DNA of 64,000 nucleotides from an uncultured Gammaproteobacteria bacterium. Its GTDB lineage: Bacteria; Patescibacteriota; Patescibacteriia; Magasanikbacterales; UBA922. The translations under genes and the position numbers were made by a program. Of this stretch, positions 1 to 64,000 are shown piece by piece. The notes beneath the pieces are model-generated. The model had not been told where the DNA came from. It saw nothing but the letters and a program-made list of their open reading frames with translations, and did not search any database. Positions within the stretch are counted from its first letter, which is position 1, and every line of letters starts with the position of its first letter. The stretch covers positions 49,406 through 113,405 of the forward strand of contig CAZFKS010000001.1 in assembly GCA_964519725.1 (NCBI GenBank), in the 5' to 3' direction.

Positions 1-57
1 ATTAATTGGTTCCCACGTTTTTGGATATTTGCCAGACGCTTATTTTATAATAATGAA

Positions 58-327
58 ATGTATTTATCTACCAAAACACTTGGCCCAATCACTGAAACCT
101 TAGGTTATGCCCCGCAAGTAAGTTATTTTATTAAAGCAAAAAATACCTTACTTGAATCTGATCCGGTTGAAGCACAAATAGCTAAACAATTTGAAGACAA
201 TATCACCGGGGCGGGGATCGAGCCAATTAAAATTATTTACCGCGATGATGGTCTGGAGGCGTTTCGAATCTACAAACTTCCAGATAATGTGCGGTTTAAG
301 TTTGAAGAACCAGCCTTTACAAATTAA
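58..327 (+). CDS. hypothetical small protein
   Basis: ORF of 89 aa, no recognisable motif; immediately upstream of PEP-utiliser protein. Confidence 0.3.
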   Translation: MYLSTKTLGPITETLGYAPQVSYFIKAKNTLLESDPVEAQIAKQFEDNITGAGIEPIKIIYRDDGLEAFRIYKLPDNVRFKFEEPAFTN

Positions 328-333
328 GGTTTT

Positions 334-1815
334 TTGTTAAGATGCCGGTATATGACCAATGAAGAGGCCCGTGAATATATTAAGTATACTGTGCCAGATG
401 TGCAGGGTGCGCCTGGTGCCTTTACGTTTGTAGAATTTGCCTATAATGCATATTCTGAAGCGCACACTATTTTTGGGCAAAATTTAAACCCACTTTTTGT
501 TCATTTTCGCGGTCAATTTTTTTCACAAATGACTGATCTAAACCGGATCTGTGATTTGATTAAAGGTATTTATCACACCTATCAAACTGACCGGACTGTG
601 CTTGATCATTACATTGATTTACACCGCAAGTATGAAAATGACATGACCACAGCCTGGAATAAATACGAGGCAGGCGAGGCTGATATCCACACGACTCTCA
701 CTGAGCTAAACACAGCGGCCCACGAGTGGTGGAAAATTAGTTTAGTTGAAGAAGAAAAGGGCGGCATTATTGAACAAGTAATCATTCCAAAGTTTGCTAA
801 TAAATTTAATCTTAGTACGACTGAGGCCCATGATTTGGTGCGCACTTTAGCCCAATCAGATGAGCTCTCAATCTTCATGGCTGAACGTGATTTGTTTTAT
901 CAAATTGCGGGTATTTATCATGACAATCCAGATTTAGCTAGCGCTGAACTGCGCGCTAAAATTTCTGAATATTTAGAAAAATTCTTTTGGTTTAAATCTA
1001 ATTTTTATCGTCCAGTCAAAATTACTCCTGAAGAATTGATTGAGGCGGCTAGTAAAACTACTCCGGCTGAAGTTGCACTGGAACAACAAAAGATTGCCAC
1101 AATTTTAGCTGATGCTGCGACTGCCAAAGAAGCGTGGGAACAGAAAATTTCTTTGTCTGACGATGATCGCGCCGAATTGTATTTTGCCAAGCGCGTAATT
1201 GAATGGCTTGATGTGCGCAAAGAGGGGATGATGCGCCACTTTTTTTACTTTGGGTTACTCATGGAAGTTTTGGCCGCGAAGTTTAATGTGACTTATGACC
1301 TAATGGCTTTATTTACTTTGCAGGAAATGCTAGAACTATCAGCCGAAACTTTGACTGAAGAAAAAATTAAAGCGGTTGAAACCAGAAATAATGGTCATTT
1401 AATTATTTTTAAAGATACTGATCGGGTTGAATTTCAAGACACTGAGGCCAATGAAATCTGGAATGAAATTATTAATAAACTAAAAATGAGTCAGGATTTA
1501 AAAGGAATGGTGGCCAGCAAAGGCAAGACCCCGACTGTAACTGGCCGTGTCGAAGTGATTCTTGATCCAGATAAAGAAACCTTTACTCCGGGTTCAATTT
1601 TAGTAACCACCATGACCCGGGTGGAATTTGTGCCACTCATGCACCAAGCTAAAGCCATTGTTACGGACGAAGGTGGACTGGCTTGTCACGCGGCGGTAGT
1701 TTCGCGCGAACTTGGTGTGCCTTGTATTATTGCGACCAAAAAAGCTACTCACACTCTTAAAACTGGCGACGAAGTTGAGCTAGACATGACGACTGGTAAA
1801 ATTGTAAAAATCTAA
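334..1815 (+). CDS. PEP-utilising enzyme mobile (phospho-histidine swivel) domain protein with unknown ~400 aa N-terminal region
   Basis: C-terminal ~90 aa ...GGLACHAAVVSRELGVPCIIATK... matches PEP synthase / PPDK / rifampin-phosphotransferase His-swivel domain; no TIM-barrel PEP-binding domain. Confidence 0.6.
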   Translation: MLRCRYMTNEEAREYIKYTVPDVQGAPGAFTFVEFAYNAYSEAHTIFGQNLNPLFVHFRGQFFSQMTDLNRICDLIKGIYHTYQTDRTVLDHYIDLHRKYENDMTTAWNKYEAGEADIHTTLTELNTAAHEWWKISLVEEEKGGIIEQVIIPKFANKFNLSTTEAHDLVRTLAQSDELSIFMAERDLFYQIAGIYHDNPDLASAELRAKISEYLEKFFWFKSNFYRPVKITPEELIEAASKTTPAEVALEQQKIATILADAATAKEAWEQKISLSDDDRAELYFAKRVIEWLDVRKEGMMRHFFYFGLLMEVLAAKFNVTYDLMALFTLQEMLELSAETLTEEKIKAVETRNNGHLIIFKDTDRVEFQDTEANEIWNEIINKLKMSQDLKGMVASKGKTPTVTGRVEVILDPDKETFTPGSILVTTMTRVEFVPLMHQAKAIVTDEGGLACHAAVVSRELGVPCIIATKKATHTLKTGDEVELDMTTGKIVKI

Positions 1816-1817
1816 GT

Positions 1818-2414
1818 ATGTCCCAGACATTGTTTGTTTGGGATTTAGCTGACACTTTGTTTTACCAAAAGTGGAATACTGAGCACATGCAAGCAGCCGA
1901 TCCTATTGCTTGGATGGCGAGAGAAGGACTTGATGCCAGCACACCACTCCAGTACGAAAAAAATTTCAAAGCTATTTTTACGGCCGGCACACCGGTGGAT
2001 TTGGCACTAATGCCAGATTATGCTGAAGTGCTCAGCCAGACCGCTGATAATCAAGCGTTTACCACTGGAAATGTTGAACAAGTAGATTGGCGCGCCGAGT
2101 ATTTAAATCCGCAAGTGGGTTTTGACATAAAAAAATATTTCAGCAAAATCGTTAGCACCTTTGAATTTGCGCCAACCAATTTAAAAACTGAAGCCGTAAT
2201 TGAGGCTTATTTAAAAAGAGAAGCTGCATTATATAAAAAACTGGTTTACACTGACAATGATTTGGCGAACTGCGCGTTGTTTTATAAAGTTGGACAAAAA
2301 TATTTTTCTGATGTCAAGATATTTCATTTTAAAAATGACAGACTCGGAGTACGTCCACAGGCTTGGTACATTGAGATTGGCGCTTTGACTGACCTCATTG
2401 AATTTTTCAAATAA
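1818..2414 (+). CDS. hypothetical protein
   Basis: 198 aa ORF tightly following previous gene; weak HAD-like DxxDT N-terminal motif only. Confidence 0.35.
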   Translation: MSQTLFVWDLADTLFYQKWNTEHMQAADPIAWMAREGLDASTPLQYEKNFKAIFTAGTPVDLALMPDYAEVLSQTADNQAFTTGNVEQVDWRAEYLNPQVGFDIKKYFSKIVSTFEFAPTNLKTEAVIEAYLKREAALYKKLVYTDNDLANCALFYKVGQKYFSDVKIFHFKNDRLGVRPQAWYIEIGALTDLIEFFK

Positions 2415-2477
2415 GAATATTGTACACAATTTATCCACCTAAAATTTTATTGGCTCTAACTAGCCATTTTTTTGCGA

Positions 2478-2506
2478 TTGATTGGTCATATATTTTTTGT
2501 GATAAT
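2478..2506 (+). promoter_or_regulatory. sigma70-type promoter TTGATT-17-TGtGATAAT (extended -10)
   Basis: read directly: TTGATT 2478-2483, 17-nt spacer, TGT+GATAAT 2498-2506, ~30 nt upstream of ATG 2540. Confidence 0.45.
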
Positions 2507-2539
2507 ACTTATTGTTCACCGCGACTTAACTTTCAAAAT

Positions 2540-2899
2540 ATGACAAAAAATGCAGAAATAAATTTTTCACCTGAACCAACCCTGCGGTCAATTGAAGATA
2601 AAATTGGCTCAATTGAAAATACCATGAACAAAAATTTTAAGGTTTTATTTGAGGCGGTGACTAAAAACACTGGTCAAATTTTAGCCGTTGATGAGAAAGT
2701 TAATCATGTCCAAACTGATGTGGCTGAGCTAAAAACTGATATGGGGCGGGTGCAAACCCACCTACACAGCATAGACGAACGCTATGAGCGTCTGGAAGTA
2801 ATGATTTCTGGTCTTGATACTCGAACAAAAGAAGATACTGATGCTCTAACTTTTGAAATTGTGAAAATAAAAGAGCACTTACGCAAGAAAAGCGAGTGA
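2540..2899 (+). CDS. coiled-coil hypothetical protein (120 aa)
   Basis: Internal ATG 2540 (MTKNAEINF...) after promoter; heptad-rich charged sequence; upstream part of the 2420 ORF overlaps promoter. Confidence 0.4.
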   Translation: MTKNAEINFSPEPTLRSIEDKIGSIENTMNKNFKVLFEAVTKNTGQILAVDEKVNHVQTDVAELKTDMGRVQTHLHSIDERYERLEVMISGLDTRTKEDTDALTFEIVKIKEHLRKKSE

Positions 2900-3046
2900 G
2901 AACTTTAAATAAATCTAATAAAGGTTGATGGAAGCCGGGCCGAACTAAAAAGCTAAGGCCCGGCGCGTCCGGCACCAAAGCTTGAACGAATAATGGCAGA
3001 AGACTTGTTTTTTCTGGTTTTTTGTGTTAATTTAGAGAAATATTTT

Positions 3047-4009
3047 ATGAACTTTCTCAAATCTTTTTCTGAGATTAATAAAAGCAGCGTCAATGACGCC
3101 GGCGGCAAAGGCGCTTCACTTGGCGAAATGACCCAGGCTGGGATTCCAGTGCCAGGTGGTTTTGTGGTTTTAGCCAGAGCCTTTGACCGATTTATTGAAG
3201 AAACTCATTTAAAAGAAGAGATTACCGCACGCCTAGCAGAAGTTAATCCAGCTGATTTAAGCAGTGTGGATCGGGTCAGTAATATTCTCCGCGACGTGAT
3301 TCACTCCACCCCAATGCCCGCTGACCTGAACGCTGAAATTATGGCGGCGTTTACTGAATTAGGTTCAGAATTTGTCGCGGTTCGTTCCAGTGCCACGGCC
3401 GAAGATTCTTCTAGCGCTAGTTGGGCCGGGGAATTAGAAACATATTTGAATACCACCAGCGAAACTGTTTTAGAACGCGTGCGCCAGTGCTGGTCATCAT
3501 TATTTACGCCGCGCGCTTTATTTTATCGTCATGAGAAAGGTTTAATTAACGCGCATGTTTCAGTCGCCGTGGTCATTCAAACCATGGTGCAATCTGAAAT
3601 TTCTGGAATTGCGTTTACCGTGCACCCAGTGACTGAAGACAAAGACCAAATGATCATCGAGGCGGCACTTGGTCTAGGCGAAGCCATTGTTGGTGGCCTG
3701 GTCACACCTGATAGTTATGTAATTAGCAAAAGCCAAATGAGTATCATGGACATTTCCATTGGTGAACAAACCCGTAAATTACAAAAGCGAAGTGGTGCTG
3801 GTGAAAAATCTGAACAGGGTAATAATCACTGGGTAGAATTAGGCCCAGAAGGTAGTAAACAAAAATTAACTGGCAAGCAAATTATTGAGCTCGCTGGCCT
3901 GTGTCAAAATATTGAAAATCACTATGCTTTCCCGTGCGATATTGAATGGGCCTTTGCTGAAGGTAAATTTTTCATTACCCAAAGCCGCCCAATTACGACC
4001 TTAAAATAA
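3047..4009 (+). CDS. PEP synthase / pyruvate phosphate dikinase N-terminal ATP-grasp (PPDK_N) domain protein
   Basis: MNFLKSFSEINKSSVNDAGGKGASLGEMTQAGIPVPGGFVV... is the classic PPDK_N nucleotide-binding N-terminus; stand-alone 320 aa. Confidence 0.65.
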   Translation: MNFLKSFSEINKSSVNDAGGKGASLGEMTQAGIPVPGGFVVLARAFDRFIEETHLKEEITARLAEVNPADLSSVDRVSNILRDVIHSTPMPADLNAEIMAAFTELGSEFVAVRSSATAEDSSSASWAGELETYLNTTSETVLERVRQCWSSLFTPRALFYRHEKGLINAHVSVAVVIQTMVQSEISGIAFTVHPVTEDKDQMIIEAALGLGEAIVGGLVTPDSYVISKSQMSIMDISIGEQTRKLQKRSGAGEKSEQGNNHWVELGPEGSKQKLTGKQIIELAGLCQNIENHYAFPCDIEWAFAEGKFFITQSRPITTLK

Positions 4010-4010
4010 T

Positions 4011-4667
4011 ATGTACACTGAACTTGAAAAAAAAGTTTTAACGCACACGGCACAAAAAGTAAAAGAGTTGTTTGCCAAGTACCCAGTGCCAGCTCATAGC
4101 TTTCCGCACGCAGAAGCAGTGGCTAATTATGCCCAAAGAATTGGCACCAAAGAAAACGCAAATAGTGTTTTTATGTGTGAAATGGCGGGATATTTGCATG
4201 ATATTGGCCGCGCACCTGAAAGTTATGATCTTGGTTATACTCATGAGCCATCAGATCAAAATGAAAAGGGTCACCACGAATTATCATACTTACTACTAAA
4301 AGATTGGTTGTTGGACGATAAGGTTTTACGGGACAATCTAACTCCAGCGCAAAAAAATGAATTGCTCTACGCTGTTCGCAATCACTGGAATAATTTTGCT
4401 GATCGTTATGATACAGCCTGGATTTTACGTGACGCTGACAAATTAAATTTGTTTGGAACTGAGGGTCTAAACAGACAATTAGAGCATAATGCCCCAGACG
4501 AAACTAGAATTTCCCGCAGTATTCGTTATAGTTTTGATAACTATTTCTGGTTTAAAACTAAAACTGCCCGCGAAATTGTGAGTGAACCTGGTATGGTCGA
4601 AGCCCTGACTAATTATTACGCAGATTTTTTGCGGGCCCGTGTAAAAGACGTCCATGACTACAAATAA
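4011..4667 (+). CDS. HD-domain phosphohydrolase
   Basis: H...HD motif (SFPHAEAV ... YLHDIGR); translationally coupled to PPDK_N gene. Confidence 0.55.
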   Translation: MYTELEKKVLTHTAQKVKELFAKYPVPAHSFPHAEAVANYAQRIGTKENANSVFMCEMAGYLHDIGRAPESYDLGYTHEPSDQNEKGHHELSYLLLKDWLLDDKVLRDNLTPAQKNELLYAVRNHWNNFADRYDTAWILRDADKLNLFGTEGLNRQLEHNAPDETRISRSIRYSFDNYFWFKTKTAREIVSEPGMVEALTNYYADFLRARVKDVHDYK

Positions 4668-5709
4668 AAAAATAAAAGTATTAGCCTTTTTATCTGGCGG
4701 CGTGGACTCATCAGTCACGGCCGCGCTTTTGGTGCGCGCTGGTTATGATGTTACCGCTGCGTTCATGATTAATTATGATAATGATGGTGATTCCAACTGC
4801 TGGCGCACAGATTGGCGTGATGCCGCCCGTGTGGCCAGTCACCTCGGCATTCCGTTAATTCGCCTAGACTTTAGTAAAGAGTACAAAGCTAAAGTTCTGG
4901 ACGAAGTGTACCGCGAATATAGCGCTGGACTTACCCCAAACCCAGATATTTTGTGTAATGAATATATTAAATTTGGGGCTTGGCTAGATAAAGCCAAAGC
5001 CCTTGGTTTTGATTATATCGCGACTGGCCACTATGCCACGATTAAAAAAACTGGAAAAATTTTTAGTTTAGCTAAATCCAAAGATACTAAAAAAGACCAA
5101 ACGTATTTCTTACACCGCTTAAATCAGGCACAGCTCAGCCGTACTTTATTTCCAATTGGAAATTACACCAAGCTACAGGTGCGAGCGCTCGCTAAAAAAT
5201 TTAAACTCCCAACTGCCCTCCGCAGCGAAAGCATGGGAATTTGTTTTATTGGTGAAGTGCCGATGCGCGAATTTTTGGATAAAAAAATTACAGCCAAACC
5301 AGGTAAAATTCTAAACGAGGCTGGCAAAACCATTGGTAAACACACTGGTTTAGGTTTTTACACTATTGGTCAGCGCCATAATTTAGGCGTAGAGACTGGC
5401 GAACCACTGTTTGTTCTGAGCAAAAATCCCAAGGCTAACACCATCACGGTCGGACCACTCAAAGCCGAGGGGCTGTGGGGGAGTGAATGCACCCTGTCTC
5501 GCGTCCACTGGATTCATGGACAGCCCCCACGGCTTCCTGTACAGTTAGAAGTGCGCTGGCGTCATGGTCAGGATTTCCAAAAAGCACAGCTAAGTGTAGG
5601 CAAAAAATCAACCTTAACTTTTGCCAAACCACAGCGCGGCTTAACTCCTGGTCAGTCAGCCGTTTTTTACCATAATAACCTCTGCCTTGGCGGCGGAATT
5701 ATTTCTTAA
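4654..5709 (+). CDS. mnmA: tRNA-specific 2-thiouridylase MnmA
   Basis: PP-loop SGGVDSS near N-terminus, full-length MnmA/TrmU-like sequence. Confidence 0.85.
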   Translation: MTTNKKIKVLAFLSGGVDSSVTAALLVRAGYDVTAAFMINYDNDGDSNCWRTDWRDAARVASHLGIPLIRLDFSKEYKAKVLDEVYREYSAGLTPNPDILCNEYIKFGAWLDKAKALGFDYIATGHYATIKKTGKIFSLAKSKDTKKDQTYFLHRLNQAQLSRTLFPIGNYTKLQVRALAKKFKLPTALRSESMGICFIGEVPMREFLDKKITAKPGKILNEAGKTIGKHTGLGFYTIGQRHNLGVETGEPLFVLSKNPKANTITVGPLKAEGLWGSECTLSRVHWIHGQPPRLPVQLEVRWRHGQDFQKAQLSVGKKSTLTFAKPQRGLTPGQSAVFYHNNLCLGGGIIS

Positions 5710-5710
5710 T

Positions 5711-7627
5711 ATGGAACTTCATACCAAACAAGGCCTCTGGCGCTCAGCTTTTGCCCTGATTTTAGCGGTAGTTTATGATTGGATTTTTTATCAAAAAGGT
5801 CTGGGGTTAAATTTTCCAATTTTCATGACCGTGGCTCTGGTTGGGTTTGCGATTTTATCAGCTAACACTAAACAATTACGCAACCAATTTGCCTGGTGGT
5901 TAACCTTGCCACTATTGGCTTTATCCGCTGCCCCAGCTATTTACAGCAATACTTACGCACACATTGCCGCCCCAATTTTAGCTGGGCTCACCTTTGTTTG
6001 GTTCACCCTGATCATGACGGTTAACCTCAAAGGTCTTGGACTACATCTTAGTGGTTTGGCTTTTCCAAAACACCTCGATGCGCTCGTAACTAATTGGCGC
6101 GGCGTGTACAGTGATGCATTTTCTTGGCGTGAAGGTCAGGCCAAGAAAGTAGTGTGGGGGATTGTGATTGCGTTTCCACTTTTAATTATTTTCGCAACGC
6201 TCCTCGCGAGCGCTGACCAAATTTTTGCCGAGTGGCTGAAAAATTTAAATATTTGGGAAGGAATTTGGCGCGTGTTCCGCACCGTCATGATGACTCTATT
6301 TGCAGCGGCGTTCTTGTACTTACTTGGTAGTGACAAAAATGCCATGAGCGAAAAAATTCAGAAAGTTTTCAAAATGGAAGCGGTTACAGTTGGTATTGTC
6401 CTGGCTTTGCTCAATGCTTTATTTGGTTTATTTGTTTTCATTCAAATTAAATATTTATTTGGTGGCGCTGAATTTGTTCTGGCCAACAACGTGACCTTCG
6501 CTGACTATGCGCGCAATGGTTTCTTTGAATTAGTCCGGGTCTTAATTTTGGCGGCGGTCATTATTATCTTGGTGCACCGGTCATTTTCTCACCATGGTAG
6601 TCACCCGGTGATTAATACTTTACAAGCAGTTTTCATTGCCCAAATCGGGGTCGTGGCCTACAGTGCGCTGTACCGCATGAACATTTATCAGGACGCATTT
6701 GGTTTCACCTCGCTCCGCCTCTACGTTGAGTGGTTTATTTACTCACTCTTTGCCATGCTCATTTGGTCTGGTATTGCCCTGGTTAGTAAAATTTCTTTCC
6801 GTCGCTTTTTCCTGGTTGGCGCCAGTATGGCCGTAGTGGTTGCGGCGACTGTCTCTCTCGTTAATGTTGATTATTTAATTGCGGCCGAAAACATTAATCG
6901 CTTCTTGGAAAAAGATAAAGGTTTAGATGTCAATTACCTCAGTACTTTATCCCAAGACACTGTCCCAGCCTGGGAAAAAATAACTACACCAGCTAATTTT
7001 GTAAAATTAAATATTACTCAACAATTGACCGTTGAAGATACCTTGAAGCGTTATGGTGCAGAAAATGCTAGTAGTACGGCGTTAGCATTTACTTGGTCAG
7101 AGTATAAAACTAATCAAAAGCTTTCCGCCATGCAAGGTGCAATTGCTGAACCACTTACAGCGGCCCACAGCAAAGATACTTGGTACAATCTTACCCAGCA
7201 ACAAGTCCAAAATAACTTAGGCAATTACTTGGGTAATTGTTTGCGCTTACCAACTGATGCGAGCGGAGTGGATAAAAATGATTTAAGACTAATTCCAATC
7301 GAAACAGTCACTGATGTCCGCTGTGTGGAAATTGGCGCCAACCCAACTCGTCAAGCCGAATTAGTAATTAAAACTAATTACAATAATCAGGACTACACCA
7401 AAAATACTCAAACCTATAGTTACCGCGTCGTAGTTCAAGATGGTCAAAATGTAAAAACTGAATTTCAAACTGAACTGAAAACCATAGATGAATTTGGTGG
7501 TCTAGATTACAGTTTACAAAAGAACGGCGATTTAGTAGAATTTGATTTCAATAACCGCGATATTATTCAGTACACTATTAGTGAAAATAAACTCCAAAAA
7601 ACTAGTTTATATGCTCAAGTCCAGTGA
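5711..7627 (+). CDS. polytopic membrane protein with C-terminal extracytoplasmic domain
   Basis: ~10 predicted hydrophobic helices in first 370 aa; start moved to ATG 5711 to avoid overlap with mnmA. Confidence 0.45.
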   Translation: MELHTKQGLWRSAFALILAVVYDWIFYQKGLGLNFPIFMTVALVGFAILSANTKQLRNQFAWWLTLPLLALSAAPAIYSNTYAHIAAPILAGLTFVWFTLIMTVNLKGLGLHLSGLAFPKHLDALVTNWRGVYSDAFSWREGQAKKVVWGIVIAFPLLIIFATLLASADQIFAEWLKNLNIWEGIWRVFRTVMMTLFAAAFLYLLGSDKNAMSEKIQKVFKMEAVTVGIVLALLNALFGLFVFIQIKYLFGGAEFVLANNVTFADYARNGFFELVRVLILAAVIIILVHRSFSHHGSHPVINTLQAVFIAQIGVVAYSALYRMNIYQDAFGFTSLRLYVEWFIYSLFAMLIWSGIALVSKISFRRFFLVGASMAVVVAATVSLVNVDYLIAAENINRFLEKDKGLDVNYLSTLSQDTVPAWEKITTPANFVKLNITQQLTVEDTLKRYGAENASSTALAFTWSEYKTNQKLSAMQGAIAEPLTAAHSKDTWYNLTQQQVQNNLGNYLGNCLRLPTDASGVDKNDLRLIPIETVTDVRCVEIGANPTRQAELVIKTNYNNQDYTKNTQTYSYRVVVQDGQNVKTEFQTELKTIDEFGGLDYSLQKNGDLVEFDFNNRDIIQYTISENKLQKTSLYAQVQ

Positions 7628-9542
7628 AATTCGTCAGCGTTACTTAGATTTTTTTGCGCGTGAGGGTCACACGGTCATGCCATCATCGTCATTATTACCA
7701 AATAATGACCCGACCACACTCTTTACTGGCTCAGGCATGCAACCAATGATTGCCTATCTTCTGGGCGAACCACACCCAAGTGGTAATCGATTGACTGATT
7801 CCCAAAAATGTTTTCGCTCTCAAGATATCGAAGAAGTAGGGGATAATCGTCACACCACTTTTTTTGAAATGCTTGGTAACTGGTCACTGGGTGATTATTT
7901 TAAAGCTGAACAAATTCCGTGGATGTGGAATTTTTTGACAGATACTGAAGTCGGCTTAGGACTGGATCCACAGCATTTATACTTCACTTGTTTTCGCGGC
8001 AACGAAACTTTAAACATTCCCCGTGACACCGAGTCAGCTGAAACCTGGCAGAAACTTTTTGCCGAAAAAGGAATTGATGCCAAAATTGTTGATTTTCCAG
8101 AACGTGATGGCATGCAGGGTGGTAAGATTTTTTATTACGATGAAAAGAAAAACTGGTGGAGCCGAGCTGGTGTGCCAAGTAAAATGCCAGTTGGTGAGCC
8201 AGGCGGACCAGACACAGAAATGTTTTGGGACTTTGCGCCACAGTGTGGTGACAATCATTTGAACGGTGACAGTGACAAAGCCAAGTGGGGCGAAGTTTGC
8301 CATGTTAATTGCGATTGTGGACGCTTCATGGAAATTGGAAACAATGTGTTCATGCAGTACCGAAAAATTGAAACCGGTTTTGAAGAATTACCACAAAAAA
8401 ACGTGGACTTTGGGGCTGGCTTAGAACGTATGGCTGCAGCCGTGATTAATAACCCAGATGTGTTTGCGATTGATATTTTTCAAGATATTATTAAAAAATT
8501 GTCTGAGTTATCTGGCAAAACTTATGGCACAGACGAACGCACGGTGTATGCCTTTCGCGTCATTGCTGACCACATTCGCGCCGCGACTTTTCTAATTAAT
8601 GACGGTGCGTTTCCATCTAACAAAGACCAGGGTTATTTTACCCGCCGCTTAATTCGCCGCGCTGTTCGGTACGCTAACAACTTGGAAATTAAACAAAATT
8701 TCTGTGCTGACTTAGCGCAAAACATTGCGGAAAAATATCAAACTGCGTATCCAGATTTATTTGCTAAAATTGATAGTGTTAAAGCTGAATTAGACAAAGA
8801 AGAAACTAAATTCAAGCGCACGATTAATGATGGAATTAAAAAATTTGCCGAACTTACCAAAAATTTGAGTGCGGGCACGAGTATTCCAACTGAGCAAGTG
8901 TTTGATTTGTACCAATCATATGGTTTTCCGTTTGAAATTACCCAAGAATTAGCGGCTGAACGCGGCCTTGCCGTTGATGAAACCGCTTTCCGCGCTGAAG
9001 TCAAAAAACATCAAGAACAATCCCGGGCTGGTTCTGAACAAAAATTCAAAGGTGGTTTAATTGACCATTCGGACATGAGTGTGAAATATCATACCGCTAC
9101 CCATTTATTACATTCAGCGGTTTTGGAAATTCTAGGCCCGCACGCAGTGCAAAAGGGGAGTAATATAACACCAGAACGTCTTCGTTTTGATTTTGCGCAC
9201 AATGACAAACTAACTGACGAACAATTAAAGAAAATTGAAGATTTGGTCAATGCCGCAATCAAACGCGACTACCCAGTATCATTCCAAATTATTCCTATTG
9301 CCGAAGCGCGCGCTAAAAAAGCGATTGGTCTGTTTGGTGACAAATACGAAGAAATGGTCAAAGTCTATACGATTGGTGATCCGAGTGAAATTGCGGTGGC
9401 TGACCCAACTGCCCCATGTTTTAGTCGTGAATTTTGTGGCGGCCCACACGTTGAACACACTAATTTGATTGGACACTTTAAAATCCTCAAAGAGGAGGCA
9501 ATTAGTGCTGGGATCCGCCGGATCAAAGCCATTGCTGAGTAA
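7611..9542 (+). CDS. alaS: alanyl-tRNA synthetase (short form lacking C-Ala domain)
   Basis: N-terminal AlaRS catalytic motifs (FTGSGMQP, FEMLGNWSLGDYFK), editing-domain HxxxH and CGGPH; 644 aa from ATG 7611. Confidence 0.85.
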   Translation: MLKSSEIRQRYLDFFAREGHTVMPSSSLLPNNDPTTLFTGSGMQPMIAYLLGEPHPSGNRLTDSQKCFRSQDIEEVGDNRHTTFFEMLGNWSLGDYFKAEQIPWMWNFLTDTEVGLGLDPQHLYFTCFRGNETLNIPRDTESAETWQKLFAEKGIDAKIVDFPERDGMQGGKIFYYDEKKNWWSRAGVPSKMPVGEPGGPDTEMFWDFAPQCGDNHLNGDSDKAKWGEVCHVNCDCGRFMEIGNNVFMQYRKIETGFEELPQKNVDFGAGLERMAAAVINNPDVFAIDIFQDIIKKLSELSGKTYGTDERTVYAFRVIADHIRAATFLINDGAFPSNKDQGYFTRRLIRRAVRYANNLEIKQNFCADLAQNIAEKYQTAYPDLFAKIDSVKAELDKEETKFKRTINDGIKKFAELTKNLSAGTSIPTEQVFDLYQSYGFPFEITQELAAERGLAVDETAFRAEVKKHQEQSRAGSEQKFKGGLIDHSDMSVKYHTATHLLHSAVLEILGPHAVQKGSNITPERLRFDFAHNDKLTDEQLKKIEDLVNAAIKRDYPVSFQIIPIAEARAKKAIGLFGDKYEEMVKVYTIGDPSEIAVADPTAPCFSREFCGGPHVEHTNLIGHFKILKEEAISAGIRRIKAIAE

Positions 9543-9544
9543 GT

Positions 9545-9988
9545 ATGTTGCCGGTCAAAAATCTCCTTGCAAAACTCTGGGGTTACCGTGCCCAATTTTT
9601 GCGGTACTTTATTGTGGGCGGGACTGCCTTTATCCTGGACATGAGCAGTCTGTACTTTATTAAAGAGTACTTTGACCTGGAACCTGTCCAGGCAGTAATC
9701 ATTAATCAGGCCTTTATTTTGGCCTATGTCTTTGCTCTGAATAAAAAATGGTCCTTTGGGGCCAGTGGAGCTACCCACCGTCAATTGGTCCGCTTCCTCA
9801 CTCTAGCCGCCTTTAACTACCTAGTTTCTGTGGGCTGGATCTGGTTTTTCTCCCATATTTTGGGTGTTTACTACCTAATTGCCCGGGTCAGTAACATTAT
9901 TTTAGCCACCAGTTGGAACTTTCTCCTCTACAAACACTGGGTTTATGTGCATAAAACCCCGGCTGAACCCCTTGACAAGACCCTCTAA
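9545..9988 (+). CDS. GtrA-family membrane protein
   Basis: FLRYFIVGGTAFILD... GtrA-like 4-TM small protein. Confidence 0.6.
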   Translation: MLPVKNLLAKLWGYRAQFLRYFIVGGTAFILDMSSLYFIKEYFDLEPVQAVIINQAFILAYVFALNKKWSFGASGATHRQLVRFLTLAAFNYLVSVGWIWFFSHILGVYYLIARVSNIILATSWNFLLYKHWVYVHKTPAEPLDKTL

Positions 9989-10000
9989 GCCCACTATAAT
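9972..10000 (+). promoter_or_regulatory. consensus sigma70 promoter for infA (TTGACA-17-TATAAT)
   Basis: TTGACA 9972-9977, 17-nt spacer, TATAAT 9995-10000, 20 nt upstream of infA ATG; lies in 3' end of GtrA gene. Confidence 0.6.
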
Positions 10001-10020
10001 AGGGCAGTAATTTTCTTGAC

Positions 10021-10236
10021 ATGCCAAAAACAGACGCTATTGAAGTGCGCGGCCGGATTGAAGAAGTTCTTCCGGGCGCGAAATTCCGGGTCATTCTAGA
10101 GAATGCCCACGAAGTTATTGCCCATTTGTCAGGGAAAATGCGCGTGAATAATATTCGCCTTGGCGTAGGTGATGAAGTCAAAGTAGAATTGACTCCATAC
10201 GACCTAACCAAAGGACGGATTACGTTCCGTTTCTAA
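10021..10236 (+). CDS. infA: translation initiation factor IF-1
   Basis: 71 aa, S1-like IF-1 sequence [15 protein letters not shown]... Confidence 0.9.
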
Positions 10237-10255
10237 AATTAATACTTGCTAAAAA

Positions 10256-10349
10256 TCAACCAGTGCGGTGGAGCTAACGGCTAGTGGTCTCTAAGGTGAG
10301 ATAAGGCCAAAGTTAGCAAAGATATCGCGGCAGTGGTTGATGTTTTTTT
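10256..10349 (+). terminator. long hairpin (10-bp stem ATCAACCAGTG/CAGTGGTTGAT enclosing ~60 nt) followed by T7 run; terminator or attenuator between infA and rpmJ
   Basis: inverted repeat read directly, followed by gttttttt. Confidence 0.4.
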
Positions 10350-10373
10350 GCACTTATTTAAGTTTATTTATTT

Positions 10374-10511
10374 ATGAAGGTACAAGCATCGGTCAAGACC
10401 CGTTGCAAAGACTGTAAAGTCATCCGCCGCCAGGGCGTTGTCTTTATTATTTGCAAAAACCCTCGCCACAAACAACGCCAGGGTAAAAAGCAACGTCGCA
10501 AAGCGGCTTAA
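10374..10511 (+). CDS. rpmJ: 50S ribosomal protein L36 (not in ORF track, <60 aa)
   Basis: [37 protein letters not shown]... classic L36 zinc ribbon. Confidence 0.85.
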
Positions 10512-10529
10512 GCTTAATTTAATATATCT

Positions 10530-10916
10530 ATGAGAGTTGCCGGAGTAACTATCCCAAAAGACAAGCGCCTCGTGATTGCGCTTACCTATGTCTACGGTAT
10601 TGGTCCAACCACTGCCAAGAAAATTTTGAGTACTGCTAAAATTTCAGAATCAACTCGGGTTAAAGAATTGTCAGAAGCCCAAGAAGACATGATCCGCACC
10701 ATGGTGGAAAAACAACACACCACTGAAGGTGATTTGCGCCGCCAAATTCAAGCTAATATCAAACGCCTCAAAGATATCAAAGCGCACCGTGGAATTCGCC
10801 ACATGCGCCACCTTACAGTTCGTGGTCAACGCACCAAGACTAATTCTCGGACTGTTCGCGGCAATAAGCGCAATCTTGCCACCAGTGGTAAGAAGCCAGC
10901 GGCTCAAAAGACCTAA
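10530..10916 (+). CDS. rpsM: 30S ribosomal protein S13
   Basis: [25 protein letters not shown]... Confidence 0.9.
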
Positions 10917-10934
10917 TCTTAGTACTTGATTTGT

Positions 10935-11324
10935 ATGGCAGAAAAAAAAGTTGTTAAGAAGAAAAAAGTAGTCAAGGTGGTTCCACACGGACACGCCTAT
11001 GTTCAAGCTACTTTCAACAATACCATTGTGACCATTACTGACCAAAACGGCGATGTGCTGGGTTGGGCTAGTGCTGGTGGCGCTGGATTTAAAGGCCCAA
11101 AGAAAGCGACTCCTTATGCCGCTGGTATGGTCGTAAAGAAAGTTTTGGAAGCGATCAAAGAAGTTGGCCTAAAAGAAGTGAATGTTTACGTTAAAGGCGT
11201 AGGTGGCGGCCGTGAAGGTGCGATCCGCGCGTTTAACACTAACAATGTTCAGGTTTTGTCAGTTAAAGATGAAACCCCGATTCCACACAATGGTTGTCGG
11301 CCACCTAAGCGTCGTCGCGTTTAA
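10935..11324 (+). CDS. rpsK: 30S ribosomal protein S11
   Basis: ...HGHAYVQATFNNTIVTITD...KGPKKATPYAA... Confidence 0.9.
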   Translation: MAEKKVVKKKKVVKVVPHGHAYVQATFNNTIVTITDQNGDVLGWASAGGAGFKGPKKATPYAAGMVVKKVLEAIKEVGLKEVNVYVKGVGGGREGAIRAFNTNNVQVLSVKDETPIPHNGCRPPKRRRV

Positions 11325-11333
11325 TCTACACCT

Positions 11334-11957
11334 ATGGGAAGATATACTGGTCCTAAAAATAAAATTGCTCGCCGCTTTGGTTTGAACCTTGGTCTTAAAA
11401 CCAACCCAACCAAAGTTGCTAAACGTTTGGCGCAAATGCCTGGCGTTCATGGCCCAAACAAACGTCCGAAGGCCCCATCAAGTTTTGGTCGCCAACTTTT
11501 GGAAAAACAAAAAGCTAAATTCATCTATGGTATTCGCGAAGCTCAGCTCCGCCGCTACGTTGATGAAGCAACTCGCGTAAAAGGTAACTCTGGAACCATG
11601 TTACTCCAAGCTCTGGAAATGCGTTTTGATAACGTCATTTACCGCCTTGGTTTTGCTGGTACTCGCGCTCAAGCTCGTCAAATGGTGACTCACGGCATGT
11701 TTATGCTTAATGGCAAAAAAATGTCAGTGGCTTCACACGTTGTGGAAGTTGGTGATGTAGTTTCAATCAAGCCTTCAAAAGCCAAGAAAAAATTATTTGA
11801 TGGCATGAATGAAAAACTCGAAACTGCCAAATTGCCATCATGGGTAACCGTTGAACCTAAAAATTTGACTGGTAAAGTAGTAAGTATGCCTACAGCTGAT
11901 GATGTGGAACATCTCTTTGATGTAACCCTCATCATTGAATACTTCTCAACTCGTTAA
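11334..11957 (+). CDS. rpsD: 30S ribosomal protein S4
   Basis: MGRYTGPKNKIARRFG... S4 N-terminus and S4 RNA-binding domain. Confidence 0.9.
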   Translation: MGRYTGPKNKIARRFGLNLGLKTNPTKVAKRLAQMPGVHGPNKRPKAPSSFGRQLLEKQKAKFIYGIREAQLRRYVDEATRVKGNSGTMLLQALEMRFDNVIYRLGFAGTRAQARQMVTHGMFMLNGKKMSVASHVVEVGDVVSIKPSKAKKKLFDGMNEKLETAKLPSWVTVEPKNLTGKVVSMPTADDVEHLFDVTLIIEYFSTR

Positions 11958-11977
11958 TTTTAATTATACCTGTCCCT

Positions 11978-12670
11978 ATGGACCACATTTTATTACCTTC
12001 AACCATAGAATTTCAGGACACTGACAACCCAAAAGTTGGTAAATTGGTGTTGTCACCATGTCACCAAGGTTATGGTACAACCTTAGGTAACGCTCTTCGC
12101 CGCGTACTCTTGTCTTCAATTCCAGGTGCGGCGGTTGAAGCCGTTAAAATTGACGGTGTTGACCATGAATTCAGTGCTATCCCAGGCGTACTTGAGGATG
12201 TTGTACAGGTAATTCTTAACCTCAAACAACTCGCGGTTAAACTTCACTCTGACGGTCCAGTTAAATTGGCCCTTAAGAAAAAGGGGATTGGCGATGTTAC
12301 GGCCGCTGATTTTGAATCAAACGCTGATCTTGAAGTAATTAACAAAGATTTAAAAATTGCCACCATTACTGATGCTAAAGTTAACTTTGGTTTAGAAGTA
12401 ATTATTGGTAAAGGCCTTGGGTATGTGCCAGCCTCTGAAAAGAGTAGTAAGAACCTTGATCTGGGCACCACTCTGGTAGATTCATTCTACTCAGCAGTGC
12501 GCGATGTAGGCTATGATGTTGAAAATACTCGTGTCGGTGATATCACTGACTATGAAAAATTGACCGTAACTATTGAAACCAATGGTACTATCTCACCCCG
12601 AGAGGCAGTCCATGGGGCTACGGAAATTCTCATGAAACATTTCACGAGTATTCTTGATACGACTAAATAA
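11978..12670 (+). CDS. rpoA: DNA-directed RNA polymerase alpha subunit, N-terminal domain only (230 aa, no alpha-CTD)
   Basis: RpoA NTD sequence, position between rpsD and rplQ; ORF ends ~100 aa short of canonical length. Confidence 0.8.
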   Translation: MDHILLPSTIEFQDTDNPKVGKLVLSPCHQGYGTTLGNALRRVLLSSIPGAAVEAVKIDGVDHEFSAIPGVLEDVVQVILNLKQLAVKLHSDGPVKLALKKKGIGDVTAADFESNADLEVINKDLKIATITDAKVNFGLEVIIGKGLGYVPASEKSSKNLDLGTTLVDSFYSAVRDVGYDVENTRVGDITDYEKLTVTIETNGTISPREAVHGATEILMKHFTSILDTTK

Positions 12671-12672
12671 AT

Positions 12673-13023
12673 ATGCGACACCAGAAACAAAGCGTAAAGC
12701 TTGGTCGCCTGGCTGGCCCACGCAAAGCCCTTCTCCGGAGCTTGGCCGAAAGCTTGATTGTGCACGGTGGTATTACCACCACTTTGGCCAAAGCCAAAGC
12801 TGTGCGCACCATGGTTGAACCACTCGTTACCAAAGCTAAACATGGCAAACCAGCTGATTTAGAAAAAATCAGTAGTGTTTTGTACACCACTAAAGCCAAA
12901 ACTGCTTTACTGAAAGAAATTGCTCCACGTTACACTGAGCGCCGTGGTGGTTACACTCGGATTATTAAACTGGGCAACCGTTTCAATGACAGTGCAGAAA
13001 TGGCCAGAATTGAATTTGTCTAA
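12673..13023 (+). CDS. rplQ: 50S ribosomal protein L17
   Basis: MRHQKQSVKLGR... L17. Confidence 0.9.
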   Translation: MRHQKQSVKLGRLAGPRKALLRSLAESLIVHGGITTTLAKAKAVRTMVEPLVTKAKHGKPADLEKISSVLYTTKAKTALLKEIAPRYTERRGGYTRIIKLGNRFNDSAEMARIEFV

Positions 13024-13024
13024 T

Positions 13025-13369
13025 ATGAAAACCATTGAAATTAATGCTGAAGGTCGCGCTGTGGGCCGAGTCGCCAGTGAAGTGGCCAAAGCCCTCCAAG
13101 GCAAGGCTGAGGCTGGTTACACTCCACACCTTGACCCAGCCATCAAAGTGGTGGTTCTAAACGCTGGTAAAGTAATTTTCACTGGTCGGAAATTAGCCCA
13201 AAAAGATTTCCGCCACCACACTATGCACCCAGGTGGTTTGAAAGTTAAATCAATGAAATCAGTGTTTGTCAAAGATCCAACCGAAGTCATGCGTCACGCT
13301 GTGGCTGGAATGCTCCCAAAGAACCGCCGCCGCGATGAATTCATGAAACGTTTATCTGTGAAAGCATAA
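13025..13369 (+). CDS. rplM: 50S ribosomal protein L13
   Basis: internal ATG 13025 (MKTIEINAEGRAVGR...) right after rplQ stop. Confidence 0.85.
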   Translation: MKTIEINAEGRAVGRVASEVAKALQGKAEAGYTPHLDPAIKVVVLNAGKVIFTGRKLAQKDFRHHTMHPGGLKVKSMKSVFVKDPTEVMRHAVAGMLPKNRRRDEFMKRLSVKA

Positions 13370-13373
13370 TCCT

Positions 13374-13778
13374 ATGGCTGAAAAAACAACAAACCAAACT
13401 GAACGCGCTGTTGGTCGCCGCAAAACTGCTGCCGCTCGCGTGCGTCTTTCAGCTGGTACTGGTGAAGTAACGGTAAATGGTAAAGAACTCAAAGTTTACT
13501 TCCCACTTAAACTCTGGCAAGAAAAAGTAATGGCTCCACTCATGGTCGCTGGCCGCGAAAAGCAACTTAATGTGTCTATTCGCGTGGCTGGTGGTGGGGT
13601 TAGTGGTCAAGCTGAGGCGGTTCGCCACGGTATTGCCCGCGCTTTAGTTCGTTGGAACGCAGATTTGAAACCAGCGCTCCGCGCCGAAGGTTACTTAACT
13701 CGTGACCCACGGGCTAAAGAACGTAAGAAACCTGGTCTCCACAAAGCTCGCCGTGGTCACCAATGGAGAAAGCGTTAA
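13374..13778 (+). CDS. rpsI: 30S ribosomal protein S9
   Basis: S9 sequence ending ...KARRGHQWRKR. Confidence 0.9.
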   Translation: MAEKTTNQTERAVGRRKTAAARVRLSAGTGEVTVNGKELKVYFPLKLWQEKVMAPLMVAGREKQLNVSIRVAGGGVSGQAEAVRHGIARALVRWNADLKPALRAEGYLTRDPRAKERKKPGLHKARRGHQWRKR

Positions 13779-13846
13779 TCTTTCACAAACAAAAAATCCT
13801 CCGACTGGGGGATTTTTTATTTTCCGGAAGATGCTATACTAGGGCC

Positions 13847-15271
13847 ATGAATGTTGCCCGTAACACTGCGATCATGATCATTGGGTCAGTGGGTCAGAAA
13901 ATTATTTCACTGGCCTTTTTTACGCTACTCGGACGAGTTTTTTTAACCAAACCTGAGTTTGGCGACTACACTGCGGCCCTGGCTTTTTCCACTTTGTTTG
14001 TTGTTTTCATTGATCTTGGGCTCAATAATTTATTGATTCGTGACGGAGCGCAAGATCACAAACGCTTATCTAGTTTAGTCACGGAAATTTTAAGCATTAA
14101 ATTAGTAACTGGGATTTTGGCATACCTAGCCATGCTTGGGACTGGCTTACTACTACATTTTGATAAACATTTTTTGACCTTAATTTCCATTACTGGCCTG
14201 GCCATGTTACTTGATGCGACCCACTTAACTTTTTACGGATATTTGCGCGCCAAAGGGGAGTTACATTATGAAGCCAAAGCCTTAACTGGCAGTCAAATTC
14301 TCACCGTGGCAATTGGTTTAACTGGCTTATTACTGGGTGCTAAAGTACTATTTTTACTCTCTGCTTTTGTGGTTACGTCCCTGGCCAATGTTTTATTTAG
14401 TTACAACCGCGCTCGCGCCCACGGCCTAGTTTTTACTCTGGAAAAACCAGACTTAGCGCGACTCAAAAAAATTCTCCTGATTTCCTGGCCATTTGCATTG
14501 GCCCTTATTTTTGGGCGGTTTTATTCGTACAGCGACGTAATTATTTTAAAAAGTTTAAAAGGGAGTAGTGAAGTGGCCGTGTACAGTGCGCCGTCAAAAA
14601 TTTCGTTTGCGTTTCAATTTATTCCGCTCGCGTTTATTGCGGCGCTTTACCCACGGCTCAGTGAACTAGCTAAAATTAATCAGGCAAAGTTCCGCGAAGC
14701 GATTAGTTTTGCCATCAAATATTTATTGTTAATTTCAGTACCAATTAGTGTGGGTATGTTTATTTTAGCCAAGCCCATTATCTTAGTTACACTCAGTGAT
14801 AAATTTTTAAGTAGCGTACCATCACTCCAAATTTTAATTTTTAGTTTAATTTTTTCATTCATTAGTTTTCCGCTGGGCGCGGCACTCAATGCCAGTGGAC
14901 ATGAAAAAAAACAAACTTGGCTGACTGGATTTACCTTACTCATTAATGTCCTCGCCAACCTAGCGTTTATTCCACGTTTTGGTGCAACCGGCGCAGCCAC
15001 AGCCGCCCTAGTGGGCAATATTTGCCTTGGCACAGCTGGATTTTTCCTGTTACCAAAACACTTAAAAGCTGACTGGTCGATTTTAACACCAGTGTTACTA
15101 AAATTAATTTTTGTGGTTGGACTCATGGCTGGGACAGTCTTAGAAACTTACCAATTCACTAGTAATGTATTCTTGGCAATTGGTACGGGCGGGATCATGT
15201 ACGTGGGTGCCTTGTGGTTATCTGGACTACTAAAACTCTCAGAACTTAAACAATTACGCGCTAAAGTATGA
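13847..15271 (+). CDS. polysaccharide biosynthesis/MOP-superfamily flippase (Wzx/MurJ-like)
   Basis: ~14 TM helices, typical polysaccharide-export flippase layout; start at ATG 13847. Confidence 0.6.
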   Translation: MNVARNTAIMIIGSVGQKIISLAFFTLLGRVFLTKPEFGDYTAALAFSTLFVVFIDLGLNNLLIRDGAQDHKRLSSLVTEILSIKLVTGILAYLAMLGTGLLLHFDKHFLTLISITGLAMLLDATHLTFYGYLRAKGELHYEAKALTGSQILTVAIGLTGLLLGAKVLFLLSAFVVTSLANVLFSYNRARAHGLVFTLEKPDLARLKKILLISWPFALALIFGRFYSYSDVIILKSLKGSSEVAVYSAPSKISFAFQFIPLAFIAALYPRLSELAKINQAKFREAISFAIKYLLLISVPISVGMFILAKPIILVTLSDKFLSSVPSLQILIFSLIFSFISFPLGAALNASGHEKKQTWLTGFTLLINVLANLAFIPRFGATGAATAALVGNICLGTAGFFLLPKHLKADWSILTPVLLKLIFVVGLMAGTVLETYQFTSNVFLAIGTGGIMYVGALWLSGLLKLSELKQLRAKV

Positions 15272-16398
15272 AGAAAACTTTAATCATTACGCTTGAGTAT
15301 CCACCACAAGTCGGCGGGATTGCCACGTATGTAAAAAATTTAGGTGAAGCTTTACCAATCGAAAGCACAGTAATTTTAGCGCCGTTTGTCAAAGACATAA
15401 AAGACAGTGAAACCGGGCCTAAAATCATTCGCCGCAAAATGTTTTACCGATTACTTTGGCCGCACTGGTTAAAATTATTTTGGCAAGTACGAAAAATTGT
15501 AAAAAAAGAAAAAATTGAAGTGATCATGCTCCACCACATTTTACCAGTGGGGTATGTGGCGGTACTGATTAAATTTTTCCGTAAAATTCCGTTTGTGATT
15601 TTTTCGCACGGAACTGATATTGCGGCAGCTAGTCGTAAACCATGGAAACGCAAAATGGTGGTCATGGTGTGTAAGCGCGCCGCCCAAATTATTTGTAACA
15701 GCGAGTCACTACTTCGCCGCTTTACTTTAAATTTTCCTGAATTCACGAGTAAAGCCAGTGTAATTTACCCTGGCCCTGATCAAATCTTTTTTGCCCCGCC
15801 TGACACAGAAAAAGTTAACCAAATTGCTGAACAACTGGCGATTAGTGGCCGCCCCACCATTATTTCCATTGCGCGCATGGTTGAGGGAAAAGGCTTTCCC
15901 CATCTGGTCCGCGTGGTTAAACAAGTGGCTGACAAAGCGCCGAGTTTGTCCTGGATTATTATTGGCACTGGGCCAAAATTAGGTGAAGTAATTGCTGAAG
16001 TGCAAAATAATTCCTTGCAAAATATTGTCCGGTTTATTGGTGAAGTGCCACACACTGATTTACCTAATTATTTTCACACTAGTTCGATTTTTGCGCTATT
16101 AACTCACCCAGATAATGGTTTTGAAGAAGGGCTTGGTCTAGTATTTTTGGAAGCCGCGGCCGCTGGTCTGCCCTGTATTGCGGGCAAAAGTGGGGGAGTA
16201 GAGGAAGCCGTGGTCCACGGCAAAACTGGTTTTGTGTTTGATGTATACCGCAATCAACCTGATATTGTTGAGGCGCTACTGTATTTAATTAATAACCCAG
16301 AAGCGGCCAAACAAATGGGCGCCGCTGGCCGCGCCCGCATCAGTAGTGAGTTCAATTTCAAAAATCAAGTCAAAAAATTAGAATCTTGGCTTAACTGA
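15268..16398 (+). CDS. glycosyltransferase family 1 (GT4)
   Basis: C-terminal EGLGLVFLEAAAAGLPCIAGKSGG motif of GT1 enzymes. Confidence 0.7.
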   Translation: MKKTLIITLEYPPQVGGIATYVKNLGEALPIESTVILAPFVKDIKDSETGPKIIRRKMFYRLLWPHWLKLFWQVRKIVKKEKIEVIMLHHILPVGYVAVLIKFFRKIPFVIFSHGTDIAAASRKPWKRKMVVMVCKRAAQIICNSESLLRRFTLNFPEFTSKASVIYPGPDQIFFAPPDTEKVNQIAEQLAISGRPTIISIARMVEGKGFPHLVRVVKQVADKAPSLSWIIIGTGPKLGEVIAEVQNNSLQNIVRFIGEVPHTDLPNYFHTSSIFALLTHPDNGFEEGLGLVFLEAAAAGLPCIAGKSGGVEEAVVHGKTGFVFDVYRNQPDIVEALLYLINNPEAAKQMGAAGRARISSEFNFKNQVKKLESWLN

Positions 16399-16423
16399 CA
16401 AAAATTTTTGGCCATGGTATAAT
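16395..16423 (+). promoter_or_regulatory. promoter CTGACA-17-TGgTATAAT; start codon 9 nt after -10 (leaderless-type)
   Basis: sequence read directly. Confidence 0.35.
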
Positions 16424-16432
16424 ACGTTCGCT

Positions 16433-16855
16433 ATGCCCAAAGAAAAAGAATCAGCTCTCGGACGCGTGTTTCTGGCACGTTGGTTTTTGTTTTTGCTTTT
16501 GGGCCTGGTAATTATTATTGCCGTTGGGTATGCGCGCGCCTATTATGAAGATTATCAAGTACGTCAACAGATCAGTGCCCTAGAAAAAGAAGTGGAGGCT
16601 TTGCAAAAGAAAAAATTCACCTCACTAGAACTTTTAGAACGGGCCAATACGGAAAGTTTTTTAGAAGAAAAAGCCAAAACCGAACTTAACCTCAAAAAAC
16701 CCGACGAGAATGTGCTCATAATTCCGGAAATTGATGACGCGGCCACAGCCCAGGCTGAATCAGCCCTAAAACCAACCGCTGAAGAGGCCCCCTTGAGTAA
16801 CCCACGCAAATGGTGGTATTATTTTACTACTCAATTTACCGGCTCAAAACCCTAA
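16433..16855 (+). CDS. FtsB/DivIC-like septum-formation protein (N-terminal TM + coiled coil)
   Basis: single TM then VRQQISALEKEVEALQKKK coiled coil; weak family assignment. Confidence 0.35.
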   Translation: MPKEKESALGRVFLARWFLFLLLGLVIIIAVGYARAYYEDYQVRQQISALEKEVEALQKKKFTSLELLERANTESFLEEKAKTELNLKKPDENVLIIPEIDDAATAQAESALKPTAEEAPLSNPRKWWYYFTTQFTGSKP

Positions 16856-16879
16856 TCAAAACCTTTAATTTAAACTTAT

Positions 16880-17917
16880 ATGTCAGAAGAACCAGTAGTG
16901 ACCACCGCAGAACCAACCGTAACCGAAGAAGCTGCTCCTAGCGAAACCAACCCAGTCACAAAAGCCCCTAAAAACGTGCTTTGGCTTGGCCTAGGCGTGG
17001 CCGCCATCCTTGGCCTCCTGATTGTTTCTGGTGTCGCTGTTTACGGCGTCTACAATGTATCTGAAAATCCATTTGTAGTTAAGACCGCTTCAGTCCTTGG
17101 CCTGTCAGTCGCCAAAGTTAATGGTGAGTCAATTTCATACCGTGATTATGTGACTGATCTTAAGTCACTCCGCGTGTATTACCAGACCCAAGGTACAGCC
17201 TCACCTTATAGTGCCACCCAAGAATCTGATCAAGTGCTTAGTCGTTTAATTGCCAACCAATTAGTCGTTGATACAGCCCGCGAAATGAATATTACCGTCA
17301 GCGACGAAGAACGAGAAGCTGCTAAAAAAGATATTTTATCGCGCTTTGATAATGATGAGACTAAATTAGCCACTGATATTCAAACTAACCTTGGTCTTAG
17401 TTTGCCAGAATTTTATAAACGCGTGTTAGAGCCAACCCTGCTCGAACGCAAAATGGCCGAAGAGTTCGCCAAAAATACTGACCCAAAGTACGCGGCTTTC
17501 ACTACTGAACAAGCCCGGGCGCGTCATATTTTATTCCAAGTAGCTGACCCAAAAGACGATGCTAAAGTTAAGGCACAGGCCGAAAAAGTTTTGGCTGAAA
17601 TTAAAAAAGGCGCAGACTTTGCGGCCAAAGCCAAACAATATGGTACGGATGGTACCAAAGACAATGGGGGAGACCTAGGTTATTTTGGCCGCGGCGATAT
17701 GGTTAAAGAATTTGAAGACGCTGTCTTTGCGCTAAACAATGGCGAACTGGCTAAAGCTCCAGTTAAAACTCAATTTGGTTATCACTTAATTAAATTAGAA
17801 GAAAAACGGACCGCGCGCGACTTTACTTCATTTATGAATGAACGTTTGCGCACTGCAACTATTAGTGTGTTCGGCAAAGTGCATAACCCATTTGAAAATC
17901 TGACAGCTAAATCATAA
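16880..17917 (+). CDS. PpiC-type (parvulin) peptidyl-prolyl cis-trans isomerase, membrane anchored
   Basis: ARHILF...GGDLGYFGRGDMVKEFEDAVFAL...FGYHLIKLEE parvulin domain. Confidence 0.7.
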   Translation: MSEEPVVTTAEPTVTEEAAPSETNPVTKAPKNVLWLGLGVAAILGLLIVSGVAVYGVYNVSENPFVVKTASVLGLSVAKVNGESISYRDYVTDLKSLRVYYQTQGTASPYSATQESDQVLSRLIANQLVVDTAREMNITVSDEEREAAKKDILSRFDNDETKLATDIQTNLGLSLPEFYKRVLEPTLLERKMAEEFAKNTDPKYAAFTTEQARARHILFQVADPKDDAKVKAQAEKVLAEIKKGADFAAKAKQYGTDGTKDNGGDLGYFGRGDMVKEFEDAVFALNNGELAKAPVKTQFGYHLIKLEEKRTARDFTSFMNERLRTATISVFGKVHNPFENLTAKS

Positions 17918-17935
17918 GAGGAGTTTCTCCTCTCT
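17918..17935 (+). terminator. short hairpin GAGGAG-TTT-CTCCTC after ppiC, directly abutting tRNA-Gly (processing or terminator hairpin)
   Basis: inverted repeat read directly. Confidence 0.35.
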
Positions 17936-17936
17936 T

Positions 17937-18007
17937 GCGGGTATTGTATAATGGTAATACGCGACCTTCCCAAGGTTGAGTCAGGAGTTCGATTCTCCTT
18001 ACCCGCT
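17937..18007 (+). tRNA. tRNA-Gly(CCC)
   Basis: manual cloverleaf: acceptor GCGGGTA/TACCCGC, D-stem GTAT/ATAC, anticodon loop TTCCCAA, T-loop TTCGATT, discriminator U. Confidence 0.8.
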
Positions 18008-18028
18008 CTAATTTTTAACCATATTTCT

Positions 18029-18544
18029 ATGGAAACTCCTGCTGTAACTAGTGGTGATCGTACTCGGTACATTGCCGCTGGTGTAGGAATTATTATTTTA
18101 GCGGCAATTACAGCCATGGCGTTTAGTAATAAAGACGATGAACAAAAATCTGCTGACTCTGCGCCCACCAATACTACAGCTGAAGTAACCACTTCAACCA
18201 CGACGCCAAACACAACCACAGTGGATACGGGCGATAAAACCACCAATGTTAAAGCTAAACCAAAAACTGCCAAACCATTTGCTAGTTACCAAAAAGCTTT
18301 AGAAAGTTATCAATATAAATTCCAATTTGTTAATTGCACCGCAGTCCCAGCCAAGCTCACCTTTAAACAAGGTGTAAAAGTAATGTTAGACAACCGCGAT
18401 GCAGTTGCCCGCACCATTGGGATTGGTAACACCAAATATACCATTCAAGCTTACGACTTTGTCATTGCCACGGCTCCAGCCGCTGGTAATTATGCCCTCA
18501 CTTGCGCTGGCCGCACAGTGGGTGAAGTTAAAACCCAAAAATAG
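18029..18544 (+). CDS. membrane-anchored Thr-rich hypothetical protein
   Basis: ORF from ATG 18029 (upstream part of 17951 ORF overlaps tRNA-Gly); TM segment then T-rich linker. Confidence 0.35.
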   Translation: METPAVTSGDRTRYIAAGVGIIILAAITAMAFSNKDDEQKSADSAPTNTTAEVTTSTTTPNTTTVDTGDKTTNVKAKPKTAKPFASYQKALESYQYKFQFVNCTAVPAKLTFKQGVKVMLDNRDAVARTIGIGNTKYTIQAYDFVIATAPAAGNYALTCAGRTVGEVKTQK

Positions 18545-18545
18545 G

Positions 18546-18574
18546 TTGACTTAGACTTTTTCTAGAGCTACAAT
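18546..18574 (+). promoter_or_regulatory. promoter TTGACT-17-TACAAT for tRNA-Thr
   Basis: read directly; -10 ends 12 nt before tRNA 5' end. Confidence 0.5.
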
Positions 18575-18586
18575 AATCCGGCTTAG

Positions 18587-18659
18587 GCCGGTGTAGCTCA
18601 GTTGGTAGAGCGGCACATTCGTAACGTGCAGGCCACCAGTTCAATCCTGGTCATCGGCT
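18587..18659 (+). tRNA. tRNA-Thr(CGU)
   Basis: manual cloverleaf: acceptor GCCGGTG/CATCGGC (G5:U), D-stem GCTC/GAGC, anticodon loop TTCGTAA, T-arm ACCAG-TTCAATC-CTGGT. Confidence 0.8.
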
Positions 18660-18663
18660 CAGA

Positions 18664-18689
18664 AAAACACCCACTCGGGTGTTTTTTGC
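18664..18689 (+). terminator. rho-independent terminator ACACCCACTCGGGTGTTTTTT
   Basis: hairpin plus T-run read directly. Confidence 0.6.
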
Positions 18690-18693
18690 TGGG

Positions 18694-18722
18694 TTGACTT
18701 TTTCTTTCTACTATGGTATATT
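18694..18722 (+). promoter_or_regulatory. promoter TTGACT-17-TATATT driving the high-GC lipoprotein gene
   Basis: read directly; AT-rich native-like promoter, GGAG RBS 8 nt before ATG 18806. Confidence 0.5.
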
Positions 18723-18805
18723 GTTTTGTCCTGAACCAGCTTCTGTGAACTTTTATAAGTTTAGAGGAGCTGGGTCAGACCGAGCACAACCATTGGAGTC
18801 ATTCC

Positions 18806-19246
18806 ATGTACCGTTCCGTGCTCGTCGTTCTGTTCACCGTTCTCTCCACTTCCTGCACCACGACCCAGGTCGTCACCGACCCGCCGGCGCCCGCCTACGT
18901 CCGCGACCCGCGGCTCGGAGGCGACCCCGAGGCCCCGGAACCCGAAGTACTGAAGATCTTGGTGGAGCAGTTGAGCTCCGTTCCGGGCCTCTACCTCTTC
19001 AACCCGAAGAAGGGTGAGCTCGCCCCCGTGGAAAACGGCTACATCTACCGCTCGAAGGCGCACGTGATCACGACGATCACGGACCTGAGCGGAGAGTGGT
19101 ACTGCCAAGCCCGGGTGAGCTACTGGTTCACGAAGGACCAGACGAAGCGGTACTACTACCGCCTGAAGGGCTTCTCCATCAACGGCGGTGAGCCGTGCAG
19201 CCTGGAGCTACTCCTGAAGGACGAAGACCTGTCACCGCCCGACTAA
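18806..19246 (+). CDS. high-GC (~65%) secreted/lipoprotein-like hypothetical protein
   Basis: signal peptide MYRSVLVVLFTVLSTSC; GC3-rich codon usage unlike every neighbouring gene; alternative frames 18679..19017 and minus 18761..19108 are GC-frame artefacts. Confidence 0.45.
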   Translation: MYRSVLVVLFTVLSTSCTTTQVVTDPPAPAYVRDPRLGGDPEAPEPEVLKILVEQLSSVPGLYLFNPKKGELAPVENGYIYRSKAHVITTITDLSGEWYCQARVSYWFTKDQTKRYYYRLKGFSINGGEPCSLELLLKDEDLSPPD

Positions 19247-19293
19247 TGTCGCTCGTGAGTCGAGGCGACGCCGGCGCGGAGAACGAACACGAA

Positions 19294-19365
19294 AACCCGT
19301 TCGCCCGCCTGCTCTTAATCTAAATTTGGATTCAGAGCAGGAGGAAAAGCGAACGGGTTTTTTGT
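19294..19365 (+). terminator. large compound hairpin terminator (AACCCGTTCGC...GCGAACGGGTT + T-run)
   Basis: 11-bp outer stem with inner 8-bp stem, followed by TTTTTTG. Confidence 0.6.
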
Positions 19366-19484
19366 TTACGACTTAATATTAAGTCGATTTTTTATCTCAA
19401 TCTAAACAAAAATAAACTTTAAAATAATTAATATTTTCTTGAGGAAAATTTAAGCTGTACTTTGTTACTATTAATTTGGTGGAA

Positions 19485-27523: not shown

Positions 27524-28144
27524 ATGAGCTGGTTAAAAGGGAATCGTGGGGTTACCAAATACCAAGCGTTTTTGGCCCTTGTTTTAATTGGCTTTTGGGT
27601 GTGGGCGGCAATCAATCCAGTCTATCCAAAAGATTGGCTCCTAGAAAATTATTTAATTTTCTTGTTTGTGCCAATTGTGATTTGGGGCACCTATCACTAT
27701 AAATTATCCAACCTCTCGCTTACTTTAATTGTAACCCTAATGTGTCTCCACATTGTTGGCTCACACTACACCTATGCTGAAGTGCCATTTGGTTATTATG
27801 TTCAAGACCTGACCCATGGCGCGCGCAACATGTATGACCGTATAGTGCATTTTTCCTTTGGCCTCCTCATTGCCTACCCGCTGCGTGAAGTGCTCATAAA
27901 GCAAACTGGCCTCAAAAATTTTGCGTCATATTATTTACCATTTGATATTATTGTGTCTTGGTCAGCACTCTACGAATTAATGGAGTGGGCCACAGCCTAC
28001 ATTGTGGCACCAGAAGCTGCCCTGGCATTTCTCGGTGCGCAGGGTGATATTTGGGACGCCCAAAAGGATATGGCCCTAGCGACCACCGGCGCCGTGATTG
28101 CGATGTTAATTACATACATGCACAACCGTTACAAAAAAGCCTAA
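27524..28144 (+). CDS. hypothetical membrane protein
   Basis: 6 predicted TM helices, no motif recognised. Confidence 0.4.
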   Translation: MSWLKGNRGVTKYQAFLALVLIGFWVWAAINPVYPKDWLLENYLIFLFVPIVIWGTYHYKLSNLSLTLIVTLMCLHIVGSHYTYAEVPFGYYVQDLTHGARNMYDRIVHFSFGLLIAYPLREVLIKQTGLKNFASYYLPFDIIVSWSALYELMEWATAYIVAPEAALAFLGAQGDIWDAQKDMALATTGAVIAMLITYMHNRYKKA

Positions 28145-28225
28145 AGTTATCCACTGCACCTTTTGCAATTCTCGCTTATAAGACTATAGTGAACATAGGG
28201 GTCTATTTAGAATTAATGTATACCT

Positions 28226-28378
28226 ATGCTTACATCTATTGCGTTCATTTTAATTGTTCTTTGGCTCATTGGCTGGCTCGGTTTCAATATCCTAGGCAAC
28301 TTCATTCACATTCTCCTGGTGATTGCGATCATCATGTTCCTAGTCAGGGTTATCCGCGGTGAAAATCCGATTAAGTAA
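28226..28378 (+). CDS. lmo0937-family-like small membrane protein (51 aa; below ORF-track cutoff)
   Basis: MLTSIAFILIVLWLIGWLGFNILGNFIHILLVIAIIMFLVRVIRGENPIK, followed by terminator. Confidence 0.45.
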   Translation: MLTSIAFILIVLWLIGWLGFNILGNFIHILLVIAIIMFLVRVIRGENPIK

Positions 28379-28395
28379 ACTTTCGAAAGAGAAAA

Positions 28396-28416
28396 ACACC
28401 GACGTTGGTGTTTTTT
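28396..28416 (+). terminator. rho-independent terminator ACACCGACGTTGGTGTTTTTT
   Basis: read directly. Confidence 0.6.
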
Positions 28417-28433
28417 CTTTTTGGTGCTATAGT

Positions 28434-29201
28434 ATGGGCCATATGAAAAAAGACACTTCATGGGACAAATCCGCCACTTGGTATCAAGGGGTAACTGAAG
28501 AAAGTGGGAATTATCAAACTGAATTAATTTTGCCAAATTTACTGCGCTTAGTCGCACCAAAAACTGGTCAGAAAATTCTTGACCTTGGCTGTGGAACTGG
28601 GTTATTTGCGCGCGCGTTTGCTGATAAAGGGGCGAGCGTAACTGGCCTAGATAATAGCCGCGACATGATTAAAACTGCCAGCGCAAATAATAATCCCAAA
28701 AATCCCATTACCTATTTAGTTGGCAGTGCGGATAATTTAAAATTACTCGCTAACCAAAAATTTGATGCGGTGACCATTGTGCTTGCCCTCCAAAACATGG
28801 AGCAAGCGGCCAAAGTACTCCAAGAAGCGGCGCGCGTTTTAAAACCAGCTGGGCGCTTACTCATTGTTTTAAATCATCCTGCCTTTAGAATTCCTAAAGC
28901 CACTAGTTGGGAATGGACCAGTGATCAAAAAATCCAGTTTCGCCGCGTGGATAAATATTTATCTGAAAGCAAAACCAAAATTGTCATGCACCCCGGCCAA
29001 TCTTCAGCCTACACTCTGAGTTTTCACCGCCCCCTCCAAACGTATTTTAAACTGCTCGGCAAAGCTGGCTTTGGGGTGACCAACCTAGAAGAGTGGATCT
29101 CACACCGAATTGGACCAAAAGGCAAAACCTTTGCGGCCCTAGAACAAGCCCGCAAAGAAATTCCTATTTTCCTGTTCTTAGAGGCCACAAAAATAAAATA
29201 A
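28434..29201 (+). CDS. class I SAM-dependent methyltransferase
   Basis: motif I ILDLGCGTGLFARAF; start at ATG 28434 after terminator. Confidence 0.7.
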   Translation: MGHMKKDTSWDKSATWYQGVTEESGNYQTELILPNLLRLVAPKTGQKILDLGCGTGLFARAFADKGASVTGLDNSRDMIKTASANNNPKNPITYLVGSADNLKLLANQKFDAVTIVLALQNMEQAAKVLQEAARVLKPAGRLLIVLNHPAFRIPKATSWEWTSDQKIQFRRVDKYLSESKTKIVMHPGQSSAYTLSFHRPLQTYFKLLGKAGFGVTNLEEWISHRIGPKGKTFAALEQARKEIPIFLFLEATKIK

Positions 29202-29226
29202 TCCGCCAGCTGGCGGATTATTTTAT
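29200..29226. terminator. bidirectional terminator AATCCGCCAGCTGGCGGATT flanked by A-run and T-run, between convergent genes
   Basis: perfect palindrome read directly. Confidence 0.6.
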
Positions 29227-29238
29227 TTGACCTTATGT

Positions 29239-29700
29239 TTAGAGTGATACGGAGTCAGCCCCTTCTTTACTAACATCGTTACTTACCAGTGCCTTACCGC
29301 AAGCTTTGCGTTCAGTTTTGTAAGTTGACCAAGCGGCGTTCCGAGCACTGCGGAAAGTGTTACGGGCACTTTTTTGAGCTGACTGAAAAGTTGACCAGGC
29401 TTTTTCCTGGGCTGCTTTACGTTCTTTTTTAGTTGTCAGATCCCAGGCTTTGCCTAAGGCTTCACCGCGAGCTTGAAAGGCTACTTTCCAAGCCGAATTT
29501 TGTGCCTCAATGGCACTCATAACTGCGGATTCTCTTTTAGTTAAGGCAGTTTTAATACAGACCCTCTGAGCCTCAGTTAAATCAACAGAAGGGGAACTTG
29601 CCTGAGTATTTGAACCTGAGTCATCATTAGCCAATACCAAAGCTGGGCCAATGACACCTACAGCTACTGCGGCCAGAAAAAACTTACCAAAGTTTTTCAT
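29239..29700 (-). CDS. secreted hypothetical protein (signal peptide, helical)
   Basis: MKNFGKFFLAAVAVGVIGPALVLA signal peptide. Confidence 0.4.
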   Translation of the reverse strand: MKNFGKFFLAAVAVGVIGPALVLANDDSGSNTQASSPSVDLTEAQRVCIKTALTKRESAVMSAIEAQNSAWKVAFQARGEALGKAWDLTTKKERKAAQEKAWSTFQSAQKSARNTFRSARNAAWSTYKTERKACGKALVSNDVSKEGADSVSL

Positions 29701-29772
29701 AGAAAAAAATTAAGATTAACAGGTTGAGTATACCACAACCCCGTGCTATACTCTACCCACTAATTAATTCCT

Positions 29773-30129
29773 ATGTCCCAAAATCTCCAAGAAATTTTCG
29801 CCCGGGTCGAAAAGGCCAAGTCCCGCCAAAAAGAAATTAAAACCATTTACCGCGACGCCTTAACCAGTACCCCAGAGTACGAAGAATTAAATGACAAATT
29901 AAAAACTCTGCGCGAACGTAAAAAACAAATTGAACAAACTACCAAAGAAAATTTCGGCTCAGAATTAACTGAACTAGAAGATTTAAAAGTGGATATTGAA
30001 TCTGATATGGAAATGATGAGTGACATTGCACTATCACAATTGGTAAAAGGGGAGAATATCCAAATTAAAGATCAGTACGAAAATGAATACGAACCAGTGT
30101 TTGCGGTTAAATTTAGAAAAATGAAATAA
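29773..30129 (+). CDS. hypothetical coiled-coil protein
   Basis: charged heptad-rich 118 aa. Confidence 0.35.
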   Translation: MSQNLQEIFARVEKAKSRQKEIKTIYRDALTSTPEYEELNDKLKTLRERKKQIEQTTKENFGSELTELEDLKVDIESDMEMMSDIALSQLVKGENIQIKDQYENEYEPVFAVKFRKMK

Positions 30130-30130
30130 T

Positions 30131-30712
30131 ATGTCACGAGAAGTTGTTTTTGATATTGAAACTATTGGCGATATTCGTGACCTTTCAACCATGAAAGTGA
30201 CCGTGGTTTCGATTTATGAATTTGAAACTGATCGTTACCAATCATTTGACGAACATGGGCTTGGTAATTTGTGGCCAATTTTAGAACGCGCTGAGCGGTT
30301 AATTGGTTTTAATAGTTTGCACTTTGATCTGCCAATTTTAGGCCGCAATTATGCGGGTGACCTAACTAAAATTCCACACTTAGATATTTTAAAGGTGGTC
30401 AAAGAATCAACCGGTAACCGCATTAAATTAAATGATATTGCCAAAGCCACGCTTCAAATTGAAAAAAGTGCGGACGGCCTCCAAGCTATGGAATGGTACA
30501 AACAAGGTAAAATTGATGAAATTAAAAAATACTGTGAGCAAGATGTAAAAGTGACCAAGGATGTGTATGACTATGGTCGCAAAAATAAAATGCTGTATTA
30601 TCCAACCTTAACCGGTGACCTAGTGCCATTCCCGGTGAATTTTGAGCCTGCCCCTGTCGTGGCTGGCACAACCCAAGCCGCCTCGGGAATTAACCTGACT
30701 TTACCCTTCTAG
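30131..30712 (+). CDS. DEDD-type 3'-5' exonuclease
   Basis: Exo I motif VVFDIETIG near N-terminus. Confidence 0.5.
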   Translation: MSREVVFDIETIGDIRDLSTMKVTVVSIYEFETDRYQSFDEHGLGNLWPILERAERLIGFNSLHFDLPILGRNYAGDLTKIPHLDILKVVKESTGNRIKLNDIAKATLQIEKSADGLQAMEWYKQGKIDEIKKYCEQDVKVTKDVYDYGRKNKMLYYPTLTGDLVPFPVNFEPAPVVAGTTQAASGINLTLPF

Positions 30713-30744
30713 TTCCCTTAAGGAAAAGTTATCCACTTTTGCTC

Positions 30745-30773
30745 CCTGGTGACGACTTGCCAGGGATTTTTTT
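30745..30773 (+). terminator. rho-independent terminator CCCTGG-N10-CCAGGG + T7
   Basis: read directly. Confidence 0.55.
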
Positions 30774-31050
30774 ATCCCTATAATGAAATTAGGAGAGGTC
30801 GCGGGTGCGCTACAGTGCACAATACAATTTAATCTTAATCACTGTATGTGTATCTGACCGTATTACTAACTTAATCTACACATATGAACAACAACCGTAA
30901 CCAATACCAGAAAGAAAATAATACAGGCGGAAATGACTCACGTAATGATGGTGGTAACCGCAGTAATCGCGACAGTGATACCATGGATACTGAAACTACT
31001 AGTGAATCAACTCGCAGCCAACGTAACTCCTAACATACTGTTCATTAAAA

Positions 31051-31077
31051 AGAAGTCCCACGTGGGACTTCTTTTTA
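31051..31077. terminator. bidirectional terminator AGAAGTCCCACGTGGGACTTCT + T5
   Basis: 22-nt perfect palindrome between convergent genes. Confidence 0.55.
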
Positions 31078-31089
31078 TTTTATTTTTCA

Positions 31090-31782
31090 CTAGAAAATTT
31101 CTAAGTGAACCGCGGTTGGCAGCACACCTTTGCTGACCAAATATTGTTTTGTTTCTGCCACCATTTCCGAGCTGCCACAGAGGAAATACCGGGCGTCGAG
31201 TGGTAATTTTTCTAGGTGCGCAGTCACCCGGCCACTGGCACCAGTCCAATTTGCTTCGGGCTGAGATAGGGTAGTGATCACAGAAAAATTAGGGAATTTG
31301 CTGGTTAAATGGGCTAAGCGCTCAGTCCAAAACAAATCAGTTTGTTTGCGTACACCAAATAACAAAGTCATTGGCTCTTTAATTTGACGCAGCAGAAGCG
31401 CATCTTCAATCATGCCCATAATTGGCGCGAGACCTACCCCAGTCGCAATAAACACCAGTGGGGTAGTCACTTCAGGTGGCACCACAAACCGGCCAACTGG
31501 GCCATAAAAATTAATCTGGTCACCAGCCTTGGCCTCACGAACAAAATTTGACCCGACCCCGTCTGGCAAGAGCTTCACGCATAATTCCAGCTCTGGGTCA
31601 GTGGGCATAGAGGCTAGGGAATAGGACCGTAAAATCTCTCCAGTCGGGCCTGGCACAGCTAACTGGATAAATTGGCCAGCCTGGTATAAAAACCCTTCTG
31701 GACGCAAAATTTTGATTGACACAACATCCTCTGTCAGGGCAACTACTTGGCTAATTTGAGCGGAAATTAGAGTGCGGGGCAT
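31090..31782 (-). CDS. FAD/NAD(P)-binding oxidoreductase (ferredoxin-NADP reductase-like)
   Basis: FAD_binding_6-like N-domain and NAD-binding C-domain. Confidence 0.6.
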   Translation of the reverse strand: MPRTLISAQISQVVALTEDVVSIKILRPEGFLYQAGQFIQLAVPGPTGEILRSYSLASMPTDPELELCVKLLPDGVGSNFVREAKAGDQINFYGPVGRFVVPPEVTTPLVFIATGVGLAPIMGMIEDALLLRQIKEPMTLLFGVRKQTDLFWTERLAHLTSKFPNFSVITTLSQPEANWTGASGRVTAHLEKLPLDARYFLCGSSEMVAETKQYLVSKGVLPTAVHLEIF

Positions 31783-31853
31783 ATTGACTTTTGGGAACTT
31801 TTTTTATAGAATTGGCTAAGCGAGCGTATCATATTTACCTTATTTTAGCAAAA

Positions 31854-33068
31854 ATGTTACCCAAGCCACCAGCGCGCCCAAAGTCTAGGAAATTCATTTA
31901 CCTGGACCACGCGGCCGCGACCCCCACTGCCACAGAAGTTGTCAAAGCCATGACCCCATTTTGGAGTCAGTCTTTTGCTAATCCGTCAGCTTTGTATGCC
32001 GCGGGTGTGGCGAGCCGTGAGGCGGTTGAAGCCGCGCGGGAAGTAGTGGCTGAGACTCTCAAAACTCAAGCGCGGAATATTATTTTTACGAGTGGCGGCA
32101 CTGAAGCCAATAATTTAGGTATTGTTGGATTAATTACTGAACTGAAAAAAATTCACAAAAAGTTACACATCATTACCACCGCCATTGAACATCATTCGGT
32201 TTTAAATCCAATTAAAGCCTTGGCCAAAACTGGCGTGAGCGTAACGTATTTACCAGTGAATGCACAGGGTGAAATTTCGGTAAAAGAATTAGTGAAAGCA
32301 ATTCGTCCAGACACGGCACTTATTTCAGTCATGTACGCGAACAATGAAATTGGAACCATTAATCCAATTGCGGAAATTGGCCGTGAACTTTTAAAATATC
32401 GCAAAGCACATGGCACACAATGGCCATATTTCCACACTGACGCGTGTCAGGCCACTGGTACTTTGGATTTGTCAGTGGAAAAATTGCACGTTGATTTACT
32501 AACTTTAAATGGCAGTAAAATTTACGGACCAAAAGGCAGTGGCGCCCTGTTTGCGCGCGCGGGCGTGCCTTTGTCACCAATTATGTTTGGTGGTGATCAA
32601 GAAAAAACTTTGCGCAGTGGCACAGAAAATGTGCCCGCGATTGTTGGCTTAGCCAAAGCGTTAGAATTAGTAAATAAAAATAAAATAAAAGAAGCAGCGC
32701 GCGAAGCAAAATTGCGTGATTTTTTTTGGGAAAATATTTCCAAAAAAATTCCTGGCGTTTTATTAAATGGACCAACTGAACGTTTGGCTAATAATTTAAA
32801 TGTTTGTTTTCCGGGTTTGGAAGGGGAGACACTGGCGATTTATTTAGATGCGTACGGAATTGCTTGTGCGACTGGTTCAGCCTGCGCCACAGACCAAGAC
32901 GATGCGTCACACGTGTTAATTGCTTGTGGGCGCAGTGGTGACGAAGCTAAAGCCAGTTTGCGTTTTTCATTGGGTCGTAGCACCACTAAACAAGATTTGG
33001 ATTTTGTTTTAAAATATTTACCTGACCTAGTTAAAACTTTGCGGGCCAGTGCAGCCATTAAAAAATAA
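31854..33068 (+). CDS. cysteine desulfurase (NifS/IscS-like, aminotransferase class V)
   Basis: YLDHAAATP N-terminus, SGHK-type Lys region; start ATG 31854. Confidence 0.8.
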   Translation: MLPKPPARPKSRKFIYLDHAAATPTATEVVKAMTPFWSQSFANPSALYAAGVASREAVEAAREVVAETLKTQARNIIFTSGGTEANNLGIVGLITELKKIHKKLHIITTAIEHHSVLNPIKALAKTGVSVTYLPVNAQGEISVKELVKAIRPDTALISVMYANNEIGTINPIAEIGRELLKYRKAHGTQWPYFHTDACQATGTLDLSVEKLHVDLLTLNGSKIYGPKGSGALFARAGVPLSPIMFGGDQEKTLRSGTENVPAIVGLAKALELVNKNKIKEAAREAKLRDFFWENISKKIPGVLLNGPTERLANNLNVCFPGLEGETLAIYLDAYGIACATGSACATDQDDASHVLIACGRSGDEAKASLRFSLGRSTTKQDLDFVLKYLPDLVKTLRASAAIKK

Positions 33069-33069
33069 A

Positions 33070-33133
33070 CTAAAAACCACCCGCCTCCACGCCTGAAGAG
33101 AATAATTCTCAGCAGACGCAGTGTCGGGTGGTT
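33070..33133 (+). repeat. 64-bp direct repeat copy 1 (internal hairpin with AACCACCCG/CGGGTGGTT ends and central GAGAATAATTCTC palindrome)
   Basis: 63/64 identical to copy 2; begins 1 nt after cysteine desulfurase stop. Confidence 0.8.
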
Positions 33134-33176
33134 GAGGAGGAACCAGTTGGGAGTACCCAACACTACGGCCCCTAAC

Positions 33177-33428
33177 CTAGGCGCGCACCTCCTCGCCAGT
33201 ACCTGGCAACTCTAGGAGCCACTGGAAGAATCCGATCAACCCCTGCAGAACTGCACGGATCTTTTCGGCCAGGACATACGCCTGGATGACGATTCCAGCG
33301 CCCAGGATTACTCCAAAGAGACAAGAACCCTCCACCAAGAGATCAGCTCCGAAGAGCAGCGCCCCGAGTGGTGGAGGCAGACGATCAATGAGATCTTGCA
33401 TACTTGCTCTATATATCATTTCAAGCAA
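33177..33428 (-). CDS. GC-rich small hydrophobic ORF (83 aa) inside repeat-bounded cassette
   Basis: ORF with upstream TTGACA -35 on minus strand; ~58% GC; coding status uncertain. Confidence 0.25.
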   Translation of the reverse strand: MLEMIYRASMQDLIDRLPPPLGALLFGADLLVEGSCLFGVILGAGIVIQAYVLAEKIRAVLQGLIGFFQWLLELPGTGEEVRA

Positions 33429-33447
33429 TTTGTCAATATTTACCTAA

Positions 33448-33511
33448 CTAAAAACCACCCGCCTCCACGCCTGAAGAGAATAATTCTCTGCAGACGCAGT
33501 GTCGGGTGGTT
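33448..33511 (+). repeat. 64-bp direct repeat copy 2
   Basis: single A/T difference from copy 1 at position 41. Confidence 0.8.
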
Positions 33512-33561
33512 CCCAGCACCACGGTCGCGGTGCGACTACTTAGCCTGGACCAGGCGCGTGC

Positions 33562-33663
33562 ACTCACGTTCGACCTCCGCGAGGAGGCTTTGAAAAGAGG
33601 TTAGATCCGTGATCACAAGCTTCACGTAGTGGTACATGGGGTCCTCCTGCCGAATGGTGTCGG
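33562..33663 (-). CDS. GC-rich mini-ORF (33 aa) with strong AGGAGG RBS
   Basis: MYHYVKLVITDLTSFQSLLAEVERECTRLVQAK read on minus strand; speculative. Confidence 0.2.
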
Positions 33664-33703
33664 CACATATACAGTAACCCTGAAATTGAAATATTGTCAA
33701 AAT

Positions 33704-35110
33704 ATGGCCTTACAAAAGCCAACAATTTACCTTGACCGCGCGCTCTACGATGATGCGAACATTGAGCAGGTCAAATATAAATCCAAACCCGGGTTAACGC
33801 GCGAGGTGGTTTTGGAAATTTCTAAACAAAAAAATGAACCAGAGTGGATGTTAAAAAAGCGGTTGCAGGCGTTTGATTTGTACCTGCAAACCCCGCTGCC
33901 AAGTTGGGGTCCGGATTTATCTGGGCTCGATTTAGAAAAAATTATTTATTTTGTCCGCCCAGATACAGAAGAAGCGCAGAGCTGGGAAGATGTGCCCGAA
34001 GAAATTAAAAAAACGTTTGATAAACTGGGAATTCCAGAAGCCGAAAAAACTGTGCTCGCTGGCGTGGGCGCGCAATATGACAGTGATGTGGTGTATCACA
34101 ATATCCAAAAACAACTGCGCGATAAAGGTGTAATTTTTGAAAACATGGATACGGCCGTGCAACTGTATCCCGAGCTCGTGCAAAAATATTTCATGACCCA
34201 ATGTGTGCCAATTAATGACCATAAATTTGTCATGCTTCACGCGGCCGTGTGGAGTGGGGGAACATTTATTTATGTGCCAAAAGGCGTGAAAGTTGATTTA
34301 CCACTCCAAGCCTATTTCCGGATGAATGCCAAAAGTGGCGGACAATTTGAACACACCTTAATTATTGTTGATGAAGGTGCCGAAGTGCAATACATTGAAG
34401 GCTGTTCTGCGCCGCGATATACCACAAGTTCTTTGCATGCGGGTTGTGTAGAAATTTTTGTGCACGCGAATGCGCGCGCCCGATATTATTCCATTGAAAA
34501 CTGGTCAAAAAATACTTACAACCTTAATACCAAACGCGCCTTAGTTGATGAAAATGCTGTCGTAGAATGGATTAATGGGAACATGGGCAGTGGCGTAACC
34601 ATGCTCTACCCATGTTCAGTACTACGTGGCCGGGGTGCTCGTTCAGATAGTTTAGGCGTAGCGTTTGCTGGACCAGGACAGAATCAGGACACTGGTAGCA
34701 AAGCCATTCACGCGGCGCCAGATACTAAATCTACTATTAAAGCTAAATCAATTTCGGTTGGTGGTGGAATTTCTACGTACCGTGGACTCGTGCGCGTCAC
34801 ATCAAAGGCGGAAAATTCTTCAGTCGCGGTGAATTGCGATGCACTCTTAATTGATGACGCGTCAGTTTCCAACACGTATCCAACCATGAAAATTGATCAA
34901 GCCAAAGTGGATATGGCGCACGAAGCGACAGTGGGAAAAATTGGTGATGATGAAATTTTTTATTTGCGTTCCCGCGGACTCAGTGAAGATCAAGCGCGAC
35001 AAATGGTGGTCGCTGGTTTTATTGAACCAATTGTGAAAGCTTTACCACTGGAATACGCCGTGGAATTAAATAAATTAATTGAACTGGAAATGGAAGGGTC
35101 AGTCGGCTAG
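33704..35110 (+). CDS. sufB: Fe-S cluster assembly protein SufB
   Basis: full-length SufB; start at ATG 33704. Confidence 0.85.
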   Translation: MALQKPTIYLDRALYDDANIEQVKYKSKPGLTREVVLEISKQKNEPEWMLKKRLQAFDLYLQTPLPSWGPDLSGLDLEKIIYFVRPDTEEAQSWEDVPEEIKKTFDKLGIPEAEKTVLAGVGAQYDSDVVYHNIQKQLRDKGVIFENMDTAVQLYPELVQKYFMTQCVPINDHKFVMLHAAVWSGGTFIYVPKGVKVDLPLQAYFRMNAKSGGQFEHTLIIVDEGAEVQYIEGCSAPRYTTSSLHAGCVEIFVHANARARYYSIENWSKNTYNLNTKRALVDENAVVEWINGNMGSGVTMLYPCSVLRGRGARSDSLGVAFAGPGQNQDTGSKAIHAAPDTKSTIKAKSISVGGGISTYRGLVRVTSKAENSSVAVNCDALLIDDASVSNTYPTMKIDQAKVDMAHEATVGKIGDDEIFYLRSRGLSEDQARQMVVAGFIEPIVKALPLEYAVELNKLIELEMEGSVG

Positions 35111-35111
35111 T

Positions 35112-35780
35112 ATGCAAATTATTATTCCAAATACTGAACAGAATTTTGAGCTGAAGATTGCCGAAAATACATTGATTTTAGATTGTAATAAAATTAATGG
35201 TGAATTTAAACGGCATATTAGTATTCAAAAAGGTGCGCGCGTAAAATATATTGATTTGCAAATTGGTGAGGGAAATAGTGAACGAAATAGTGAAACAATT
35301 ATTGAATTAGCGGGTGAAAATGCTGAGGTAGAATTGTTAGGTTTATTTGCGGGGCAGGGGAATGATAATTTAAAAATCTCGCACAAAGTTATTCACGCCG
35401 CACCACATACCACTTCAAAATTAGAAGCGCGTGGAATTTTAACTGACTCAGCCTTTGCCCACCAAATTAGTTCGATTGCAATTTTACCTAATCAAAACGG
35501 TTGTGCTGGCGACGAGCGCTCTGATACAATTTTACTGTCTGACAATGCGCGCGTAATTGCGGTACCAGAACTGGAAATTGGGAATAATGATGTGACGTGC
35601 AAGCACGCCGTGACCACTACACGCCTGAGTCCAGAAAAATTATTTTATTTAGCCACGCGTGGATTAGATGAAGCGAGCAGCCGGAAATTATTAGTCGAAG
35701 CACATTTAAATGGTTTGGTTGAACATATTCCAGAAGTTTTGTGCACTGAGCTGGCCTTAGATTTTTCTAATTTTACGTAA
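35112..35780 (+). CDS. sufD: Fe-S cluster assembly protein SufD (short form)
   Basis: SufB/SufD beta-helix C-terminal region; 222 aa. Confidence 0.65.
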   Translation: MQIIIPNTEQNFELKIAENTLILDCNKINGEFKRHISIQKGARVKYIDLQIGEGNSERNSETIIELAGENAEVELLGLFAGQGNDNLKISHKVIHAAPHTTSKLEARGILTDSAFAHQISSIAILPNQNGCAGDERSDTILLSDNARVIAVPELEIGNNDVTCKHAVTTTRLSPEKLFYLATRGLDEASSRKLLVEAHLNGLVEHIPEVLCTELALDFSNFT

Positions 35781-35786
35781 ACAAAA

Positions 35787-35805
35787 CCGACCCGGTTAGG
35801 GTCGG
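35787..35805 (+). terminator. hairpin CCGACCC-GGTTA-GGGTCGG after sufD (weak T-run)
   Basis: read directly. Confidence 0.35.
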
Positions 35806-36136
35806 TATGTTCCACGACATATCTTTGCCTATAACAACGTTGTAAGCAAAGTGTGTGCCGTGGAACCTCCTTTCAGGTGCGTGGCACGCTCACCTGGGCG
35901 GGTTGGTGGAGAACACAACAGTCATCGTGACCGTCGTCTCCGGTGGGAGCTTGGCGATCTGGCCTTCAAGAAGGCCTTTCACCATGCTCACTACGGGATC
36001 GACTGCTTCTGCAGTCGAAGGGATTTCGCGCCGATCCTGGTTAGTATGCTCGCCGTAGGTGACGAGCGTACCATCAGTCTGGCGCGAAACACTAAATGAT
36101 ACTCGCATGGCCCCAAAATACCTGTTTCTAAAAAAT

Positions 36137-37330
36137 ATGTCAAACCAATTTACGGAAAATTTTCCCGCCCTAAAAACCAATTCTGAATTGGTGTATTTGG
36201 ATTCAGCGGCCAGCAGTTTGAAATGTGAGGTGGCGATTGAAGCGATGGAGAAATATTATCGCGAAAATGGGGCAAATATTCACCGTGGTTTGTATGATTT
36301 GTCAGAAGCAGCAACCGCGCAGTACGAAGACGCACGGCAGACCGTGGCGAATTTTATTAAGGCTGAAAAAAACGAAATTATTTTTACTAGCGGTACAACT
36401 GGTAGTTTAAATTTGGCCGCACGTTTATTAGAACAAAAAATTAAACCTGGTGATGAAATTGTTTTGACCCGGTTTGAACATCATGCGAATTTAATTCCGT
36501 GGCAACAGGTGGCCAAACGCACAGGCGCAGTTTTAAAATTTATTGAACTTGATGCGGATTATCATTTAGATTGGCAGTCAGCGGAACAAGTAATTGGGCC
36601 AAAAACAAAAATTGTGGCCTTTAGTGCGGCTTCAAATGTGCTTGGGACACTTATAAATGTTAATGAATTAGTGCGAATTGGCAAAAAATATAATGCCTAT
36701 ACCGTAGTTGATGCGGCCCAATACGCCGCGCACCGTGAAATTGATGTCAAAGCCTGGGGCGCAGATTTTGTCGCTTTTTCTGGGCACAAATTATATGGCC
36801 CAACTGGGCTTGGGGTTTTATTTGGAAAAAAAGAATTATTAGCTGAATTAGAACCAGTAAATTTTGGCGGGGACATGATCCGCACTGTAACCTATGAAAA
36901 TTCGACCTGGGCAGATGTGCCATACAAATTTGAACCAGGTACACCACCAATTGCTGAAGTGATTGGACTGGTAGCCGCAATTAAATTTATTGCGAGTATT
37001 GGATGGGATAATTTATCCAATCATGAAAATGAACTTGTAAATTACGCACTCCAAAAATTAACTGACGTGAATATTATTGGACCAAAAGGGGACAGACGTT
37101 TGCCAATTTTCTCGTTCACGCTTGGTGATGCGCACCCACATGATGTAGCGGAAATTTTAAATCGCGAACACATTGCCGTGCGTGCTGGTCACCACTGCGC
37201 CATGCCGCTCATGAATCATTTGGGCTTGGTTGGCACTACACGCGCGTCGTTTGGGATGTACACAACCAAAAAAGATATTGACCAATTGGCAGCCGGAATT
37301 ATCAAGGCCAAAGAAATTTTAAAAGTATGA
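36137..37330 (+). CDS. sufS: cysteine desulfurase SufS
   Basis: group II desulfurase motifs incl. HKLYGPTGLGVL and RAGHHCA; start ATG 36137. Confidence 0.85.
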   Translation: MSNQFTENFPALKTNSELVYLDSAASSLKCEVAIEAMEKYYRENGANIHRGLYDLSEAATAQYEDARQTVANFIKAEKNEIIFTSGTTGSLNLAARLLEQKIKPGDEIVLTRFEHHANLIPWQQVAKRTGAVLKFIELDADYHLDWQSAEQVIGPKTKIVAFSAASNVLGTLINVNELVRIGKKYNAYTVVDAAQYAAHREIDVKAWGADFVAFSGHKLYGPTGLGVLFGKKELLAELEPVNFGGDMIRTVTYENSTWADVPYKFEPGTPPIAEVIGLVAAIKFIASIGWDNLSNHENELVNYALQKLTDVNIIGPKGDRRLPIFSFTLGDAHPHDVAEILNREHIAVRAGHHCAMPLMNHLGLVGTTRASFGMYTTKKDIDQLAAGIIKAKEILKV

Positions 37331-37695
37331 GCGAAGACTTTGACCCAATTTACCAAGATTATATTTTAGATTTATATCGCCACCCACATAATCAGGGAGT
37401 AATTGAAAATGCGGACGCAAGTGCCGAAGAATTTAATCCATCTTGCGGGGACCGAATTAAATTAACCCTTAAATTCGCTGGTGATGTTTTGGTTGAGGTA
37501 AAACATAGTGGCCAAGGTTGTGCCATTTCTCAGGCTTCGGTTTCACTGTTAACTGACTTTGTAAAAAATAAAACGCGCGCAGAATTGAAAACTATGACTG
37601 AAGCTGAGGCCACGGAATTACTTGGTATTCCGATTAGCCATACCCGCCGCAAATGTGCCATACTAGGCTTCATAACCCTTCAAAAAGCCTTATGA
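37327..37695 (+). CDS. sufU: SUF-system Fe-S scaffold SufU (NifU-like)
   Basis: GDRIKLTLKF...GQGCAISQAS. Confidence 0.8.
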   Translation: MSEDFDPIYQDYILDLYRHPHNQGVIENADASAEEFNPSCGDRIKLTLKFAGDVLVEVKHSGQGCAISQASVSLLTDFVKNKTRAELKTMTEAEATELLGIPISHTRRKCAILGFITLQKAL

Positions 37696-38099
37696 ACTAT
37701 TGGTTAATGAAAACAGAGGCCAGCACTTTTTCCTGGGATGATTTGGTGAGAGATGGAGAGGCTGAATGGACGGGCGTGCGGAATTACGCGGCACGCAACC
37801 ACATGAAAGTTATGCAGGTTGGAGATGAAGTATTTATTTACCACAGCAATGAGGGCAAAGAAATTGTGGGCGTGGCGAAAGTTATTAAACTCGCACACCC
37901 TGACTCCACTGATAATACCGGCGTTTGGGAATGTGTAGACGTAGCGCCAGTGAGAAAATTAAACCGCGCCGTTTCACTAGAAGAAATTAAAAAGATACCT
38001 GAATGTAAACAAATGAAATTAGTTACTCATGGCCGTTTGTCAGTGCAGCCAGTGACCAAAGAAGAGTGGGAAACAATTATCAAATTGAGCGCTAAATAA
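37692..38099 (+). CDS. EVE (PUA-like) domain protein
   Basis: MNYWLMKTEASTFSWDDL...WTGVRNYAARNHM... typical EVE fold signature. Confidence 0.55.
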   Translation: MNYWLMKTEASTFSWDDLVRDGEAEWTGVRNYAARNHMKVMQVGDEVFIYHSNEGKEIVGVAKVIKLAHPDSTDNTGVWECVDVAPVRKLNRAVSLEEIKKIPECKQMKLVTHGRLSVQPVTKEEWETIIKLSAK

Positions 38100-38100
38100 T

Positions 38101-38826
38101 ATGTCACTAAAAATTTCACAATTAAAAATTTCGGTTGAAAATAAAGAAATTGTTCATGGTGTTACTTTGGAAGTGCAGCCTGATGAAGTGCACGTAATTA
38201 TGGGCCCAAATGGCAGTGGTAAATCAACCCTGGTAAATACGCTCGCTGGGCACCCAAAATATGCTGTGACCAATGGAACAATTTTGCTAGATAATGAAAA
38301 TATCACTGAAGCTAAACCAGAAGAGCGCGCTAAACTGGGCTTATTTTTATCACCCCAATATCCACCAGAAATTGCTGGGGTAAGTATTGCGAATTTTTTG
38401 CGCCTCGCCGTTGGCGCCAAGCGCGGTGTGAATTTAAATCCACTGGATTTTTACAAAGAGTTAAAAGCAGCCATGAAAAAATTAGACATTGATGAAAGTT
38501 TTGCCAAACGCGCGATTAACAGTGGTTTTTCTGGTGGTGAAAAAAAACGCGCCGAAATTTTGCAGCTCGCACTCCTCGAACCAAAGTATGCTTTGCTTGA
38601 TGAAACTGATTCTGGTTTAGATGTTGATGCACTCCGGATTGTCGGGGAGGGGATTAATAATTTTCAAAATCCTGAACGCGGAATTTTGCTCATCACGCAC
38701 TACGCGCGCCTACTTGAATATATCAAACCAACTCACGTGCACATTATGCGTGACGGCCAAATTATCAAAAGTGGTGGCCCAGAATTAGTGGCTGAAGTTG
38801 AAGCCGAGGGTTACACCAAGGTATAA
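38101..38826 (+). CDS. sufC: Fe-S cluster assembly ATPase SufC
   Basis: Walker A GPNGSGKST, signature FSGGEKKR. Confidence 0.85.
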   Translation: MSLKISQLKISVENKEIVHGVTLEVQPDEVHVIMGPNGSGKSTLVNTLAGHPKYAVTNGTILLDNENITEAKPEERAKLGLFLSPQYPPEIAGVSIANFLRLAVGAKRGVNLNPLDFYKELKAAMKKLDIDESFAKRAINSGFSGGEKKRAEILQLALLEPKYALLDETDSGLDVDALRIVGEGINNFQNPERGILLITHYARLLEYIKPTHVHIMRDGQIIKSGGPELVAEVEAEGYTKV

Positions 38827-38835
38827 TAAGAATCT

Positions 38836-39285
38836 ATGAAGCAAGAAATTATTGTCATGGATCACCGGCTCATTCGCTTTTTTAAATATCACAATAATAG
38901 TATTGCGCGTGTCGGTTTGTTTGTGATTTTCTTTTGGTTTGGGCTCCTGAAAGTTTTAAGTTTAAGTCCAGCCACACCTCTAGTCACAGCACTATACACT
39001 AAAATTTTTGGTACTATTGGCATGAGTGAATTTATGATTGGTTTTGGTGTATTTGAAATGTTAATTGGGATTTTATTTTTAATTAAAGGCGCGGAAAGAA
39101 TTGTGTTACCACTCTTGGCCGCACATTTATTCACCACGTTTTTACCCTTGATTTTATTACCTAATTTAGCCTGGACTGGAATTTTTGTGCCAACGCTTGA
39201 AGGTCAATACATTATCAAAAATTTGGCGTTAATTGCCGCAGCCGTGAGCGTGGGCGCACATTTGCACGAACTGAAAAAAGTATGA
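38836..39285 (+). CDS. hypothetical membrane protein (4 TM)
   Basis: hydrophobic segments only. Confidence 0.35.
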   Translation: MKQEIIVMDHRLIRFFKYHNNSIARVGLFVIFFWFGLLKVLSLSPATPLVTALYTKIFGTIGMSEFMIGFGVFEMLIGILFLIKGAERIVLPLLAAHLFTTFLPLILLPNLAWTGIFVPTLEGQYIIKNLALIAAAVSVGAHLHELKKV

Positions 39286-39569
39286 TCACTCGCGAAGCGA
39301 TTATTGAAGAATTAAAAAGAGTGTTTGATCCAGAAATTAATTTGGATATTTGGACCATGGGTTTGATTTATGAAATTAATATCAAAAGTGATAACGAGGT
39401 GCACATTCTCATGACCTACACCACGCCTATGTGTCCGTTTGGTCCAGATTTAAATCGTCAAATTGAAGAAAAATTACATGACCTCGGTTTTGAAAAAGTA
39501 GAAGTTGAGGTTACTTTTAATCCGCCCTGGAAAGCGAGCGACGAACTACGAACCATGCTAGGAATTTAA
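39282..39569 (+). CDS. DUF59/MIP18-family Fe-S assembly protein (SufT-like)
   Basis: ITREAIIEELKRVFDPEINLDIWTMGLIYEI. Confidence 0.6.
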   Translation: MITREAIIEELKRVFDPEINLDIWTMGLIYEINIKSDNEVHILMTYTTPMCPFGPDLNRQIEEKLHDLGFEKVEVEVTFNPPWKASDELRTMLGI

Positions 39570-39571
39570 AA

Positions 39572-39594
39572 AACTGCCGCGCGGCAGTTTTTTA
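39572..39594 (+). terminator. rho-independent terminator AAACTGCCGCGCGGCAGTTTTTT
   Basis: read directly. Confidence 0.6.
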
Positions 39595-39675
39595 TTTACC
39601 TTGATTTTTTATTATAAATAAGCTAAATTAAGCGCGCTTTGACAGCGTTTACCAAGGGGGTGAGCGACTTGTCGA

Positions 39676-40569
39676 ATGGGGGTATACATGAATCTCACAG
39701 TCGCGCCGACCGCCATTAAGGCGGTCAACGAAGCGCTCGAACACAACGACCGAGTGGGCTGGAAGCCCGCGCTCGGCCTCGTGCTCGGCACGGGCCTCGG
39801 CAAGGTTGCCGAGCTCGTCGAAGATCCCATCAAACTGCCTTTCAGCAAGCTGTGGCCCGAGGTCACCAGCAAACTGGAGGGGCACGCCAAGGAGCTCATT
39901 CTCGGCGACATCGGGGGTCTCCCGGTCGCGGTCTTCTCCGGACGGATCCACGGCTACGAGGGGTACGAGCCGAACGTCGTGGTTCAGCCGGTACTGCTCG
40001 CGCAGGCGCTCGCCGCCGAGAGCATCGTGCTGACGAACGCGGCCGGCGCCCTGAACACTGACCTGGCCAAGGGCCAGATCCTCGTGCTCAGCGATCATAT
40101 CAACCTCACCGGGCGCTCGCCGCTCAAGGGCCCGAACAACGAGGCCCTGGGCACGCGCTTCCCGGGACAGGGGGCCATCTACGGCCGCCACAAGGACCTG
40201 ACGGCCCGCGTCATGAGCGAGTTCAAGGCCACAGTCCTCAAATCGGGACAGATCGAGCCGCGCAACGGCGTCTATCTCGGGGTCAACGGCCCTGAATTCG
40301 AGACCCCGGCTGAGGTCAAGATGATGCGCGGCCTCGGCGCCGACGTCGTCGGCATGTCGACGGTCCACGAGGCCATCACGGCCAACTGGCTCGGCCTCGG
40401 CGTCATCGGCCTCAGTCTGGTGACCAATGCCACGGGCACGGCCCACGAAGAAGGCGAGATCTCGCACGCCGAAGTGCAGGAAGCCGGCCGAGAAGCTGGT
40501 CCTCGTCTCGTGAAGTTCACGAAGCTCCTTCTGGAGGCGTACCGCAAGGACGTCTTCAAGAAGAGCTGA
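39676..40569 (+). CDS. purine nucleoside phosphorylase (PNP/MTAP family), encoded in a ~65% GC island
   Basis: GTGLG P-loop-like, LTNAAG, VGMSTVHE motifs of PNP family 2; the 454-aa antisense ORF 39649..41013 is a GC-frame artefact. Confidence 0.7.
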   Translation: MGVYMNLTVAPTAIKAVNEALEHNDRVGWKPALGLVLGTGLGKVAELVEDPIKLPFSKLWPEVTSKLEGHAKELILGDIGGLPVAVFSGRIHGYEGYEPNVVVQPVLLAQALAAESIVLTNAAGALNTDLAKGQILVLSDHINLTGRSPLKGPNNEALGTRFPGQGAIYGRHKDLTARVMSEFKATVLKSGQIEPRNGVYLGVNGPEFETPAEVKMMRGLGADVVGMSTVHEAITANWLGLGVIGLSLVTNATGTAHEEGEISHAEVQEAGREAGPRLVKFTKLLLEAYRKDVFKKS

Positions 40570-40718
40570 AGGGCCGCTGTCTGTGCGCCCATCGCCCCTC
40601 CTCTCTGGGAGCGCCCGCGCGCTCCCACCCCAATCCTTTCTCTCCGCCCGCCAGGGTGGAGTTTTATTTAGGGTTTTACTTTTTCTAAAATGTGGTATTA
40701 TTGAGCTAATTATTTTAT

Positions 40719-41006
40719 ATGTCCGAACCAAAACTCCCTGATAATTTACCTGATGAAATTTCCCAAAAAATCCGCGCTGGCGGCAAAATCCGCCGCATTG
40801 TGGTTGATCGTCAAGCTTGCATTGGGGCGCGCTCGTGCGTAGTGGTAGCGCCCGGCGTCTTTCAAATGGACGACCAAAATTTGGCCTATGTGACTGATCC
40901 AGACGGAACTGACGAAGATACAATTTTGATGGCCGCGCAATCGTGTCCAGTGCTCGCGGTAAAATTGTACGACGAAGACGGGAAACAAATTTTTCCTGAA
41001 GAATAA
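40719..41006 (+). CDS. ferredoxin (Cys-x-x-x-x-Cys ... CysPro type)
   Basis: CIGARSC...AAQSCPV cluster ligands. Confidence 0.6.
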   Translation: MSEPKLPDNLPDEISQKIRAGGKIRRIVVDRQACIGARSCVVVAPGVFQMDDQNLAYVTDPDGTDEDTILMAAQSCPVLAVKLYDEDGKQIFPEE

Positions 41007-41015
41007 AAAACAAAA

Positions 41016-41037
41016 ATCCGCTCGAGGCGGATTTTTT
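41016..41037. terminator. bidirectional terminator ATCCGCTCGAGGCGGAT flanked by A- and T-runs (ferredoxin / clpB)
   Basis: read directly. Confidence 0.55.
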
Positions 41038-41049
41038 AATTGCTGAATT

Positions 41050-43689
41050 TTATTTAATTATTAATTTTTCCTTTTCCACATCAACTTTTACGCTTTGCCC
41101 CTCAAGAGCTTCGCCTGAAACAATCTTCATAGCTAGGGGATCGAGCAGTTCAGTTTGAATAACACGCTTCAGTGGGCGCGCACCTAGGTTTGGGTCATAG
41201 CCTTTTTTGGCCAGCCAATCTTTGGCCTCAACTGAAACTTCCAGTGAAATTTTTTGTTTAGCCAAACGCGCCGCCACAATCGCGATTTGTTTGTCTACAA
41301 TTGAACGCACTTGTTCCTCAGCGAGTGGATGGAAAACAATGATTTCATCAATGCGGTTTAAAAATTCTGGTTTAAAATAATCTTTGAGGGCGTCGCGCAC
41401 CTTGGTATTCATTTTTTCTTCTTGCGCTTCGCTACTAGCACTTTTCTTTTTATCATTAAACCCAAAATCACCGCGGCGACCCATTTCCATGATCACTGAG
41501 CTCGCAATATTACTGGTCATAATGATCACTGTATTTTTGAAATTCACTTTACGGCCCTTGGCATCAGTCAGGTGACCATCTTCCAAAATTTGAAGCATGA
41601 TGTTGAAAATATCTGGATGGGCCTTTTCCACTTCATCAAACAAAATCACCGAGTATGGTTTGCGGCGAATAATTTCGGTCAGTTGGCCACCCTCATCAAA
41701 CCCAACATACCCAGGCGGGGAGCCAATGATCCGGGACACTGCGTGTTTTTCCATGTATTCAGTCATGTCCACGCGGACCAAAGCCTCGTCATCATTGAAC
41801 AAAAATTCAGCCAGTGATTTGGCCAGCTCAGTTTTTCCCACGCCAGTTGGTCCCATGAAAATAAAGGAACCAATCGGGCGCTTTTCTTCCGCAATCCCAG
41901 CGCGGGAACGGCGAATAGCATTGGAAACTGCAGTAATTGCTTCGTCCTGACCAACTACGCGCTGACGCAGTTCATCTTCCATGCGCGTGAGTTTTTTAGT
42001 TTCATCTTCTAACATTTTTGCGACTGGAATACCAGTCCAGCGCGCGACCACCGCCGCAATGTCTCGCTCAGTGACTTCTTCTTTTAAAATCCCACGCGTT
42101 TTTTGAATGTCTAATAGCTTATCTTGTAATTTTTGAATTGCTTCCTCAGTGGTCGGAATTTTTCCGTAACGAATTTCCGCCACTTTTTGCAAATCACCGC
42201 GACGCTCTTCAATTTCGGCTTGTTGTTTTAATTTATCAATTTCTTTTTTGTAATCACGAATCTTAGTAATAATTTCTTTTTCATTTTGCCACTGCATTTC
42301 TAGGGCCTGAGTTTTTTCTTTTAAATTCGCGAGTTCTTCTTTTAATTTTTGTTGGCGTTCGCGTGACTCAGCATCATCTTCTTTTTTAAGGGCACGCAGT
42401 TCAATTTCAATTTTCATGGCCTGACGTTTCATTTTATCTAGGTCATCAGGCATGGAATCAATTTGCATTTTGAGGGCAGACGCGGCTTCGTCAATTAAAT
42501 CAATCGCTTTATCAGGTAAAAAACGGTCAGTAATATAACGGGTCGATAAAGTCACTGCCGAAACTACGGCTGGGTCAGTAATGCGTACACCGTGGTGGAC
42601 TTCGTATTTTTCTTTAATCCCACGCAAAATTGCGACCGCATCATCTTCATTTGGTTCATTCACAGTGACCGGTTGAAAGCGACGTTCAAAGGCCGCATCT
42701 TTTTCAATGTGTTTTTGGTATTCTTTAAGCGTGGTAGCGCCAATAATATGCAGTTCACCACGCGCGAGACCAGGCTTTAACATGTTGCTGGCATCAACTG
42801 CCCCGTCAGACGAACCAGCCCCAACAATGGTGTGCAGTTCATCAATAAATAACACCACCTTACCGCGCGCTTCAGTAATTTCTTTAATTACGGCTTTAAA
42901 CCGTTCTTCAAACTCACCGCGGAATTTTGTGCCGGCAATTAACGCCCCAATATCAAGCGAAATAATTTCTTTATCTTTTAAGTTTTCTGGGACATCACCA
43001 TTCACAATTCGTTGTGCTAAGCCCTCGGCGACAGCGGTTTTACCTACACCTGGTTCACCAATTAACACTGGATTATTTTTAGTGCGGCGAGTTAAGACTT
43101 GCATCACGCGGCGAATTTCATCATCCCGCCCAATTACTGGATCAAGTTTTTCTTTGCGCGCGCGATCAGTTAAATTAATTCCATATTTTTCCAGGGCCTG
43201 ATATTTACTTTCTGGTTCTGGTGAGTCCACGCGCTGATTACCCCGAATCGTGGCCAGGGTTTTTAAAATATCTTTGTAATTTACCCCCTGACGCGAGAGT
43301 GCGTCACTAATGGGATTTTTATTACCCAAAAAGGCGAGTAATATGTGCTCCACACTAATGTACTCATCATGCATTTTGCGCGCCTCTTGGTCAGCTGCTT
43401 GCAAAATATACATGGTGGCCTGACCTAAGAGCACTTGACCAACAGTGCGCGGGCCCATGAGTTCACCTTGCTTAGGTAGAGAATCAATTAAATTTTGAAC
43501 CTCATCACTCAGCTGTTCCGTATTGACGTTTAATTTTTTGAGCGCTGACAAAACCACACCCTCTTCTTGATCTAAAAGGGCCAAGAATAAGTGAGGTGGT
43601 TCAACTTGCGGCTGACCATTTAAACTGGCAATTTCTTGCGCGGCCTGAATCGCTTCTTGAGATTTATGGGTAAAATTTTGTGGGATCAT
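41050..43689 (-). CDS. clpB: ATP-dependent chaperone ClpB
   Basis: two AAA+ modules ([16 protein letters not shown]), coiled-coil middle domain. Confidence 0.9.
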
Positions 43690-43698
43690 AAGGGATTA

Positions 43699-43725
43699 TT
43701 AGCACTCTTATAGTCTGAGTGCTAA
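43699..43725. promoter_or_regulatory. CIRCE operator (HrcA binding site) TTAGCACTC-N9-GAGTGCTAA, perfect consensus, in clpB 5' region
   Basis: read directly; overlaps -10 of the minus-strand promoter. Confidence 0.8.
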
Positions 43726-43752
43726 TATAACGCGCCTTGCCAAAGTTGTCAA
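43724..43752 (-). promoter_or_regulatory. clpB promoter TTGACA-17-TATATT on minus strand
   Basis: reverse complement of 43747-43752 is TTGACA, of 43724-43729 is TATATT. Confidence 0.55.
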
Positions 43753-43798
43753 GAAACGCTATATTTAAGCTTAGTATAGCATAATTAAGTCTTCTTTT

Positions 43799-44284
43799 AT
43801 GAAAAACCTAATTTTAATCAGCCTAGGATTCTTATTCATTGGGGCTGGCTGTTCATACAAATACCAAGCCAACTGGGATACCCAAGATCGGGGAGAGGGT
43901 ACTAGTGACCGTCCGGCCTGCAATCTAGAGGGCGAGGAGATGTATCCAGAATTGTCATGTTGTGGCAACCTCCAACCAATCACTACTGCCGAGGGTAAAA
44001 AAATTTGTATTTCGCCTACTGACCAAAATGCAGCCAAATCACCAAATAACAAACTATCAGGTTATTGCATTGATGCGGGTCAACAAGCGGGTGAGGCACC
44101 ATGTTGCCCAGGCTTAGAAGAAGTCGCCGTTGACCATGCTTACAGTATTTGCAGTAAGCCACCAGGATACAAACCACGGGTTTGCGCGGCGCCAGGTGAA
44201 ATGTTGACCCAAGATACGCAAAATTGTTGTGCTGGTTTAGAAGCCGAAGAAGTAAATGGCCACTGGATTTGTCAACAAATTTAA
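43799..44284 (+). CDS. Cys-rich lipoprotein, hypothetical
   Basis: lipobox IGAGCS; 12 cysteines. Confidence 0.4.
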   Translation: MKNLILISLGFLFIGAGCSYKYQANWDTQDRGEGTSDRPACNLEGEEMYPELSCCGNLQPITTAEGKKICISPTDQNAAKSPNNKLSGYCIDAGQQAGEAPCCPGLEEVAVDHAYSICSKPPGYKPRVCAAPGEMLTQDTQNCCAGLEAEEVNGHWICQQI

Positions 44285-44288
44285 TACC

Positions 44289-45044
44289 ATGACTTCAGTT
44301 TTAGGGATTAAAGTTTCGGCAGTGAACAAAAAAGAGGCACTTGGTACTGTGCAAAAATTTTTGCATTCAGAAAAATCACATTACATTTTCACCCCTAATC
44401 CAGAAATGATAGTGGATGCAACCCGCGATCACAATTTTAAAGACGCCCTCAATCAAGGTGATTTAAACTTGTGTGATGGTTTTGGTTTGTCATTATTTGT
44501 CAAATCTGAACGCATTCCGGGCGTTGATTTTATGGTAGAGTTATGTGCCCTAGCATCTAAAGAAAGAAAATCAATTTACCTGCTCGGTTCAGGCGATGAA
44601 GAAGTGCTCATAAAAACAAAATTATTTTTACAAACTAAATTTCCCCAATTAAAAATTGCTGGCGTGCATCCAGGCTACACAATTAAGCTGCGCCAGACTG
44701 AAGCAGGGAGCATGTTAACCTATAATTCTAATGAACGCGACGAGGTGACTCATGACATAATTATGCGCGCGCCTGATATTTTATTAGTGGCCTTTGGGCA
44801 CAATAAACAAGAACAGTGGATTGTAGAAAATGTACCGAATCTACCAAGCGTTCGTGTGGCTATGGGTGTGGGCGGAGCCTTTGATTTTCTGTCAGGCAAA
44901 GCCACACGCGCACCGCGGTTTTTGCAAGTCATTGGCTTAGAGTGGTTATGGCGGTTAGCGCTGCAACCACGTCGTATCAAAAGAATTTTAAATGCCGTTT
45001 TTGTCTTTCCTTTTTTGGTCTTGAGGAGTACAATAAAATCATGA
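44289..45044 (+). CDS. WecB/TagA/CpsF-family glycosyltransferase
   Basis: conserved ...LLVAFGHNKQEQWI... region of TagA family. Confidence 0.65.
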   Translation: MTSVLGIKVSAVNKKEALGTVQKFLHSEKSHYIFTPNPEMIVDATRDHNFKDALNQGDLNLCDGFGLSLFVKSERIPGVDFMVELCALASKERKSIYLLGSGDEEVLIKTKLFLQTKFPQLKIAGVHPGYTIKLRQTEAGSMLTYNSNERDEVTHDIIMRAPDILLVAFGHNKQEQWIVENVPNLPSVRVAMGVGGAFDFLSGKATRAPRFLQVIGLEWLWRLALQPRRIKRILNAVFVFPFLVLRSTIKS

Positions 45045-45415
45045 ATAAATTCCTACGACCACTGACCGGCGTAATTATTTCCCTATTTGCCATAGTATCA
45101 ATTTTTAGTTTGGCTATTGTCAGCTGGCAAATGAACCGAGCAGCAGAATTGGCTCATCCTAGCAGCTGCCCATTTTTGGCTCACCAATCCGCCGTGTGTC
45201 CGATGGATTTTACTGACCATTTGGCCATTTGGCAAAAAGTTACTCAGTCAGAGATTGTTAAAAAAATATTTTTCACATTTTTTTCTGCCATAATAGTTGT
45301 AAGTGGACTGATCTTTCTTAAATTCAAAACATACACCCGCTCTTCCTGGTCAAAGACTAGTACTTCTATAGCTTGCTTGTTTTTGCCGTCCTCATTACAA
45401 CCACGTGCACCATAA
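45041..45415 (+). CDS. hypothetical membrane protein
   Basis: start ATG 45041 MNKFLRPLTGVIISLFAIV. Confidence 0.3.
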   Translation: MNKFLRPLTGVIISLFAIVSIFSLAIVSWQMNRAAELAHPSSCPFLAHQSAVCPMDFTDHLAIWQKVTQSEIVKKIFFTFFSAIIVVSGLIFLKFKTYTRSSWSKTSTSIACLFLPSSLQPRAP

Positions 45416-45460
45416 TTAGTAGATTAGTTAATAACCTTTTATTATCCTAATCTTTACAAT

Positions 45461-45877
45461 ATGGACAAAAAAATTATTGCTGGATTCGTGGCTACTTTTG
45501 TATTAAGTGTATTAGCCACTTGGTGCATTGTACACTGCCAAAACTATTCTCGCGATCTCAAAAACGTAGCGGCAAATAAGCACTGCAGTATGATGGCCAA
45601 TAAAGAAGAGGCTGGCATGGGACATTCAATGGACAGTATGGAACACCAAATGATGACCATGACTGGGGCTTTGGAAGGTAAAACTGGTGATGAACTAGAT
45701 TTAGCCTTCTTACAACAAATGATCGTACATCATGAAGGCGCGGTTATGATGGCCAAAAAATTAGTAGCTGGCACCAACCGTCCAGAGCTTAAAAAAATGG
45801 GGGAAGATATTATTCGCGTTCAGACTACTGAAATCGAACAAATGGAAAGTTGGCTTACAACCTGGTTTGGGAAATAA
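45461..45877 (+). CDS. DUF305-domain protein
   Basis: FLQQMIVHHEGAVMMAK characteristic of DUF305. Confidence 0.6.
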   Translation: MDKKIIAGFVATFVLSVLATWCIVHCQNYSRDLKNVAANKHCSMMANKEEAGMGHSMDSMEHQMMTMTGALEGKTGDELDLAFLQQMIVHHEGAVMMAKKLVAGTNRPELKKMGEDIIRVQTTEIEQMESWLTTWFGK

Positions 45878-45955
45878 TCCTGACTAAAAACAAGGAGCGG
45901 CTTTGTAAAGCCGTTCCTTGTTTTTTAACTAATTTTATAGTAAGGTAACCACACT

Positions 45956-46639
45956 ATGAACCACTCTAAAATTTTTCTTCTCCTAAGCACAGTCTTATTA
46001 TTAACTGGCTGTGGTCATTTTACTCAAACCAGTCTACAGGAACAAGATTCAGTACGTGACCCAGAAGAAGACGTGGTCGCCAGTGGTGTCTTAGATCCAA
46101 ATCAAACCACCTATTCTTTAGCTGACCGGGCTAGTTGGTATGAAAAATTAAATTGGCCAAAAAGTTGTGAAGAAGATTTTTCGTTTTCAAACACTGGTGA
46201 TTTAACTGACCCAGCTGGTATTGCTTTTTACAATACCGATAGTGACGAATATTTATTGCGCGTTGATTGTTCTTTAGGCGCTTACCAAAAAAGCATGGTG
46301 TTTATGTTGGTAAATATTAATGGTAAGAATATTTCTGGCGGGCAATTAGAGCAACAAGTGTATAACCCGGAAACTAAAACCGTGGAAATTAGTGATGCTG
46401 AAGATGGACAATTCATTGGTTTTGATTCGTTTGACTCAAAAACTAAATTACTCACCATTTACACCAAAGACCGCGGGGTAGGAGATTGTGGCAGTCACAG
46501 TACGTATCGTTTGAAAAATACTGATCTGGAGTTAATCAAAGAAGCGTATTTAAGTTGTGAGGACGCTGATGCTTTCCACTTGAAAAATCCAAACACTGAA
46601 ACTATGCCAGAGTGGCCAGTGATTTTCGAGAAAAAATAA
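45956..46639 (+). CDS. lipoprotein, hypothetical
   Basis: lipobox LLTGCGH. Confidence 0.4.
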   Translation: MNHSKIFLLLSTVLLLTGCGHFTQTSLQEQDSVRDPEEDVVASGVLDPNQTTYSLADRASWYEKLNWPKSCEEDFSFSNTGDLTDPAGIAFYNTDSDEYLLRVDCSLGAYQKSMVFMLVNINGKNISGGQLEQQVYNPETKTVEISDAEDGQFIGFDSFDSKTKLLTIYTKDRGVGDCGSHSTYRLKNTDLELIKEAYLSCEDADAFHLKNPNTETMPEWPVIFEKK

Positions 46640-46640
46640 T

Positions 46641-47405
46641 ATGCTCACCAAGGCAACAATTAAGCATTTAAATGAACTGCAACAAAAAAAGCACCGAGCG
46701 GCGGCGCAGGAATTTATTATTGAAGGGATCAAAGGAGTAGAGGAAGCGCTCGCGAATGCAGAAGTAATTTTAGTAGTCATGGACGGCAGTTTGCGCGATG
46801 AGGCTGATATGAAAAAAATAATTTCCGCCGCTGAACAAAACGAAGTGCAAGTAGAATTCTGTGGTCGTAAAGACATTGGGGAAATCAAAACCACCGATAC
46901 TTTTCCCGGAGTAATGGCTGTAGTTACAACCAATGATATTGGACTCGAAGAAATTAGTGCTGGCCCAATTATTGCGCTTGACGGCGTTAAAGACCCAGGA
47001 AATTTGGGCACCATTATTCGCACGGCCGATTGGTTTGGAATTCAAAATATTTTACTGGCCGAGGATTCAGTTGACCCCTACAATCCCAAAGTCGTCCGCA
47101 GTACCATGGGCTCAATTTTCCGGACCCAAATTTTTGAAAGCCAGGATTTAGCCACCTCGCTAAACACGCTCAAAACTAAATATGGTTACAAAGTGGTTTC
47201 ACTGGAAATGGACGGTAAACCTTTACCAACCGAACTCCTAAAAAAGGGGAGTGAAAACACGGTTTTCCTCTTTGGCAGCGAGTCACACGGGGTGCGCGAG
47301 ACCCTTGAAAAATTCATTGATTTTAGCTACACTATCCCAGGCAAAGGCGCAGCTGAATCACTGAATGTAGCGATTGCCGCCGCCATTGTCATGTCCAGAA
47401 TGTAA
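46641..47405 (+). CDS. TrmH/SpoU-family RNA 2'-O-methyltransferase
   Basis: SPOUT motifs incl. LDGVKDPGNLGTIIRTA and ESLNVAIAAAI. Confidence 0.75.
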   Translation: MLTKATIKHLNELQQKKHRAAAQEFIIEGIKGVEEALANAEVILVVMDGSLRDEADMKKIISAAEQNEVQVEFCGRKDIGEIKTTDTFPGVMAVVTTNDIGLEEISAGPIIALDGVKDPGNLGTIIRTADWFGIQNILLAEDSVDPYNPKVVRSTMGSIFRTQIFESQDLATSLNTLKTKYGYKVVSLEMDGKPLPTELLKKGSENTVFLFGSESHGVRETLEKFIDFSYTIPGKGAAESLNVAIAAAIVMSRM

Positions 47406-47409
47406 CCTT

Positions 47410-48885
47410 ATGTCTACTGTTCGCACCCGTTTTGCTCCTAGCCCCACTGGCTTTTTACACGTTGGTGGTCTTCGCACCGCACTTTACGCTTACTTATACG
47501 CCCGGAAAAATCAGGGTGATTTTCTGCTTCGCATTGAAGACACTGACCAAGAACGATTTGTAGAGGGTGCTATCCAAAACATGATTGGTTCATTACATTG
47601 GGCCGGAATTACGATTGATGAAGGGGTCAATTTAGATGACAAAAAAATAATTCAATCTGGTGACAAAGGTCCATATATTCAATCTGAGCGTCTAGAATTG
47701 TACAAAAAATATGTCGATGAACTGTTAGAAAAAGGTCATGCATATTTTTGTTTCTGTACCAAAGACCGTCTTGATGAATTACGCAAATTCCAAGAATTAA
47801 ATAAAATGCCAACCGGGTATGATGGTCATTGTCGCGAAGGTAATTTAACCGAAGCTCGCGCACGCCAAGATGCAGGCGAAACTTCAGTTGTGCGCATGAA
47901 AATGCCAAAACAAGGTGTTACTTCATACAACGATATTATTCGCGGGCCAGTGGAATTTAAAAATGCCCTGGTAGATGATCAAGTTCTCCTAAAATCTGAC
48001 GGTTTTCCAACCTACCATTTGGCCGTGGTTGTTGATGACCACTTAATGGAGATTACGCATGTAATTCGCGGTGAAGAGTGGATCTCTTCAACCCCCAAAC
48101 ACATTAAACTGTACGAAATGTTTGGCTGGACAGCACCACAATTTGGCCATCTATCATTACTCGTAAATGAGCAAAAACAAAAACTAAGTAAACGCCACGG
48201 CGATGTTTCAGTGGAAGATTTTAAACAAAAAGGTTACTTACCAGAAGCACTGGTAAATTTTGTTGCTTTCCTTGGCTGGAATCCTGGCGACGAACGTGAA
48301 TTATTTACTATCAAAGAATTAGAAGCTGAATTTACTTTGGAAAAAGTTAGTAAACCGGCCGCTGTTTTCAACCGCGAAAAATTAAATTGGTACAACAAGC
48401 AATATTTAATGAAGCTGGATTTAGCAGATTTAGTTGAGCGTACCCGGCCGTTTATGCGTGAAGCTGGTTTGACTGACGCCGCGGAATTATCAACTGAAAC
48501 CCTGGCCCCAATTTTAGACTTGGAACGCAGTCGTGCCAACACCCTGGTGGAATTAGTGAGCGGCGTTGCCTTTATGTTTGCGGAAACCCTGGATTATGAC
48601 GCAGAAATTTTGGTGTGGAAAAAAGGGACCCCAGAAGAAGCCAAACAAATTTTTGGCGAGCTAACTGATTTGCTCGGCGGGGTAGGTGAGTGGACCAAAG
48701 AAAATTTAGATACGACCTTGCAAAAATTTATTACTGACAAAGGTTATGGAGTAGGGAACGTGATGTGGCCGCTCCGCGTGGCTTTGTCTGGTCAAAAAAA
48801 TTCACCTGGACCAACTGAATTAGCGTCGGTTTTAGGCAAATATAAAACTTTAGCTCGGATCACGGCCGCGAGTGCCAAGCTCTAA
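47410..48885 (+). CDS. gltX: glutamyl-tRNA synthetase
   Basis: HVGGLRTALY (HIGH) and KLSKR (KMSKS) motifs; start ATG 47410. Confidence 0.85.
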   Translation: MSTVRTRFAPSPTGFLHVGGLRTALYAYLYARKNQGDFLLRIEDTDQERFVEGAIQNMIGSLHWAGITIDEGVNLDDKKIIQSGDKGPYIQSERLELYKKYVDELLEKGHAYFCFCTKDRLDELRKFQELNKMPTGYDGHCREGNLTEARARQDAGETSVVRMKMPKQGVTSYNDIIRGPVEFKNALVDDQVLLKSDGFPTYHLAVVVDDHLMEITHVIRGEEWISSTPKHIKLYEMFGWTAPQFGHLSLLVNEQKQKLSKRHGDVSVEDFKQKGYLPEALVNFVAFLGWNPGDERELFTIKELEAEFTLEKVSKPAAVFNREKLNWYNKQYLMKLDLADLVERTRPFMREAGLTDAAELSTETLAPILDLERSRANTLVELVSGVAFMFAETLDYDAEILVWKKGTPEEAKQIFGELTDLLGGVGEWTKENLDTTLQKFITDKGYGVGNVMWPLRVALSGQKNSPGPTELASVLGKYKTLARITAASAKL

Positions 48886-48897
48886 AATTTACCCTAT

Positions 48898-48922
48898 AAA
48901 GCGCTTAACCGAGCGCTTTTTT
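48898..48922 (+). terminator. rho-independent terminator AAAGCGCT-TAACCG-AGCGCTTTTTT
   Basis: read directly. Confidence 0.6.
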
Positions 48923-48957
48923 ATTACCAAGCCCAAATATGGTATACTTTTGTCATT

Positions 48958-50193
48958 ATGCGTAAATGGTTATTCTTAGCGGCCCTAATAATCGGCAGTC
49001 TGACCGCGTTTTTTTATGTCCGCGCGGCGAATGATGGCACCGTGGCCGCCAATAGTGAAATTGATGACTTGAACAAACAAATTGAAGAAAAGAAAAAGAA
49101 AATTGCGGAAATTGAAAAATCCATTGAAGCGTACAAGAAAAAAATTAGTGATGCACAAATTCAAACTATTTCCCTCAATAACCAAATGGCGATTCTAGAT
49201 AACCGGATTGCGCAAGTTAATTTGGATGTGGAAGCTACCCAAGATAAACTAGATTCTCTCCAATTAGAATTAAAATCTTTAGGCCTCCAAATTGATGAAA
49301 AAAATAAAACCCTCGAGCGCCAGAAAAAAATCTTGGCCGAATTAATTCGCGAGATGCGCCGCGAAGACAACAAGCAAATGATTGAAATTTTATCAGCCTA
49401 TTCGTCTTTTTCTGATTTTTATGATCGGGTCAACCGCGTGGAGCGACTGCAACATGACCTAGGTAAAACCGCTGAGTCAGTCCGTTTGGCCAAAGCTGAC
49501 CTAGAGGCCAAGCACACCAAAACGACTGAAGTAAAAAATGATTACGAAAAAGTTAATGTTGAATTGGGTCAAAAAAAATCTGAACTTAACACGCAAATTT
49601 CGTACAAAAAAGACTTACTCGTGACCACTCAAGCCTCAGAGCAAAAATACAAAACTCTGGTTAGTTCGCTGCGCACCCAGTACCAACAAATTGAAAACGA
49701 TATTTCCGGCATTGAAGCTCAAGTGCGAAAGAAGTTAGCTGAGCAACAGAAAAAAGCCCCAGAAAAATTTGATACTGACAGTGGTGAATTATCTTGGCCA
49801 ATTACTAGCCGCCGTGTCACTGCTTATTTCTGGGACCCAAGTTATCCGTATCGCCAAGTGTTTGAACATAATGCGATTGATATTGCGACCGCCCAGGGTT
49901 CAACAGTCAAAGCTGCGGCTAGTGGCTATGTGGCGCGCGCTAAACGCTGCACCGTGGCGTCTTGCTATGCCTATGTCATGATTATTCACTCCAATGGCGT
50001 GTCCACGGTGTATGGCCACCTGAGTAAAATTTCTGTGTCTGAGGAACAATATGTGACCCGCGGTGATGTCATTGGTTACTCTGGGGCTACGCCTGGGACA
50101 GTGGGCGCTGGGCCATTCACGACTGGTCCGCATTTACACTTTGAAGTTCGGAAAAATGGCATTCCAACTGATCCGCTGAAATATTTAAACTAA
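48958..50193 (+). CDS. M23 peptidase with N-terminal coiled coil (EnvC-like)
   Basis: long coiled coil then HxxxD...HLHFE M23 motifs. Confidence 0.75.
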   Translation: MRKWLFLAALIIGSLTAFFYVRAANDGTVAANSEIDDLNKQIEEKKKKIAEIEKSIEAYKKKISDAQIQTISLNNQMAILDNRIAQVNLDVEATQDKLDSLQLELKSLGLQIDEKNKTLERQKKILAELIREMRREDNKQMIEILSAYSSFSDFYDRVNRVERLQHDLGKTAESVRLAKADLEAKHTKTTEVKNDYEKVNVELGQKKSELNTQISYKKDLLVTTQASEQKYKTLVSSLRTQYQQIENDISGIEAQVRKKLAEQQKKAPEKFDTDSGELSWPITSRRVTAYFWDPSYPYRQVFEHNAIDIATAQGSTVKAAASGYVARAKRCTVASCYAYVMIIHSNGVSTVYGHLSKISVSEEQYVTRGDVIGYSGATPGTVGAGPFTTGPHLHFEVRKNGIPTDPLKYLN

Positions 50194-50196
50194 TCT

Positions 50197-50226
50197 AAAA
50201 GCCCTGTGAATACAGGGCTTTTTTAA
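50197..50226 (+). terminator. rho-independent terminator AAAAGCCCTG-TGAATA-CAGGGCTTTTTT
   Basis: read directly. Confidence 0.6.
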
Positions 50227-50254
50227 TATTTGGAATTTATCCACACACCAAAAC

Positions 50255-50283
50255 TTGATGTGAGAACAAATGTTCTCTATACT
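50255..50283 (+). promoter_or_regulatory. lexA promoter TTGATG-17-TATACT with LexA (Cheo-type) box GAGAACAAATGTTCTC (50262-50277) filling the spacer
   Basis: 16-bp perfect palindrome containing GAAC-N4-GTTC read directly. Confidence 0.7.
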
Positions 50284-50322
50284 ACTTTTATACGTCAAAC
50301 ATTAATCTTATTAAGCACTGAT

Positions 50323-50907
50323 ATGGCCCCTGACCTTTACCAATCTCGCAAACAAAAGCTCCTCAATTATTTCAACAAATTCAAACAAGTCCCAACCTAT
50401 GATGAAATGGTCAAACTGTTTGATCTAAGGTCCAAAGGTTCGCTCCACCGGTATGTAGAAAAATTTATTGAAGATGGAATTTTAGAAAAAAATGCAACTG
50501 GAAAATTAGTTGCGACCGAGAGAATGTTTGGCCTAAAAGTTTTGGGAGTAGTGCAAGCTGGATTTCCAACAACGGCTGAAGAAGATGCCAGTGCCAAAAC
50601 CGTAAGCTTAGACCGTTGGCTCATTGAACACCCTCAAGCCAGTTACTTGCTCACTGTTTCTGGAGACTCAATGATTGATGCCGGTATTATGCAAGGTGAT
50701 ATGGTCATTGTGGACCGCACCAGGAATCCTAAAACTGGAGATATCGTGGTGGCTGAAGTTGACCATGATTGGACCATGAAGTATTACATTAAAAGGGGAG
50801 AGCGCGTAATTCTCCGCCCTGCCAACCGCAATTATCCAGACATTCACCCCCAATTAGAGCTTAAAATCGCTGGGGTCGTGGCCAGTGTTATCCGTAAATA
50901 CTTATAA
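50323..50907 (+). CDS. lexA: LexA repressor (S24 peptidase)
   Basis: N-terminal wHTH, Ala-Gly cleavage region, SGDSM and K in ...TMKYYIKRG; start ATG 50323 downstream of promoter. Confidence 0.75.
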   Translation: MAPDLYQSRKQKLLNYFNKFKQVPTYDEMVKLFDLRSKGSLHRYVEKFIEDGILEKNATGKLVATERMFGLKVLGVVQAGFPTTAEEDASAKTVSLDRWLIEHPQASYLLTVSGDSMIDAGIMQGDMVIVDRTRNPKTGDIVVAEVDHDWTMKYYIKRGERVILRPANRNYPDIHPQLELKIAGVVASVIRKYL

Positions 50908-50908
50908 T

Positions 50909-52153
50909 ATGAAAATGCCTGTTTCTGAAGCCAAAGCCATTGTTCACATTGATGGCGATGCTTTCTTTGCTAGTTGCGAACAAGCTGTTAACCCAAAACT
51001 TCAGGGCAAACCAGTAGTTGTTGGGGCTGACCGTGGCATTGCCACTGCTTTTAGCCAAGAAGCCAAGCAGCGTGGGGTGCGTCGCGGCATGACTAAACTT
51101 GAAATCCTCAGGATTTGTCCAGACGCTATCTTACTTCCCGGTGATTATGAAACTTACACCTTATTTTCCAAACGCATATTTGCGATCATGCGCCGATTTA
51201 CTGACCAAGTTGAAGAGTACAGCATTGACGAAGGCTTCATGGATATTACAGGGTTAGATAAAGTAGAAAAAATGTCTTACGCTGACATTGCCAAATTAAT
51301 TAAAAAAACCATTCAAACTGAATTAGGGATCACAGTCTCAGTTGGTCTTGCCCCAACCAAAGTCTTAGCCAAACTCGCCTCAACTAGTAGTAAACCAAAT
51401 GGCTTTGGTGTAATTACCCAAAAAGATTTACCTGAATATTTGCGCGATTTTTCTGTGGACACTATCTGGGGCGTAGGCCGGAACACGGCCGACTATATGC
51501 GCCGCCTTAGTATTTTTACAGCCTATGACTTTGCGGTTAAACCAATTGGGTTTATCAAAGATAATTTTACCAAACCACACCAAGACATTTGGTATGAATT
51601 AAATGGTCAATCAGTGTACAGTGTAATTTCTGAAGAAAAACAAACCTATGCTTCAATTTCTAAAACTCACACTTTTCACGCTCAAAAGGGGAGCCGGGCG
51701 TTGGTATATGCCGAACTAGTCACTAATCTAGAAAATGCTTGTGCCAAAGCACGTAATCATGATTTAGTGGCCAAACGAGTGTCTATTTTCTTAAAATCTG
51801 AATCATTTAATATTCAAGGACTCGAAGTAACTTTAGAACGCGCCAGTGCTTTTCCAATGGATCTATTAAGTGCGGTTAAGCCATTATTTGAAAAATTATA
51901 CAGTGATAAAGTTCAGTACCGTGCCACTGGCATTGTTTTATCTGACCTCACCGATGCTTGCGCTGTTCAAACGACTTTGTTTGAAGCCCCAACCACACTT
52001 TCCACCTTACAAAAAACTTACGAAGCCATTGATGCTCTTGCCCTCAAATTTGGCAAACACACGGTGCATAGTGCCAGTAGTTTAGCCAAAGAAATTAAAA
52101 AACCAATGGAACTAGCTAGTTTGCCATTGGTTTCCCTAGGATTTGTTCGTTAG
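50909..52153 (+). CDS. dinB: DNA polymerase IV (Y-family)
   Basis: IVHIDGDAFFASCEQ N-terminus; overlaps lexA stop. Confidence 0.8.
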   Translation: MKMPVSEAKAIVHIDGDAFFASCEQAVNPKLQGKPVVVGADRGIATAFSQEAKQRGVRRGMTKLEILRICPDAILLPGDYETYTLFSKRIFAIMRRFTDQVEEYSIDEGFMDITGLDKVEKMSYADIAKLIKKTIQTELGITVSVGLAPTKVLAKLASTSSKPNGFGVITQKDLPEYLRDFSVDTIWGVGRNTADYMRRLSIFTAYDFAVKPIGFIKDNFTKPHQDIWYELNGQSVYSVISEEKQTYASISKTHTFHAQKGSRALVYAELVTNLENACAKARNHDLVAKRVSIFLKSESFNIQGLEVTLERASAFPMDLLSAVKPLFEKLYSDKVQYRATGIVLSDLTDACAVQTTLFEAPTTLSTLQKTYEAIDALALKFGKHTVHSASSLAKEIKKPMELASLPLVSLGFVR

Positions 52154-52154
52154 C

Positions 52155-52335
52155 TTGAGAGGGGTTGTGCAGCAGGACCCCTCAGAAGAGGAGGGTGTCG
52201 AAAGACTGGCCCGGGAACGCCGTATCCCGGCTCCAAGACCGTACCGGTCAGTCTGAGGGGGGATTGAGATATTCAACTGACTAGCGCGGTCTGTATTCTA
52301 TCGGCATATCCAAGGGGTCCTGCCGCACAAAAGCA
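52155..52335 (+). ncRNA. GC-rich (~58%) structured element: 18-bp closing helix (52165-52182 / 52313-52330, one A.C mismatch) enclosing 129 nt with a 9-bp inner helix and hairpins
   Basis: base pairing read directly; no ORF; family unknown. Confidence 0.35.
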
Positions 52336-52400
52336 TACTACTCAAAAAGATATTCAATGTCAAGATTGACCCTAAGAAAACATTTTGCTATCCTGATCGC

Positions 52401-52910
52401 ATGAAACCATATTCTGATCGAATTATTTTCTTTGATACTGAATTTACTGACCTTGATCCAAAGGTAGGAGAGTTGTTATCAATTGGTTTAATTAAATACA
52501 CTGGTGAAAAATTATATTTAGAATTAGAAAGTTCAGCTGAACCACACCCATGGGTCGTAGAACATGTCTTACCATTCTTAACTGAACCAAAAATTAGCCG
52601 TGAAAAAGCTAAAGAATTAATTAGAGACTTTGTCGGACCAGATGAACCATATCTGGTGGCGTATGTTAATCAATTTGATGCGATTTACTGGTACGAATTA
52701 TTTGGCTCACCAAAAGATCACCCGGCTTACTGGATCCCAATTGACTTTGCTTCAATTTTATTTGGTTTAGGACTGTCACCAAATAGCATGGGCGTACACG
52801 CTTTTTTTACTGACCTAGGAATTAATAAAGAAGATTATCAAGAACATAATGCCCTGTCTGATGCCGCTTTATTACGTGACACTTACCTAGCTTTAGAAAA
52901 AAGAGGGTAG
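52401..52910 (+). CDS. DEDD-family 3'-5' exonuclease (oligoribonuclease/RNase T-like)
   Basis: IIFFDTEFTDLDP Exo I motif. Confidence 0.45.
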   Translation: MKPYSDRIIFFDTEFTDLDPKVGELLSIGLIKYTGEKLYLELESSAEPHPWVVEHVLPFLTEPKISREKAKELIRDFVGPDEPYLVAYVNQFDAIYWYELFGSPKDHPAYWIPIDFASILFGLGLSPNSMGVHAFFTDLGINKEDYQEHNALSDAALLRDTYLALEKRG

Positions 52911-52929
52911 GGGACCTGAGTCATTTAGC

Positions 52930-53820
52930 ATGAATAATTTTTTTGTTCATCGGTCTAAAAAATTTATTTTTGGGGCTACACTAAGCCTTTTATTTGCAAT
53001 TAGTTGCCTGAGTATTTTTTATATTCAAGGCGAAACCGTAGTGGAAGAGGAGAAAGAGCAGGCACCAAAGGGGCCAAAACCAGTGGTACTGCTACTTCCC
53101 CATCAGGATGATGAAATGGCCATGGCTGGTACAGCCTACTATTACCTTAAACAAGGTCACCCAGTTTACAGTTTGCTTATTACCGATGGTTCAGGCTCAA
53201 TGGCCCGTCATGTTATAAATGGTCATACCCCAGATGGCCAACGCATGTTTTCGGTGGTTAAAAAACAATTTTTAGTGCCTGAACATTATGGTTATCACGA
53301 TTTAACCAAACAGGATTTTAGTGCTGCACGCAACCGCGAATATGTGGCTTCGATGCTAAACTTGGGTCTGGAACCAGCTAATATTCGTATTTCTAATCCA
53401 GGTGGAATAAAAGGCAGTGAACAGCCTATATATAAGGACGGCGGCACTAGTCCAGCTGACGCTTACCGCGCGATTAATGAAATTTACCAAGAGGTTGGCG
53501 ATGGAATTTACCTGACACGGACATCAATCAAAGGTGAGGGTGATTATTTAAATGTTGATCATCGGGCCATTGAGGTGGCTTTAAAAGCCTTTCAAGGGAT
53601 TAGTACCAAGTATTATTTTAGTGATAAAGAAAATCCAGCGTTTGCTTTTCCACTAACACCTGAAGAATTAGAAATTAAAAAGCAAATGATGGATCAGTAT
53701 CGGGTGTGGGACCCAAAGCACGGGCGGTTTGCCATTGGTGAGCACTCAGTTAAGTTCATGCTAGATTTTTGGTCAAAAAATCCTTACGAATACATCTTGC
53801 CAGACCCACACAATAGATAA
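52930..53820 (+). CDS. PIG-L/LmbE-family N-deacetylase
   Basis: LLPHQDDEMAMAG (PHxDDE) motif. Confidence 0.65.
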   Translation: MNNFFVHRSKKFIFGATLSLLFAISCLSIFYIQGETVVEEEKEQAPKGPKPVVLLLPHQDDEMAMAGTAYYYLKQGHPVYSLLITDGSGSMARHVINGHTPDGQRMFSVVKKQFLVPEHYGYHDLTKQDFSAARNREYVASMLNLGLEPANIRISNPGGIKGSEQPIYKDGGTSPADAYRAINEIYQEVGDGIYLTRTSIKGEGDYLNVDHRAIEVALKAFQGISTKYYFSDKENPAFAFPLTPEELEIKKQMMDQYRVWDPKHGRFAIGEHSVKFMLDFWSKNPYEYILPDPHNR

Positions 53821-53905
53821 ATCAATTCTGTAGTGTCGCACAATTATTTGGACTAAATTAGGGCTGGGGTGGGTGAAAGGGTCAAACTAGCAATTGGTGT
53901 ATTAA

Positions 53906-53933
53906 AAGACTAGGCTCAGCACCTAGTCTTTTG
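53906..53933 (+). terminator. rho-independent terminator AAGACTAGG-CTCAGCA-CCTAGTCTTTTG
   Basis: read directly. Confidence 0.55.
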
Positions 53934-54063
53934 TGTATAAAATAAAAATAAATTCCTAATTCACTGGGCAAATAGCCGAATTCCAAGGCAAAAAGGGAAA
54001 ATTGTTTTTACCCCGGGCGATAGGGATAAGTGTCGTATAAGATATATTGTGCGACATACTATC

Positions 54064-54121
54064 TCAAGGGAAGGGACCACCTTGAGACGGATAATATTGT
54101 CTCAAGTCCCTCTTCCCTACA
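54064..54121 (-). terminator. long imperfect hairpin (GGGAAGGGAC...CTTGAGAC-N10-GTCTCAAG...GTCCCTCTTCCC) 3' of the minus-strand FtsQ-like gene
   Basis: read directly. Confidence 0.4.
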
Positions 54122-54129
54122 ATCAAAAT

Positions 54130-55089
54130 TTACTTCCAAAAAACTTTACCCGGATAACGAAGATCTAAGTATTGAATGGAACTGGTAGTTTTTTTCTGTT
54201 CCCAAAAAGTGCGCACCGCGAGAAATTGGCTGTCGCGATTGTCAGTGTAGTTGACCAGTAGCTTTACCCCAGAAGCGAGGACTGCCTCCCCTTCTGTGAC
54301 CTTACCAGACTGGGTAGTGACCGTAAAATAATCAGCTGGTTTTTTATTGTCAGATAAAAAAGAATTCCACGCAATTACACCGCTAATTAGGCCTTCACTG
54401 GCCTGAGATGTACTAGACGCTGTGCTAGAAGCGACTGCTCCAGGCAAAATCAGCACAGGGAGGCCCTTAAACGCCTCGCCACTTGACTTTTGCACCAATC
54501 GCGCCTCTGACATAATTTTAGCAGCCTCAGGCGCATCAACTTGTACCCGGCCCAGGCGCGACACTTCATTCCCATCAGCATCAAGGGCAATGAGCGCATT
54601 ATTTTGCACTACAGTTAATTGCGGGGCGCGCTCAGTTAATTCAATTTTTAACGTGTGAGGAAATTCAGTCGTAGTTTTAACTGATTGCAAACGAAATCGG
54701 TTCTGAATCACCTCTTCCAAACTATTTTTATTTAGGAAAAAATAATTCTGCCCCGGAATCACCCACCAAATTTTAGTGTCCATGACCTGGCGCGCAGTTT
54801 TTTGCACCTCAGCGTAATCTGTCCGCGCTGTGCCAGCAATACTGATCACATCAATTTGAAACGCTGGGTGAAACATCATGAGTCCAGCCACTCCCAGCAC
54901 ACTCCCCGACCCTAGCACAGAAAAAATCAGGCCACGGTAACTGGTGGGTTCATCAGCTTTAAAAGGATTGTCGCGGTGATTAACCGCAAAATCAGCCTGA
55001 CGGCTGCGGGTGCGAACTGGTTTTTTGTGACTGTTCCACCGCATAAAATTAAGAGGAGAAACCGCGCCGAATACTGCGTACTTTTTCAA
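54130..55089 (-). CDS. FtsQ/DivIB-like cell division protein (single TM + POTRA-like region)
   Basis: TM LIFSVLGSGSVLGVAGLMMF followed by POTRA-like QIDVISIAGTARTDYAEV. Confidence 0.45.
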   Translation of the reverse strand: MKKYAVFGAVSPLNFMRWNSHKKPVRTRSRQADFAVNHRDNPFKADEPTSYRGLIFSVLGSGSVLGVAGLMMFHPAFQIDVISIAGTARTDYAEVQKTARQVMDTKIWWVIPGQNYFFLNKNSLEEVIQNRFRLQSVKTTTEFPHTLKIELTERAPQLTVVQNNALIALDADGNEVSRLGRVQVDAPEAAKIMSEARLVQKSSGEAFKGLPVLILPGAVASSTASSTSQASEGLISGVIAWNSFLSDNKKPADYFTVTTQSGKVTEGEAVLASGVKLLVNYTDNRDSQFLAVRTFWEQKKTTSSIQYLDLRYPGKVFWK

Positions 55090-56101
55090 TTAGCCAGGTT
55101 AAATAATAGCGTGGGCTGATTGGCAAATCATGACACGGAATTAAATCTAATTCTTGACCTCCAAAACCTTTTTTAAAGTGCGTGATCCCAAAGAATGGGT
55201 GGCTTTTTTTGGCTCCAGGTGGCGCAATGCCCCAAAAATTGTGGACTGTGCAGCCGCGTTTTTTGGCTTCTTTAATTGCCGCCCACTGCACTGCGTACGA
55301 GGTTGGCAAATGCTTGTCACTCATGAGTGAGGCAGCGTGACGATAGCATGACATGGTACCATAGAACATAAAAATTCCCACGGCGTCGAGTGTTCCGTTT
55401 GGCAAATAGGCTTTGATGACCGCGGCATGGTCTGGAGCGAGCGAATTAAATTCTTTGCGCACATAACCATCTGGGAAACGGTGAAAATTATGACGTTTCA
55501 CGGTTACGTCGTGCATGCGGTTAAATTCTTTCACGGCTTGGGGGTCAGTAGAAATTTCAATCCGCACCCCTTCTTTTTCACAACGGCGGACCAAGTTGCG
55601 GTGATTTTTATCCATTTGTTTTAAGAGGTCGTCTTCACTCGGTGTAATATCCAAGAGCCAAGTGTACTCAGCTAAAATATGAAGTGGTGAACGGACAAAT
55701 TTATTTTCACGCAAATATTTCCAGGCTGTCTCATCAGAACTTGGCCAAAATGGGCTGATCCGCACAAAATCCATCTGGGCTTTTTTGGCTTCTTCACGTA
55801 AAACTTTCACAAAAAAATCACCAAAGGCCTGGCCATCAAAACTAAATTTAGTGTGCTTTGAGACTACTGGTCCATAAGGCAAAAACCAAAAATTCCCCCG
55901 ACGAGCATGGACCGAAATAATTAAAGTTCCAGCCACTAGTTCGTTTTGGTCATTGTAAATCCCCCAGATTCTCCCCTCCTCGCCCATTGAGCGGTAAAAC
56001 TCAGCGTATTCAGGAGCTTGAACAAAAATTGTATACGGTTGTTTGAGTAAAAATTCTTCCCAGATTTTTGGGTCTAGGTTTTGTTCTAAACGAAAATTCA
56101 T
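55049..56101 (-). CDS. Fem-family aminoacyl-tRNA-dependent peptidoglycan peptidyltransferase
   Basis: FemAB family N- and C-terminal acyltransferase regions. Confidence 0.6.
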   Translation of the reverse strand: MNFRLEQNLDPKIWEEFLLKQPYTIFVQAPEYAEFYRSMGEEGRIWGIYNDQNELVAGTLIISVHARRGNFWFLPYGPVVSKHTKFSFDGQAFGDFFVKVLREEAKKAQMDFVRISPFWPSSDETAWKYLRENKFVRSPLHILAEYTWLLDITPSEDDLLKQMDKNHRNLVRRCEKEGVRIEISTDPQAVKEFNRMHDVTVKRHNFHRFPDGYVRKEFNSLAPDHAAVIKAYLPNGTLDAVGIFMFYGTMSCYRHAASLMSDKHLPTSYAVQWAAIKEAKKRGCTVHNFWGIAPPGAKKSHPFFGITHFKKGFGGQELDLIPCHDLPISPRYYLTWLIEKVRSIRRGFSS

Positions 56102-56103
56102 AC

Positions 56104-64000: not shown

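Follow-up and report, generated by a model that had tools for sequence, protein, structure and literature searches.

Background

Several described systems come close to the locus reported here. Genomic islands linked to tRNA genes, of the pathogenicity-island type, deviate in GC content and codon usage on the 3' side of a tRNA gene, extend over 10-200 kb and hold many genes. Integron gene cassettes are compact units, each made of a single ORF followed by a long imperfect palindrome; they are promoterless and are arrayed next to intI. Phage morons, of which HK97 gene 15 is an example, have a promoter and a terminator of their own, deviate in composition, are inserted between genes that adjoin each other in relatives, and often encode a small membrane protein or lipoprotein (PMC3594210). 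In Patescibacteria, genomic islands and genes transferred one at a time have been documented to be common, and membrane-associated genes feature in Patescibacteria and DPANN exchange according to earlier reports cited in the same study (PMC12455944). That study, on groundwater Patescibacteria, needed a donor in its data set and dealt mostly with transfers from Patescibacteria to Patescibacteria.

In this report, we describe a single-gene islet in a 64-kb stretch of DNA (64,000 nucleotides, hereafter the window) from Candidatus Magasanikbacteria, a GC-poor, ultra-small member of the CPR/Patescibacteria. Our main finding is that the islet is probably a horizontally acquired, self-contained expression unit of one gene, moron-like in build and lodged in the chromosome. 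As in the tRNA-linked islands, GC content and codon usage deviate 3' of a tRNA gene, but the islet measures about 0.55 kb, holds one gene, and has neither an integrase nor a direct repeat of the tRNA 3' end. Its compact ORF with a long palindrome behind it, and the occurrence of several unrelated cassettes in related genomes, recall integrons; here, however, each unit has its own promoter, the units are scattered and solitary, and there is no attC-type core and no nearby integrase. Unlike morons, the islet sits between a conserved chromosomal tRNA-Thr and ftsE, and not in a phage or prophage. With the groundwater transfers it has in common the phylum of the host and the gain of a single gene by a streamlined CPR genome, whereas its composition is far from Patescibacteria-like values, its product is without relatives and its donor is unsampled.

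Results and discussion

A segment of foreign composition with the signature of a gene

The 540-nt core at 18768-19307 has a GC content of 62.8% against a background of 42.6% (z = 6.6; 540-nt windows, mean 0.426, sd 0.031, maximum 0.550). In sliding 200-nt windows, GC content is 0.61-0.65 over 18800-19299 and about 0.40-0.49 in both flanks. The uneven GC content reported by the first-pass annotation is thus confirmed and the island is real, but its foreign stretch (Table 1) is narrower than the 18694-19367 originally proposed: it comprises one gene in about 0.55 kb, or 0.67 kb when the signals are included. Outside the stretch of foreign composition lie the promoter and the outer portion of the terminator, both of them rich in AT and similar to host DNA.

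GC1, GC2 and GC3 of the 146-aa ORF are 0.59, 0.42 and 0.88, respectively, and GC3 remains at 0.84-0.92 in every third of its length. For comparison, the 68 long ORFs of the window have a median GC3 of 0.38, with a range of 0.25-0.55 for the 66 that lie outside the two high-GC islands. Relative synonymous codon usage correlates at -0.12 with that of host genes and at 0.78 with that of the purine nucleoside phosphorylase (PNP) gene, the other high-GC gene of the window. The islet therefore displays the deviant composition and codon usage by which genomic islands are recognized. The strong GC3 bias had been described as unlike that of every neighboring gene; the bias stands, but the ORF is not the sole outlier, the PNP gene at 39676..40569 being the second. 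The order GC3 >> GC1 > GC2, maintained throughout the ORF, marks it as a real gene that took shape in a high-GC genome, as opposed to random GC-rich DNA.

Table 1. Features of the islet, its spacer and the second high-GC island (window coordinates)
Feature	Coordinates	Strand	Evidence and remarks
tRNA-Thr(CGU)	18587..18660	+	ARAGORN; Rfam tRNA, 61.8 bits; conserved, bounds the variable spacer on the left
Intrinsic terminator hairpin of tRNA-Thr with U-run	18662..18687	+	-13.9 kcal/mol, z = -4.2
Putative sigma-70-type promoter, TTGACT-17-TATATT, TG extended -10	18694..18722	+	Consensus scan, 10/12 positions
Long 5' leader stem-loop at predicted mRNA 5' end	18722..18786	+	-36.8 kcal/mol, z = -5.0
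Core of foreign composition	~18768-19310	n/a	ORF, ~40 nt upstream and ~65 nt downstream
Shine-Dalgarno GGAG	18795..18798	+	7 nt 5' of ATG; sequence reading
Predicted prolipoprotein, 146 aa	18806..19246	+	Signal peptide 1-16, lipobox Cys17
GC-rich 3' untranslated stretch with small hairpin (19248-19269)	19247..19284	+	Composition, folding
Putative long compound intrinsic terminator with U-run	19285..19367	+	-60.4 kcal/mol, z = -6.5
Second small terminator-like hairpin	19369-19386	+	After the compound terminator
tRNA-like RNA gene	19485..19559	+	Rfam tmRNA, 18.6 bits (gathering score 47), local E = 3.4e-5
Promoter match TTGACA-17-TATATT	19571-19599	+	Consensus scan, 11/12 positions
Candidate small RNA, ~75 nt, with promoter	19571..19683	+	Terminator 19650-19677; fold z = -3.0
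ftsE-ftsX	19710..21306	+	Pfam ABC_tran (FtsE) and FtsX domains from precomputed matches; conserved right flank
Second single-gene high-GC island, PNP	39622..40697 (ORF 39676/39688..40569)	+	GC 0.636

A variable spacer between tRNA-Thr and ftsE

In Magasanikbacteria, the islet region has the gene order tRNA-Gly - gene - tRNA-Thr - ftsE - ftsX - tRNA-Gln. The same tRNA-Thr precedes ftsE in 20 related loci. At least 13 of these have 200 nt or less and no ORF between the two, compared with 1050 nt in the window. By blastn and tblastx, the 1050-nt spacer has no match anywhere in 40 related loci, and nothing similar is found at the site either in the closest relative (FtsX 77% identical) or in the 39 others. 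The exact FtsE protein and the exact 197-aa protein encoded upstream occur in no other sample, and a metagenome scan with the 197-aa protein yielded two distant loci only; hence, no empty-site variant was found. The islet does lie on the 3' side of a tRNA gene, as genomic islands do, with tRNA-Thr ending at 18660 and the promoter beginning at 18694. Nevertheless, a variable spacer, with inserts that differ from one relative to the next, is a better description of the tRNA-Thr/ftsE gap than an att site.

Continuity of the locus is documented by an independent assembly, Logan contig L001, which equals positions 18637..21351 of the window exactly, across both island borders. Its ends fall inside the conserved tRNA-Thr and tRNA-Gln genes, away from these borders. 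Logan-type contigs are assumed to break at branches of the assembly graph; these end points therefore suggest that there is no branching at the island borders.

Putative expression signals frame the foreign segment

The islet promoter resembles that of tRNA-Thr at 18546-18574 (GGTTGACTT..., repeat D4). Seven promoter-like sites were observed in the scanned region, for 2.5 +/- 1.6 expected. Among 200 shuffled sequences, none was as stable as the leader stem-loop, which likely serves in mRNA stabilization. A leader hairpin of similar kind precedes the PNP gene, as found by folding, and others were read by eye ahead of the L012 and L018b cassettes described below. Downstream of the ORF the composition is still foreign, with a GC content of 0.67 across 19247-19310. 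The compound terminator combines an outer stem (AAAACCCGUUCGC/GCGAACGGGUUUU) with an inner one (CCUGCUCU.../...AGAGCAGG), corresponding to inverted repeats I2 and I5. Promoter, ribosome binding site and terminator frame the foreign segment exactly, and the compositional transition falls within the stems of these signals.

The initial description of these signals, a native-looking AT-rich promoter, a GGAG ribosome binding site and an unusually long compound terminator, is upheld on each point: 10 of 12 promoter positions agree with the consensus and a TG precedes the -10 box, GGAG stands at its proper place ahead of the ATG, and the terminator is exceptionally stable and ends in a U-run. Function of the promoter and terminator is putative, as deduced from these signal matches.

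Taken as a working unit, the islet would operate as follows. Some 540 bp that keep the composition of the donor would have been placed in the tRNA-Thr(CGU)/ftsE spacer. Transcription would start a few bases 3' of the host-type promoter, the leader would fold into the long 5' stem-loop and thereby stabilize the mRNA, and GGAG, 7 nt before AUG, would recruit the ribosome. The long hairpin and U-run would then stop transcription ahead of the next units. The prolipoprotein would be exported by Sec, lipidated at Cys17 and cut by signal peptidase II, leaving a mature protein of 130 aa tethered to the outer side of the membrane via a proline- and acid-rich linker, with a two-cysteine domain of about 100 aa at its end.

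A predicted surface lipoprotein

The ORF had been called signal-peptide/lipoprotein-like, and indeed its N terminus matches a lipobox pattern (PROSITE-type) in VVLFTVLSTSC, with Cys17 as the predicted lipidation residue and Arg3 in the N-terminal region; the Cys thus falls within the first 35 residues, where the lipobox of such proteins is expected. Basic N terminus, hydrophobic core and LSTS-C at residue 17 are those of bacterial lipoproteins cut by signal peptidase II, as is the arrangement of a flexible linker followed by a small domain: a Pro/Asp/Glu-rich linker runs from Cys17 to about residue 46, and the rest, about 100 aa that include two further Cys, is predicted to form a domain of the alpha+beta type. 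The -3 residue, however, is Ser, which is atypical, the usual residue being Leu; moreover, the protein differs from characterized lipoproteins in having no sequence or fold similarity to any of them. Three host ORFs of the window, at 24094, 43799 and 45956, also have lipobox-type N termini, an indirect sign that the host may possess the lipoprotein pathway (lgt, lspA).

AlphaFold2 gave models of low confidence (pLDDT 42 at full length and 62 for residues 45-146) with one helix and 5-7 strands, and a fold search with this low-confidence model returned no match. We predict from the N-terminal motif that the product is a surface lipoprotein lipidated on Cys17. Among the substrates of signal peptidase II are small exclusion lipoproteins encoded by phages, T5 Llp being one of them. 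As for function, our guess is a cell-surface role, for example in contact with a partner cell or in blocking a phage receptor, as for many small moron-encoded lipoproteins.

Neither homologue nor donor in the databases

A word-indexed search of 5.8 billion protein clusters matched the 146-aa protein to itself alone, and an exhaustive phmmer search of 1.84 billion representatives returned itself plus one match (E = 9e-4). The latter falls on repeats of P0123, which is 1653 aa long and resembles a eukaryotic FLYWCH/zinc-finger repeat protein; it was judged spurious because the score is inflated by repeats and no Cys/His pattern is common to the two proteins. No match came from Pfam, NCBIfam, PHROGs, PADLOC or PDB sequences, nor from tblastn of the protein against phage records, plasmid records and IMG/VR, or megablast of positions 18500-19700 against phage records. 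In all, the search of about 15 billion proteins and of DNA from phages, plasmids and IMG/VR yielded neither a homologue nor a donor. The forecast that the best matches would come from high-GC taxa thus failed, with zero matches of any kind.

Since the protein has no relatives, its donor cannot be named, and transfer is inferred from composition and synteny only. The donor is most likely an unsampled genome of roughly 65% GC. One point was counted against transfer: a gene so little ameliorated (GC3 0.88) should as a rule have close relatives in a sampled donor lineage, and even the matches of the PNP gene reach no higher than 49% identity.

A second island and similar cassettes in the clade

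The PNP ORF has GC1, GC2 and GC3 of 0.68, 0.42 and 0.86, respectively, and encodes a Pfam PNP_UDP_1 domain (E = 1.9e-37). Its best homologues are at most 49% identical, and the few that are named belong to Chloroflexota/Limnocylindrales. This island has its own terminator behind the gene and a leader hairpin ahead of it, and an independent Logan contig spans both of its borders.

Cassettes of like build exist in other Magasanikbacteria sequenced in independent studies: in L028, where the cassette occupies the tRNA-Thr/ftsE spacer on the opposite strand, in L012, in L010 and in L018, which has two. In each, a consensus promoter of AT-rich sequence is followed by a steep increase in GC near the start codon, a GC-rich 3' untranslated region and a terminator, and the PNP gene is built alike. 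Compared with curated families, the L028, L012, L010 and L018 cassettes gave no match.

Two candidate small RNAs in the same spacer

Between the islet and ftsE lie two further units. The first is a tRNA-like RNA with a 7-bp acceptor stem bearing G3:U70, a T-arm, an encoded CCA and an over-long anticodon loop; ARAGORN called it at a relaxed threshold only, as tRNA-??? with the 4-base anticodon cgtc. None of 40 related loci has this RNA. Its 3' terminal 25-27 nt and its 5' GGGGCGAG are found again in phage contigs of IMG/VR, three in number (L045, L046 and L047), in shorter mini-RNAs that each stand behind their own promoter and have only the generic acceptor/T-arm part in common with it. A loose pattern scan had proposed 83 stretches as relatives; nearly all were ordinary tRNAs, and those in the three phage contigs were the true ones.

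The second unit is the candidate small RNA, whose terminator sits just 5' of the conserved extended -10 of ftsE (TGTTATACT). Its 5' end, at 19606-19622, is complementary to the loop of the tRNA-like RNA at 19507-19523 over 17 nt (88%, 12 of them perfect), and also to the ORF leader at 18733-18743 (11/11). In a speculative reading, the 146-aa gene may be wired to both clade-unique RNAs, the tRNA-like one having alanine-identity features and an anticodon loop of the 8-nt type.

Mode of insertion and alternative origins

The absence of an integrase noted in the initial annotation holds: a Pfam scan of ORFs from 13.8 to 26.3 kb revealed no integrase, transposase or phage family, but families such as PPIase, ABC, GNAT, IMPase and GreA and those of cell division. 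The last 19 nt of tRNA-Thr have no duplicate in the 64-kb window with up to 3 mismatches allowed, and the island borders show no meaningful direct repeat; classical att integration was rejected on these grounds. Adjacency to a tRNA gene, together with a compositional break, had been taken as a hallmark of transfer. The islet does adjoin tRNA-Thr and transfer is supported, but not by way of classical att-site integration. Integron-like capture was rejected as well, no boundary motif being common to the cassettes: in seven of them, the only shared k-mers of at least 9 nt are A/T-rich runs. The 3' palindrome of the islet is an ordinary terminator-like hairpin, the stems of which do not fit the attC core consensus when compared by eye.

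The alternative that survives best, although we regard it as unlikely, is that an integrative element or prophage used the tRNA-Thr 3' end as its attachment site and has since decayed, with the gene as the part of its cargo that survives. Integrase, att repeats and the rest would have been deleted during streamlining, and the tRNA-like RNA would be another remnant. The direct contact with tRNA-Thr fits this scenario, as does the promoter-gene-terminator build with deviant GC that defines phage morons (PMC3594210). Two relatives, L011 and L017, repeat the tRNA-Thr 3' end exactly, over 18 nt, at a distance of 68 nt downstream of the tRNA, which amounts to an att-like scar at the equivalent locus, and the acceptor stem and T-arm of the tRNA-like RNA are common to the mini-RNAs of the three phage contigs. 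The window itself, however, offers no such duplicate, its Pfam-scanned ORFs from 13.8 to 26.3 kb include no integrase, transposase or phage family, and conserved chromosomal genes in conserved order occupy both flanks. No phage genes lie near the islet, its ORF has no PHROGs match, and neither the DNA at 18500-19700 nor the protein matches phage records; the phage RNAs, moreover, match in their generic part only.

Much less probable is a native gene or non-coding segment, the high GC of which would result from selection on amino-acid content, mRNA structure or a structured RNA. The flanking signals look fully native, and the lack of homologues would also suit a lineage-specific gene. Furthermore, GC-rich stretches within AT-rich genomes are often RNA genes. 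Against this, the GC excess is at third positions (0.88) with an ordinary GC2 (0.42), so amino-acid content is not the cause, and the three-base periodicity of 18806..19246 speaks against an RNA gene. Nor does the high-GC stretch match any Rfam family beyond chance, and the RNA-gene explanation was rejected on these two counts. A native origin also has to reckon with the lack of anything similar at the site in the closest relative and 39 other loci, and with an unrelated second gene, PNP, of matching codon usage in the same window.

An assembly chimera or contaminant, in which high-GC metagenome DNA was wrongly joined into the contig, is the least credible origin: the sequence is metagenome-derived and present in one sample only, but the 193-kb NCBI contig and the Logan contig agree base for base over both borders, with the Logan ends inside tRNA genes, the foreign segment is framed exactly by promoter, ribosome binding site and terminator with stems that span the transition, like designs occur in MAGs of unrelated studies, and no further contig, even from the same run, encodes a relative of the 146-aa protein.

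The first-pass annotation had read the islet as horizontally acquired and had named a chimeric assembly as a possibility to exclude. Chimerism is made unlikely by the identical independent assembly, and horizontal acquisition is supported by foreign codon usage, absence from 40 related loci and continuity in two assemblies.

Conclusions

Read as a horizontally acquired, self-contained unit, the islet is a clean, well-delimited case of single-gene acquisition in a streamlined CPR genome. It illustrates how foreign coding DNA is pared down to an ORF and equipped with signals of the host type.

A broader reading, which includes the wiring of the gene to the two RNAs, is that a clade-wide stream of unrelated, barely ameliorated high-GC genes enters Magasanikbacteria spacers, several of them near tRNAs; as a whole, we hold it to be a long shot. 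The source may be one unsampled high-GC partner, such as the host organism of these episymbionts or a virus, with uptake independent of an integrase, for example by natural transformation. Each gene may then land behind a host-type promoter, and known relatives of it may be few or lacking.

The prevailing view of CPR bacteria is that they live attached to other microbes. Should the high-GC genes that recur in the clade share one source, barely ameliorated genes of about 65% GC would be a compositional fingerprint of the partner of Magasanikbacteria, and the nucleoside-salvage enzyme and the surface lipoprotein would be candidates for proteins of the contact surface.

A gene of foreign composition between tRNA-Thr and ftsE

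Our main finding is that a single gene encoding a 146-aa product, located between tRNA-Thr(CGU) and ftsE, differs in composition from its surroundings and was most likely acquired horizontally. In 200-nt windows, GC content rises from 0.46-0.52 to 0.61-0.65 across 18800-19299, then drops to 0.33 beyond. The 540-nt core (18768-19307) has 62.8% GC, or z = 6.6 relative to all other 540-nt windows with both GC islands left out (mean 42.6%, sd 3.1%, maximum 55.0%); the GC island reported in the first-pass annotation is thus confirmed, composition being non-uniform in the sliding-window plot that it called for. The GC3-biased codon usage that it described is equally clear: GC3 is 0.84-0.92 in every third of the ORF, compared to a median of 0.38 over the 68 long ORFs of the window, all of which lie at 0.25-0.55 outside the two islands. 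The ORF is a real protein-coding gene, shaped under a high-GC mutational regime, since the excess of GC is ordered by third position while second positions are ordinary; the same features exclude random GC-rich DNA or an RNA gene.

Promoter, GGAG ribosome-binding site, the adjoining tRNA-Thr with its terminator, and a long compound terminator were all found where that annotation placed them (see table), and they do reach the limits that it gave to the island (18694-19367). The foreign stretch itself covers only about 18768-19310, the promoter and outer terminator being AT-rich. The stable leader stem-loop was absent from its description.

Coordinates of features in the window and in loci from related genomes (L003-L034)
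Feature	Location	Strand	Remarks
tRNA-Thr(CGU)	18587-18660		
Terminator hairpin of tRNA-Thr	18662-18687		
Promoter match	18694-18722		TTGACT-17-TATATT with TG
5' leader stem-loop	18722-18786		very stable; -36.8 kcal/mol, z = -5.0
GGAG	18795-18798		7 nt upstream of ATG
146-aa ORF	18806..19246	+	GC1/GC2/GC3 = 0.59/0.42/0.88
Long nested hairpin and U-run	19285-19367		fold z = -6.5
tRNA-like gene, 75 nt	19485-19559	+	within clade-unique spacer; missed by standard tools
Candidate small RNA, about 75 nt	19571-19683	+	promoter and terminator unit; promoter match 11/12
tRNA-Asn(GUU)	24680-25092	+	anticodon loop interrupted by group I intron; halves UCGGGGGUAGCUCAGUGGUAGAGCAGUUGGCUGUUA... and ...CCAAUUGGUCAAGGGUUCGAAUCCCUUCCCCCGAGCCA
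Small GC-enriched cassette, 74 aa	33177-33401	-	GC3 0.61; membrane-like in appearance
Small GC-enriched cassette, 33 aa	33536-33637	-	GC3 0.74
Second GC island	39622-40697	+	63.6% GC; one other strong GC outlier of the window
L003 spacer insert			582-aa ORF, native GC; apparently an ABC transporter (no family scan)
L019 spacer insert			174-aa ORF
L017 spacer insert			about 800 nt of GC-enriched DNA
L028 spacer insert, 104-aa ORF	4889-5203	-	opposite strand; GC3 0.79; TTGACA-17-TACAAT promoter, GGAGG, GC-rich terminator
L012 high-GC ORF	7269-7550	+	between ftsX and tRNA-Gln
L010 high-GC ORF	12288-12698	-	
L018 high-GC ORF	290-1153	+	
L018 high-GC ORF	8097-8669	+	
L018 high-GC ORF	9140-9661	-	
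L034 high-GC ORF	752-1885	-	

A product without relatives

The 146-aa protein has no relative among 5.8 billion clusters, and an exhaustive phmmer search of 1.84 billion representatives gave no credible one; a match at E = 9e-4, to the repeats of a seemingly eukaryotic FLYWCH/zinc-finger repeat protein, was judged to be due to chance. Nothing matched in Pfam, NCBIfam, PHROGs, PADLOC or PDB sequences, or in phage, plasmid and IMG/VR DNA searched in all six frames. The prediction that best matches would come from high-GC taxa therefore failed, protein searches yielding no relative in any taxon.

The N-terminus, MYRSVLVVLFTVLSTS-C, matches a PROSITE-type lipoprotein pattern, with Arg3, a hydrophobic core free of charges, and Cys17, in keeping with the lipoprotein-like product with a signal peptide proposed initially; the Ser at -3 is unusual for a lipobox. 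Three host ORFs of the window share such an N-terminus, and the host therefore appears to use lipoproteins. After Cys17, a Pro/Asp/Glu-rich stretch extends to about residue 46 and is followed by a domain of about 100 aa with two cysteines and a weak internal repeat (YIYRSK / YYYRLK), to which poor structure models (pLDDT 42 and 62) assign a single helix plus five to seven strands. Foldseek comparison of these models with the PDB revealed no fold match. One possible analogue of the product is T5 Llp, a small phage-encoded lipoprotein. Others are the small membrane proteins and lipoproteins encoded by morons (PMC3594210), and it is solely by analogy with these that we make our best guess, namely that the product may be a membrane-tethered surface protein used for partner-cell contact or for blocking phage adsorption.

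The tRNA-Thr/ftsE spacer varies within the clade

Scanning the FtsX of the window against one genome per species gave 40 loci. Most of them carry the label Candidatus Magasanikbacteria (CPR/Patescibacteria), and the closest is L003 (FtsX 77% identical). The conserved order is tRNA-Gly(CCC) - gene - tRNA-Thr(CGU) - ftsE - ftsX - tRNA-Gln. In at least 13 of the 20 loci having tRNA-Thr, ftsE starts no more than 200 nt past it, and such short spacers are taken up by a terminator and the extended -10 promoter alone. The window retains this ftsE promoter (TGTTATACT, at about 19690) at the end of a 1050-nt spacer, of which zero bases matched the related loci by blastn or tblastx. The spacer is variable within the clade, with differing inserts in L003, L019, L017 and L028; for the 104-aa protein of L028, no relative was found among 5.8 billion clusters.

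RNAs in the spacer and nearby

Downstream of the 146-aa ORF, the spacer encodes a tRNA-like RNA, absent from the 40 related loci. Its 7-bp acceptor stem contains G3:U70, which is the identity pair for alanine; the T-arm reads GGGGG-UUCGACU-CCCCC, and the CCA end is encoded. Its anticodon stem bears an over-long loop of 10 nt, CUUCGUCAAU, containing UUCGUCAA. The Rfam tmRNA model matches weakly (18.6 bits, below threshold), and ARAGORN calls the gene only under relaxed settings (-ps80), as 'tRNA-???' with the 4-base anticodon cgtc. Shorter RNAs sharing its 5' GGGGCGAG and 3' terminal 25-27 nt are present on three IMG/VR phage contigs (L045, L046 and L047), each behind its own TTGACA-17-TATAAT promoter; those of L045 and L046 are 61 nt long.

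The 5' end of the adjacent candidate small RNA, AUUGACGAAGCUGGUUC, is complementary both to the tRNA-like loop region (19507-19523, a 17-nt match with 12 perfect bases) and to the ORF leader hairpin on its left arm (18733-18743, 11/11), the same 17 nt being used in both cases. By our own estimate, fewer than about one match of either kind would arise by chance in the 1.4-kb stretch, and both are post hoc observations; they may reflect a regulatory link or chance.

Elsewhere in the window, a group I intron (24667-25038; Rfam RF00028 at 77.6 bits) splits tRNA-Asn(GUU), which ARAGORN missed; L003 and L004 likewise have group I introns in this region.

A second island and similar cassettes

The 146-aa ORF stands out, as claimed, against ordinary ORFs, but it is not the sole GC outlier. 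The second, at 39622-40697, lies between genes for an FeS-assembly protein and a ferredoxin and encodes a purine nucleoside phosphorylase (PNP; Pfam PNP_UDP_1, E = 1.9e-37), with GC1/2/3 of 0.68/0.42/0.86, a leader hairpin and its own terminator; one Logan contig spans it with both flanks. Codon usage of the two island genes is correlated (RSCU r = 0.78), compared to r = -0.06 and -0.12 between the islands and host genes. Among thousands of PNP homologues, the best are 42-49% identical, and the few that are named belong to Chloroflexota/Limnocylindrales. Apparently, a nucleoside-salvage enzyme has been acquired by a CPR bacterium.

Among the related loci, L010, L012, L018 (three) and L034 have further single ORFs whose GC3 exceeds the GC of the locus by 0.30 or more. 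Together with that of L028, these ORFs range from 0.75 to 0.90 in GC3, and their Magasanikbacteria genomes are 35-47% GC. As read in the DNA of L028, L010, L012 and both later units of L018, they share a common build: an AT-rich consensus promoter, a GC jump near the start codon and, after the ORF, a 3' UTR rich in GC and a terminator. None of eight proteins searched matched NCBIfam or PHROGs. Since the MAGs stem from different studies, we consider the recurring pattern to be biological. It fits published work on groundwater Patescibacteria, in which hundreds of islands and individually transferred genes were found (PMC12455944).

Both small cassettes of the window lie within 33068-33637, each preceded by a TTGACA-type promoter as read by eye; the 74-aa one is flanked by a 66-nt hairpin element (33068-33133 and 33446-33511, 98% identical), the sole long direct repeat in the window. 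The region has no match in Rfam. Two GC-rich stretches (52111-52334 and 35826-36092, 0.55-0.57) lie largely between long ORFs and have visible hairpin potential; neither matched Rfam at the gathering threshold, nor did the latter at E <= 0.1. Each may represent an unannotated RNA or an additional small cassette.

Origin of the 146-aa gene

The horizontal acquisition proposed in the first-pass annotation is supported, and we regard it as a single-gene event, ordinary in kind, in a host that is itself unusual and little known. The main weakness of this reading is that no donor sequence was found, not even in the run itself, which would mean an unsampled donor lineage or a fast-evolving gene.

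As for the route of entry, the scanned neighbours contain no integrase or transposase, the former as initially stated. Direct repeats were not found at the island borders, nor was a second copy of the tRNA-Thr 3' end across the window, nor a boundary motif common to seven cassettes. Neither classical att integration nor integron-type capture is therefore supported here, and both were set aside. The lack of an integrase among those neighbours and of a second tRNA-Thr 3' end in the window also weighs against the main rival, a decayed integrative element or prophage remnant, which we consider unlikely. We retain it because of two related Magasanikbacteria, L011 (5061-5078) and L017 (4573-4590), where 18 nt of the tRNA-Thr 3' end (GACTCCCCGAGGTGGCTC) recur without mismatch 68 nt past the tRNA; resembling an att-type scar, this repeat hints that the 3' end may have been used for attachment within the clade. 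Distinctly improbable, in our judgement, is a clade-wide inflow of high-GC genes from one unsampled source, in which the 146-aa gene would perhaps be wired to both RNAs, as the small RNA's complementarity to loop and leader could suggest.

A chimeric assembly is very unlikely. The exact protein is recorded twice, on a 193-kb NCBI contig and in the Logan assembly of run SRR11567520, where a 2715-bp contig (L001) is identical to 18637..21351 and unbroken through both island borders; two assemblers would have had to repeat the join and seat the ORF exactly amid promoter, RBS and terminator. L001 starts within tRNA-Thr and finishes within tRNA-Gln, both conserved sequences of the sort at which such contigs would be expected to end.

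In its mode of working, the unit would most resemble a phage moron, with a promoter and a terminator of its own, deviant GC and a position between genes adjacent in relatives; morons by definition lie within a phage genome, and this unit does not. In composition and in its place next to a tRNA it is like tRNA-linked genomic islands, from which it differs in size and in lacking an integrase and att repeats. It fits best as a single-gene islet gained by horizontal transfer, a type of event known in Patescibacteria; its product has no relatives, and similar cassettes recur across the clade.

Follow-up and report, generated by a model that had tools for sequence, protein, structure and literature searches.

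A conserved terminator-like hairpin and variable antisense mini-genes between a nifS-like gene and sufB in Candidatus Magasanikbacteria

The window considered here, meaning the whole stretch of 64,000 nucleotides that was analysed, belongs to the genome of a member of Candidatus Magasanikbacteria (CPR). It carries part of the iron-sulfur assembly machinery in the order fnr(-)/nifS/sufB/sufD/sufS, an arrangement that is common to Magasanikbacteria relatives. The interval between the nifS-like gene and sufB contains two copies of a repeat, designated H, and two small open reading frames on the minus strand, ORF1 and ORF2, each with a promoter-like site upstream (Table 1). The cargo DNA is rich in GC, with 57% at positions 33134-33400 and 59% at 33512-33660 versus 43% for the whole window, in agreement with the value of about 58% given in a previous sequence-only reading of this DNA. 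An independent assembly (Logan contig L001, from SRR11567520) contains cargo 2, the second copy of H, and sufB, all identical to the window, and ends at an assembly break within the repeat.

Table 1. Features of the nifS-sufB interval, in positions of the window.
Feature	Position	Strand	Evidence
NifS/IscS-like class-V aminotransferase gene (left anchor)	31791..33068	+	Pfam Aminotran_5, E 4e-75
Hairpin H copy 1, terminator-like end of ORF1 unit	33068..33133	-	Repeat, fold, covariance model R1
H copy 1 hairpin core	33075-33133	-	Followed by UUUUUAGUU on the minus strand
ORF1, 74-aa small membrane protein (predicted)	33177..33401	-	7 homologues, all at the same locus
P1 promoter-like site	33408..33436	-	TTGACA 33436-33431, 17-nt spacer, TATAGA 33413-33408
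Hairpin H copy 2 (internal), terminator-like end of ORF2 unit	33446..33511	-	Repeat, fold, R1
ORF2, 33-aa candidate gene	33536..33637	-	AGGAGG 33648-33643, 5 nt upstream of ATG
P2 promoter-like site, -35 box TTGACA	33695..33700	-	3 nt from sufB ATG
sufB (right anchor)	33704..35110	+	Pfam SUFBD_core, E 1e-79; identical protein in L001

H is a direct repeat of 66 nt whose two copies are identical at 65 of 66 positions and lie 378 bp apart. The single mismatch had been recognized in the sequence-only reading, which gave the length as 64 nt. The first bases of copy 1 overlap the TAA stop codon of the nifS-like gene, and the flanks of the two copies diverge directly outside the repeat. When up to three mismatches are allowed, the 59-nt hairpin core is matched twice in the window and never in shuffled versions of it (0/100). 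Among relatives, the repeat family comprises 15 copies at 11 loci, all of them at the nifS-sufB site, and in every locus H lies downstream of an ORF, 20-45 nt past its stop codon.

Folding of the repeat, which had been proposed as a check, yields a long hairpin, and its terminator form on the minus strand had been missed. The minus-strand RNA folds at -34 to -41 kcal/mol in 15/15 copies. For the copies of the window, the folding energy on that strand was also given as -35 to -44 kcal/mol, with z scores of -5.9 and -8.1, while their plus-strand fold reaches about -27 kcal/mol. In all 15 copies the strand of the small genes is the more stable one, by 5-15 kcal/mol, and its GC-rich stem-loop passes directly into a U-rich tail as in an intrinsic terminator, while the plus strand has no U-run. 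The covariance model R1 reproduces this asymmetry, scoring copy 1 at 87.8 bits on the minus strand versus 33.7 bits on the plus strand, copy 2 at 88.2 bits (minus strand), and the H copies overall at 68-91 bits on the small-gene strand versus 23-44 bits on the opposite one. The 25 pairs of the consensus fold are interrupted only by symmetric internal loops (3x3 and 1x1/2x2), no base is bulged, and 96% of the cells in the alignment of the 15 copies are paired. An internal loop (ACA/AGG) is invariant. Double-sided changes occur in 10 of the 25 pairs; shuffling gave 4.2 +/- 1.1 such pairs (0/500), and slid controls no more than 5. These changes fall in the inner stem, which covaries, whereas the base of the hairpin (CCACCCGAcACUGC...GGAGGCGGGUGG) is invariant among the 15 copies. 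Conserved G-U pairs are present on the small-gene strand only and become A-C mismatches on the plus strand. The invariant part comprises the basal 12-14 nt of each arm, although the NifS proteins of those genomes are only 53-69% identical; such conservation exceeds the usual constraint on a terminator and hints at a further sequence-specific role of H.

Intrinsic terminators share with H a GC-rich stem base followed by a U-run, the strand specificity, and the presence of one copy at the close of each transcription unit. H is unlike them in its much greater length (two internal loops within 25 pairs), the invariance of its basal arms, its re-use behind unrelated genes, and its coincidence with the breakpoints of indels. 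The other terminators of the host, elsewhere in the window, are short and simple hairpins unlike H, which counts as a point against a terminator.

H was not found outside this locus, in a search that covered the 64 kb of the window, out of a source contig of 193 kb, and 4-6 kb of flanking sequence in the relatives, which were sampled around the nifS-sufB locus only. An exact 28-mer of H had no matches in genome, viral, and metagenome contig collections, and a degenerate pattern of its base (25 specified bases) had none in metagenome and viral collections. Rfam, queried with the gathering threshold as well as by E-value, gave nothing relevant, only a microRNA match (E 0.66) attributable to chance, and the whole insertion had no blastn match among phages and plasmids.

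Both minus-strand ORFs and their TTGACA and AGGAGG signals had been noted before, ORF1 being read as an 83-aa peptide. Its start is almost certainly the ATG at 33401, since the resulting 74 aa match the length of the NCBI protein sequence and those of the homologues. ORF1 has one predicted transmembrane helix (Kyte-Doolittle maximum 2.2) and conserved DRLPFPL and ELPGTGEEV motifs; AlphaFold models it, with low confidence (pLDDT 64), as one long helix. A small-protein homology search, also suggested earlier, was productive for ORF1 only. A full HMMER search recovered 7 homologues at 42-52% identity, giving a family of 8 members in which the motifs are invariant. All 8 are antisense and beside a nifS-like gene, and they lie between that gene and sufB wherever the contig extends that far; H follows in 7/7 homologues. 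Where the locus includes sufB, the SufB proteins of these relatives are about 92-93% identical to that of the window. Judged from these sequences, ORF1 is a real membrane-protein gene family under protein-level constraint. In word-indexed searches of the protein collection, ORF1 and ORF3 each retrieved nothing but themselves. Two HMMER matches of ORF1, to the long repeat proteins P0007 and P0008, were set aside as probable artefacts of composition.

ORF2 is not hydrophobic. It has no protein match in the collection searched and no tblastx or blastn relative among the loci compared, so that it is treated as a candidate gene and strain-specific cargo that may not be a gene. Cargo 2 was also considered as a structured RNA; without H its z score is -1.8, which is not unusual, and this unconvincing candidate was dropped. 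Scans of 10 cargo proteins with Pfam, PADLOC, and PHROG gave only sub-threshold hints of Zn-ribbons, the PHROG matches being absent or very weak (best E 0.0055). The third-position GC content (GC3) is 0.61 in ORF1 versus 0.32-0.47 in host genes, and reaches 0.74 in ORF2. Across all cargo it is persistently high (0.60-0.86), a point against the interpretation given below that vertical inheritance in an AT-rich host leaves unaccounted for.

Promoter-like TTGACA-17-TATAxT sites lie upstream of each ORF in the window and in the relatives' loci L002, L004, L083, L087, L089, and L090. At P1 the -10 box is just 6 nt from the ATG of ORF1, whose mRNA therefore looks leaderless. The ATTGACA module seen at P1 recurs after the internal H in L082, L087, L089, and L090. 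Next to sufB, a CATATTGACA junction is found in the window, L002, L004, L083, L087, and L089; the spacing is good in these five relatives, whereas P2 of the window has no convincing -10 box. A consensus scan found no plus-strand promoter within the units.

Comparison with the empty site had been suggested in order to decide whether an insertion separates the desulfurase gene from sufB. In 11 of 23 relatives nifS is directly followed by sufB, with a gap of 0-25 bp, so that the DNA between them in the window is an insertion relative to many relatives, as had been supposed. The relatives with direct adjacency have no H, and H is the only DNA common to the gap insertions compared. Two copies each are present in the window, L082, L087, L089, and L090, the internal ones 190-870 bp distant from either host gene. 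The cargo ORF next to sufB has 33 aa in the window, 50 aa in L002 and L087, 141 aa in L089, and 65 aa in L090, and the whole sufB-proximal unit is absent in L083, L085, and L086. L082 possesses an additional 149-aa unit on the nifS side, and in L004 and L016 H is accompanied by unrelated transmembrane ORFs. A unit with two Zn-ribbon hints and ORF1 (Zn-Zn-ORF1) occupies the first position in L082 and the second in L087.

The comparison of L002 with L087 reveals a clean indel unit of 866 bp bounded by two H copies, the single clean H-bounded indel seen. The hairpin of L002 is chimeric: its left flank is that of the internal H of L087, and its inner stem and right flank are those of the terminal H, which places the crossover in the first ~20 nt of H. 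The earlier suggestion of a mobile cassette or a pair of recombination sites thus holds for the modular organization, while dispersed mobility finds no counterpart, all copies found being at one locus. It had also been argued that a repeat and intervening DNA conserved as a unit in all relatives, with no extra copies, would indicate a fixed structure; this describes H and ORF1, which are fixed wherever an ORF1 homologue was found, and does not describe the sufB-proximal unit, which varies. Tandem duplication followed by divergence was rejected, as the cargos have no mutual similarity although the hairpins differ at only 1 of 66 positions.

The explanation that best fits these data, with a probability of roughly 0.65, is that H is a conserved, strand-specific intrinsic-terminator hairpin that punctuates a variable array of antisense mini-genes, each transcribed on its own; the array would be bound to this locus, and its units gained and lost at H. 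One clade of Candidatus Magasanikbacteria would carry this array in the gap that separates the nifS-like gene from sufB. In the window, a first minus-strand unit would run from P2, abutting the sufB ATG, through ORF2 to H copy 2, and a second from P1 through the membrane protein ORF1 to H copy 1 at the nifS stop codon. H would halt the antisense transcripts short of the next unit or of nifS. Because H forms a weaker structure on the operon strand and lacks a U-run there, transcription could still read through from nifS to sufB. ORF1 together with H is apparently the old part of the locus, kept vertically, while the unit adjoining sufB would be replaceable cargo that differs among close relatives. 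Recombination between H copies would produce the gain and loss of units, either as ordinary homologous recombination between repeats of ~60 nt or as a dedicated site-specific reaction. The anatomy, conservation, covariation, and strand asymmetry of H, the confinement of the ORF1 homologues to this locus, the presence or absence of units among relatives, and one H-bounded indel are observed in the sequences; termination at H and promoter activity are predictions from the DNA, and the recombination mechanism and the roles of the proteins are likewise inferred.

The pattern of gain and loss might also reflect a site-specific system of the integron type, in which H would be an attC analogue in a CALIN-like array and a distant recombinase would fold one strand of H to insert or excise circular promoter-ORF-H units. 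As in integron arrays, units of the same orientation follow one another with unrelated, mostly orphan small ORFs that also differ among relatives. The hairpin that closes each unit is imperfect and, at ~60 nt, of a size similar to attC; its base is conserved, its tip varies, copies in one array are alike, and an internal loop resembles the unpaired central spacer. The permuted position of Zn-Zn-ORF1, the crossover within H, and a base conserved beyond the needs of a terminator point the same way, and the two sites of the window, 378 bp apart, fall within the spacing used for CALINs (at least two same-orientation sites within 4 kb). This account is nevertheless unlikely. The RYYYAAC/GTTRRRY cores are absent, as the sequence-only reading had remarked in calling an attC assignment weak: inspection by eye of both strands of the 15 copies found an R'' fit in L083 alone, by chance, and an R' fit in none, and AAC/GTT stands at the outer rather than the inner end of the stem, with flanks that do not fit. 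The consensus fold lacks the asymmetry and extrahelical bases of attC, its internal loops being symmetric. A promoter accompanies every unit; the array comprises 1-2 units and occupies one fixed chromosomal site within the operon; and the U-run and the conserved G-U pairs indicate a role at the RNA level. No IntI lies next to the array, whose neighbours are fnr, nifS, and sufB, and no integrase domain was found in 36 other window ORFs scanned, nor any integrase or transposase domain in the 46 window proteins scanned in total, among them every non-suf ORF of 296-422 aa. Deletion between direct repeats of 60 nt needs no special enzyme. A novel, integrase-distant cassette-capture system in CPR, in which a recombinase encoded elsewhere would recognize H and draw GC-rich mini-genes with their own promoters from a common pool for exchange at the fixed suf site, is equally doubtful; if true, it would account for the invariant base, the permuted units, the chimeric hairpin of L002, and the foreign composition of the cargo. 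A literature search on integrons and attC in Patescibacteria and on horizontal gene transfer in Magasanikbacteria found no relevant account. The units further resemble phage "morons", which Juhala et al. 2000 are said to have described as autonomous promoter-ORF-terminator modules: they are self-contained, lie between genes that are adjacent in relatives, and have a base composition unlike that of their neighbours. Unlike morons, they are flanked by housekeeping Fe-S assembly genes on the chromosome, with no prophage and no phage DNA matches, are antisense to the operon, share a single conserved terminator, and include an ORF1 unit kept across the clade.

Other alternatives concern the cargo or the opposite strand. 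It is rather improbable that the cargo represents type I toxin-antitoxin-like modules, with ORF1 and the transmembrane peptides of relatives as toxins whose mRNA is neutralized by the suf read-through transcript or by an unseen small RNA, and with H stabilizing or terminating the toxin mRNA. Stable toxin mRNAs typically carry long stable 3' hairpins. In known loci (ldr, ibs/sib, and zor/orz), too, genes for small membrane peptides sit in intergenic gaps, sometimes as tandem copies; each is driven by its own promoter, ends in a strong 3' hairpin, and is overlapped by complementary transcription. ORF1 and the cargo of L002/L087, L004, L005, L007, L011, and L016 are small, hydrophobic, antisense in the operon gap, and often tandem, and any nifS-sufB read-through RNA is necessarily complementary to the whole unit. 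On the other hand, ORF1 has 74 aa and retains conserved soluble, non-membrane motifs, whereas most type I toxins are shorter than 60 aa; ORF2, the two Zn-ribbon proteins, and the 141-, 149-, and 65-aa cargo are not hydrophobic; the consensus scan found no dedicated antisense promoter and no dedicated antitoxin RNA was found; and PADLOC, Pfam, and PHROG gave no matches of this kind. This possibility concerns cargo function and is compatible with H as a terminator. A plus-strand element of the nifS-sufB mRNA, with the invariant CCGCCUCC sequestering a Shine-Dalgarno- (SD-) like sequence, or with H as an RNase site or stabilizer and the small ORFs incidental, is very unlikely. In its favour, the invariant base contains CCUCC when read on the plus strand and GGAGG when read on the minus strand, and an H starts at the nifS stop codon in every locus; moreover, sufB shows no recognizable SD, the 10 nt before it being taken up by the antisense -35 box. 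However, the plus-strand fold is the weaker one throughout, with the G-U pairs lost, internal copies lie far from either host gene, H is missing where nifS and sufB are directly adjacent, and ORF1 is clearly constrained as a protein. The MITE-like insertion suggested earlier, or a REP or other dispersed non-autonomous element that landed twice in the suf operon by chance, is largely refuted and retains a minimal probability. H does share with REP/BIME elements and MITEs an imperfect, near-identical palindromic repeat in intergenic DNA, GC-rich within an AT-rich genome. Yet the window has just two copies, at the same locus, and 15/15 family members occupy the nifS-sufB site, with no extra copy in the window or in the flanks of relatives, and the collections of phages, plasmids, and viruses yielded no matches. 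Target-site duplications are lacking, and no unit is enclosed by a pair of terminal inverted repeats, as each has a single hairpin with the promoter at the opposite end; no Y1/RAYT or other transposase domain was detected in the window proteins scanned.

The genomes of CPR (Patescibacteria) are small and rich in orphan genes, and the acquisition and turnover of these genes are little understood. In this regard, the nifS-sufB locus offers a compact and comparably sampled case of gene turnover (11 loci and 15 hairpins), in which new small genes enter an essential operon for Fe-S assembly, invariably in reverse orientation, as ready-made transcription units delimited by one conserved hairpin. H is absent from Rfam and the ORF1 family of 8 members has no annotation, and a constantly high GC3 sets the cargo apart from its AT-rich hosts, a puzzling compositional signal that deserves attention. 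If H is only a terminator, the locus would still be a clean natural example of how one terminator module is used repeatedly and how antisense genes can lie within an operon, where transcriptional interference with sufB would be possible. If H is also a recombination site, it would define a new cassette system.

A repeat search of the window returned a direct repeat in two copies, here called H, which are identical at 65 of 66 positions and spaced by 378 nt. The sequence-only reading had described 64 nt with a single mismatch; the repeat and its one mismatch exist, but the length is 66 nt and the copies start at 33068 and 33446. With up to three mismatches permitted, its 59-nt hairpin core matches the window at these two places and no others, and a shuffled-sequence control gave no match. 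Copy 1 begins within the TAA stop codon of a nifS-like gene. As had been claimed (~58%), GC content is high between the copies and after them, at 57-59% in the cores of that DNA versus 43% across the window. An independent Logan assembly (L001, run SRR11567520) carries identical H copy 2, cargo 2 (the DNA holding ORF2) and sufB; its contig ends within the repeat, where assemblers are prone to break.

Coordinates of the features in the window
Feature	Position	Strand	Remarks
class-V aminotransferase (NifS/IscS-like) gene	31791-33068
H copy 1	33068-33133
H copy 2	33446-33511
sufB	start 33704		followed by short sufD, then sufS
Unit 1	TTGACA 33700-33695	-	AGGAGG, 5 nt, ATG; ORF2; H copy 2
ORF2	33637-33536	-	33 aa
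Unit 2	TTGACA 33436-33431	-	17-nt spacer; TATAGA 33413-33408; ORF1; H copy 1
ORF1	33401-33177	-	74 aa
SufD-like gene	35079-35780	+	233 aa
Antisense mini-gene in the sufD-sufS gap	35786-36143	-	contains ORF3
ORF3	35890-36108	-	72 aa
ORF3 terminator	35806-35786
GC-rich island	18742-19362		60% GC; terminator 19286-19368
GC-rich island	39620-40706		63% GC
Group I catalytic intron	24667-25038	+	RF00028, 77.6 bits, full-length model match
ORFs flanking the intron	24094-24585, 25105-25623		no Pfam match

With promoters and terminators predicted from the sequence, the minus strand of the nifS-sufB gap reads as two complete transcription units. The TTGACA of unit 1 lies 3 bases from the sufB ATG, and H copy 1, the last part of unit 2, ends at the nifS stop codon. 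The folding energies of the two H copies are -35.1 kcal/mol (z -5.9) and -44.1 kcal/mol (z -8.1) for minus-strand RNA, against about -27 for the plus strand, and a U-run (GGUGGUUUUUAGUU) follows on the minus strand only. The TTGACA ahead of the hydrophobic ORF and the AGGAGG of the 33-aa ORF are present as had been noted; the length of 83 aa assigned to the former does not hold, as its start is a TTG within the promoter, and the NCBI sequence and homologue length support 74 aa. Since only 6 nt separate the ORF1 ATG from the -10 box (33401-33413, minus strand), its mRNA looks leaderless in the window; in the relatives' loci L083, L089 and L090 the orthologues are preceded by a leader of 25-30 nt that contains a Shine-Dalgarno sequence. 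A recognisable ribosome-binding site is absent from sufB (33690-33706, plus strand). Directly ahead of its ATG stands the antisense promoter's -35 box, and this junction, CATATTGACA, is conserved in L002, L004, L083, L087 and L089. The short SufD-like protein matches only the C-terminal part of SUFBD_core, and its gene overlaps the sufB end by 32 nt; SufD is longer in several relatives.

SufB relatives place the host in Candidatus Magasanikbacteria (CPR/Patescibacteria), and the order fnr (minus strand), nifS-like, sufB, sufD, sufS is common to them. Of the 23 relatives with both nifS and sufB placeable, 11 have a gap of 0-25 bp and the other 12 one of 105-1201 bp; the 635-bp gap of the window is therefore an insertion relative to many of them, as had been proposed. 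In three GTDB representatives (L002, L004, L016) a homologous hairpin stands directly 3' of the nifS stop codon; after it come a GC-rich ORF on the minus strand and a TTGACA immediately next to the sufB ATG. On a rough, single-gene neighbour-joining tree of SufB the core clade is uniformly H-positive. L004 is sister to the empty L003, and L016 to the empty L024 and to L025, where an unrelated plus-strand gene occupies the gap; this sister placement is weak evidence that H may have been lost repeatedly, or else have spread.

A covariance model built on five H copies (R1) detected H in every locus recovered later through ORF1 homologues, and 15 complete copies are available from 11 loci. The base of the hairpin, CCACCCGA(C/G)ACUGC ... 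GGAGGCGGGUGG, is invariant save the one C/G position, and the inner stem varies by compensatory changes, with 96% of cells paired. Double-sided changes affect 10 of 25 pairs, where shuffles gave 4.2 +/- 1.1 (0/500) and slid controls no more than 5, the alignment counted being itself fitted to R1. The U-G pair at columns 23/58 is invariant and pairs 24/56 and 27/53 are mostly G-U or U-G, all formable on the small-gene strand only; that strand is more stable by 5-15 kcal/mol and a U-rich tail follows in 15/15 copies. This pattern is the signature to be expected of an RNA hairpin that has the shape of an intrinsic terminator and would act on the transcript of the small gene, and the strand asymmetry makes a plus-strand regulatory element unlikely. 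The inner stem exists in two variants. In L082, L087 and L089 the internal H is of one variant and the nifS-side H of the other, regardless of the preceding gene; both window copies are of the same variant, 1 base apart, which implies that they were probably duplicated, or made alike by gene conversion, in the recent past. Analogous but diverged hairpins are present in more distant relatives, in the sufD-sufS gap in L005 and as an AT-rich version in L007. No further H copy was found elsewhere in the 64-kb window or in the 4-6 kb flanks of each relative's locus; searches of viral, phage, plasmid, genome and metagenome collections gave no match with the patterns used, and Rfam has no corresponding family. 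In the sequence so covered, the copy number, ends and single location of H make the MITE-like insertion suggested from the sequence very improbable.

Searched in full with HMMER, 1.84 billion representatives yielded two full-length relatives of ORF1, and a profile search brought the family to eight members, which are 42-52% identical. One hydrophobic helix is flanked by invariant motifs, among them D-x-LP-x-P close to the N-terminus and PGTGE close to the C-terminus. The genomic context of five homologues out of the seven was retrieved. Each of these genes is antisense beside a nifS-like gene and has H after it; wherever the locus extends over both the nifS-like gene and sufB, the homologue lies between them, and SufB in these loci is 92-93% identical to that of the window. 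The shared position is an unbiased result, because the homologues were retrieved by protein similarity and not by locus, and it marks ORF1 with H as an old component of the site in the clade. On these sequence comparisons, ORF1 is a real, locus-bound gene. Its conservation with H as a unit at the same site, an outcome that the sequence-only reading had itself named as telling against mobility, argues against a freely mobile insertion; what stands of that proposal is that the array is modular and variable between relatives.

Arrangements on the small-gene strand, in the order sufB to nifS (P, promoter-like site with a TTGACA -35 box)
Locus	Arrangement
Window	P-ORF2-H, then P-ORF1-H
L087/L088	P-ORF-A (50 aa)-H, then P-Zn74-Zn83-ORF1-H
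L002	P-ORF-A-H
L089	P-141 aa-H, then P-ORF1-H
L090	P-65 aa-H, then P-ORF1-H
L083/84/85/86	P-ORF1-H
L082	P-Zn74-Zn82-ORF1-H, then P-149 aa-H
L004, L016	P-unrelated TM ORF (89 or 127 aa)-H

When the gap insertions are compared all-against-all, H is the only DNA common to them; ORF1 has besides a weak DNA similarity to its orthologues. No relative of cargo 2 was found by protein or DNA comparison. Ten cargo proteins gave nothing above threshold in Pfam, PADLOC and PHROGs, and two of them resemble Zn-ribbons. The flanks of L002 and L087 are 80-94% identical, and the loci differ by a clean 866 bp (P-Zn74-Zn83-ORF1) bounded by the two hairpins of L087. L002 has one hairpin only, a chimera whose left flank matches the internal H of L087 and whose inner stem and right flank match the nifS-side H of L087; the crossover accordingly falls within roughly the first 20 nt of H. 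The chimera fits the product expected of recombination between direct H repeats, homologous or site-specific, and would fit integration of a circular unit equally well.

Antisense mini-genes seem to occur more widely in this group, beyond the H family, since they are present in other suf gaps. ORF3, in the sufD-sufS gap, has a promoter (TTGACA-17-TATTTT) overlapping the sufS start (ATGTCAA) and a short terminator different from H; the exact protein is present in NCBI and Logan, a word search gave no homologue, and the DNA is partly conserved in L083, L085 and L086. Antisense, small, mostly hydrophobic ORFs, each with its own TTGACA-like and terminator-like signals, also lie in suf gaps of L083 (2848-3468), L005 (6358-6700), L007 (3510-3967) and L011 (3355-3973).

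GC3 is 0.32-0.47 for host genes of the window, 0.14-0.53 for those of relatives and 0.60-0.86 for all cargo ORFs, including ORF1 orthologues no more than 42-52% identical to that of the window. Two large islands of foreign composition, each with its own promoter-like and terminator-like site, look like recent imports from a high-GC donor: a 146-aa lipoprotein-like orphan directly after tRNA-Thr (GC3 0.88), whose terminator is a weak R1 match (20 bits, E 0.007), and a purine-nucleoside-phosphorylase-like gene (PNP_UDP_1, GC3 0.86). To judge from these islands, the lineage evidently takes up GC-rich genes. A Pfam scan of 46 window proteins, including all 296-422-aa ORFs outside the suf genes and most of 128-153 aa, gave matches for 43, housekeeping except the phosphorylase of foreign appearance; ORF1, ORF2 and ORF3 gave none, and no integrase, transposase or RAYT domain showed among the 46.

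The best-supported reading is that H would be a conserved, strand-specific terminator closing each unit of a locus-bound array of antisense mini-genes; termination, promoter activity, recombination mechanism and protein functions in the array are what we infer. Each unit would be self-promoted, and the H copies would be the breakpoints where units come and go. ORF1-like peptides may possibly be type I toxins, which is compatible with H as a terminator. The attC reading, which had rightly been doubted, does not hold in its core motifs, symmetry and the promoter of each unit. The architecture of the array is nevertheless integron-like, and given the invariant hairpin base a dedicated recombination function of H has a real, if minority, chance. 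Terminators, moron-like autonomous units, cassette arrays and antisense small genes are already known singly, and no counterpart of their combination, a single conserved long hairpin that recurs behind unrelated GC-rich mini-genes at a fixed site in the suf operon of CPR bacteria, was found in Rfam or the literature searched. The locus would be of much greater interest if H proves to be a recombination site.

What the first reader, a model, noticed from the sequence alone, without database searches (positions are those of the whole stretch)
39630..40660. High-GC (~65%) island encoding a purine nucleoside phosphorylase
Directly after the terminator of the SufT-like gene, about 1 kb of ~65% GC DNA encodes a complete PNP/MTAP-family purine nucleoside phosphorylase (39676..40569) with GC3-saturated codons. 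A perfect GC palindrome GGGAGCGCCCGCGCGCTCCC follows at about 40608. The composition then snaps back to about 35% GC. The long antisense ORF (454 aa) is a composition artefact. A salvage enzyme acquired from a high-GC donor, for example an actinobacterial-type PunA, would fit a reduced-genome organism dependent on nucleoside scavenging.
Basis: partly seen in the sequence, partly recalled or inferred. Interest (0 to 1): 0.6.

Follow-up and report, generated by a model that had tools for sequence, protein, structure and literature searches.

The report
GC-rich swappable purine phosphorylase gene
A tiny-genome bacterium (Candidatus Magasanikbacteria) carries a real, intact purine-salvage gene whose DNA is far more GC-rich than the rest of its genome. 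Close relatives carry very different versions of the same gene, other genes, or nothing at the same spot, so it is an exchangeable accessory cassette and not a one-off recent import from an actinobacterium.

Summary
Window 39630-40660 is 65.3% GC against 42.7% elsewhere (not 35%). It encodes a complete trimeric-type purine nucleoside phosphorylase (PNP) with GC3 of 86%, and all catalytic residues are conserved. It is not an assembly chimera: a second assembler gives an identical 3.3-kb contig across both borders, and three contigs from other samples show the same kind of junction.

The host is a Candidatus Magasanikbacteria (Patescibacteria). The gene sits in the SUF iron-sulfur cluster, between sufT and a ferredoxin gene.

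The "recent gift from a high-GC actinobacterium" reading is only partly supported.
- No protein among about 15 billion is more than 49% identical to it.
- It fails the PunA equivalog cut-off.
- Close relatives hold two other GC-rich PNP alleles in the same slot. These are only 42-48% identical in protein, yet they share a homologous promoter, 5' UTR hairpin and two-hairpin 3' end.
- Another close relative holds two unrelated low-GC genes there, and more distant relatives hold nothing or a small 2Fe-2S ferredoxin.

Best reading: a replaceable accessory cassette, exchanged through conserved flanks. It belongs to a fast-evolving PNP lineage whose five known members all sit in lower-GC contexts. 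Why it stays GC-rich is unresolved.

The parts
39282..39569 (+). sufT-like gene (FeS_assembly_P). It is the upstream conserved flank of the variable slot.
   Evidence: PF01883, E 1.1e-15. It is 75-76% identical in L014 and L086.
39567..39594 (+). Intrinsic terminator of sufT (CTGCCGCGCGGCAG core plus T-run).
   Evidence: Terminator scan. The hairpin is kept with different stem sequences in L014 and L144.
39601..39629 (+). Promoter-like element TTGATT-17 nt-TAAATT for the PNP unit (inferred). The GC rise begins just after it.
   Evidence: Read from the sequence. Conserved in L014 (TTGATT/TAAGTT) and L144 (TTGCTT/TAAATT). It matches only 8 of 12 consensus positions, so the consensus scan did not flag it.
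39632..39683 (+). 5' UTR hairpin, homologous in all three alleles up to the start codon.
   Evidence: MFE -22.9 kcal/mol, z -3.55. RNAalifold gives 16 pairs, 3 of them with compensatory changes across three sequences. No Rfam family matches.
39688..40569 (+). Purine nucleoside phosphorylase CDS, 293 aa. The mechanical ORF starts at 39676 and gives 297 aa.
   Evidence: PF01048 and NF006054 above cut-off. PDB PNPs match at E down to 1.3e-57. Active-site residues are conserved. GC3 is 86%.
40606..40627 (+). 3' UTR hairpin 1: 9-bp GC stem, 4-nt loop, no T-run.
   Evidence: Fold. Its sequence is conserved in L014 with one G-U change. L144 has a different 14-bp hairpin at the same place.
40642..40669 (+). 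Intrinsic terminator of the PNP unit (8-bp stem plus TTTTATTT). It marks the 3' end of the GC-rich stretch.
   Evidence: Terminator scan and fold. L014 and L144 have equivalent hairpin plus T-run elements.
40672..40702 (+). Conserved ferredoxin promoter region (GGTTTTAC...TGgTATTAT). It marks the downstream edge of the variable slot.
   Evidence: Near-identical in L014, L145 and L144. Absent in L086.
40719..41006 (+). 4Fe-4S single-cluster ferredoxin gene. It is the downstream conserved flank.
   Evidence: PF13370, E 1.5e-12. It is 95-97% identical in L014 and L086.

Best explanation
**What it is.** The island is a genuine single-gene transcription unit: promoter, structured 5' UTR, CDS, 3' hairpin and terminator. 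It encodes a catalytically intact trimeric-class, 6-oxopurine-type purine nucleoside phosphorylase. By inference it splits (deoxy)inosine and (deoxy)guanosine with phosphate into the free base plus (deoxy)ribose-1-phosphate, feeding purine and pentose salvage in a Candidatus Magasanikbacteria cell.

**How it got there.** It occupies a replaceable accessory slot in the SUF gene cluster, between sufT and a ferredoxin gene.
- Among close relatives the slot holds at least three deeply divergent GC-rich PNP alleles that share homologous regulatory framing.
- Other relatives hold two unrelated genes, a small 2Fe-2S ferredoxin with or without a GIY-YIG nuclease gene, or nothing.
- The whole cassette is therefore exchanged between related genomes, most simply by homologous recombination through the conserved flanks.
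- The PNP cassette entered this locus once and has since diversified and circulated. It was not freshly captured from an actinobacterium.

**Deep origin.** Its source lies near PNPs of high-GC bacteria (Chloroflexota-like). It now belongs to a fast-evolving lineage found only in lower-GC genomes.

**Shown versus inferred.** Shown: gene identity, real join, slot variability, allele divergence, shared UTRs. Inferred: promoter use, recombination mechanism, enzyme activity, single origin.
For: **Identity of the gene**
- Family assignment.
- All 15 checked active-site positions are conserved or conservatively replaced in the three alleles.

**The join is real**
- Logan contig SRR11567520_7279 is 100% identical to window 37724-41067.
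- L014, L145 and L144 come from other samples and show the same architecture.

**The slot is variable**
- Across 40 sufT-fdx loci, only the window and L014 carry a PNP, and only their spacers exceed genome GC.
- L086 carries two unrelated low-GC ORFs, although its SufT is about 98% identical to L014's.
- L002 has a 51-bp empty spacer.

**The alleles are deeply divergent**
- They are 42-48% identical in protein, and their 4-fold synonymous sites match about as often as composition alone predicts.
- By contrast, L144 matches L014 in the about 80 nt of flank available: 1 mismatch in 47 nt of sufT, and an identical fdx promoter.

**The cassettes share ancestry**
- The promoter and 5' UTR align without gaps up to the start codon in all three alleles.
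- A hairpin with 3 compensatory pairs is predicted for the three 5' UTRs.
- The 3' hairpin is shared by the window and L014.
- All three keep the two-hairpin 3' architecture.
- In the neighbour-joining tree L014+L144 group in 96 of 100 bootstraps, and all three in 55 of 100.

**The protein evolves fast**
- The 98.9%-identical pair L014/L145 differs by 8 non-synonymous and 3 synonymous changes, giving pN/pS 0.86.

**The lineage sits in lower-GC contexts**
- L146 PNP is 55% GC against 40% upstream. L147 PNP is 60% against 46%.
Against: - Grouping of the window allele with the other two has only 55% bootstrap support in a distance tree, and all three are long branches, so long-branch attraction is possible.
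- By HMMER score the window allele is closer to the high-GC cluster (247 bits) than to L014. It did not appear among L014's listed hits, which ended at about 213 bits.
- No donor genome carrying a closer cassette was found. No recombination junction has been seen directly, because L144 and L145 are only about 1.2 kb long.
- Only four contigs carry a PNP in this slot.
- If the cassette has lived for long in about 42% GC genomes, ordinary mutation pressure should have lowered its GC3. It has not, and this explanation does not account for that.
Confidence: 0.6

Rival explanations
1. First reader's reading. A single, recent horizontal transfer of a PunA-type gene from a high-GC donor such as an actinobacterium. 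The gene has not yet ameliorated.
For: - GC3 is 86% against 35-46% in neighbouring genes.
- The nearest outside relatives lie on 68-72% GC contigs.
- A second single-gene unit in the same window (18806-19246) has the same GC3, 88%, which would fit one shared donor.
Against: - No protein more than 49% identical was found in 5.8 billion clusters or 1.84 billion representatives.
- The PunA equivalog TIGR01698 cut-off is not reached.
- Relatives carry other alleles at the same slot with homologous promoter and UTRs, so the cassette predates this genome.
- Amino-acid composition (GARP 0.31, FYMINK 0.21) is already far from that of the high-GC relatives (0.38-0.42 and 0.09-0.14).
- The second island is an orphan with no homologue at all.
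Confidence: 0.12
2. Repeated recent imports from unsampled, moderately high-GC (55-65%) relatives, for example high-GC Magasanikbacteria or other Patescibacteria, that carry the same sufT-PNP-fdx locus. Crossovers would fall in the conserved AT-rich regulatory sequences at the cassette edges. This is a sub-variant of the best explanation that also accounts for the GC content.
For: - GC boundaries coincide with the promoter and terminator.
- High-GC Magasanikbacteria exist and keep AT-rich spacers: L002 is 56% GC with a 29% GC spacer.
- GC3 of 73-86% and the amino-acid composition resemble genes at equilibrium in 55-65% GC genomes. That comparison rests on general knowledge; the figures are.
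- GC3 is equal in invariant and variable columns, as expected for a composition inherited from a donor genome and not for codon selection.
Against: - All five known members of the PNP clade sit in lower-GC contexts, and none sits in a high-GC genome.
- The one high-GC Magasanikbacteria locus found has an empty slot.
- No closer homologue exists in the searched collections.
Confidence: 0.3
3. Assembly or binning chimera. A fragment of a high-GC organism was joined into a low-GC contig.
For: The composition changes sharply at both borders.
Against: - An independent assembler (Logan) produced a 3,344-bp contig 100% identical across both borders.
- L014, L145 and L144, from other samples, have a GC-rich PNP joined to the same low-GC sufT and fdx flanks.
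- The borders fall at a terminator, a promoter and a terminator, not at arbitrary points.
Confidence: 0.02
4. The PNP-fold protein is part of an anti-phage or nucleotide-depletion defence module. This would explain its rapid turnover in a hotspot.
For: - The slot turns over among close relatives, as defence hotspots do.
- pN/pS is 0.86 in the recent pair.
Against: - The PNP and the L086 slot ORFs have no PADLOC match.
- The protein passes the housekeeping PNP equivalog cut-off and keeps the complete 6-oxopurine active site.
- No partner genes are present. The unit is monocistronic between its own promoter and terminator.
Confidence: 0.04

Closest known systems
Trimeric (low-molecular-mass, NP-I fold) purine nucleoside phosphorylases: NCBIfam NF006054 / TIGR01697 PNPH-PunA-XapA subfamily. 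The best solved match is PDB 8swu_A.
   Same: - Full-length match above both curated cut-offs.
- E 1.3e-57 to 8swu_A, with similar matches to Thermotoga, bovine and human PNP chains.
- Phosphate, ribose and base-binding residues are conserved, including Asn243, which goes with 6-oxopurine specificity (the role of Asn243 is from general knowledge).
   Different: - At most 49% identical to any known sequence.
- Below the cut-offs of the narrower equivalogs TIGR01700 (PNPH), TIGR01698 (PunA) and TIGR01699 (XapA).
- Thr replaces Ser at position 33.
- It lies on a long branch.
PNPs of high-GC Chloroflexota / Candidatus Limnocylindrales-type genomes, found in a MoaA-PNP-ThyX gene context.
   Same: They are the nearest outside sequence neighbours, with Kimura distance 0.78-0.9 and 45-49% identity. 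They are also GC-rich.
   Different: - Those genes match their genome's composition (68-72% GC) and keep a conserved synteny.
- They differ little from one another (median distance 0.29).
- The window's gene sits in a 43% GC genome, in a different context, and is far more diverged.
Replacement-type flexible genomic islands, in which the same locus holds divergent non-homologous or highly divergent alleles in close strains, swapped through conserved flanks. O-antigen and capsule loci are examples (from general knowledge).
   Same: - Same chromosomal slot between conserved genes.
- Close relatives differ completely in its content (PNP alleles at 42-48% identity, unrelated ORFs, or empty).
- No integrase and no flanking direct repeats.
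   Different: - The cargo is one cytoplasmic salvage enzyme, not a surface-structure gene cluster.
- The alleles keep homologous promoter and UTRs.
- The cargo is strongly GC-enriched relative to its host.

Membership tests
Trimeric purine nucleoside phosphorylase (NF006054 / TIGR01697) | Full-length PNP_UDP_1 (PF01048) domain. | tested here: met
   E 1.9e-37; residues 33-286 match profile positions 2-232 of 233.
Trimeric purine nucleoside phosphorylase (NF006054 / TIGR01697) | Score above the curated cut-offs of the equivalog and subfamily models. | tested here: met
   NF006054: 263.7 bits against 218. TIGR01697: 243 against 197.1. The alleles in L014 and L144, and P0231 and P0236, also pass.
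Trimeric purine nucleoside phosphorylase (NF006054 / TIGR01697) | Active-site residues, in human PNP numbering: S33, H64, R84, H86, Y88, N115, A116, E201, M219, S220, T242, N243, H257. | tested here: met
   All are conserved in the window allele except S33T.
Trimeric purine nucleoside phosphorylase (NF006054 / TIGR01697) | Phosphorolysis of inosine and guanosine; homotrimer. | not testable with these tools
   Needs enzyme assays and structural work. No structure prediction was run.
   217.7 bits. TIGR01700 (229 against 293.35) and TIGR01699 (148.7 against 370.9) are not met either.
Horizontally acquired genomic islet | Composition and codon usage deviate from the host genome. | tested here: met
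   65.3% against 42.7% GC. GC3 is 86% against 35-46% in the neighbouring genes.
Horizontally acquired genomic islet | Patchy presence among related genomes at an otherwise syntenic locus. | tested here: met
   PNP is present in 2 of 40 sufT-fdx loci, plus two short contigs. Empty or other content elsewhere.
Horizontally acquired genomic islet | The gene phylogeny places it inside a donor lineage. | tested here: inconclusive
   Long-branch clade sister to a high-GC cluster. At most 49% identity to anything. Distance tree only.
Horizontally acquired genomic islet | Mobility signatures: integrase or transposase, flanking direct repeats, tRNA target. | tested here: not met
   No convincing direct or inverted repeats bracket the island. 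The adjacent genes are sufT and fdx. No match in viral contigs.
Known anti-phage defence proteins (PADLOC-DB) | Match to a defence-system model. | tested here: not met
   No PADLOC family at E up to 0.01.
Known cis-regulatory RNA or riboswitch (Rfam 15) in the 5' UTR | Covariance-model match at or near the gathering score. | tested here: not met
   Only chance-level hits, all far below gathering scores.

The most novel reading that the evidence does not exclude
The GC-richness is not a leftover of recent transfer. It is an actively maintained property of this PNP lineage. A fast-evolving clade of PNP genes lives in low-GC (about 40-46% GC) Patescibacteria-like genomes, at three or more different chromosomal sites. 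It keeps GC3 at 60-86% through divergence deep enough to bring synonymous-site matches down to the level composition alone predicts. That would imply a gene-specific GC-favouring force working against genome-wide AT pressure, for example selection on the mRNA or strongly GC-biased repair linked to frequent cassette exchange.
Probability: 0.22. Interest if true: 0.75.

Novelty: new variant of a known kind. Interest (0 to 1): 0.5.

Why it matters
- **Metabolism.** Patescibacteria are thought to live on scavenged nucleosides. This shows that a core salvage enzyme can be an exchangeable accessory gene, not part of a fixed complement.
- **Annotation and binning.** Sharp GC islands in these small genomes are often removed as contamination. 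This one is real and recurs in several samples.
- **Genome evolution.** Close relatives carry protein alleles only 42-48% identical inside a conserved regulatory frame, and all of them are GC-rich in AT-rich genomes. That is an unusually clean case for asking two things: how cassettes are swapped in organisms with few mobile elements, and whether amelioration always proceeds as assumed.

Tried and rejected
**Chimeric join.** Rejected.

**Flanking repeats or att-like sites.** None convincing.

**Riboswitch or known RNA in the UTRs.** No Rfam match.

**Defence function.** No PADLOC match.

**Phage or viral carriage.** No relative in IMG/VR.

**Vertical co-divergence of the window and L014 alleles.**
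- This was tested with 4-fold synonymous sites. The excess match (51% against 38%, z 2.6) is no larger than in unrelated control pairs (z 2.5-2.8).
- It was therefore not used as evidence.

**Localised hypermutation of the CDS.** The recent pair L014/L145 differs at 11 of 870 CDS positions and 3 of 372 flank positions, which is no clear excess.

**Mosaic recombination inside the CDS.** No block structure appears among the three alleles.

**Codon selection for translational accuracy.** GC3 is the same in invariant and variable columns.

**Coding antisense ORF.** No Pfam match, and not conserved in L014.

**More strains via exact Fdx and SufT look-ups.** Only the same Logan contig was returned.

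**Taxonomy of L146 and L147.** Could not be established.

**Literature.** Searches found nothing on PNP cassettes or GC islands in Patescibacteria.
Full report
**1. Observation**

- The stretch 39630-40660 is 65.3% GC, against 42.7% for the rest of the 64-kb window. One-kb windows outside it average 42.8% (sd 2.5, maximum 54.8).
- ORF 39676-40569(+) is present. Its GC at codon positions 1, 2 and 3 is 68, 42 and 86%. Eight neighbouring genes have GC3 of 35-46%.
- The ORF matches PF01048 end to end. It scores 263.7 bits on the NCBIfam purine-nucleoside phosphorylase equivalog NF006054 (cut-off 218) and 243 bits on the PNPH/PunA/XapA subfamily TIGR01697 (cut-off 197.1). It stays below the narrower PNPH, PunA and XapA equivalogs.
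- Solved PNP structures match at E values down to 1.3e-57.
- Thirteen residues that define the phosphate, ribose and base sites of human PNP are conserved, apart from a Ser33-to-Thr change. The reference sequence for that comparison was recalled from memory.
- The sequence GGGAGCGCCCGCGCGCTCCC lies at 40607-40626. It is a hairpin with a 4-nt loop, not a perfect palindrome.
- The 454-aa antisense ORF has no family match and is not conserved in a related locus.

**2. The join is real**

- The identical protein occurs on Logan contig SRR11567520_7279. That contig is 100% identical to window 37724-41067 and so crosses both borders. It probably derives from the same sample, so this is a second assembler and not a second sample.
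- Independent samples do, however, give the same architecture (section 4).

**3. Host and neighbourhood**

- ClpB-anchored loci from GTDB species genomes identify the host as Candidatus Magasanikbacteria (Patescibacteria). ClpB is 91% identical to that of MAG CTOTU14220 (L014) and 82% identical to that of GW2011_GWA2_56_11 (L002).
- The island lies inside a SUF iron-sulfur cluster region, in this order:
  - SufB, SufD, SufS, SufU
  - an EVE-domain gene
  - SufC
  - a 149-aa membrane protein
  - SufT
  - [PNP]
  - a 4Fe-4S ferredoxin
  - ClpB, convergent

**4. The slot is variable and holds several PNP alleles**

- L014 is 42% GC. Its Fdx is 95%, SufC 85% and SufT 76% identical to the window's. 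It carries a 60% GC PNP in the same place and orientation, but the protein is only 45% identical to the window's. L145, from another assembly, is a 98.9%-identical copy of that allele with the same flanks.
- L144, from a further run, begins in the sufT 3' end and ends in the ferredoxin promoter. The sufT segment has 1 mismatch in 47 nt against L014, and the promoter segment is identical to L014's. Between them sits a third allele, 58% GC with GC3 of 74%. It is 48% identical to L014's allele and 42% identical to the window's.
- L086 has a SufT about 98% identical to L014's and an Fdx 97% identical to the window's. It carries two unrelated low-GC ORFs in the slot.
- Across 40 sufT-fdx loci, some of them redundant:
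  - 11 have spacers of 171 bp or less.
  - 21 have spacers of 302-642 bp, mostly holding a thioredoxin-like 2Fe-2S ferredoxin gene.
  - 3 add a GIY-YIG nuclease gene.
  - Only the window and L014 carry a PNP, and only their spacers exceed the GC of their genome.

**5. The cassettes share regulatory framing**

- Upstream, all three alleles align without gaps from the sufT terminator to the start codon. The terminator stems differ but remain paired. The alignment then runs through a promoter-like TTGATT-17-TAAATT and a roughly 55-nt 5' UTR.
- RNAalifold predicts a 16-pair hairpin for the three UTRs, with three compensatory pairs. The window's UTR folds at -22.9 kcal/mol (z -3.55). Three sequences are too few to prove a conserved structure.
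- Downstream, the window and L014 share the GGGAGCGC...GCGCTCCC hairpin. All three alleles have one hairpin without a T-run, followed by a hairpin with a T-run, followed by a near-identical ferredoxin promoter.
- The GC-rich stretch therefore coincides with the predicted transcript. The start codon aligned with L144's is ATG 39688.

**6. Relationships of the protein**

- The best hits among 5.8 billion clustered proteins are at most 49% identical. Their names, where given, are Chloroflexota, Candidatus Limnocylindrales and Binatia.
- Three of these hits lie on 68-72% GC contigs, in a MoaA-PNP-ThyX context.
- An exhaustive profile search of 1.84 billion representatives gives 504-520 bits for the three alleles themselves and at most 285 bits for any other single-domain protein.
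- Kimura distances between the alleles, and from them to the other 225 PNPs retrieved in the two searches, are about 0.8-1.05. Those 225 differ from one another by a median of 0.29.
- In a neighbour-joining tree with 115 diverse representatives:
  - L014+L144 group in 96 of 100 bootstraps.
  - All three alleles group in 55 of 100.
  - Together with P0231 and P0236 they form a long-branch clade sister to the high-GC cluster.
- Both extra members also sit in lower-GC contexts, at other genomic sites. L146 PNP is 55% GC against 40% upstream. L147 PNP is 60% against 46% and follows a tRNA-like 3' end.
- All five proteins pass the PNP equivalog cut-off.

**7. Tempo of evolution**

- Four-fold synonymous sites between alleles match about as often as composition predicts. 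The modest excess for window against L014 (z 2.6) is matched by unrelated control pairs, so it is not used as evidence.
- The flanking genes of the window and L014 are well short of that level: 43-54% of their 4-fold sites match, against 26% expected, except in the membrane gene (29% against 24%).
- The recent pair L014/L145 differs by 8 non-synonymous and 3 synonymous changes (pN/pS 0.86). The mutation density in the CDS shows no clear excess over the flanks. The protein therefore evolves fast, but there is no sign of local hypermutation.
- GC3 is the same in invariant and variable columns. Amino-acid composition lies between that of host proteins and that of the high-GC relatives.

**8. Interpretation**

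- The data exclude a chimera.
- They make a one-off recent transfer from a sampled high-GC donor unlikely.
- The shared promoter, UTRs and 3' architecture argue that the three cassettes descend from one cassette established at this locus.
- The near-identity of the L014 and L144 flanks, set against alleles that match at 4-fold synonymous sites only as often as composition predicts, and the different content in L086, require replacement of the whole cassette between relatives. Recombination in the conserved flanks or regulatory ends is the simplest route (inferred, not observed).
- The function is purine nucleoside phosphorolysis for salvage. This is inferred from family membership and an intact active site.

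**9. What remains unexplained**

- It is unclear why every known member of this PNP lineage is 13-22 GC points above its surroundings.
- One possibility is that the cassettes are repeatedly imported from unsampled 55-65% GC relatives. This fits the sharp borders and a composition typical of such genomes, but no such genome was found.
- The other possibility is that GC-richness is maintained within low-GC genomes. This fits five of five members lying in low-GC contexts, but it has no known mechanism.
- A second unit in the window (18806-19246) has GC3 of 88% and encodes an orphan lipoprotein-like ORF. It shows the same compositional class. It could come from the same unknown source.

**10. Verdict**

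This is a real, functional-looking PNP gene in a replaceable slot of a Magasanikbacteria genome. The gene itself is ordinary. The pattern is moderately interesting: hyper-divergent, persistently GC-rich alleles inside a conserved regulatory frame.

Noticed in passing
window 18661-19370: A second single-gene GC-rich unit lies directly after tRNA-Thr(CGU) at 18587-18660. It has an AT-rich promoter-like stretch, a 146-aa ORF (18806-19246) and terminator-like hairpins. The ORF is 62.8% GC with GC3 of 88% and has a lipoprotein-type signal (…LSTSC). It has no Pfam or PADLOC match and no homologue other than itself in 5.8 billion proteins. The Logan assembly of SRR11567520 also contains it.
   Followed up: partly
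window 24667-25086: Rfam finds a group I intron at 24667-25038 (77.6 bits against a gathering score of 50). With introns allowed, ARAGORN calls a tRNA-Thr(UGU) at about 24679-25086 with a 333-nt intron in the anticodon loop. This looks like an intron-split tRNA gene.
   Followed up: partly
window 37653-38099: An EVE-domain gene (PF01878, E 5.6e-48) sits inside the SUF cluster between SufU and SufC. It overlaps the end of SufU by about 40 nt and is conserved at 79% identity in L014 and L086.
   Followed up: no
L013 5034-5369 and 7177-7506 (also L091, L096): In about 35% GC Magasanikbacteria, the same sufT-fdx slot holds a GIY-YIG nuclease gene next to a thioredoxin-like 2Fe-2S ferredoxin gene. 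A second GIY-YIG copy lies about 2 kb away. Such a nuclease could be a source of breaks that promote turnover at this slot.
   Followed up: partly
L014 1680-3680 compared with window 41007-41049: Between ClpB and the ferredoxin gene, L014 carries about 2 kb with three extra ORFs (281, 163 and 200 aa). In the window the two genes are separated only by a 44-bp spacer that holds a terminator-like hairpin called on the ClpB strand. This is a second variable spot next to the first.
   Followed up: no
L086 4026-4912: In place of the PNP there are two low-GC ORFs with no Pfam or PADLOC match: a 135-aa predicted membrane protein and a 147-aa protein. The sufT terminator and the ferredoxin promoter seen in the window and L014 are both missing.
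   Followed up: partly
L146 530-630: A run of short imperfect repeats (AGCACTTTAGCAC / GGAGCAC / GAGCAC units) lies between a helicase-like gene tail and the terminator that precedes another GC-rich PNP.
   Followed up: no
window 17937-18544: The mechanical ORF 17951-18544 (197 aa) overlaps tRNA-Gly(CCC) at 17937-18008. Its true start, if it is a gene, must lie further downstream.
   Followed up: no

Follow-up and report, generated by a model that had tools for sequence, protein, structure and literature searches.

The GC-rich element between dinB and an exonuclease gene in the DNA analysed here (a single stretch of 64,000 nt, called the window below) is interpreted, with somewhat better than even confidence, as a minus-strand gene, about 235 nt long, for a stand-alone, lineage-specific small RNA. 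It would represent a new, lineage-restricted family of small RNAs, unexceptional in general kind, whose distribution, judged from the sequences compared, appears so far to take in only some Candidatus Magasanikbacteria. Transcription would start at about position 52330 from a sigma-70-type promoter and would end at about 52097, at a hairpin and U-run within the 3' end of dinB. The predicted RNA would fold into a Y shape, in which the 5' end pairs with a stretch close to the 3' end to form a helix (P1), with two hairpins (P2 and P3) inside it. The candidate has a defined strand, defined ends and a fold, with compensatory change across nine variants and a testable conserved motif. Coordinates are those of the window and are collected in Table 1.

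Locus and neighbouring genes

Local gene order is M23 peptidase, LexA-like S24 peptidase, Y-family polymerase (dinB), the element, DEDD exonuclease and PIG-L deacetylase. As originally predicted, the element begins 2 nt past the dinB stop codon (TAG, 52151-52153). The RNA gene is thus placed in a damage-response cluster with a LexA box, and its promoter region is back-to-back with that of the exonuclease gene. The LexA box, GAACAAATGTTC, was the sole perfect GAAC-N4-GTTC box in a scan of the 64-kb window and is sequence evidence for a putative Gram-positive-style SOS operator in this lineage. Since the box overlaps the lexA promoter, the lexA-dinB operon, which opposes the RNA, is expected to be damage-inducible. 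LexA control of the RNA itself was considered and rejected, the only perfect box in the window being the one at the lexA promoter.

The window derives from a bacterium resembling Candidatus Magasanikbacteria (Patescibacteria/CPR), the group in which nearly all homologues of the exonuclease (52401-52910) were found. The exonuclease -10 box ends 6 nt ahead of the ATG at 52401, so the exonuclease mRNA is probably leaderless. In more distant Patescibacteria (L029, L035, L051, L057 and L070), one or two tRNA genes in the same orientation immediately precede the exonuclease homologue; this hints that the enzyme acts on RNA 3' ends in the manner of RNase T and not in DnaQ-like proofreading.

Table 1. 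Features of the predicted RNA gene and its surroundings (window coordinates).
Feature	Position	Strand	Basis or remark
LexA-like S24 peptidase gene	50230-50907		
Cheo-type LexA box GAACAAATGTTC	50264-50275		between -35 and -10 of the lexA-dinB promoter (50255-50283)
Y-family (DinB/UmuC-type) polymerase gene	50885..52153	+	IMS and IMS_C domains; convergent with predicted RNA
Terminator-like hairpin AAACCAAUGG...CCAUUGGUUU and U-run	~52136->52094	-	intrinsic-terminator-like; consensus prediction
Predicted primary transcript, about 234-235 nt	52097..52330	-	inferred from promoter and terminator
Single-stranded CU-rich 3' tail CCCCUCUCAA	52155..52164	-	unpaired probability 1.00
P1 3' arm UCUGAGGGGUCCUGCUGCACAA	52165..52186	-	minimum-energy fold, covariation
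Internal unpaired CU tract ACCCUCCUCUUCU	52184..52196	-	fold
P3 hairpin (CCGGG-N10-CCCGG)	52208..52234	-	fold
P2 long hairpin, UCCCCCCUC in apical loop	52237..52291	-	mean unpaired probability of tract 0.84
P1 5' arm UUGUGCGGCAGGACCCCUUGGA	52309..52330	-	minimum-energy fold, covariation
Predicted -10 box TAGTAT of RNA promoter	52335..52340	-	17-nt spacer
Predicted -35 box TTGACA of RNA promoter	52358..52363	-	back-to-back with exonuclease -35 box
Predicted exonuclease promoter TTGACC-17-TATCCT	52366..52394	+	consensus match
DEDD (RNase_T family) exonuclease gene	52401..52910	+	homologues with PF00929; divergent from predicted RNA

Relatives with and without the element

Syntenic loci were fetched by means of the exonuclease protein. 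Counterparts of the element were found in the same place in eight further distinct Magasanikbacteria sequences: L002 (identical in L003-5), L010, L006 (with a copy in L007), L008, L094, L095 (near-identical in L096), L011 and L015. They are very divergent and lie back-to-back with the exonuclease promoter. Together with the window they make up nine variants in about five sequence types, the interiors of which are unalignable between types. Across the variants the folded parts span ~160-260 nt and the predicted primary transcripts ~220-310 nt.

The element was missing at L001/L009, L089, L090, L091 and L012-14, and these loci were also without an outward promoter or terminator hairpin. L001/L009 carry the closest relative of the exonuclease (87% identity); absence of the element there and from L089, L090 and L091 implies that it is not essential, having been either dispensable or lost. 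The spacing between dinB and the exonuclease gene is <100 nt in most Magasanikbacteria, so the RNA gene is either an addition in a sub-lineage or has been lost repeatedly. The G-rich spacer that precedes the L027 exonuclease gene was considered as a further member and was rejected, being not significantly structured (z ~ -1).

Predicted promoter, terminator and transcript

TTGACA-17-TAGTAT (52363->52335) was the best sigma-70-like site between 50100 and 53000, with 10 of 12 consensus matches. It ends 4 nt short of the closing helix, and the predicted transcription start falls at ~52328-52331. Every variant has an outward TTGAC(A/G/T) box, a spacer of 17-19 nt and a TAnnnN box, followed 2-5 nt on by the 5' arm of the helix. 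In the relatives this promoter was located by regular-expression scan in seven of eight cases and by eye in L002 (TTGACT); the helix 5' arm started 2-5 nt past the -10 box in all eight loci scanned. The -35 boxes of the RNA and exonuclease promoters together make a near-palindrome, TGTCAA-GA-TTGACC (52358-52371); competition between them for RNA polymerase, or a common operator, is probable.

At the other end of the transcript, the terminator-like hairpin sits within the last 19 codons of dinB, which leaves ~57 nt of dinB antisense to the RNA 3' end. A terminator hairpin followed by a U-run was also present in L002, L006, L010 and L011, and was not found in the element-less loci L009, L089 and L090. 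The promoter and terminator of the RNA are consensus matches, and on this basis the RNA gene most likely has both signals of its own. The arrangement that generally marks an independent small RNA, namely a conserved structure between its own promoter and a Rho-independent terminator, is found here by consensus predictions.

In the variants whose terminator lies within dinB, the 3' end of the RNA would be antisense to the LexA-controlled lexA-dinB transcript. The RNA might act purely in cis, with antisense or convergent transcription into the dinB 3' end lowering lexA-dinB mRNA by double-stranded RNA cleavage or polymerase collision, and with the structure serving merely to stabilise the transcript. 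Such an effect would suit the damage-inducible operon on the opposing strand, with its LexA box GAACAAATGTTC, and in the window, L002, L006/8 and L010 the predicted terminator lies ~57 nt into dinB. However, the overlap is missing in L011, where the terminator is intergenic and comes before the dinB stop codon, and in L015, where a 142-aa ORF intervenes, so cis-antisense action on dinB cannot be the role shared by all variants. The feature conserved alongside the RNA is, moreover, the exonuclease promoter and not dinB, and the conserved exposed CU tracts and large conserved fold are left unexplained. A purely cis-acting role is accordingly judged unlikely.

Closing helix, fold and strand

The 18-nt arms of the closing helix were found as originally described, with TTGTGCAGCAGGACCCCT (52165-52182) pairing with 52313-52330 around one A.C mismatch. 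The two arms were the only matches in the window at up to three mismatches, against 0.03 expected by chance. On the minus strand P1 is longer, with 22 uninterrupted pairs between 52309-52330 and 52165-52186, because three G.U pairs on that strand are A.C mismatches on the plus strand. The CCGGG-N10-CCCGG hairpin (52211-52230) was likewise recovered, in the minimum-energy folds of both strands. For the proposed 9-bp inner helix, AGACTGGCC/GGTCAGTCT, the complementarity exists (eight Watson-Crick pairs and one G.T), but the helix is unused in the minimum-energy folds of both strands, in which GGTCAGTCT pairs with CAACTGAC; it is only an alternative pairing.

A three-way junction is seen in both the minimum-energy and the consensus folds. 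The 3' tail CCCCUCUCAA is conserved in types A and B, and could alternatively pair with GAGGGG of the P1 3' arm. A near-perfect P1 of 22-32 bp would be a substrate of the RNase III type, from which it may be conjectured that the mature RNA is the excised core.

Fold z-scores for the element were -6.3 on the minus strand versus -4.2 on the plus strand, and over four variants they were -6.3, -5.9, -7.4 and -6.2 (minus) versus -4.2, -3.3, -4.8 and -1.8 (plus). The minus-strand fold was more stable by 2-15 kcal/mol in all six variants compared. Among 82 exonuclease-upstream regions, uninterrupted long-range helices of 20-28 bp (G.U allowed) occurred on the minus strand only and at element-bearing loci only. 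Several P1 pairs are U.G in most sequences and become C.A mismatches on the plus strand.

These observations bear on the view from which the analysis began, that of a plus-strand element downstream of dinB; within the dinB 3' UTR such a structure might serve as a stabiliser, insulator or terminator substitute. The plus-strand fold does beat shuffled sequence (z = -4.2), and no other plus-strand terminator follows dinB. Against this, the plus-strand fold is the weaker one in every variant, many U.G pairs of the minus-strand P1 turn into C.A mismatches, the plus strand lacks a U-run after the helix, and a conserved outward minus-strand promoter abuts the helix. A 3' UTR structure is given only a slim chance. 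Four lines of evidence (helix G.U pairs, fold stability, and the predicted promoter and terminator) point to the minus strand at the level of sequence. The proposal of a novel structured noncoding RNA, one of three candidates in the original prediction, is supported, with its strand changed from plus, downstream of dinB, to minus.

Covariation

Compensatory change, named in the original prediction as a check on the structure, was found in P1 and in the inner helices of type B. Across five variants, 93.6% of P1 cells were standard pairs and nine of the 22 pairs had changed on both sides; none of 500 shuffles reached this pairing value, and sliding the P1 partner by 1-3 columns left only 40-55% paired. 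In the consensus fold of the four type-B variants (P1 of 27 bp, a short P1b, a long P2, a P3 hairpin with a CCCUCC loop, and the terminator), 96.9% of 74 pairs were kept, with double changes in inner helices too. The sample is small (nine sequences in five types) and the statistics correspondingly weak, so that these numbers support the structure and do not prove it.

Homology searches

The window was scanned with Rfam 15 (4227 models, among them RNase P, 6S, SRP, tmRNA, Y RNA, HEARO, OLE, ROOL, GOLLD and raiA). At the gathering threshold three tRNAs and a group I intron were returned, all elsewhere in the window. At E<=10 the region 51900-52600 gave chance snoRNA and lncRNA matches only, and at E<=5 five related loci gave nothing at the element; the scan suggested with the original prediction thus assigns the element to no family. 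The resemblance to RNase P noted at that stage was not borne out: no RNase P model matched, the GAAAG...CCGGCUCCAAG text lies opposite to the RNA, on the plus strand, and an RNase P RNA would call for a P4 helix formed from CR-I and CR-V and a length of at least about 250-400 nt.

A 6S-like closing stem had also been proposed, and the RNA might be a divergent RNA of the 6S type that binds RNA polymerase, with P1 as closing stem and the junction as central bubble. Sequences of 6S RNAs are poorly conserved between phyla. The size fits (~160-260 nt folded, ~220-310 nt as predicted primary transcripts), the 5' and 3' ends pair, and type B has an 11x9-nt internal loop after P1, a partial resemblance. 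No 6S family was matched, however, at E<=10 in the window or at E<=5 in the five relatives. The fold is a three-way junction and not a rod with a central bubble, P1 is nearly perfect and without interrupting bulges, and the gene is missing at the locus in close relatives. This identity is considered very unlikely.

No second copy of the element was found, either in ~700 kb of related loci or in the window, where BLAST (7-nt words), regular-expression motifs and a window-wide promoter-plus-helix scan returned the element alone. This single-copy state fails the copy test set for a MITE with terminal inverted repeats, and the arms need G.U pairs that would be mismatches as DNA. A MITE, or an inert GC-rich relic of horizontal transfer, would be in keeping with presence in some close relatives and absence from others, and with the several other GC-rich islands in the window. 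On the other hand, searches of viral-contig, phage and plasmid collections returned no match to the element, and the one hit from a narrow type-A pattern scan of JGI metagenomes was in a eukaryote-like contig and was judged to be chance. There is no target-site duplication, the arm flanks AGGGG and AAGCA being different. The invariable site, together with compensatory change and G.U pairs in the arms, indicates selection at the RNA level, and a mobile or inert origin is barely credible. Membership in a high-GC insert family was not upheld either: the element shows no sequence similarity to the remaining GC-rich islands, and ORFs are present in at least three of those.

No conserved ORF was found on either strand, and close variants differ by indels whose lengths are not divisible by three, which breaks any reading frame. 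A single ORF within the element reaches 40 aa or more (46 aa, at 52136-52276 of the minus strand), and it is neither hydrophobic nor conserved. A type I toxin-antitoxin pair or small-protein gene, with plus-strand GAGGAGGG as ribosome-binding site and the minus-strand RNA as antitoxin, would fit the strong plus-strand Shine-Dalgarno-like motifs in a LexA-box operon and the closure of the element by 5'-3' end pairing, which is typical of type I toxin mRNAs, but is highly improbable given these coding features and the lack of a start codon at usable distance from the motifs in the window, L002 and L006.

Pyrimidine tracts and possible function

Every variant has two to four unpaired pyrimidine tracts with a CCUCC, CCCUCC or CUCCU core, as well as a CU-rich single-stranded tail after P1. 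CU-type tetramers numbered 79, versus 18 of the complementary GA type. The 8-mer ACCCUCCU, in the tract at 52184..52196, is common to the window, L002-5 and L006-8 (three types), whose interiors are otherwise unalignable. The sole strong purine tract, GAGAGG or GAGGGG, is in the P1 3' arm. A one-position change of this tract in the window is matched by changes in both its P1 partner and the tail, which suggests, from a single event, that the tail may compete for the purine tract.

Our best guess, by analogy, is that the RNA acts as a base-pairing regulator via its CU-rich loops. The unpaired CU tracts would serve as seeds pairing with G-rich RNA, as likeness to RsaE and CcsR suggests. Such a role is puzzling in a genome that barely uses Shine-Dalgarno sequences. 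An upstream AAGG or GAGG motif, even a weak one, is present in only six of 43 window genes, and -10 boxes 6-10 nt ahead of the ATG in many window genes suggest that leaderless mRNAs are widespread; ribosome-binding sites are thus not likely to be the targets. In the neighbouring genes a duplex scan yielded no conserved G-rich partner, the best sites being different and non-homologous in each genome. Repeated anti-Shine-Dalgarno-like tracts in a genome so poor in Shine-Dalgarno sites raise the question of what else they might bind.

One speculative answer, to which very little weight is given, is that the RNA mimics the anti-Shine-Dalgarno tail of 16S rRNA, as a sponge with several CCUCC sites in a mostly leaderless bacterium. 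It would then capture G-rich Shine-Dalgarno-like sites of acquired or phage mRNAs, for example those of the GC-rich islands in the window, or might alternatively titrate a factor that recognises the 16S tail. If true, a sponge RNA of this kind would be a post-transcriptional filter against foreign genes.

Other features of the window

The group I intron matched by Rfam (24667-25038, 77.6 bits, full model) appears to be stand-alone (window 24627-25114). A promoter-like site, TTGACA-19-TACTTT, lies at 24627, just upstream of the intron, the previous ORF ending at 24585. A terminator hairpin follows the intron (25088-25114), and the surroundings of the intron show no tRNA or rRNA exon.

GC-rich islands of ~60-72% GC, in a genome of 43% GC, lie at 18759-19359 (a 146-aa ORF without Pfam match), 39631-40699 (a PNP_UDP_1 phosphorylase gene), 33068-33670 and 35826-36115 (the spacer between sufD and sufS). 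The island at 33068-33670 holds an 83-aa hydrophobic ORF (33177-33428, minus strand) with 66-nt direct repeats, 98% identical, on both sides (33068 and 33446). These islands appear to be inserts gained by horizontal transfer and have no relation to the RNA.

After a perfect TTGACA-17-TATAAT site there is a 540-nt gap (9972-10530) without a plus-strand ORF of at least 100 aa, which precedes an ORF cluster and has no Rfam match at E<=1. The gap may be a leader or a further unannotated RNA.

Comparison with known systems

Regulatory RNAs appear to be little explored in Patescibacteria (CPR), including Magasanikbacteria, and literature searches on noncoding RNAs of CPR/Patescibacteria and on Magasanikbacteria returned no report of this element or of structured noncoding RNAs in these phyla. 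The predicted RNA resembles 6S RNA in size class, in the pairing of its ends into a long closing stem and in the retention of pairing while sequence drifts, but differs from it in having a three-way junction, no Rfam 6S match and no copy at the locus in close relatives.

RNase III processing stalks flank rRNA precursors. As in those stalks, a long near-perfect helix with conserved pairing joins the flanks of a structured core; unlike in rRNA precursors, the core is only ~130-230 nt and is not ribosomal RNA, and processing is a conjecture.

Convergent cis-antisense RNAs and excludon-type arrangements are known at damage-inducible operons. The RNA is comparable to these in pointing toward the LexA-box lexA-dinB operon and, by its predicted terminator, ending inside dinB in most variants, whereas its overlap is short (~57 nt) and is missing in two of five types.

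Small RNAs with C-rich loops include RsaE/RoxS of Firmicutes, CcsR1-4 of Rhodobacter and RepG of Helicobacter, and their C-rich motifs pair with G-rich sites in mRNAs. The element has no sequence or covariance-model similarity to the RsaE/CcsR types, so it may work alike and is not a member. Its RNA is also much larger than theirs and is closed by an end-to-end helix of 22-32 bp, and its host genome is largely without the Shine-Dalgarno sites that those RNAs target. In common with RsaE/RoxS, CcsR1-4 and RepG, the RNA is predicted to have its own promoter and intrinsic terminator, and it carries unpaired C/U-rich motifs (CCUCC, CCCUCC) in its loops and on its 3' side.
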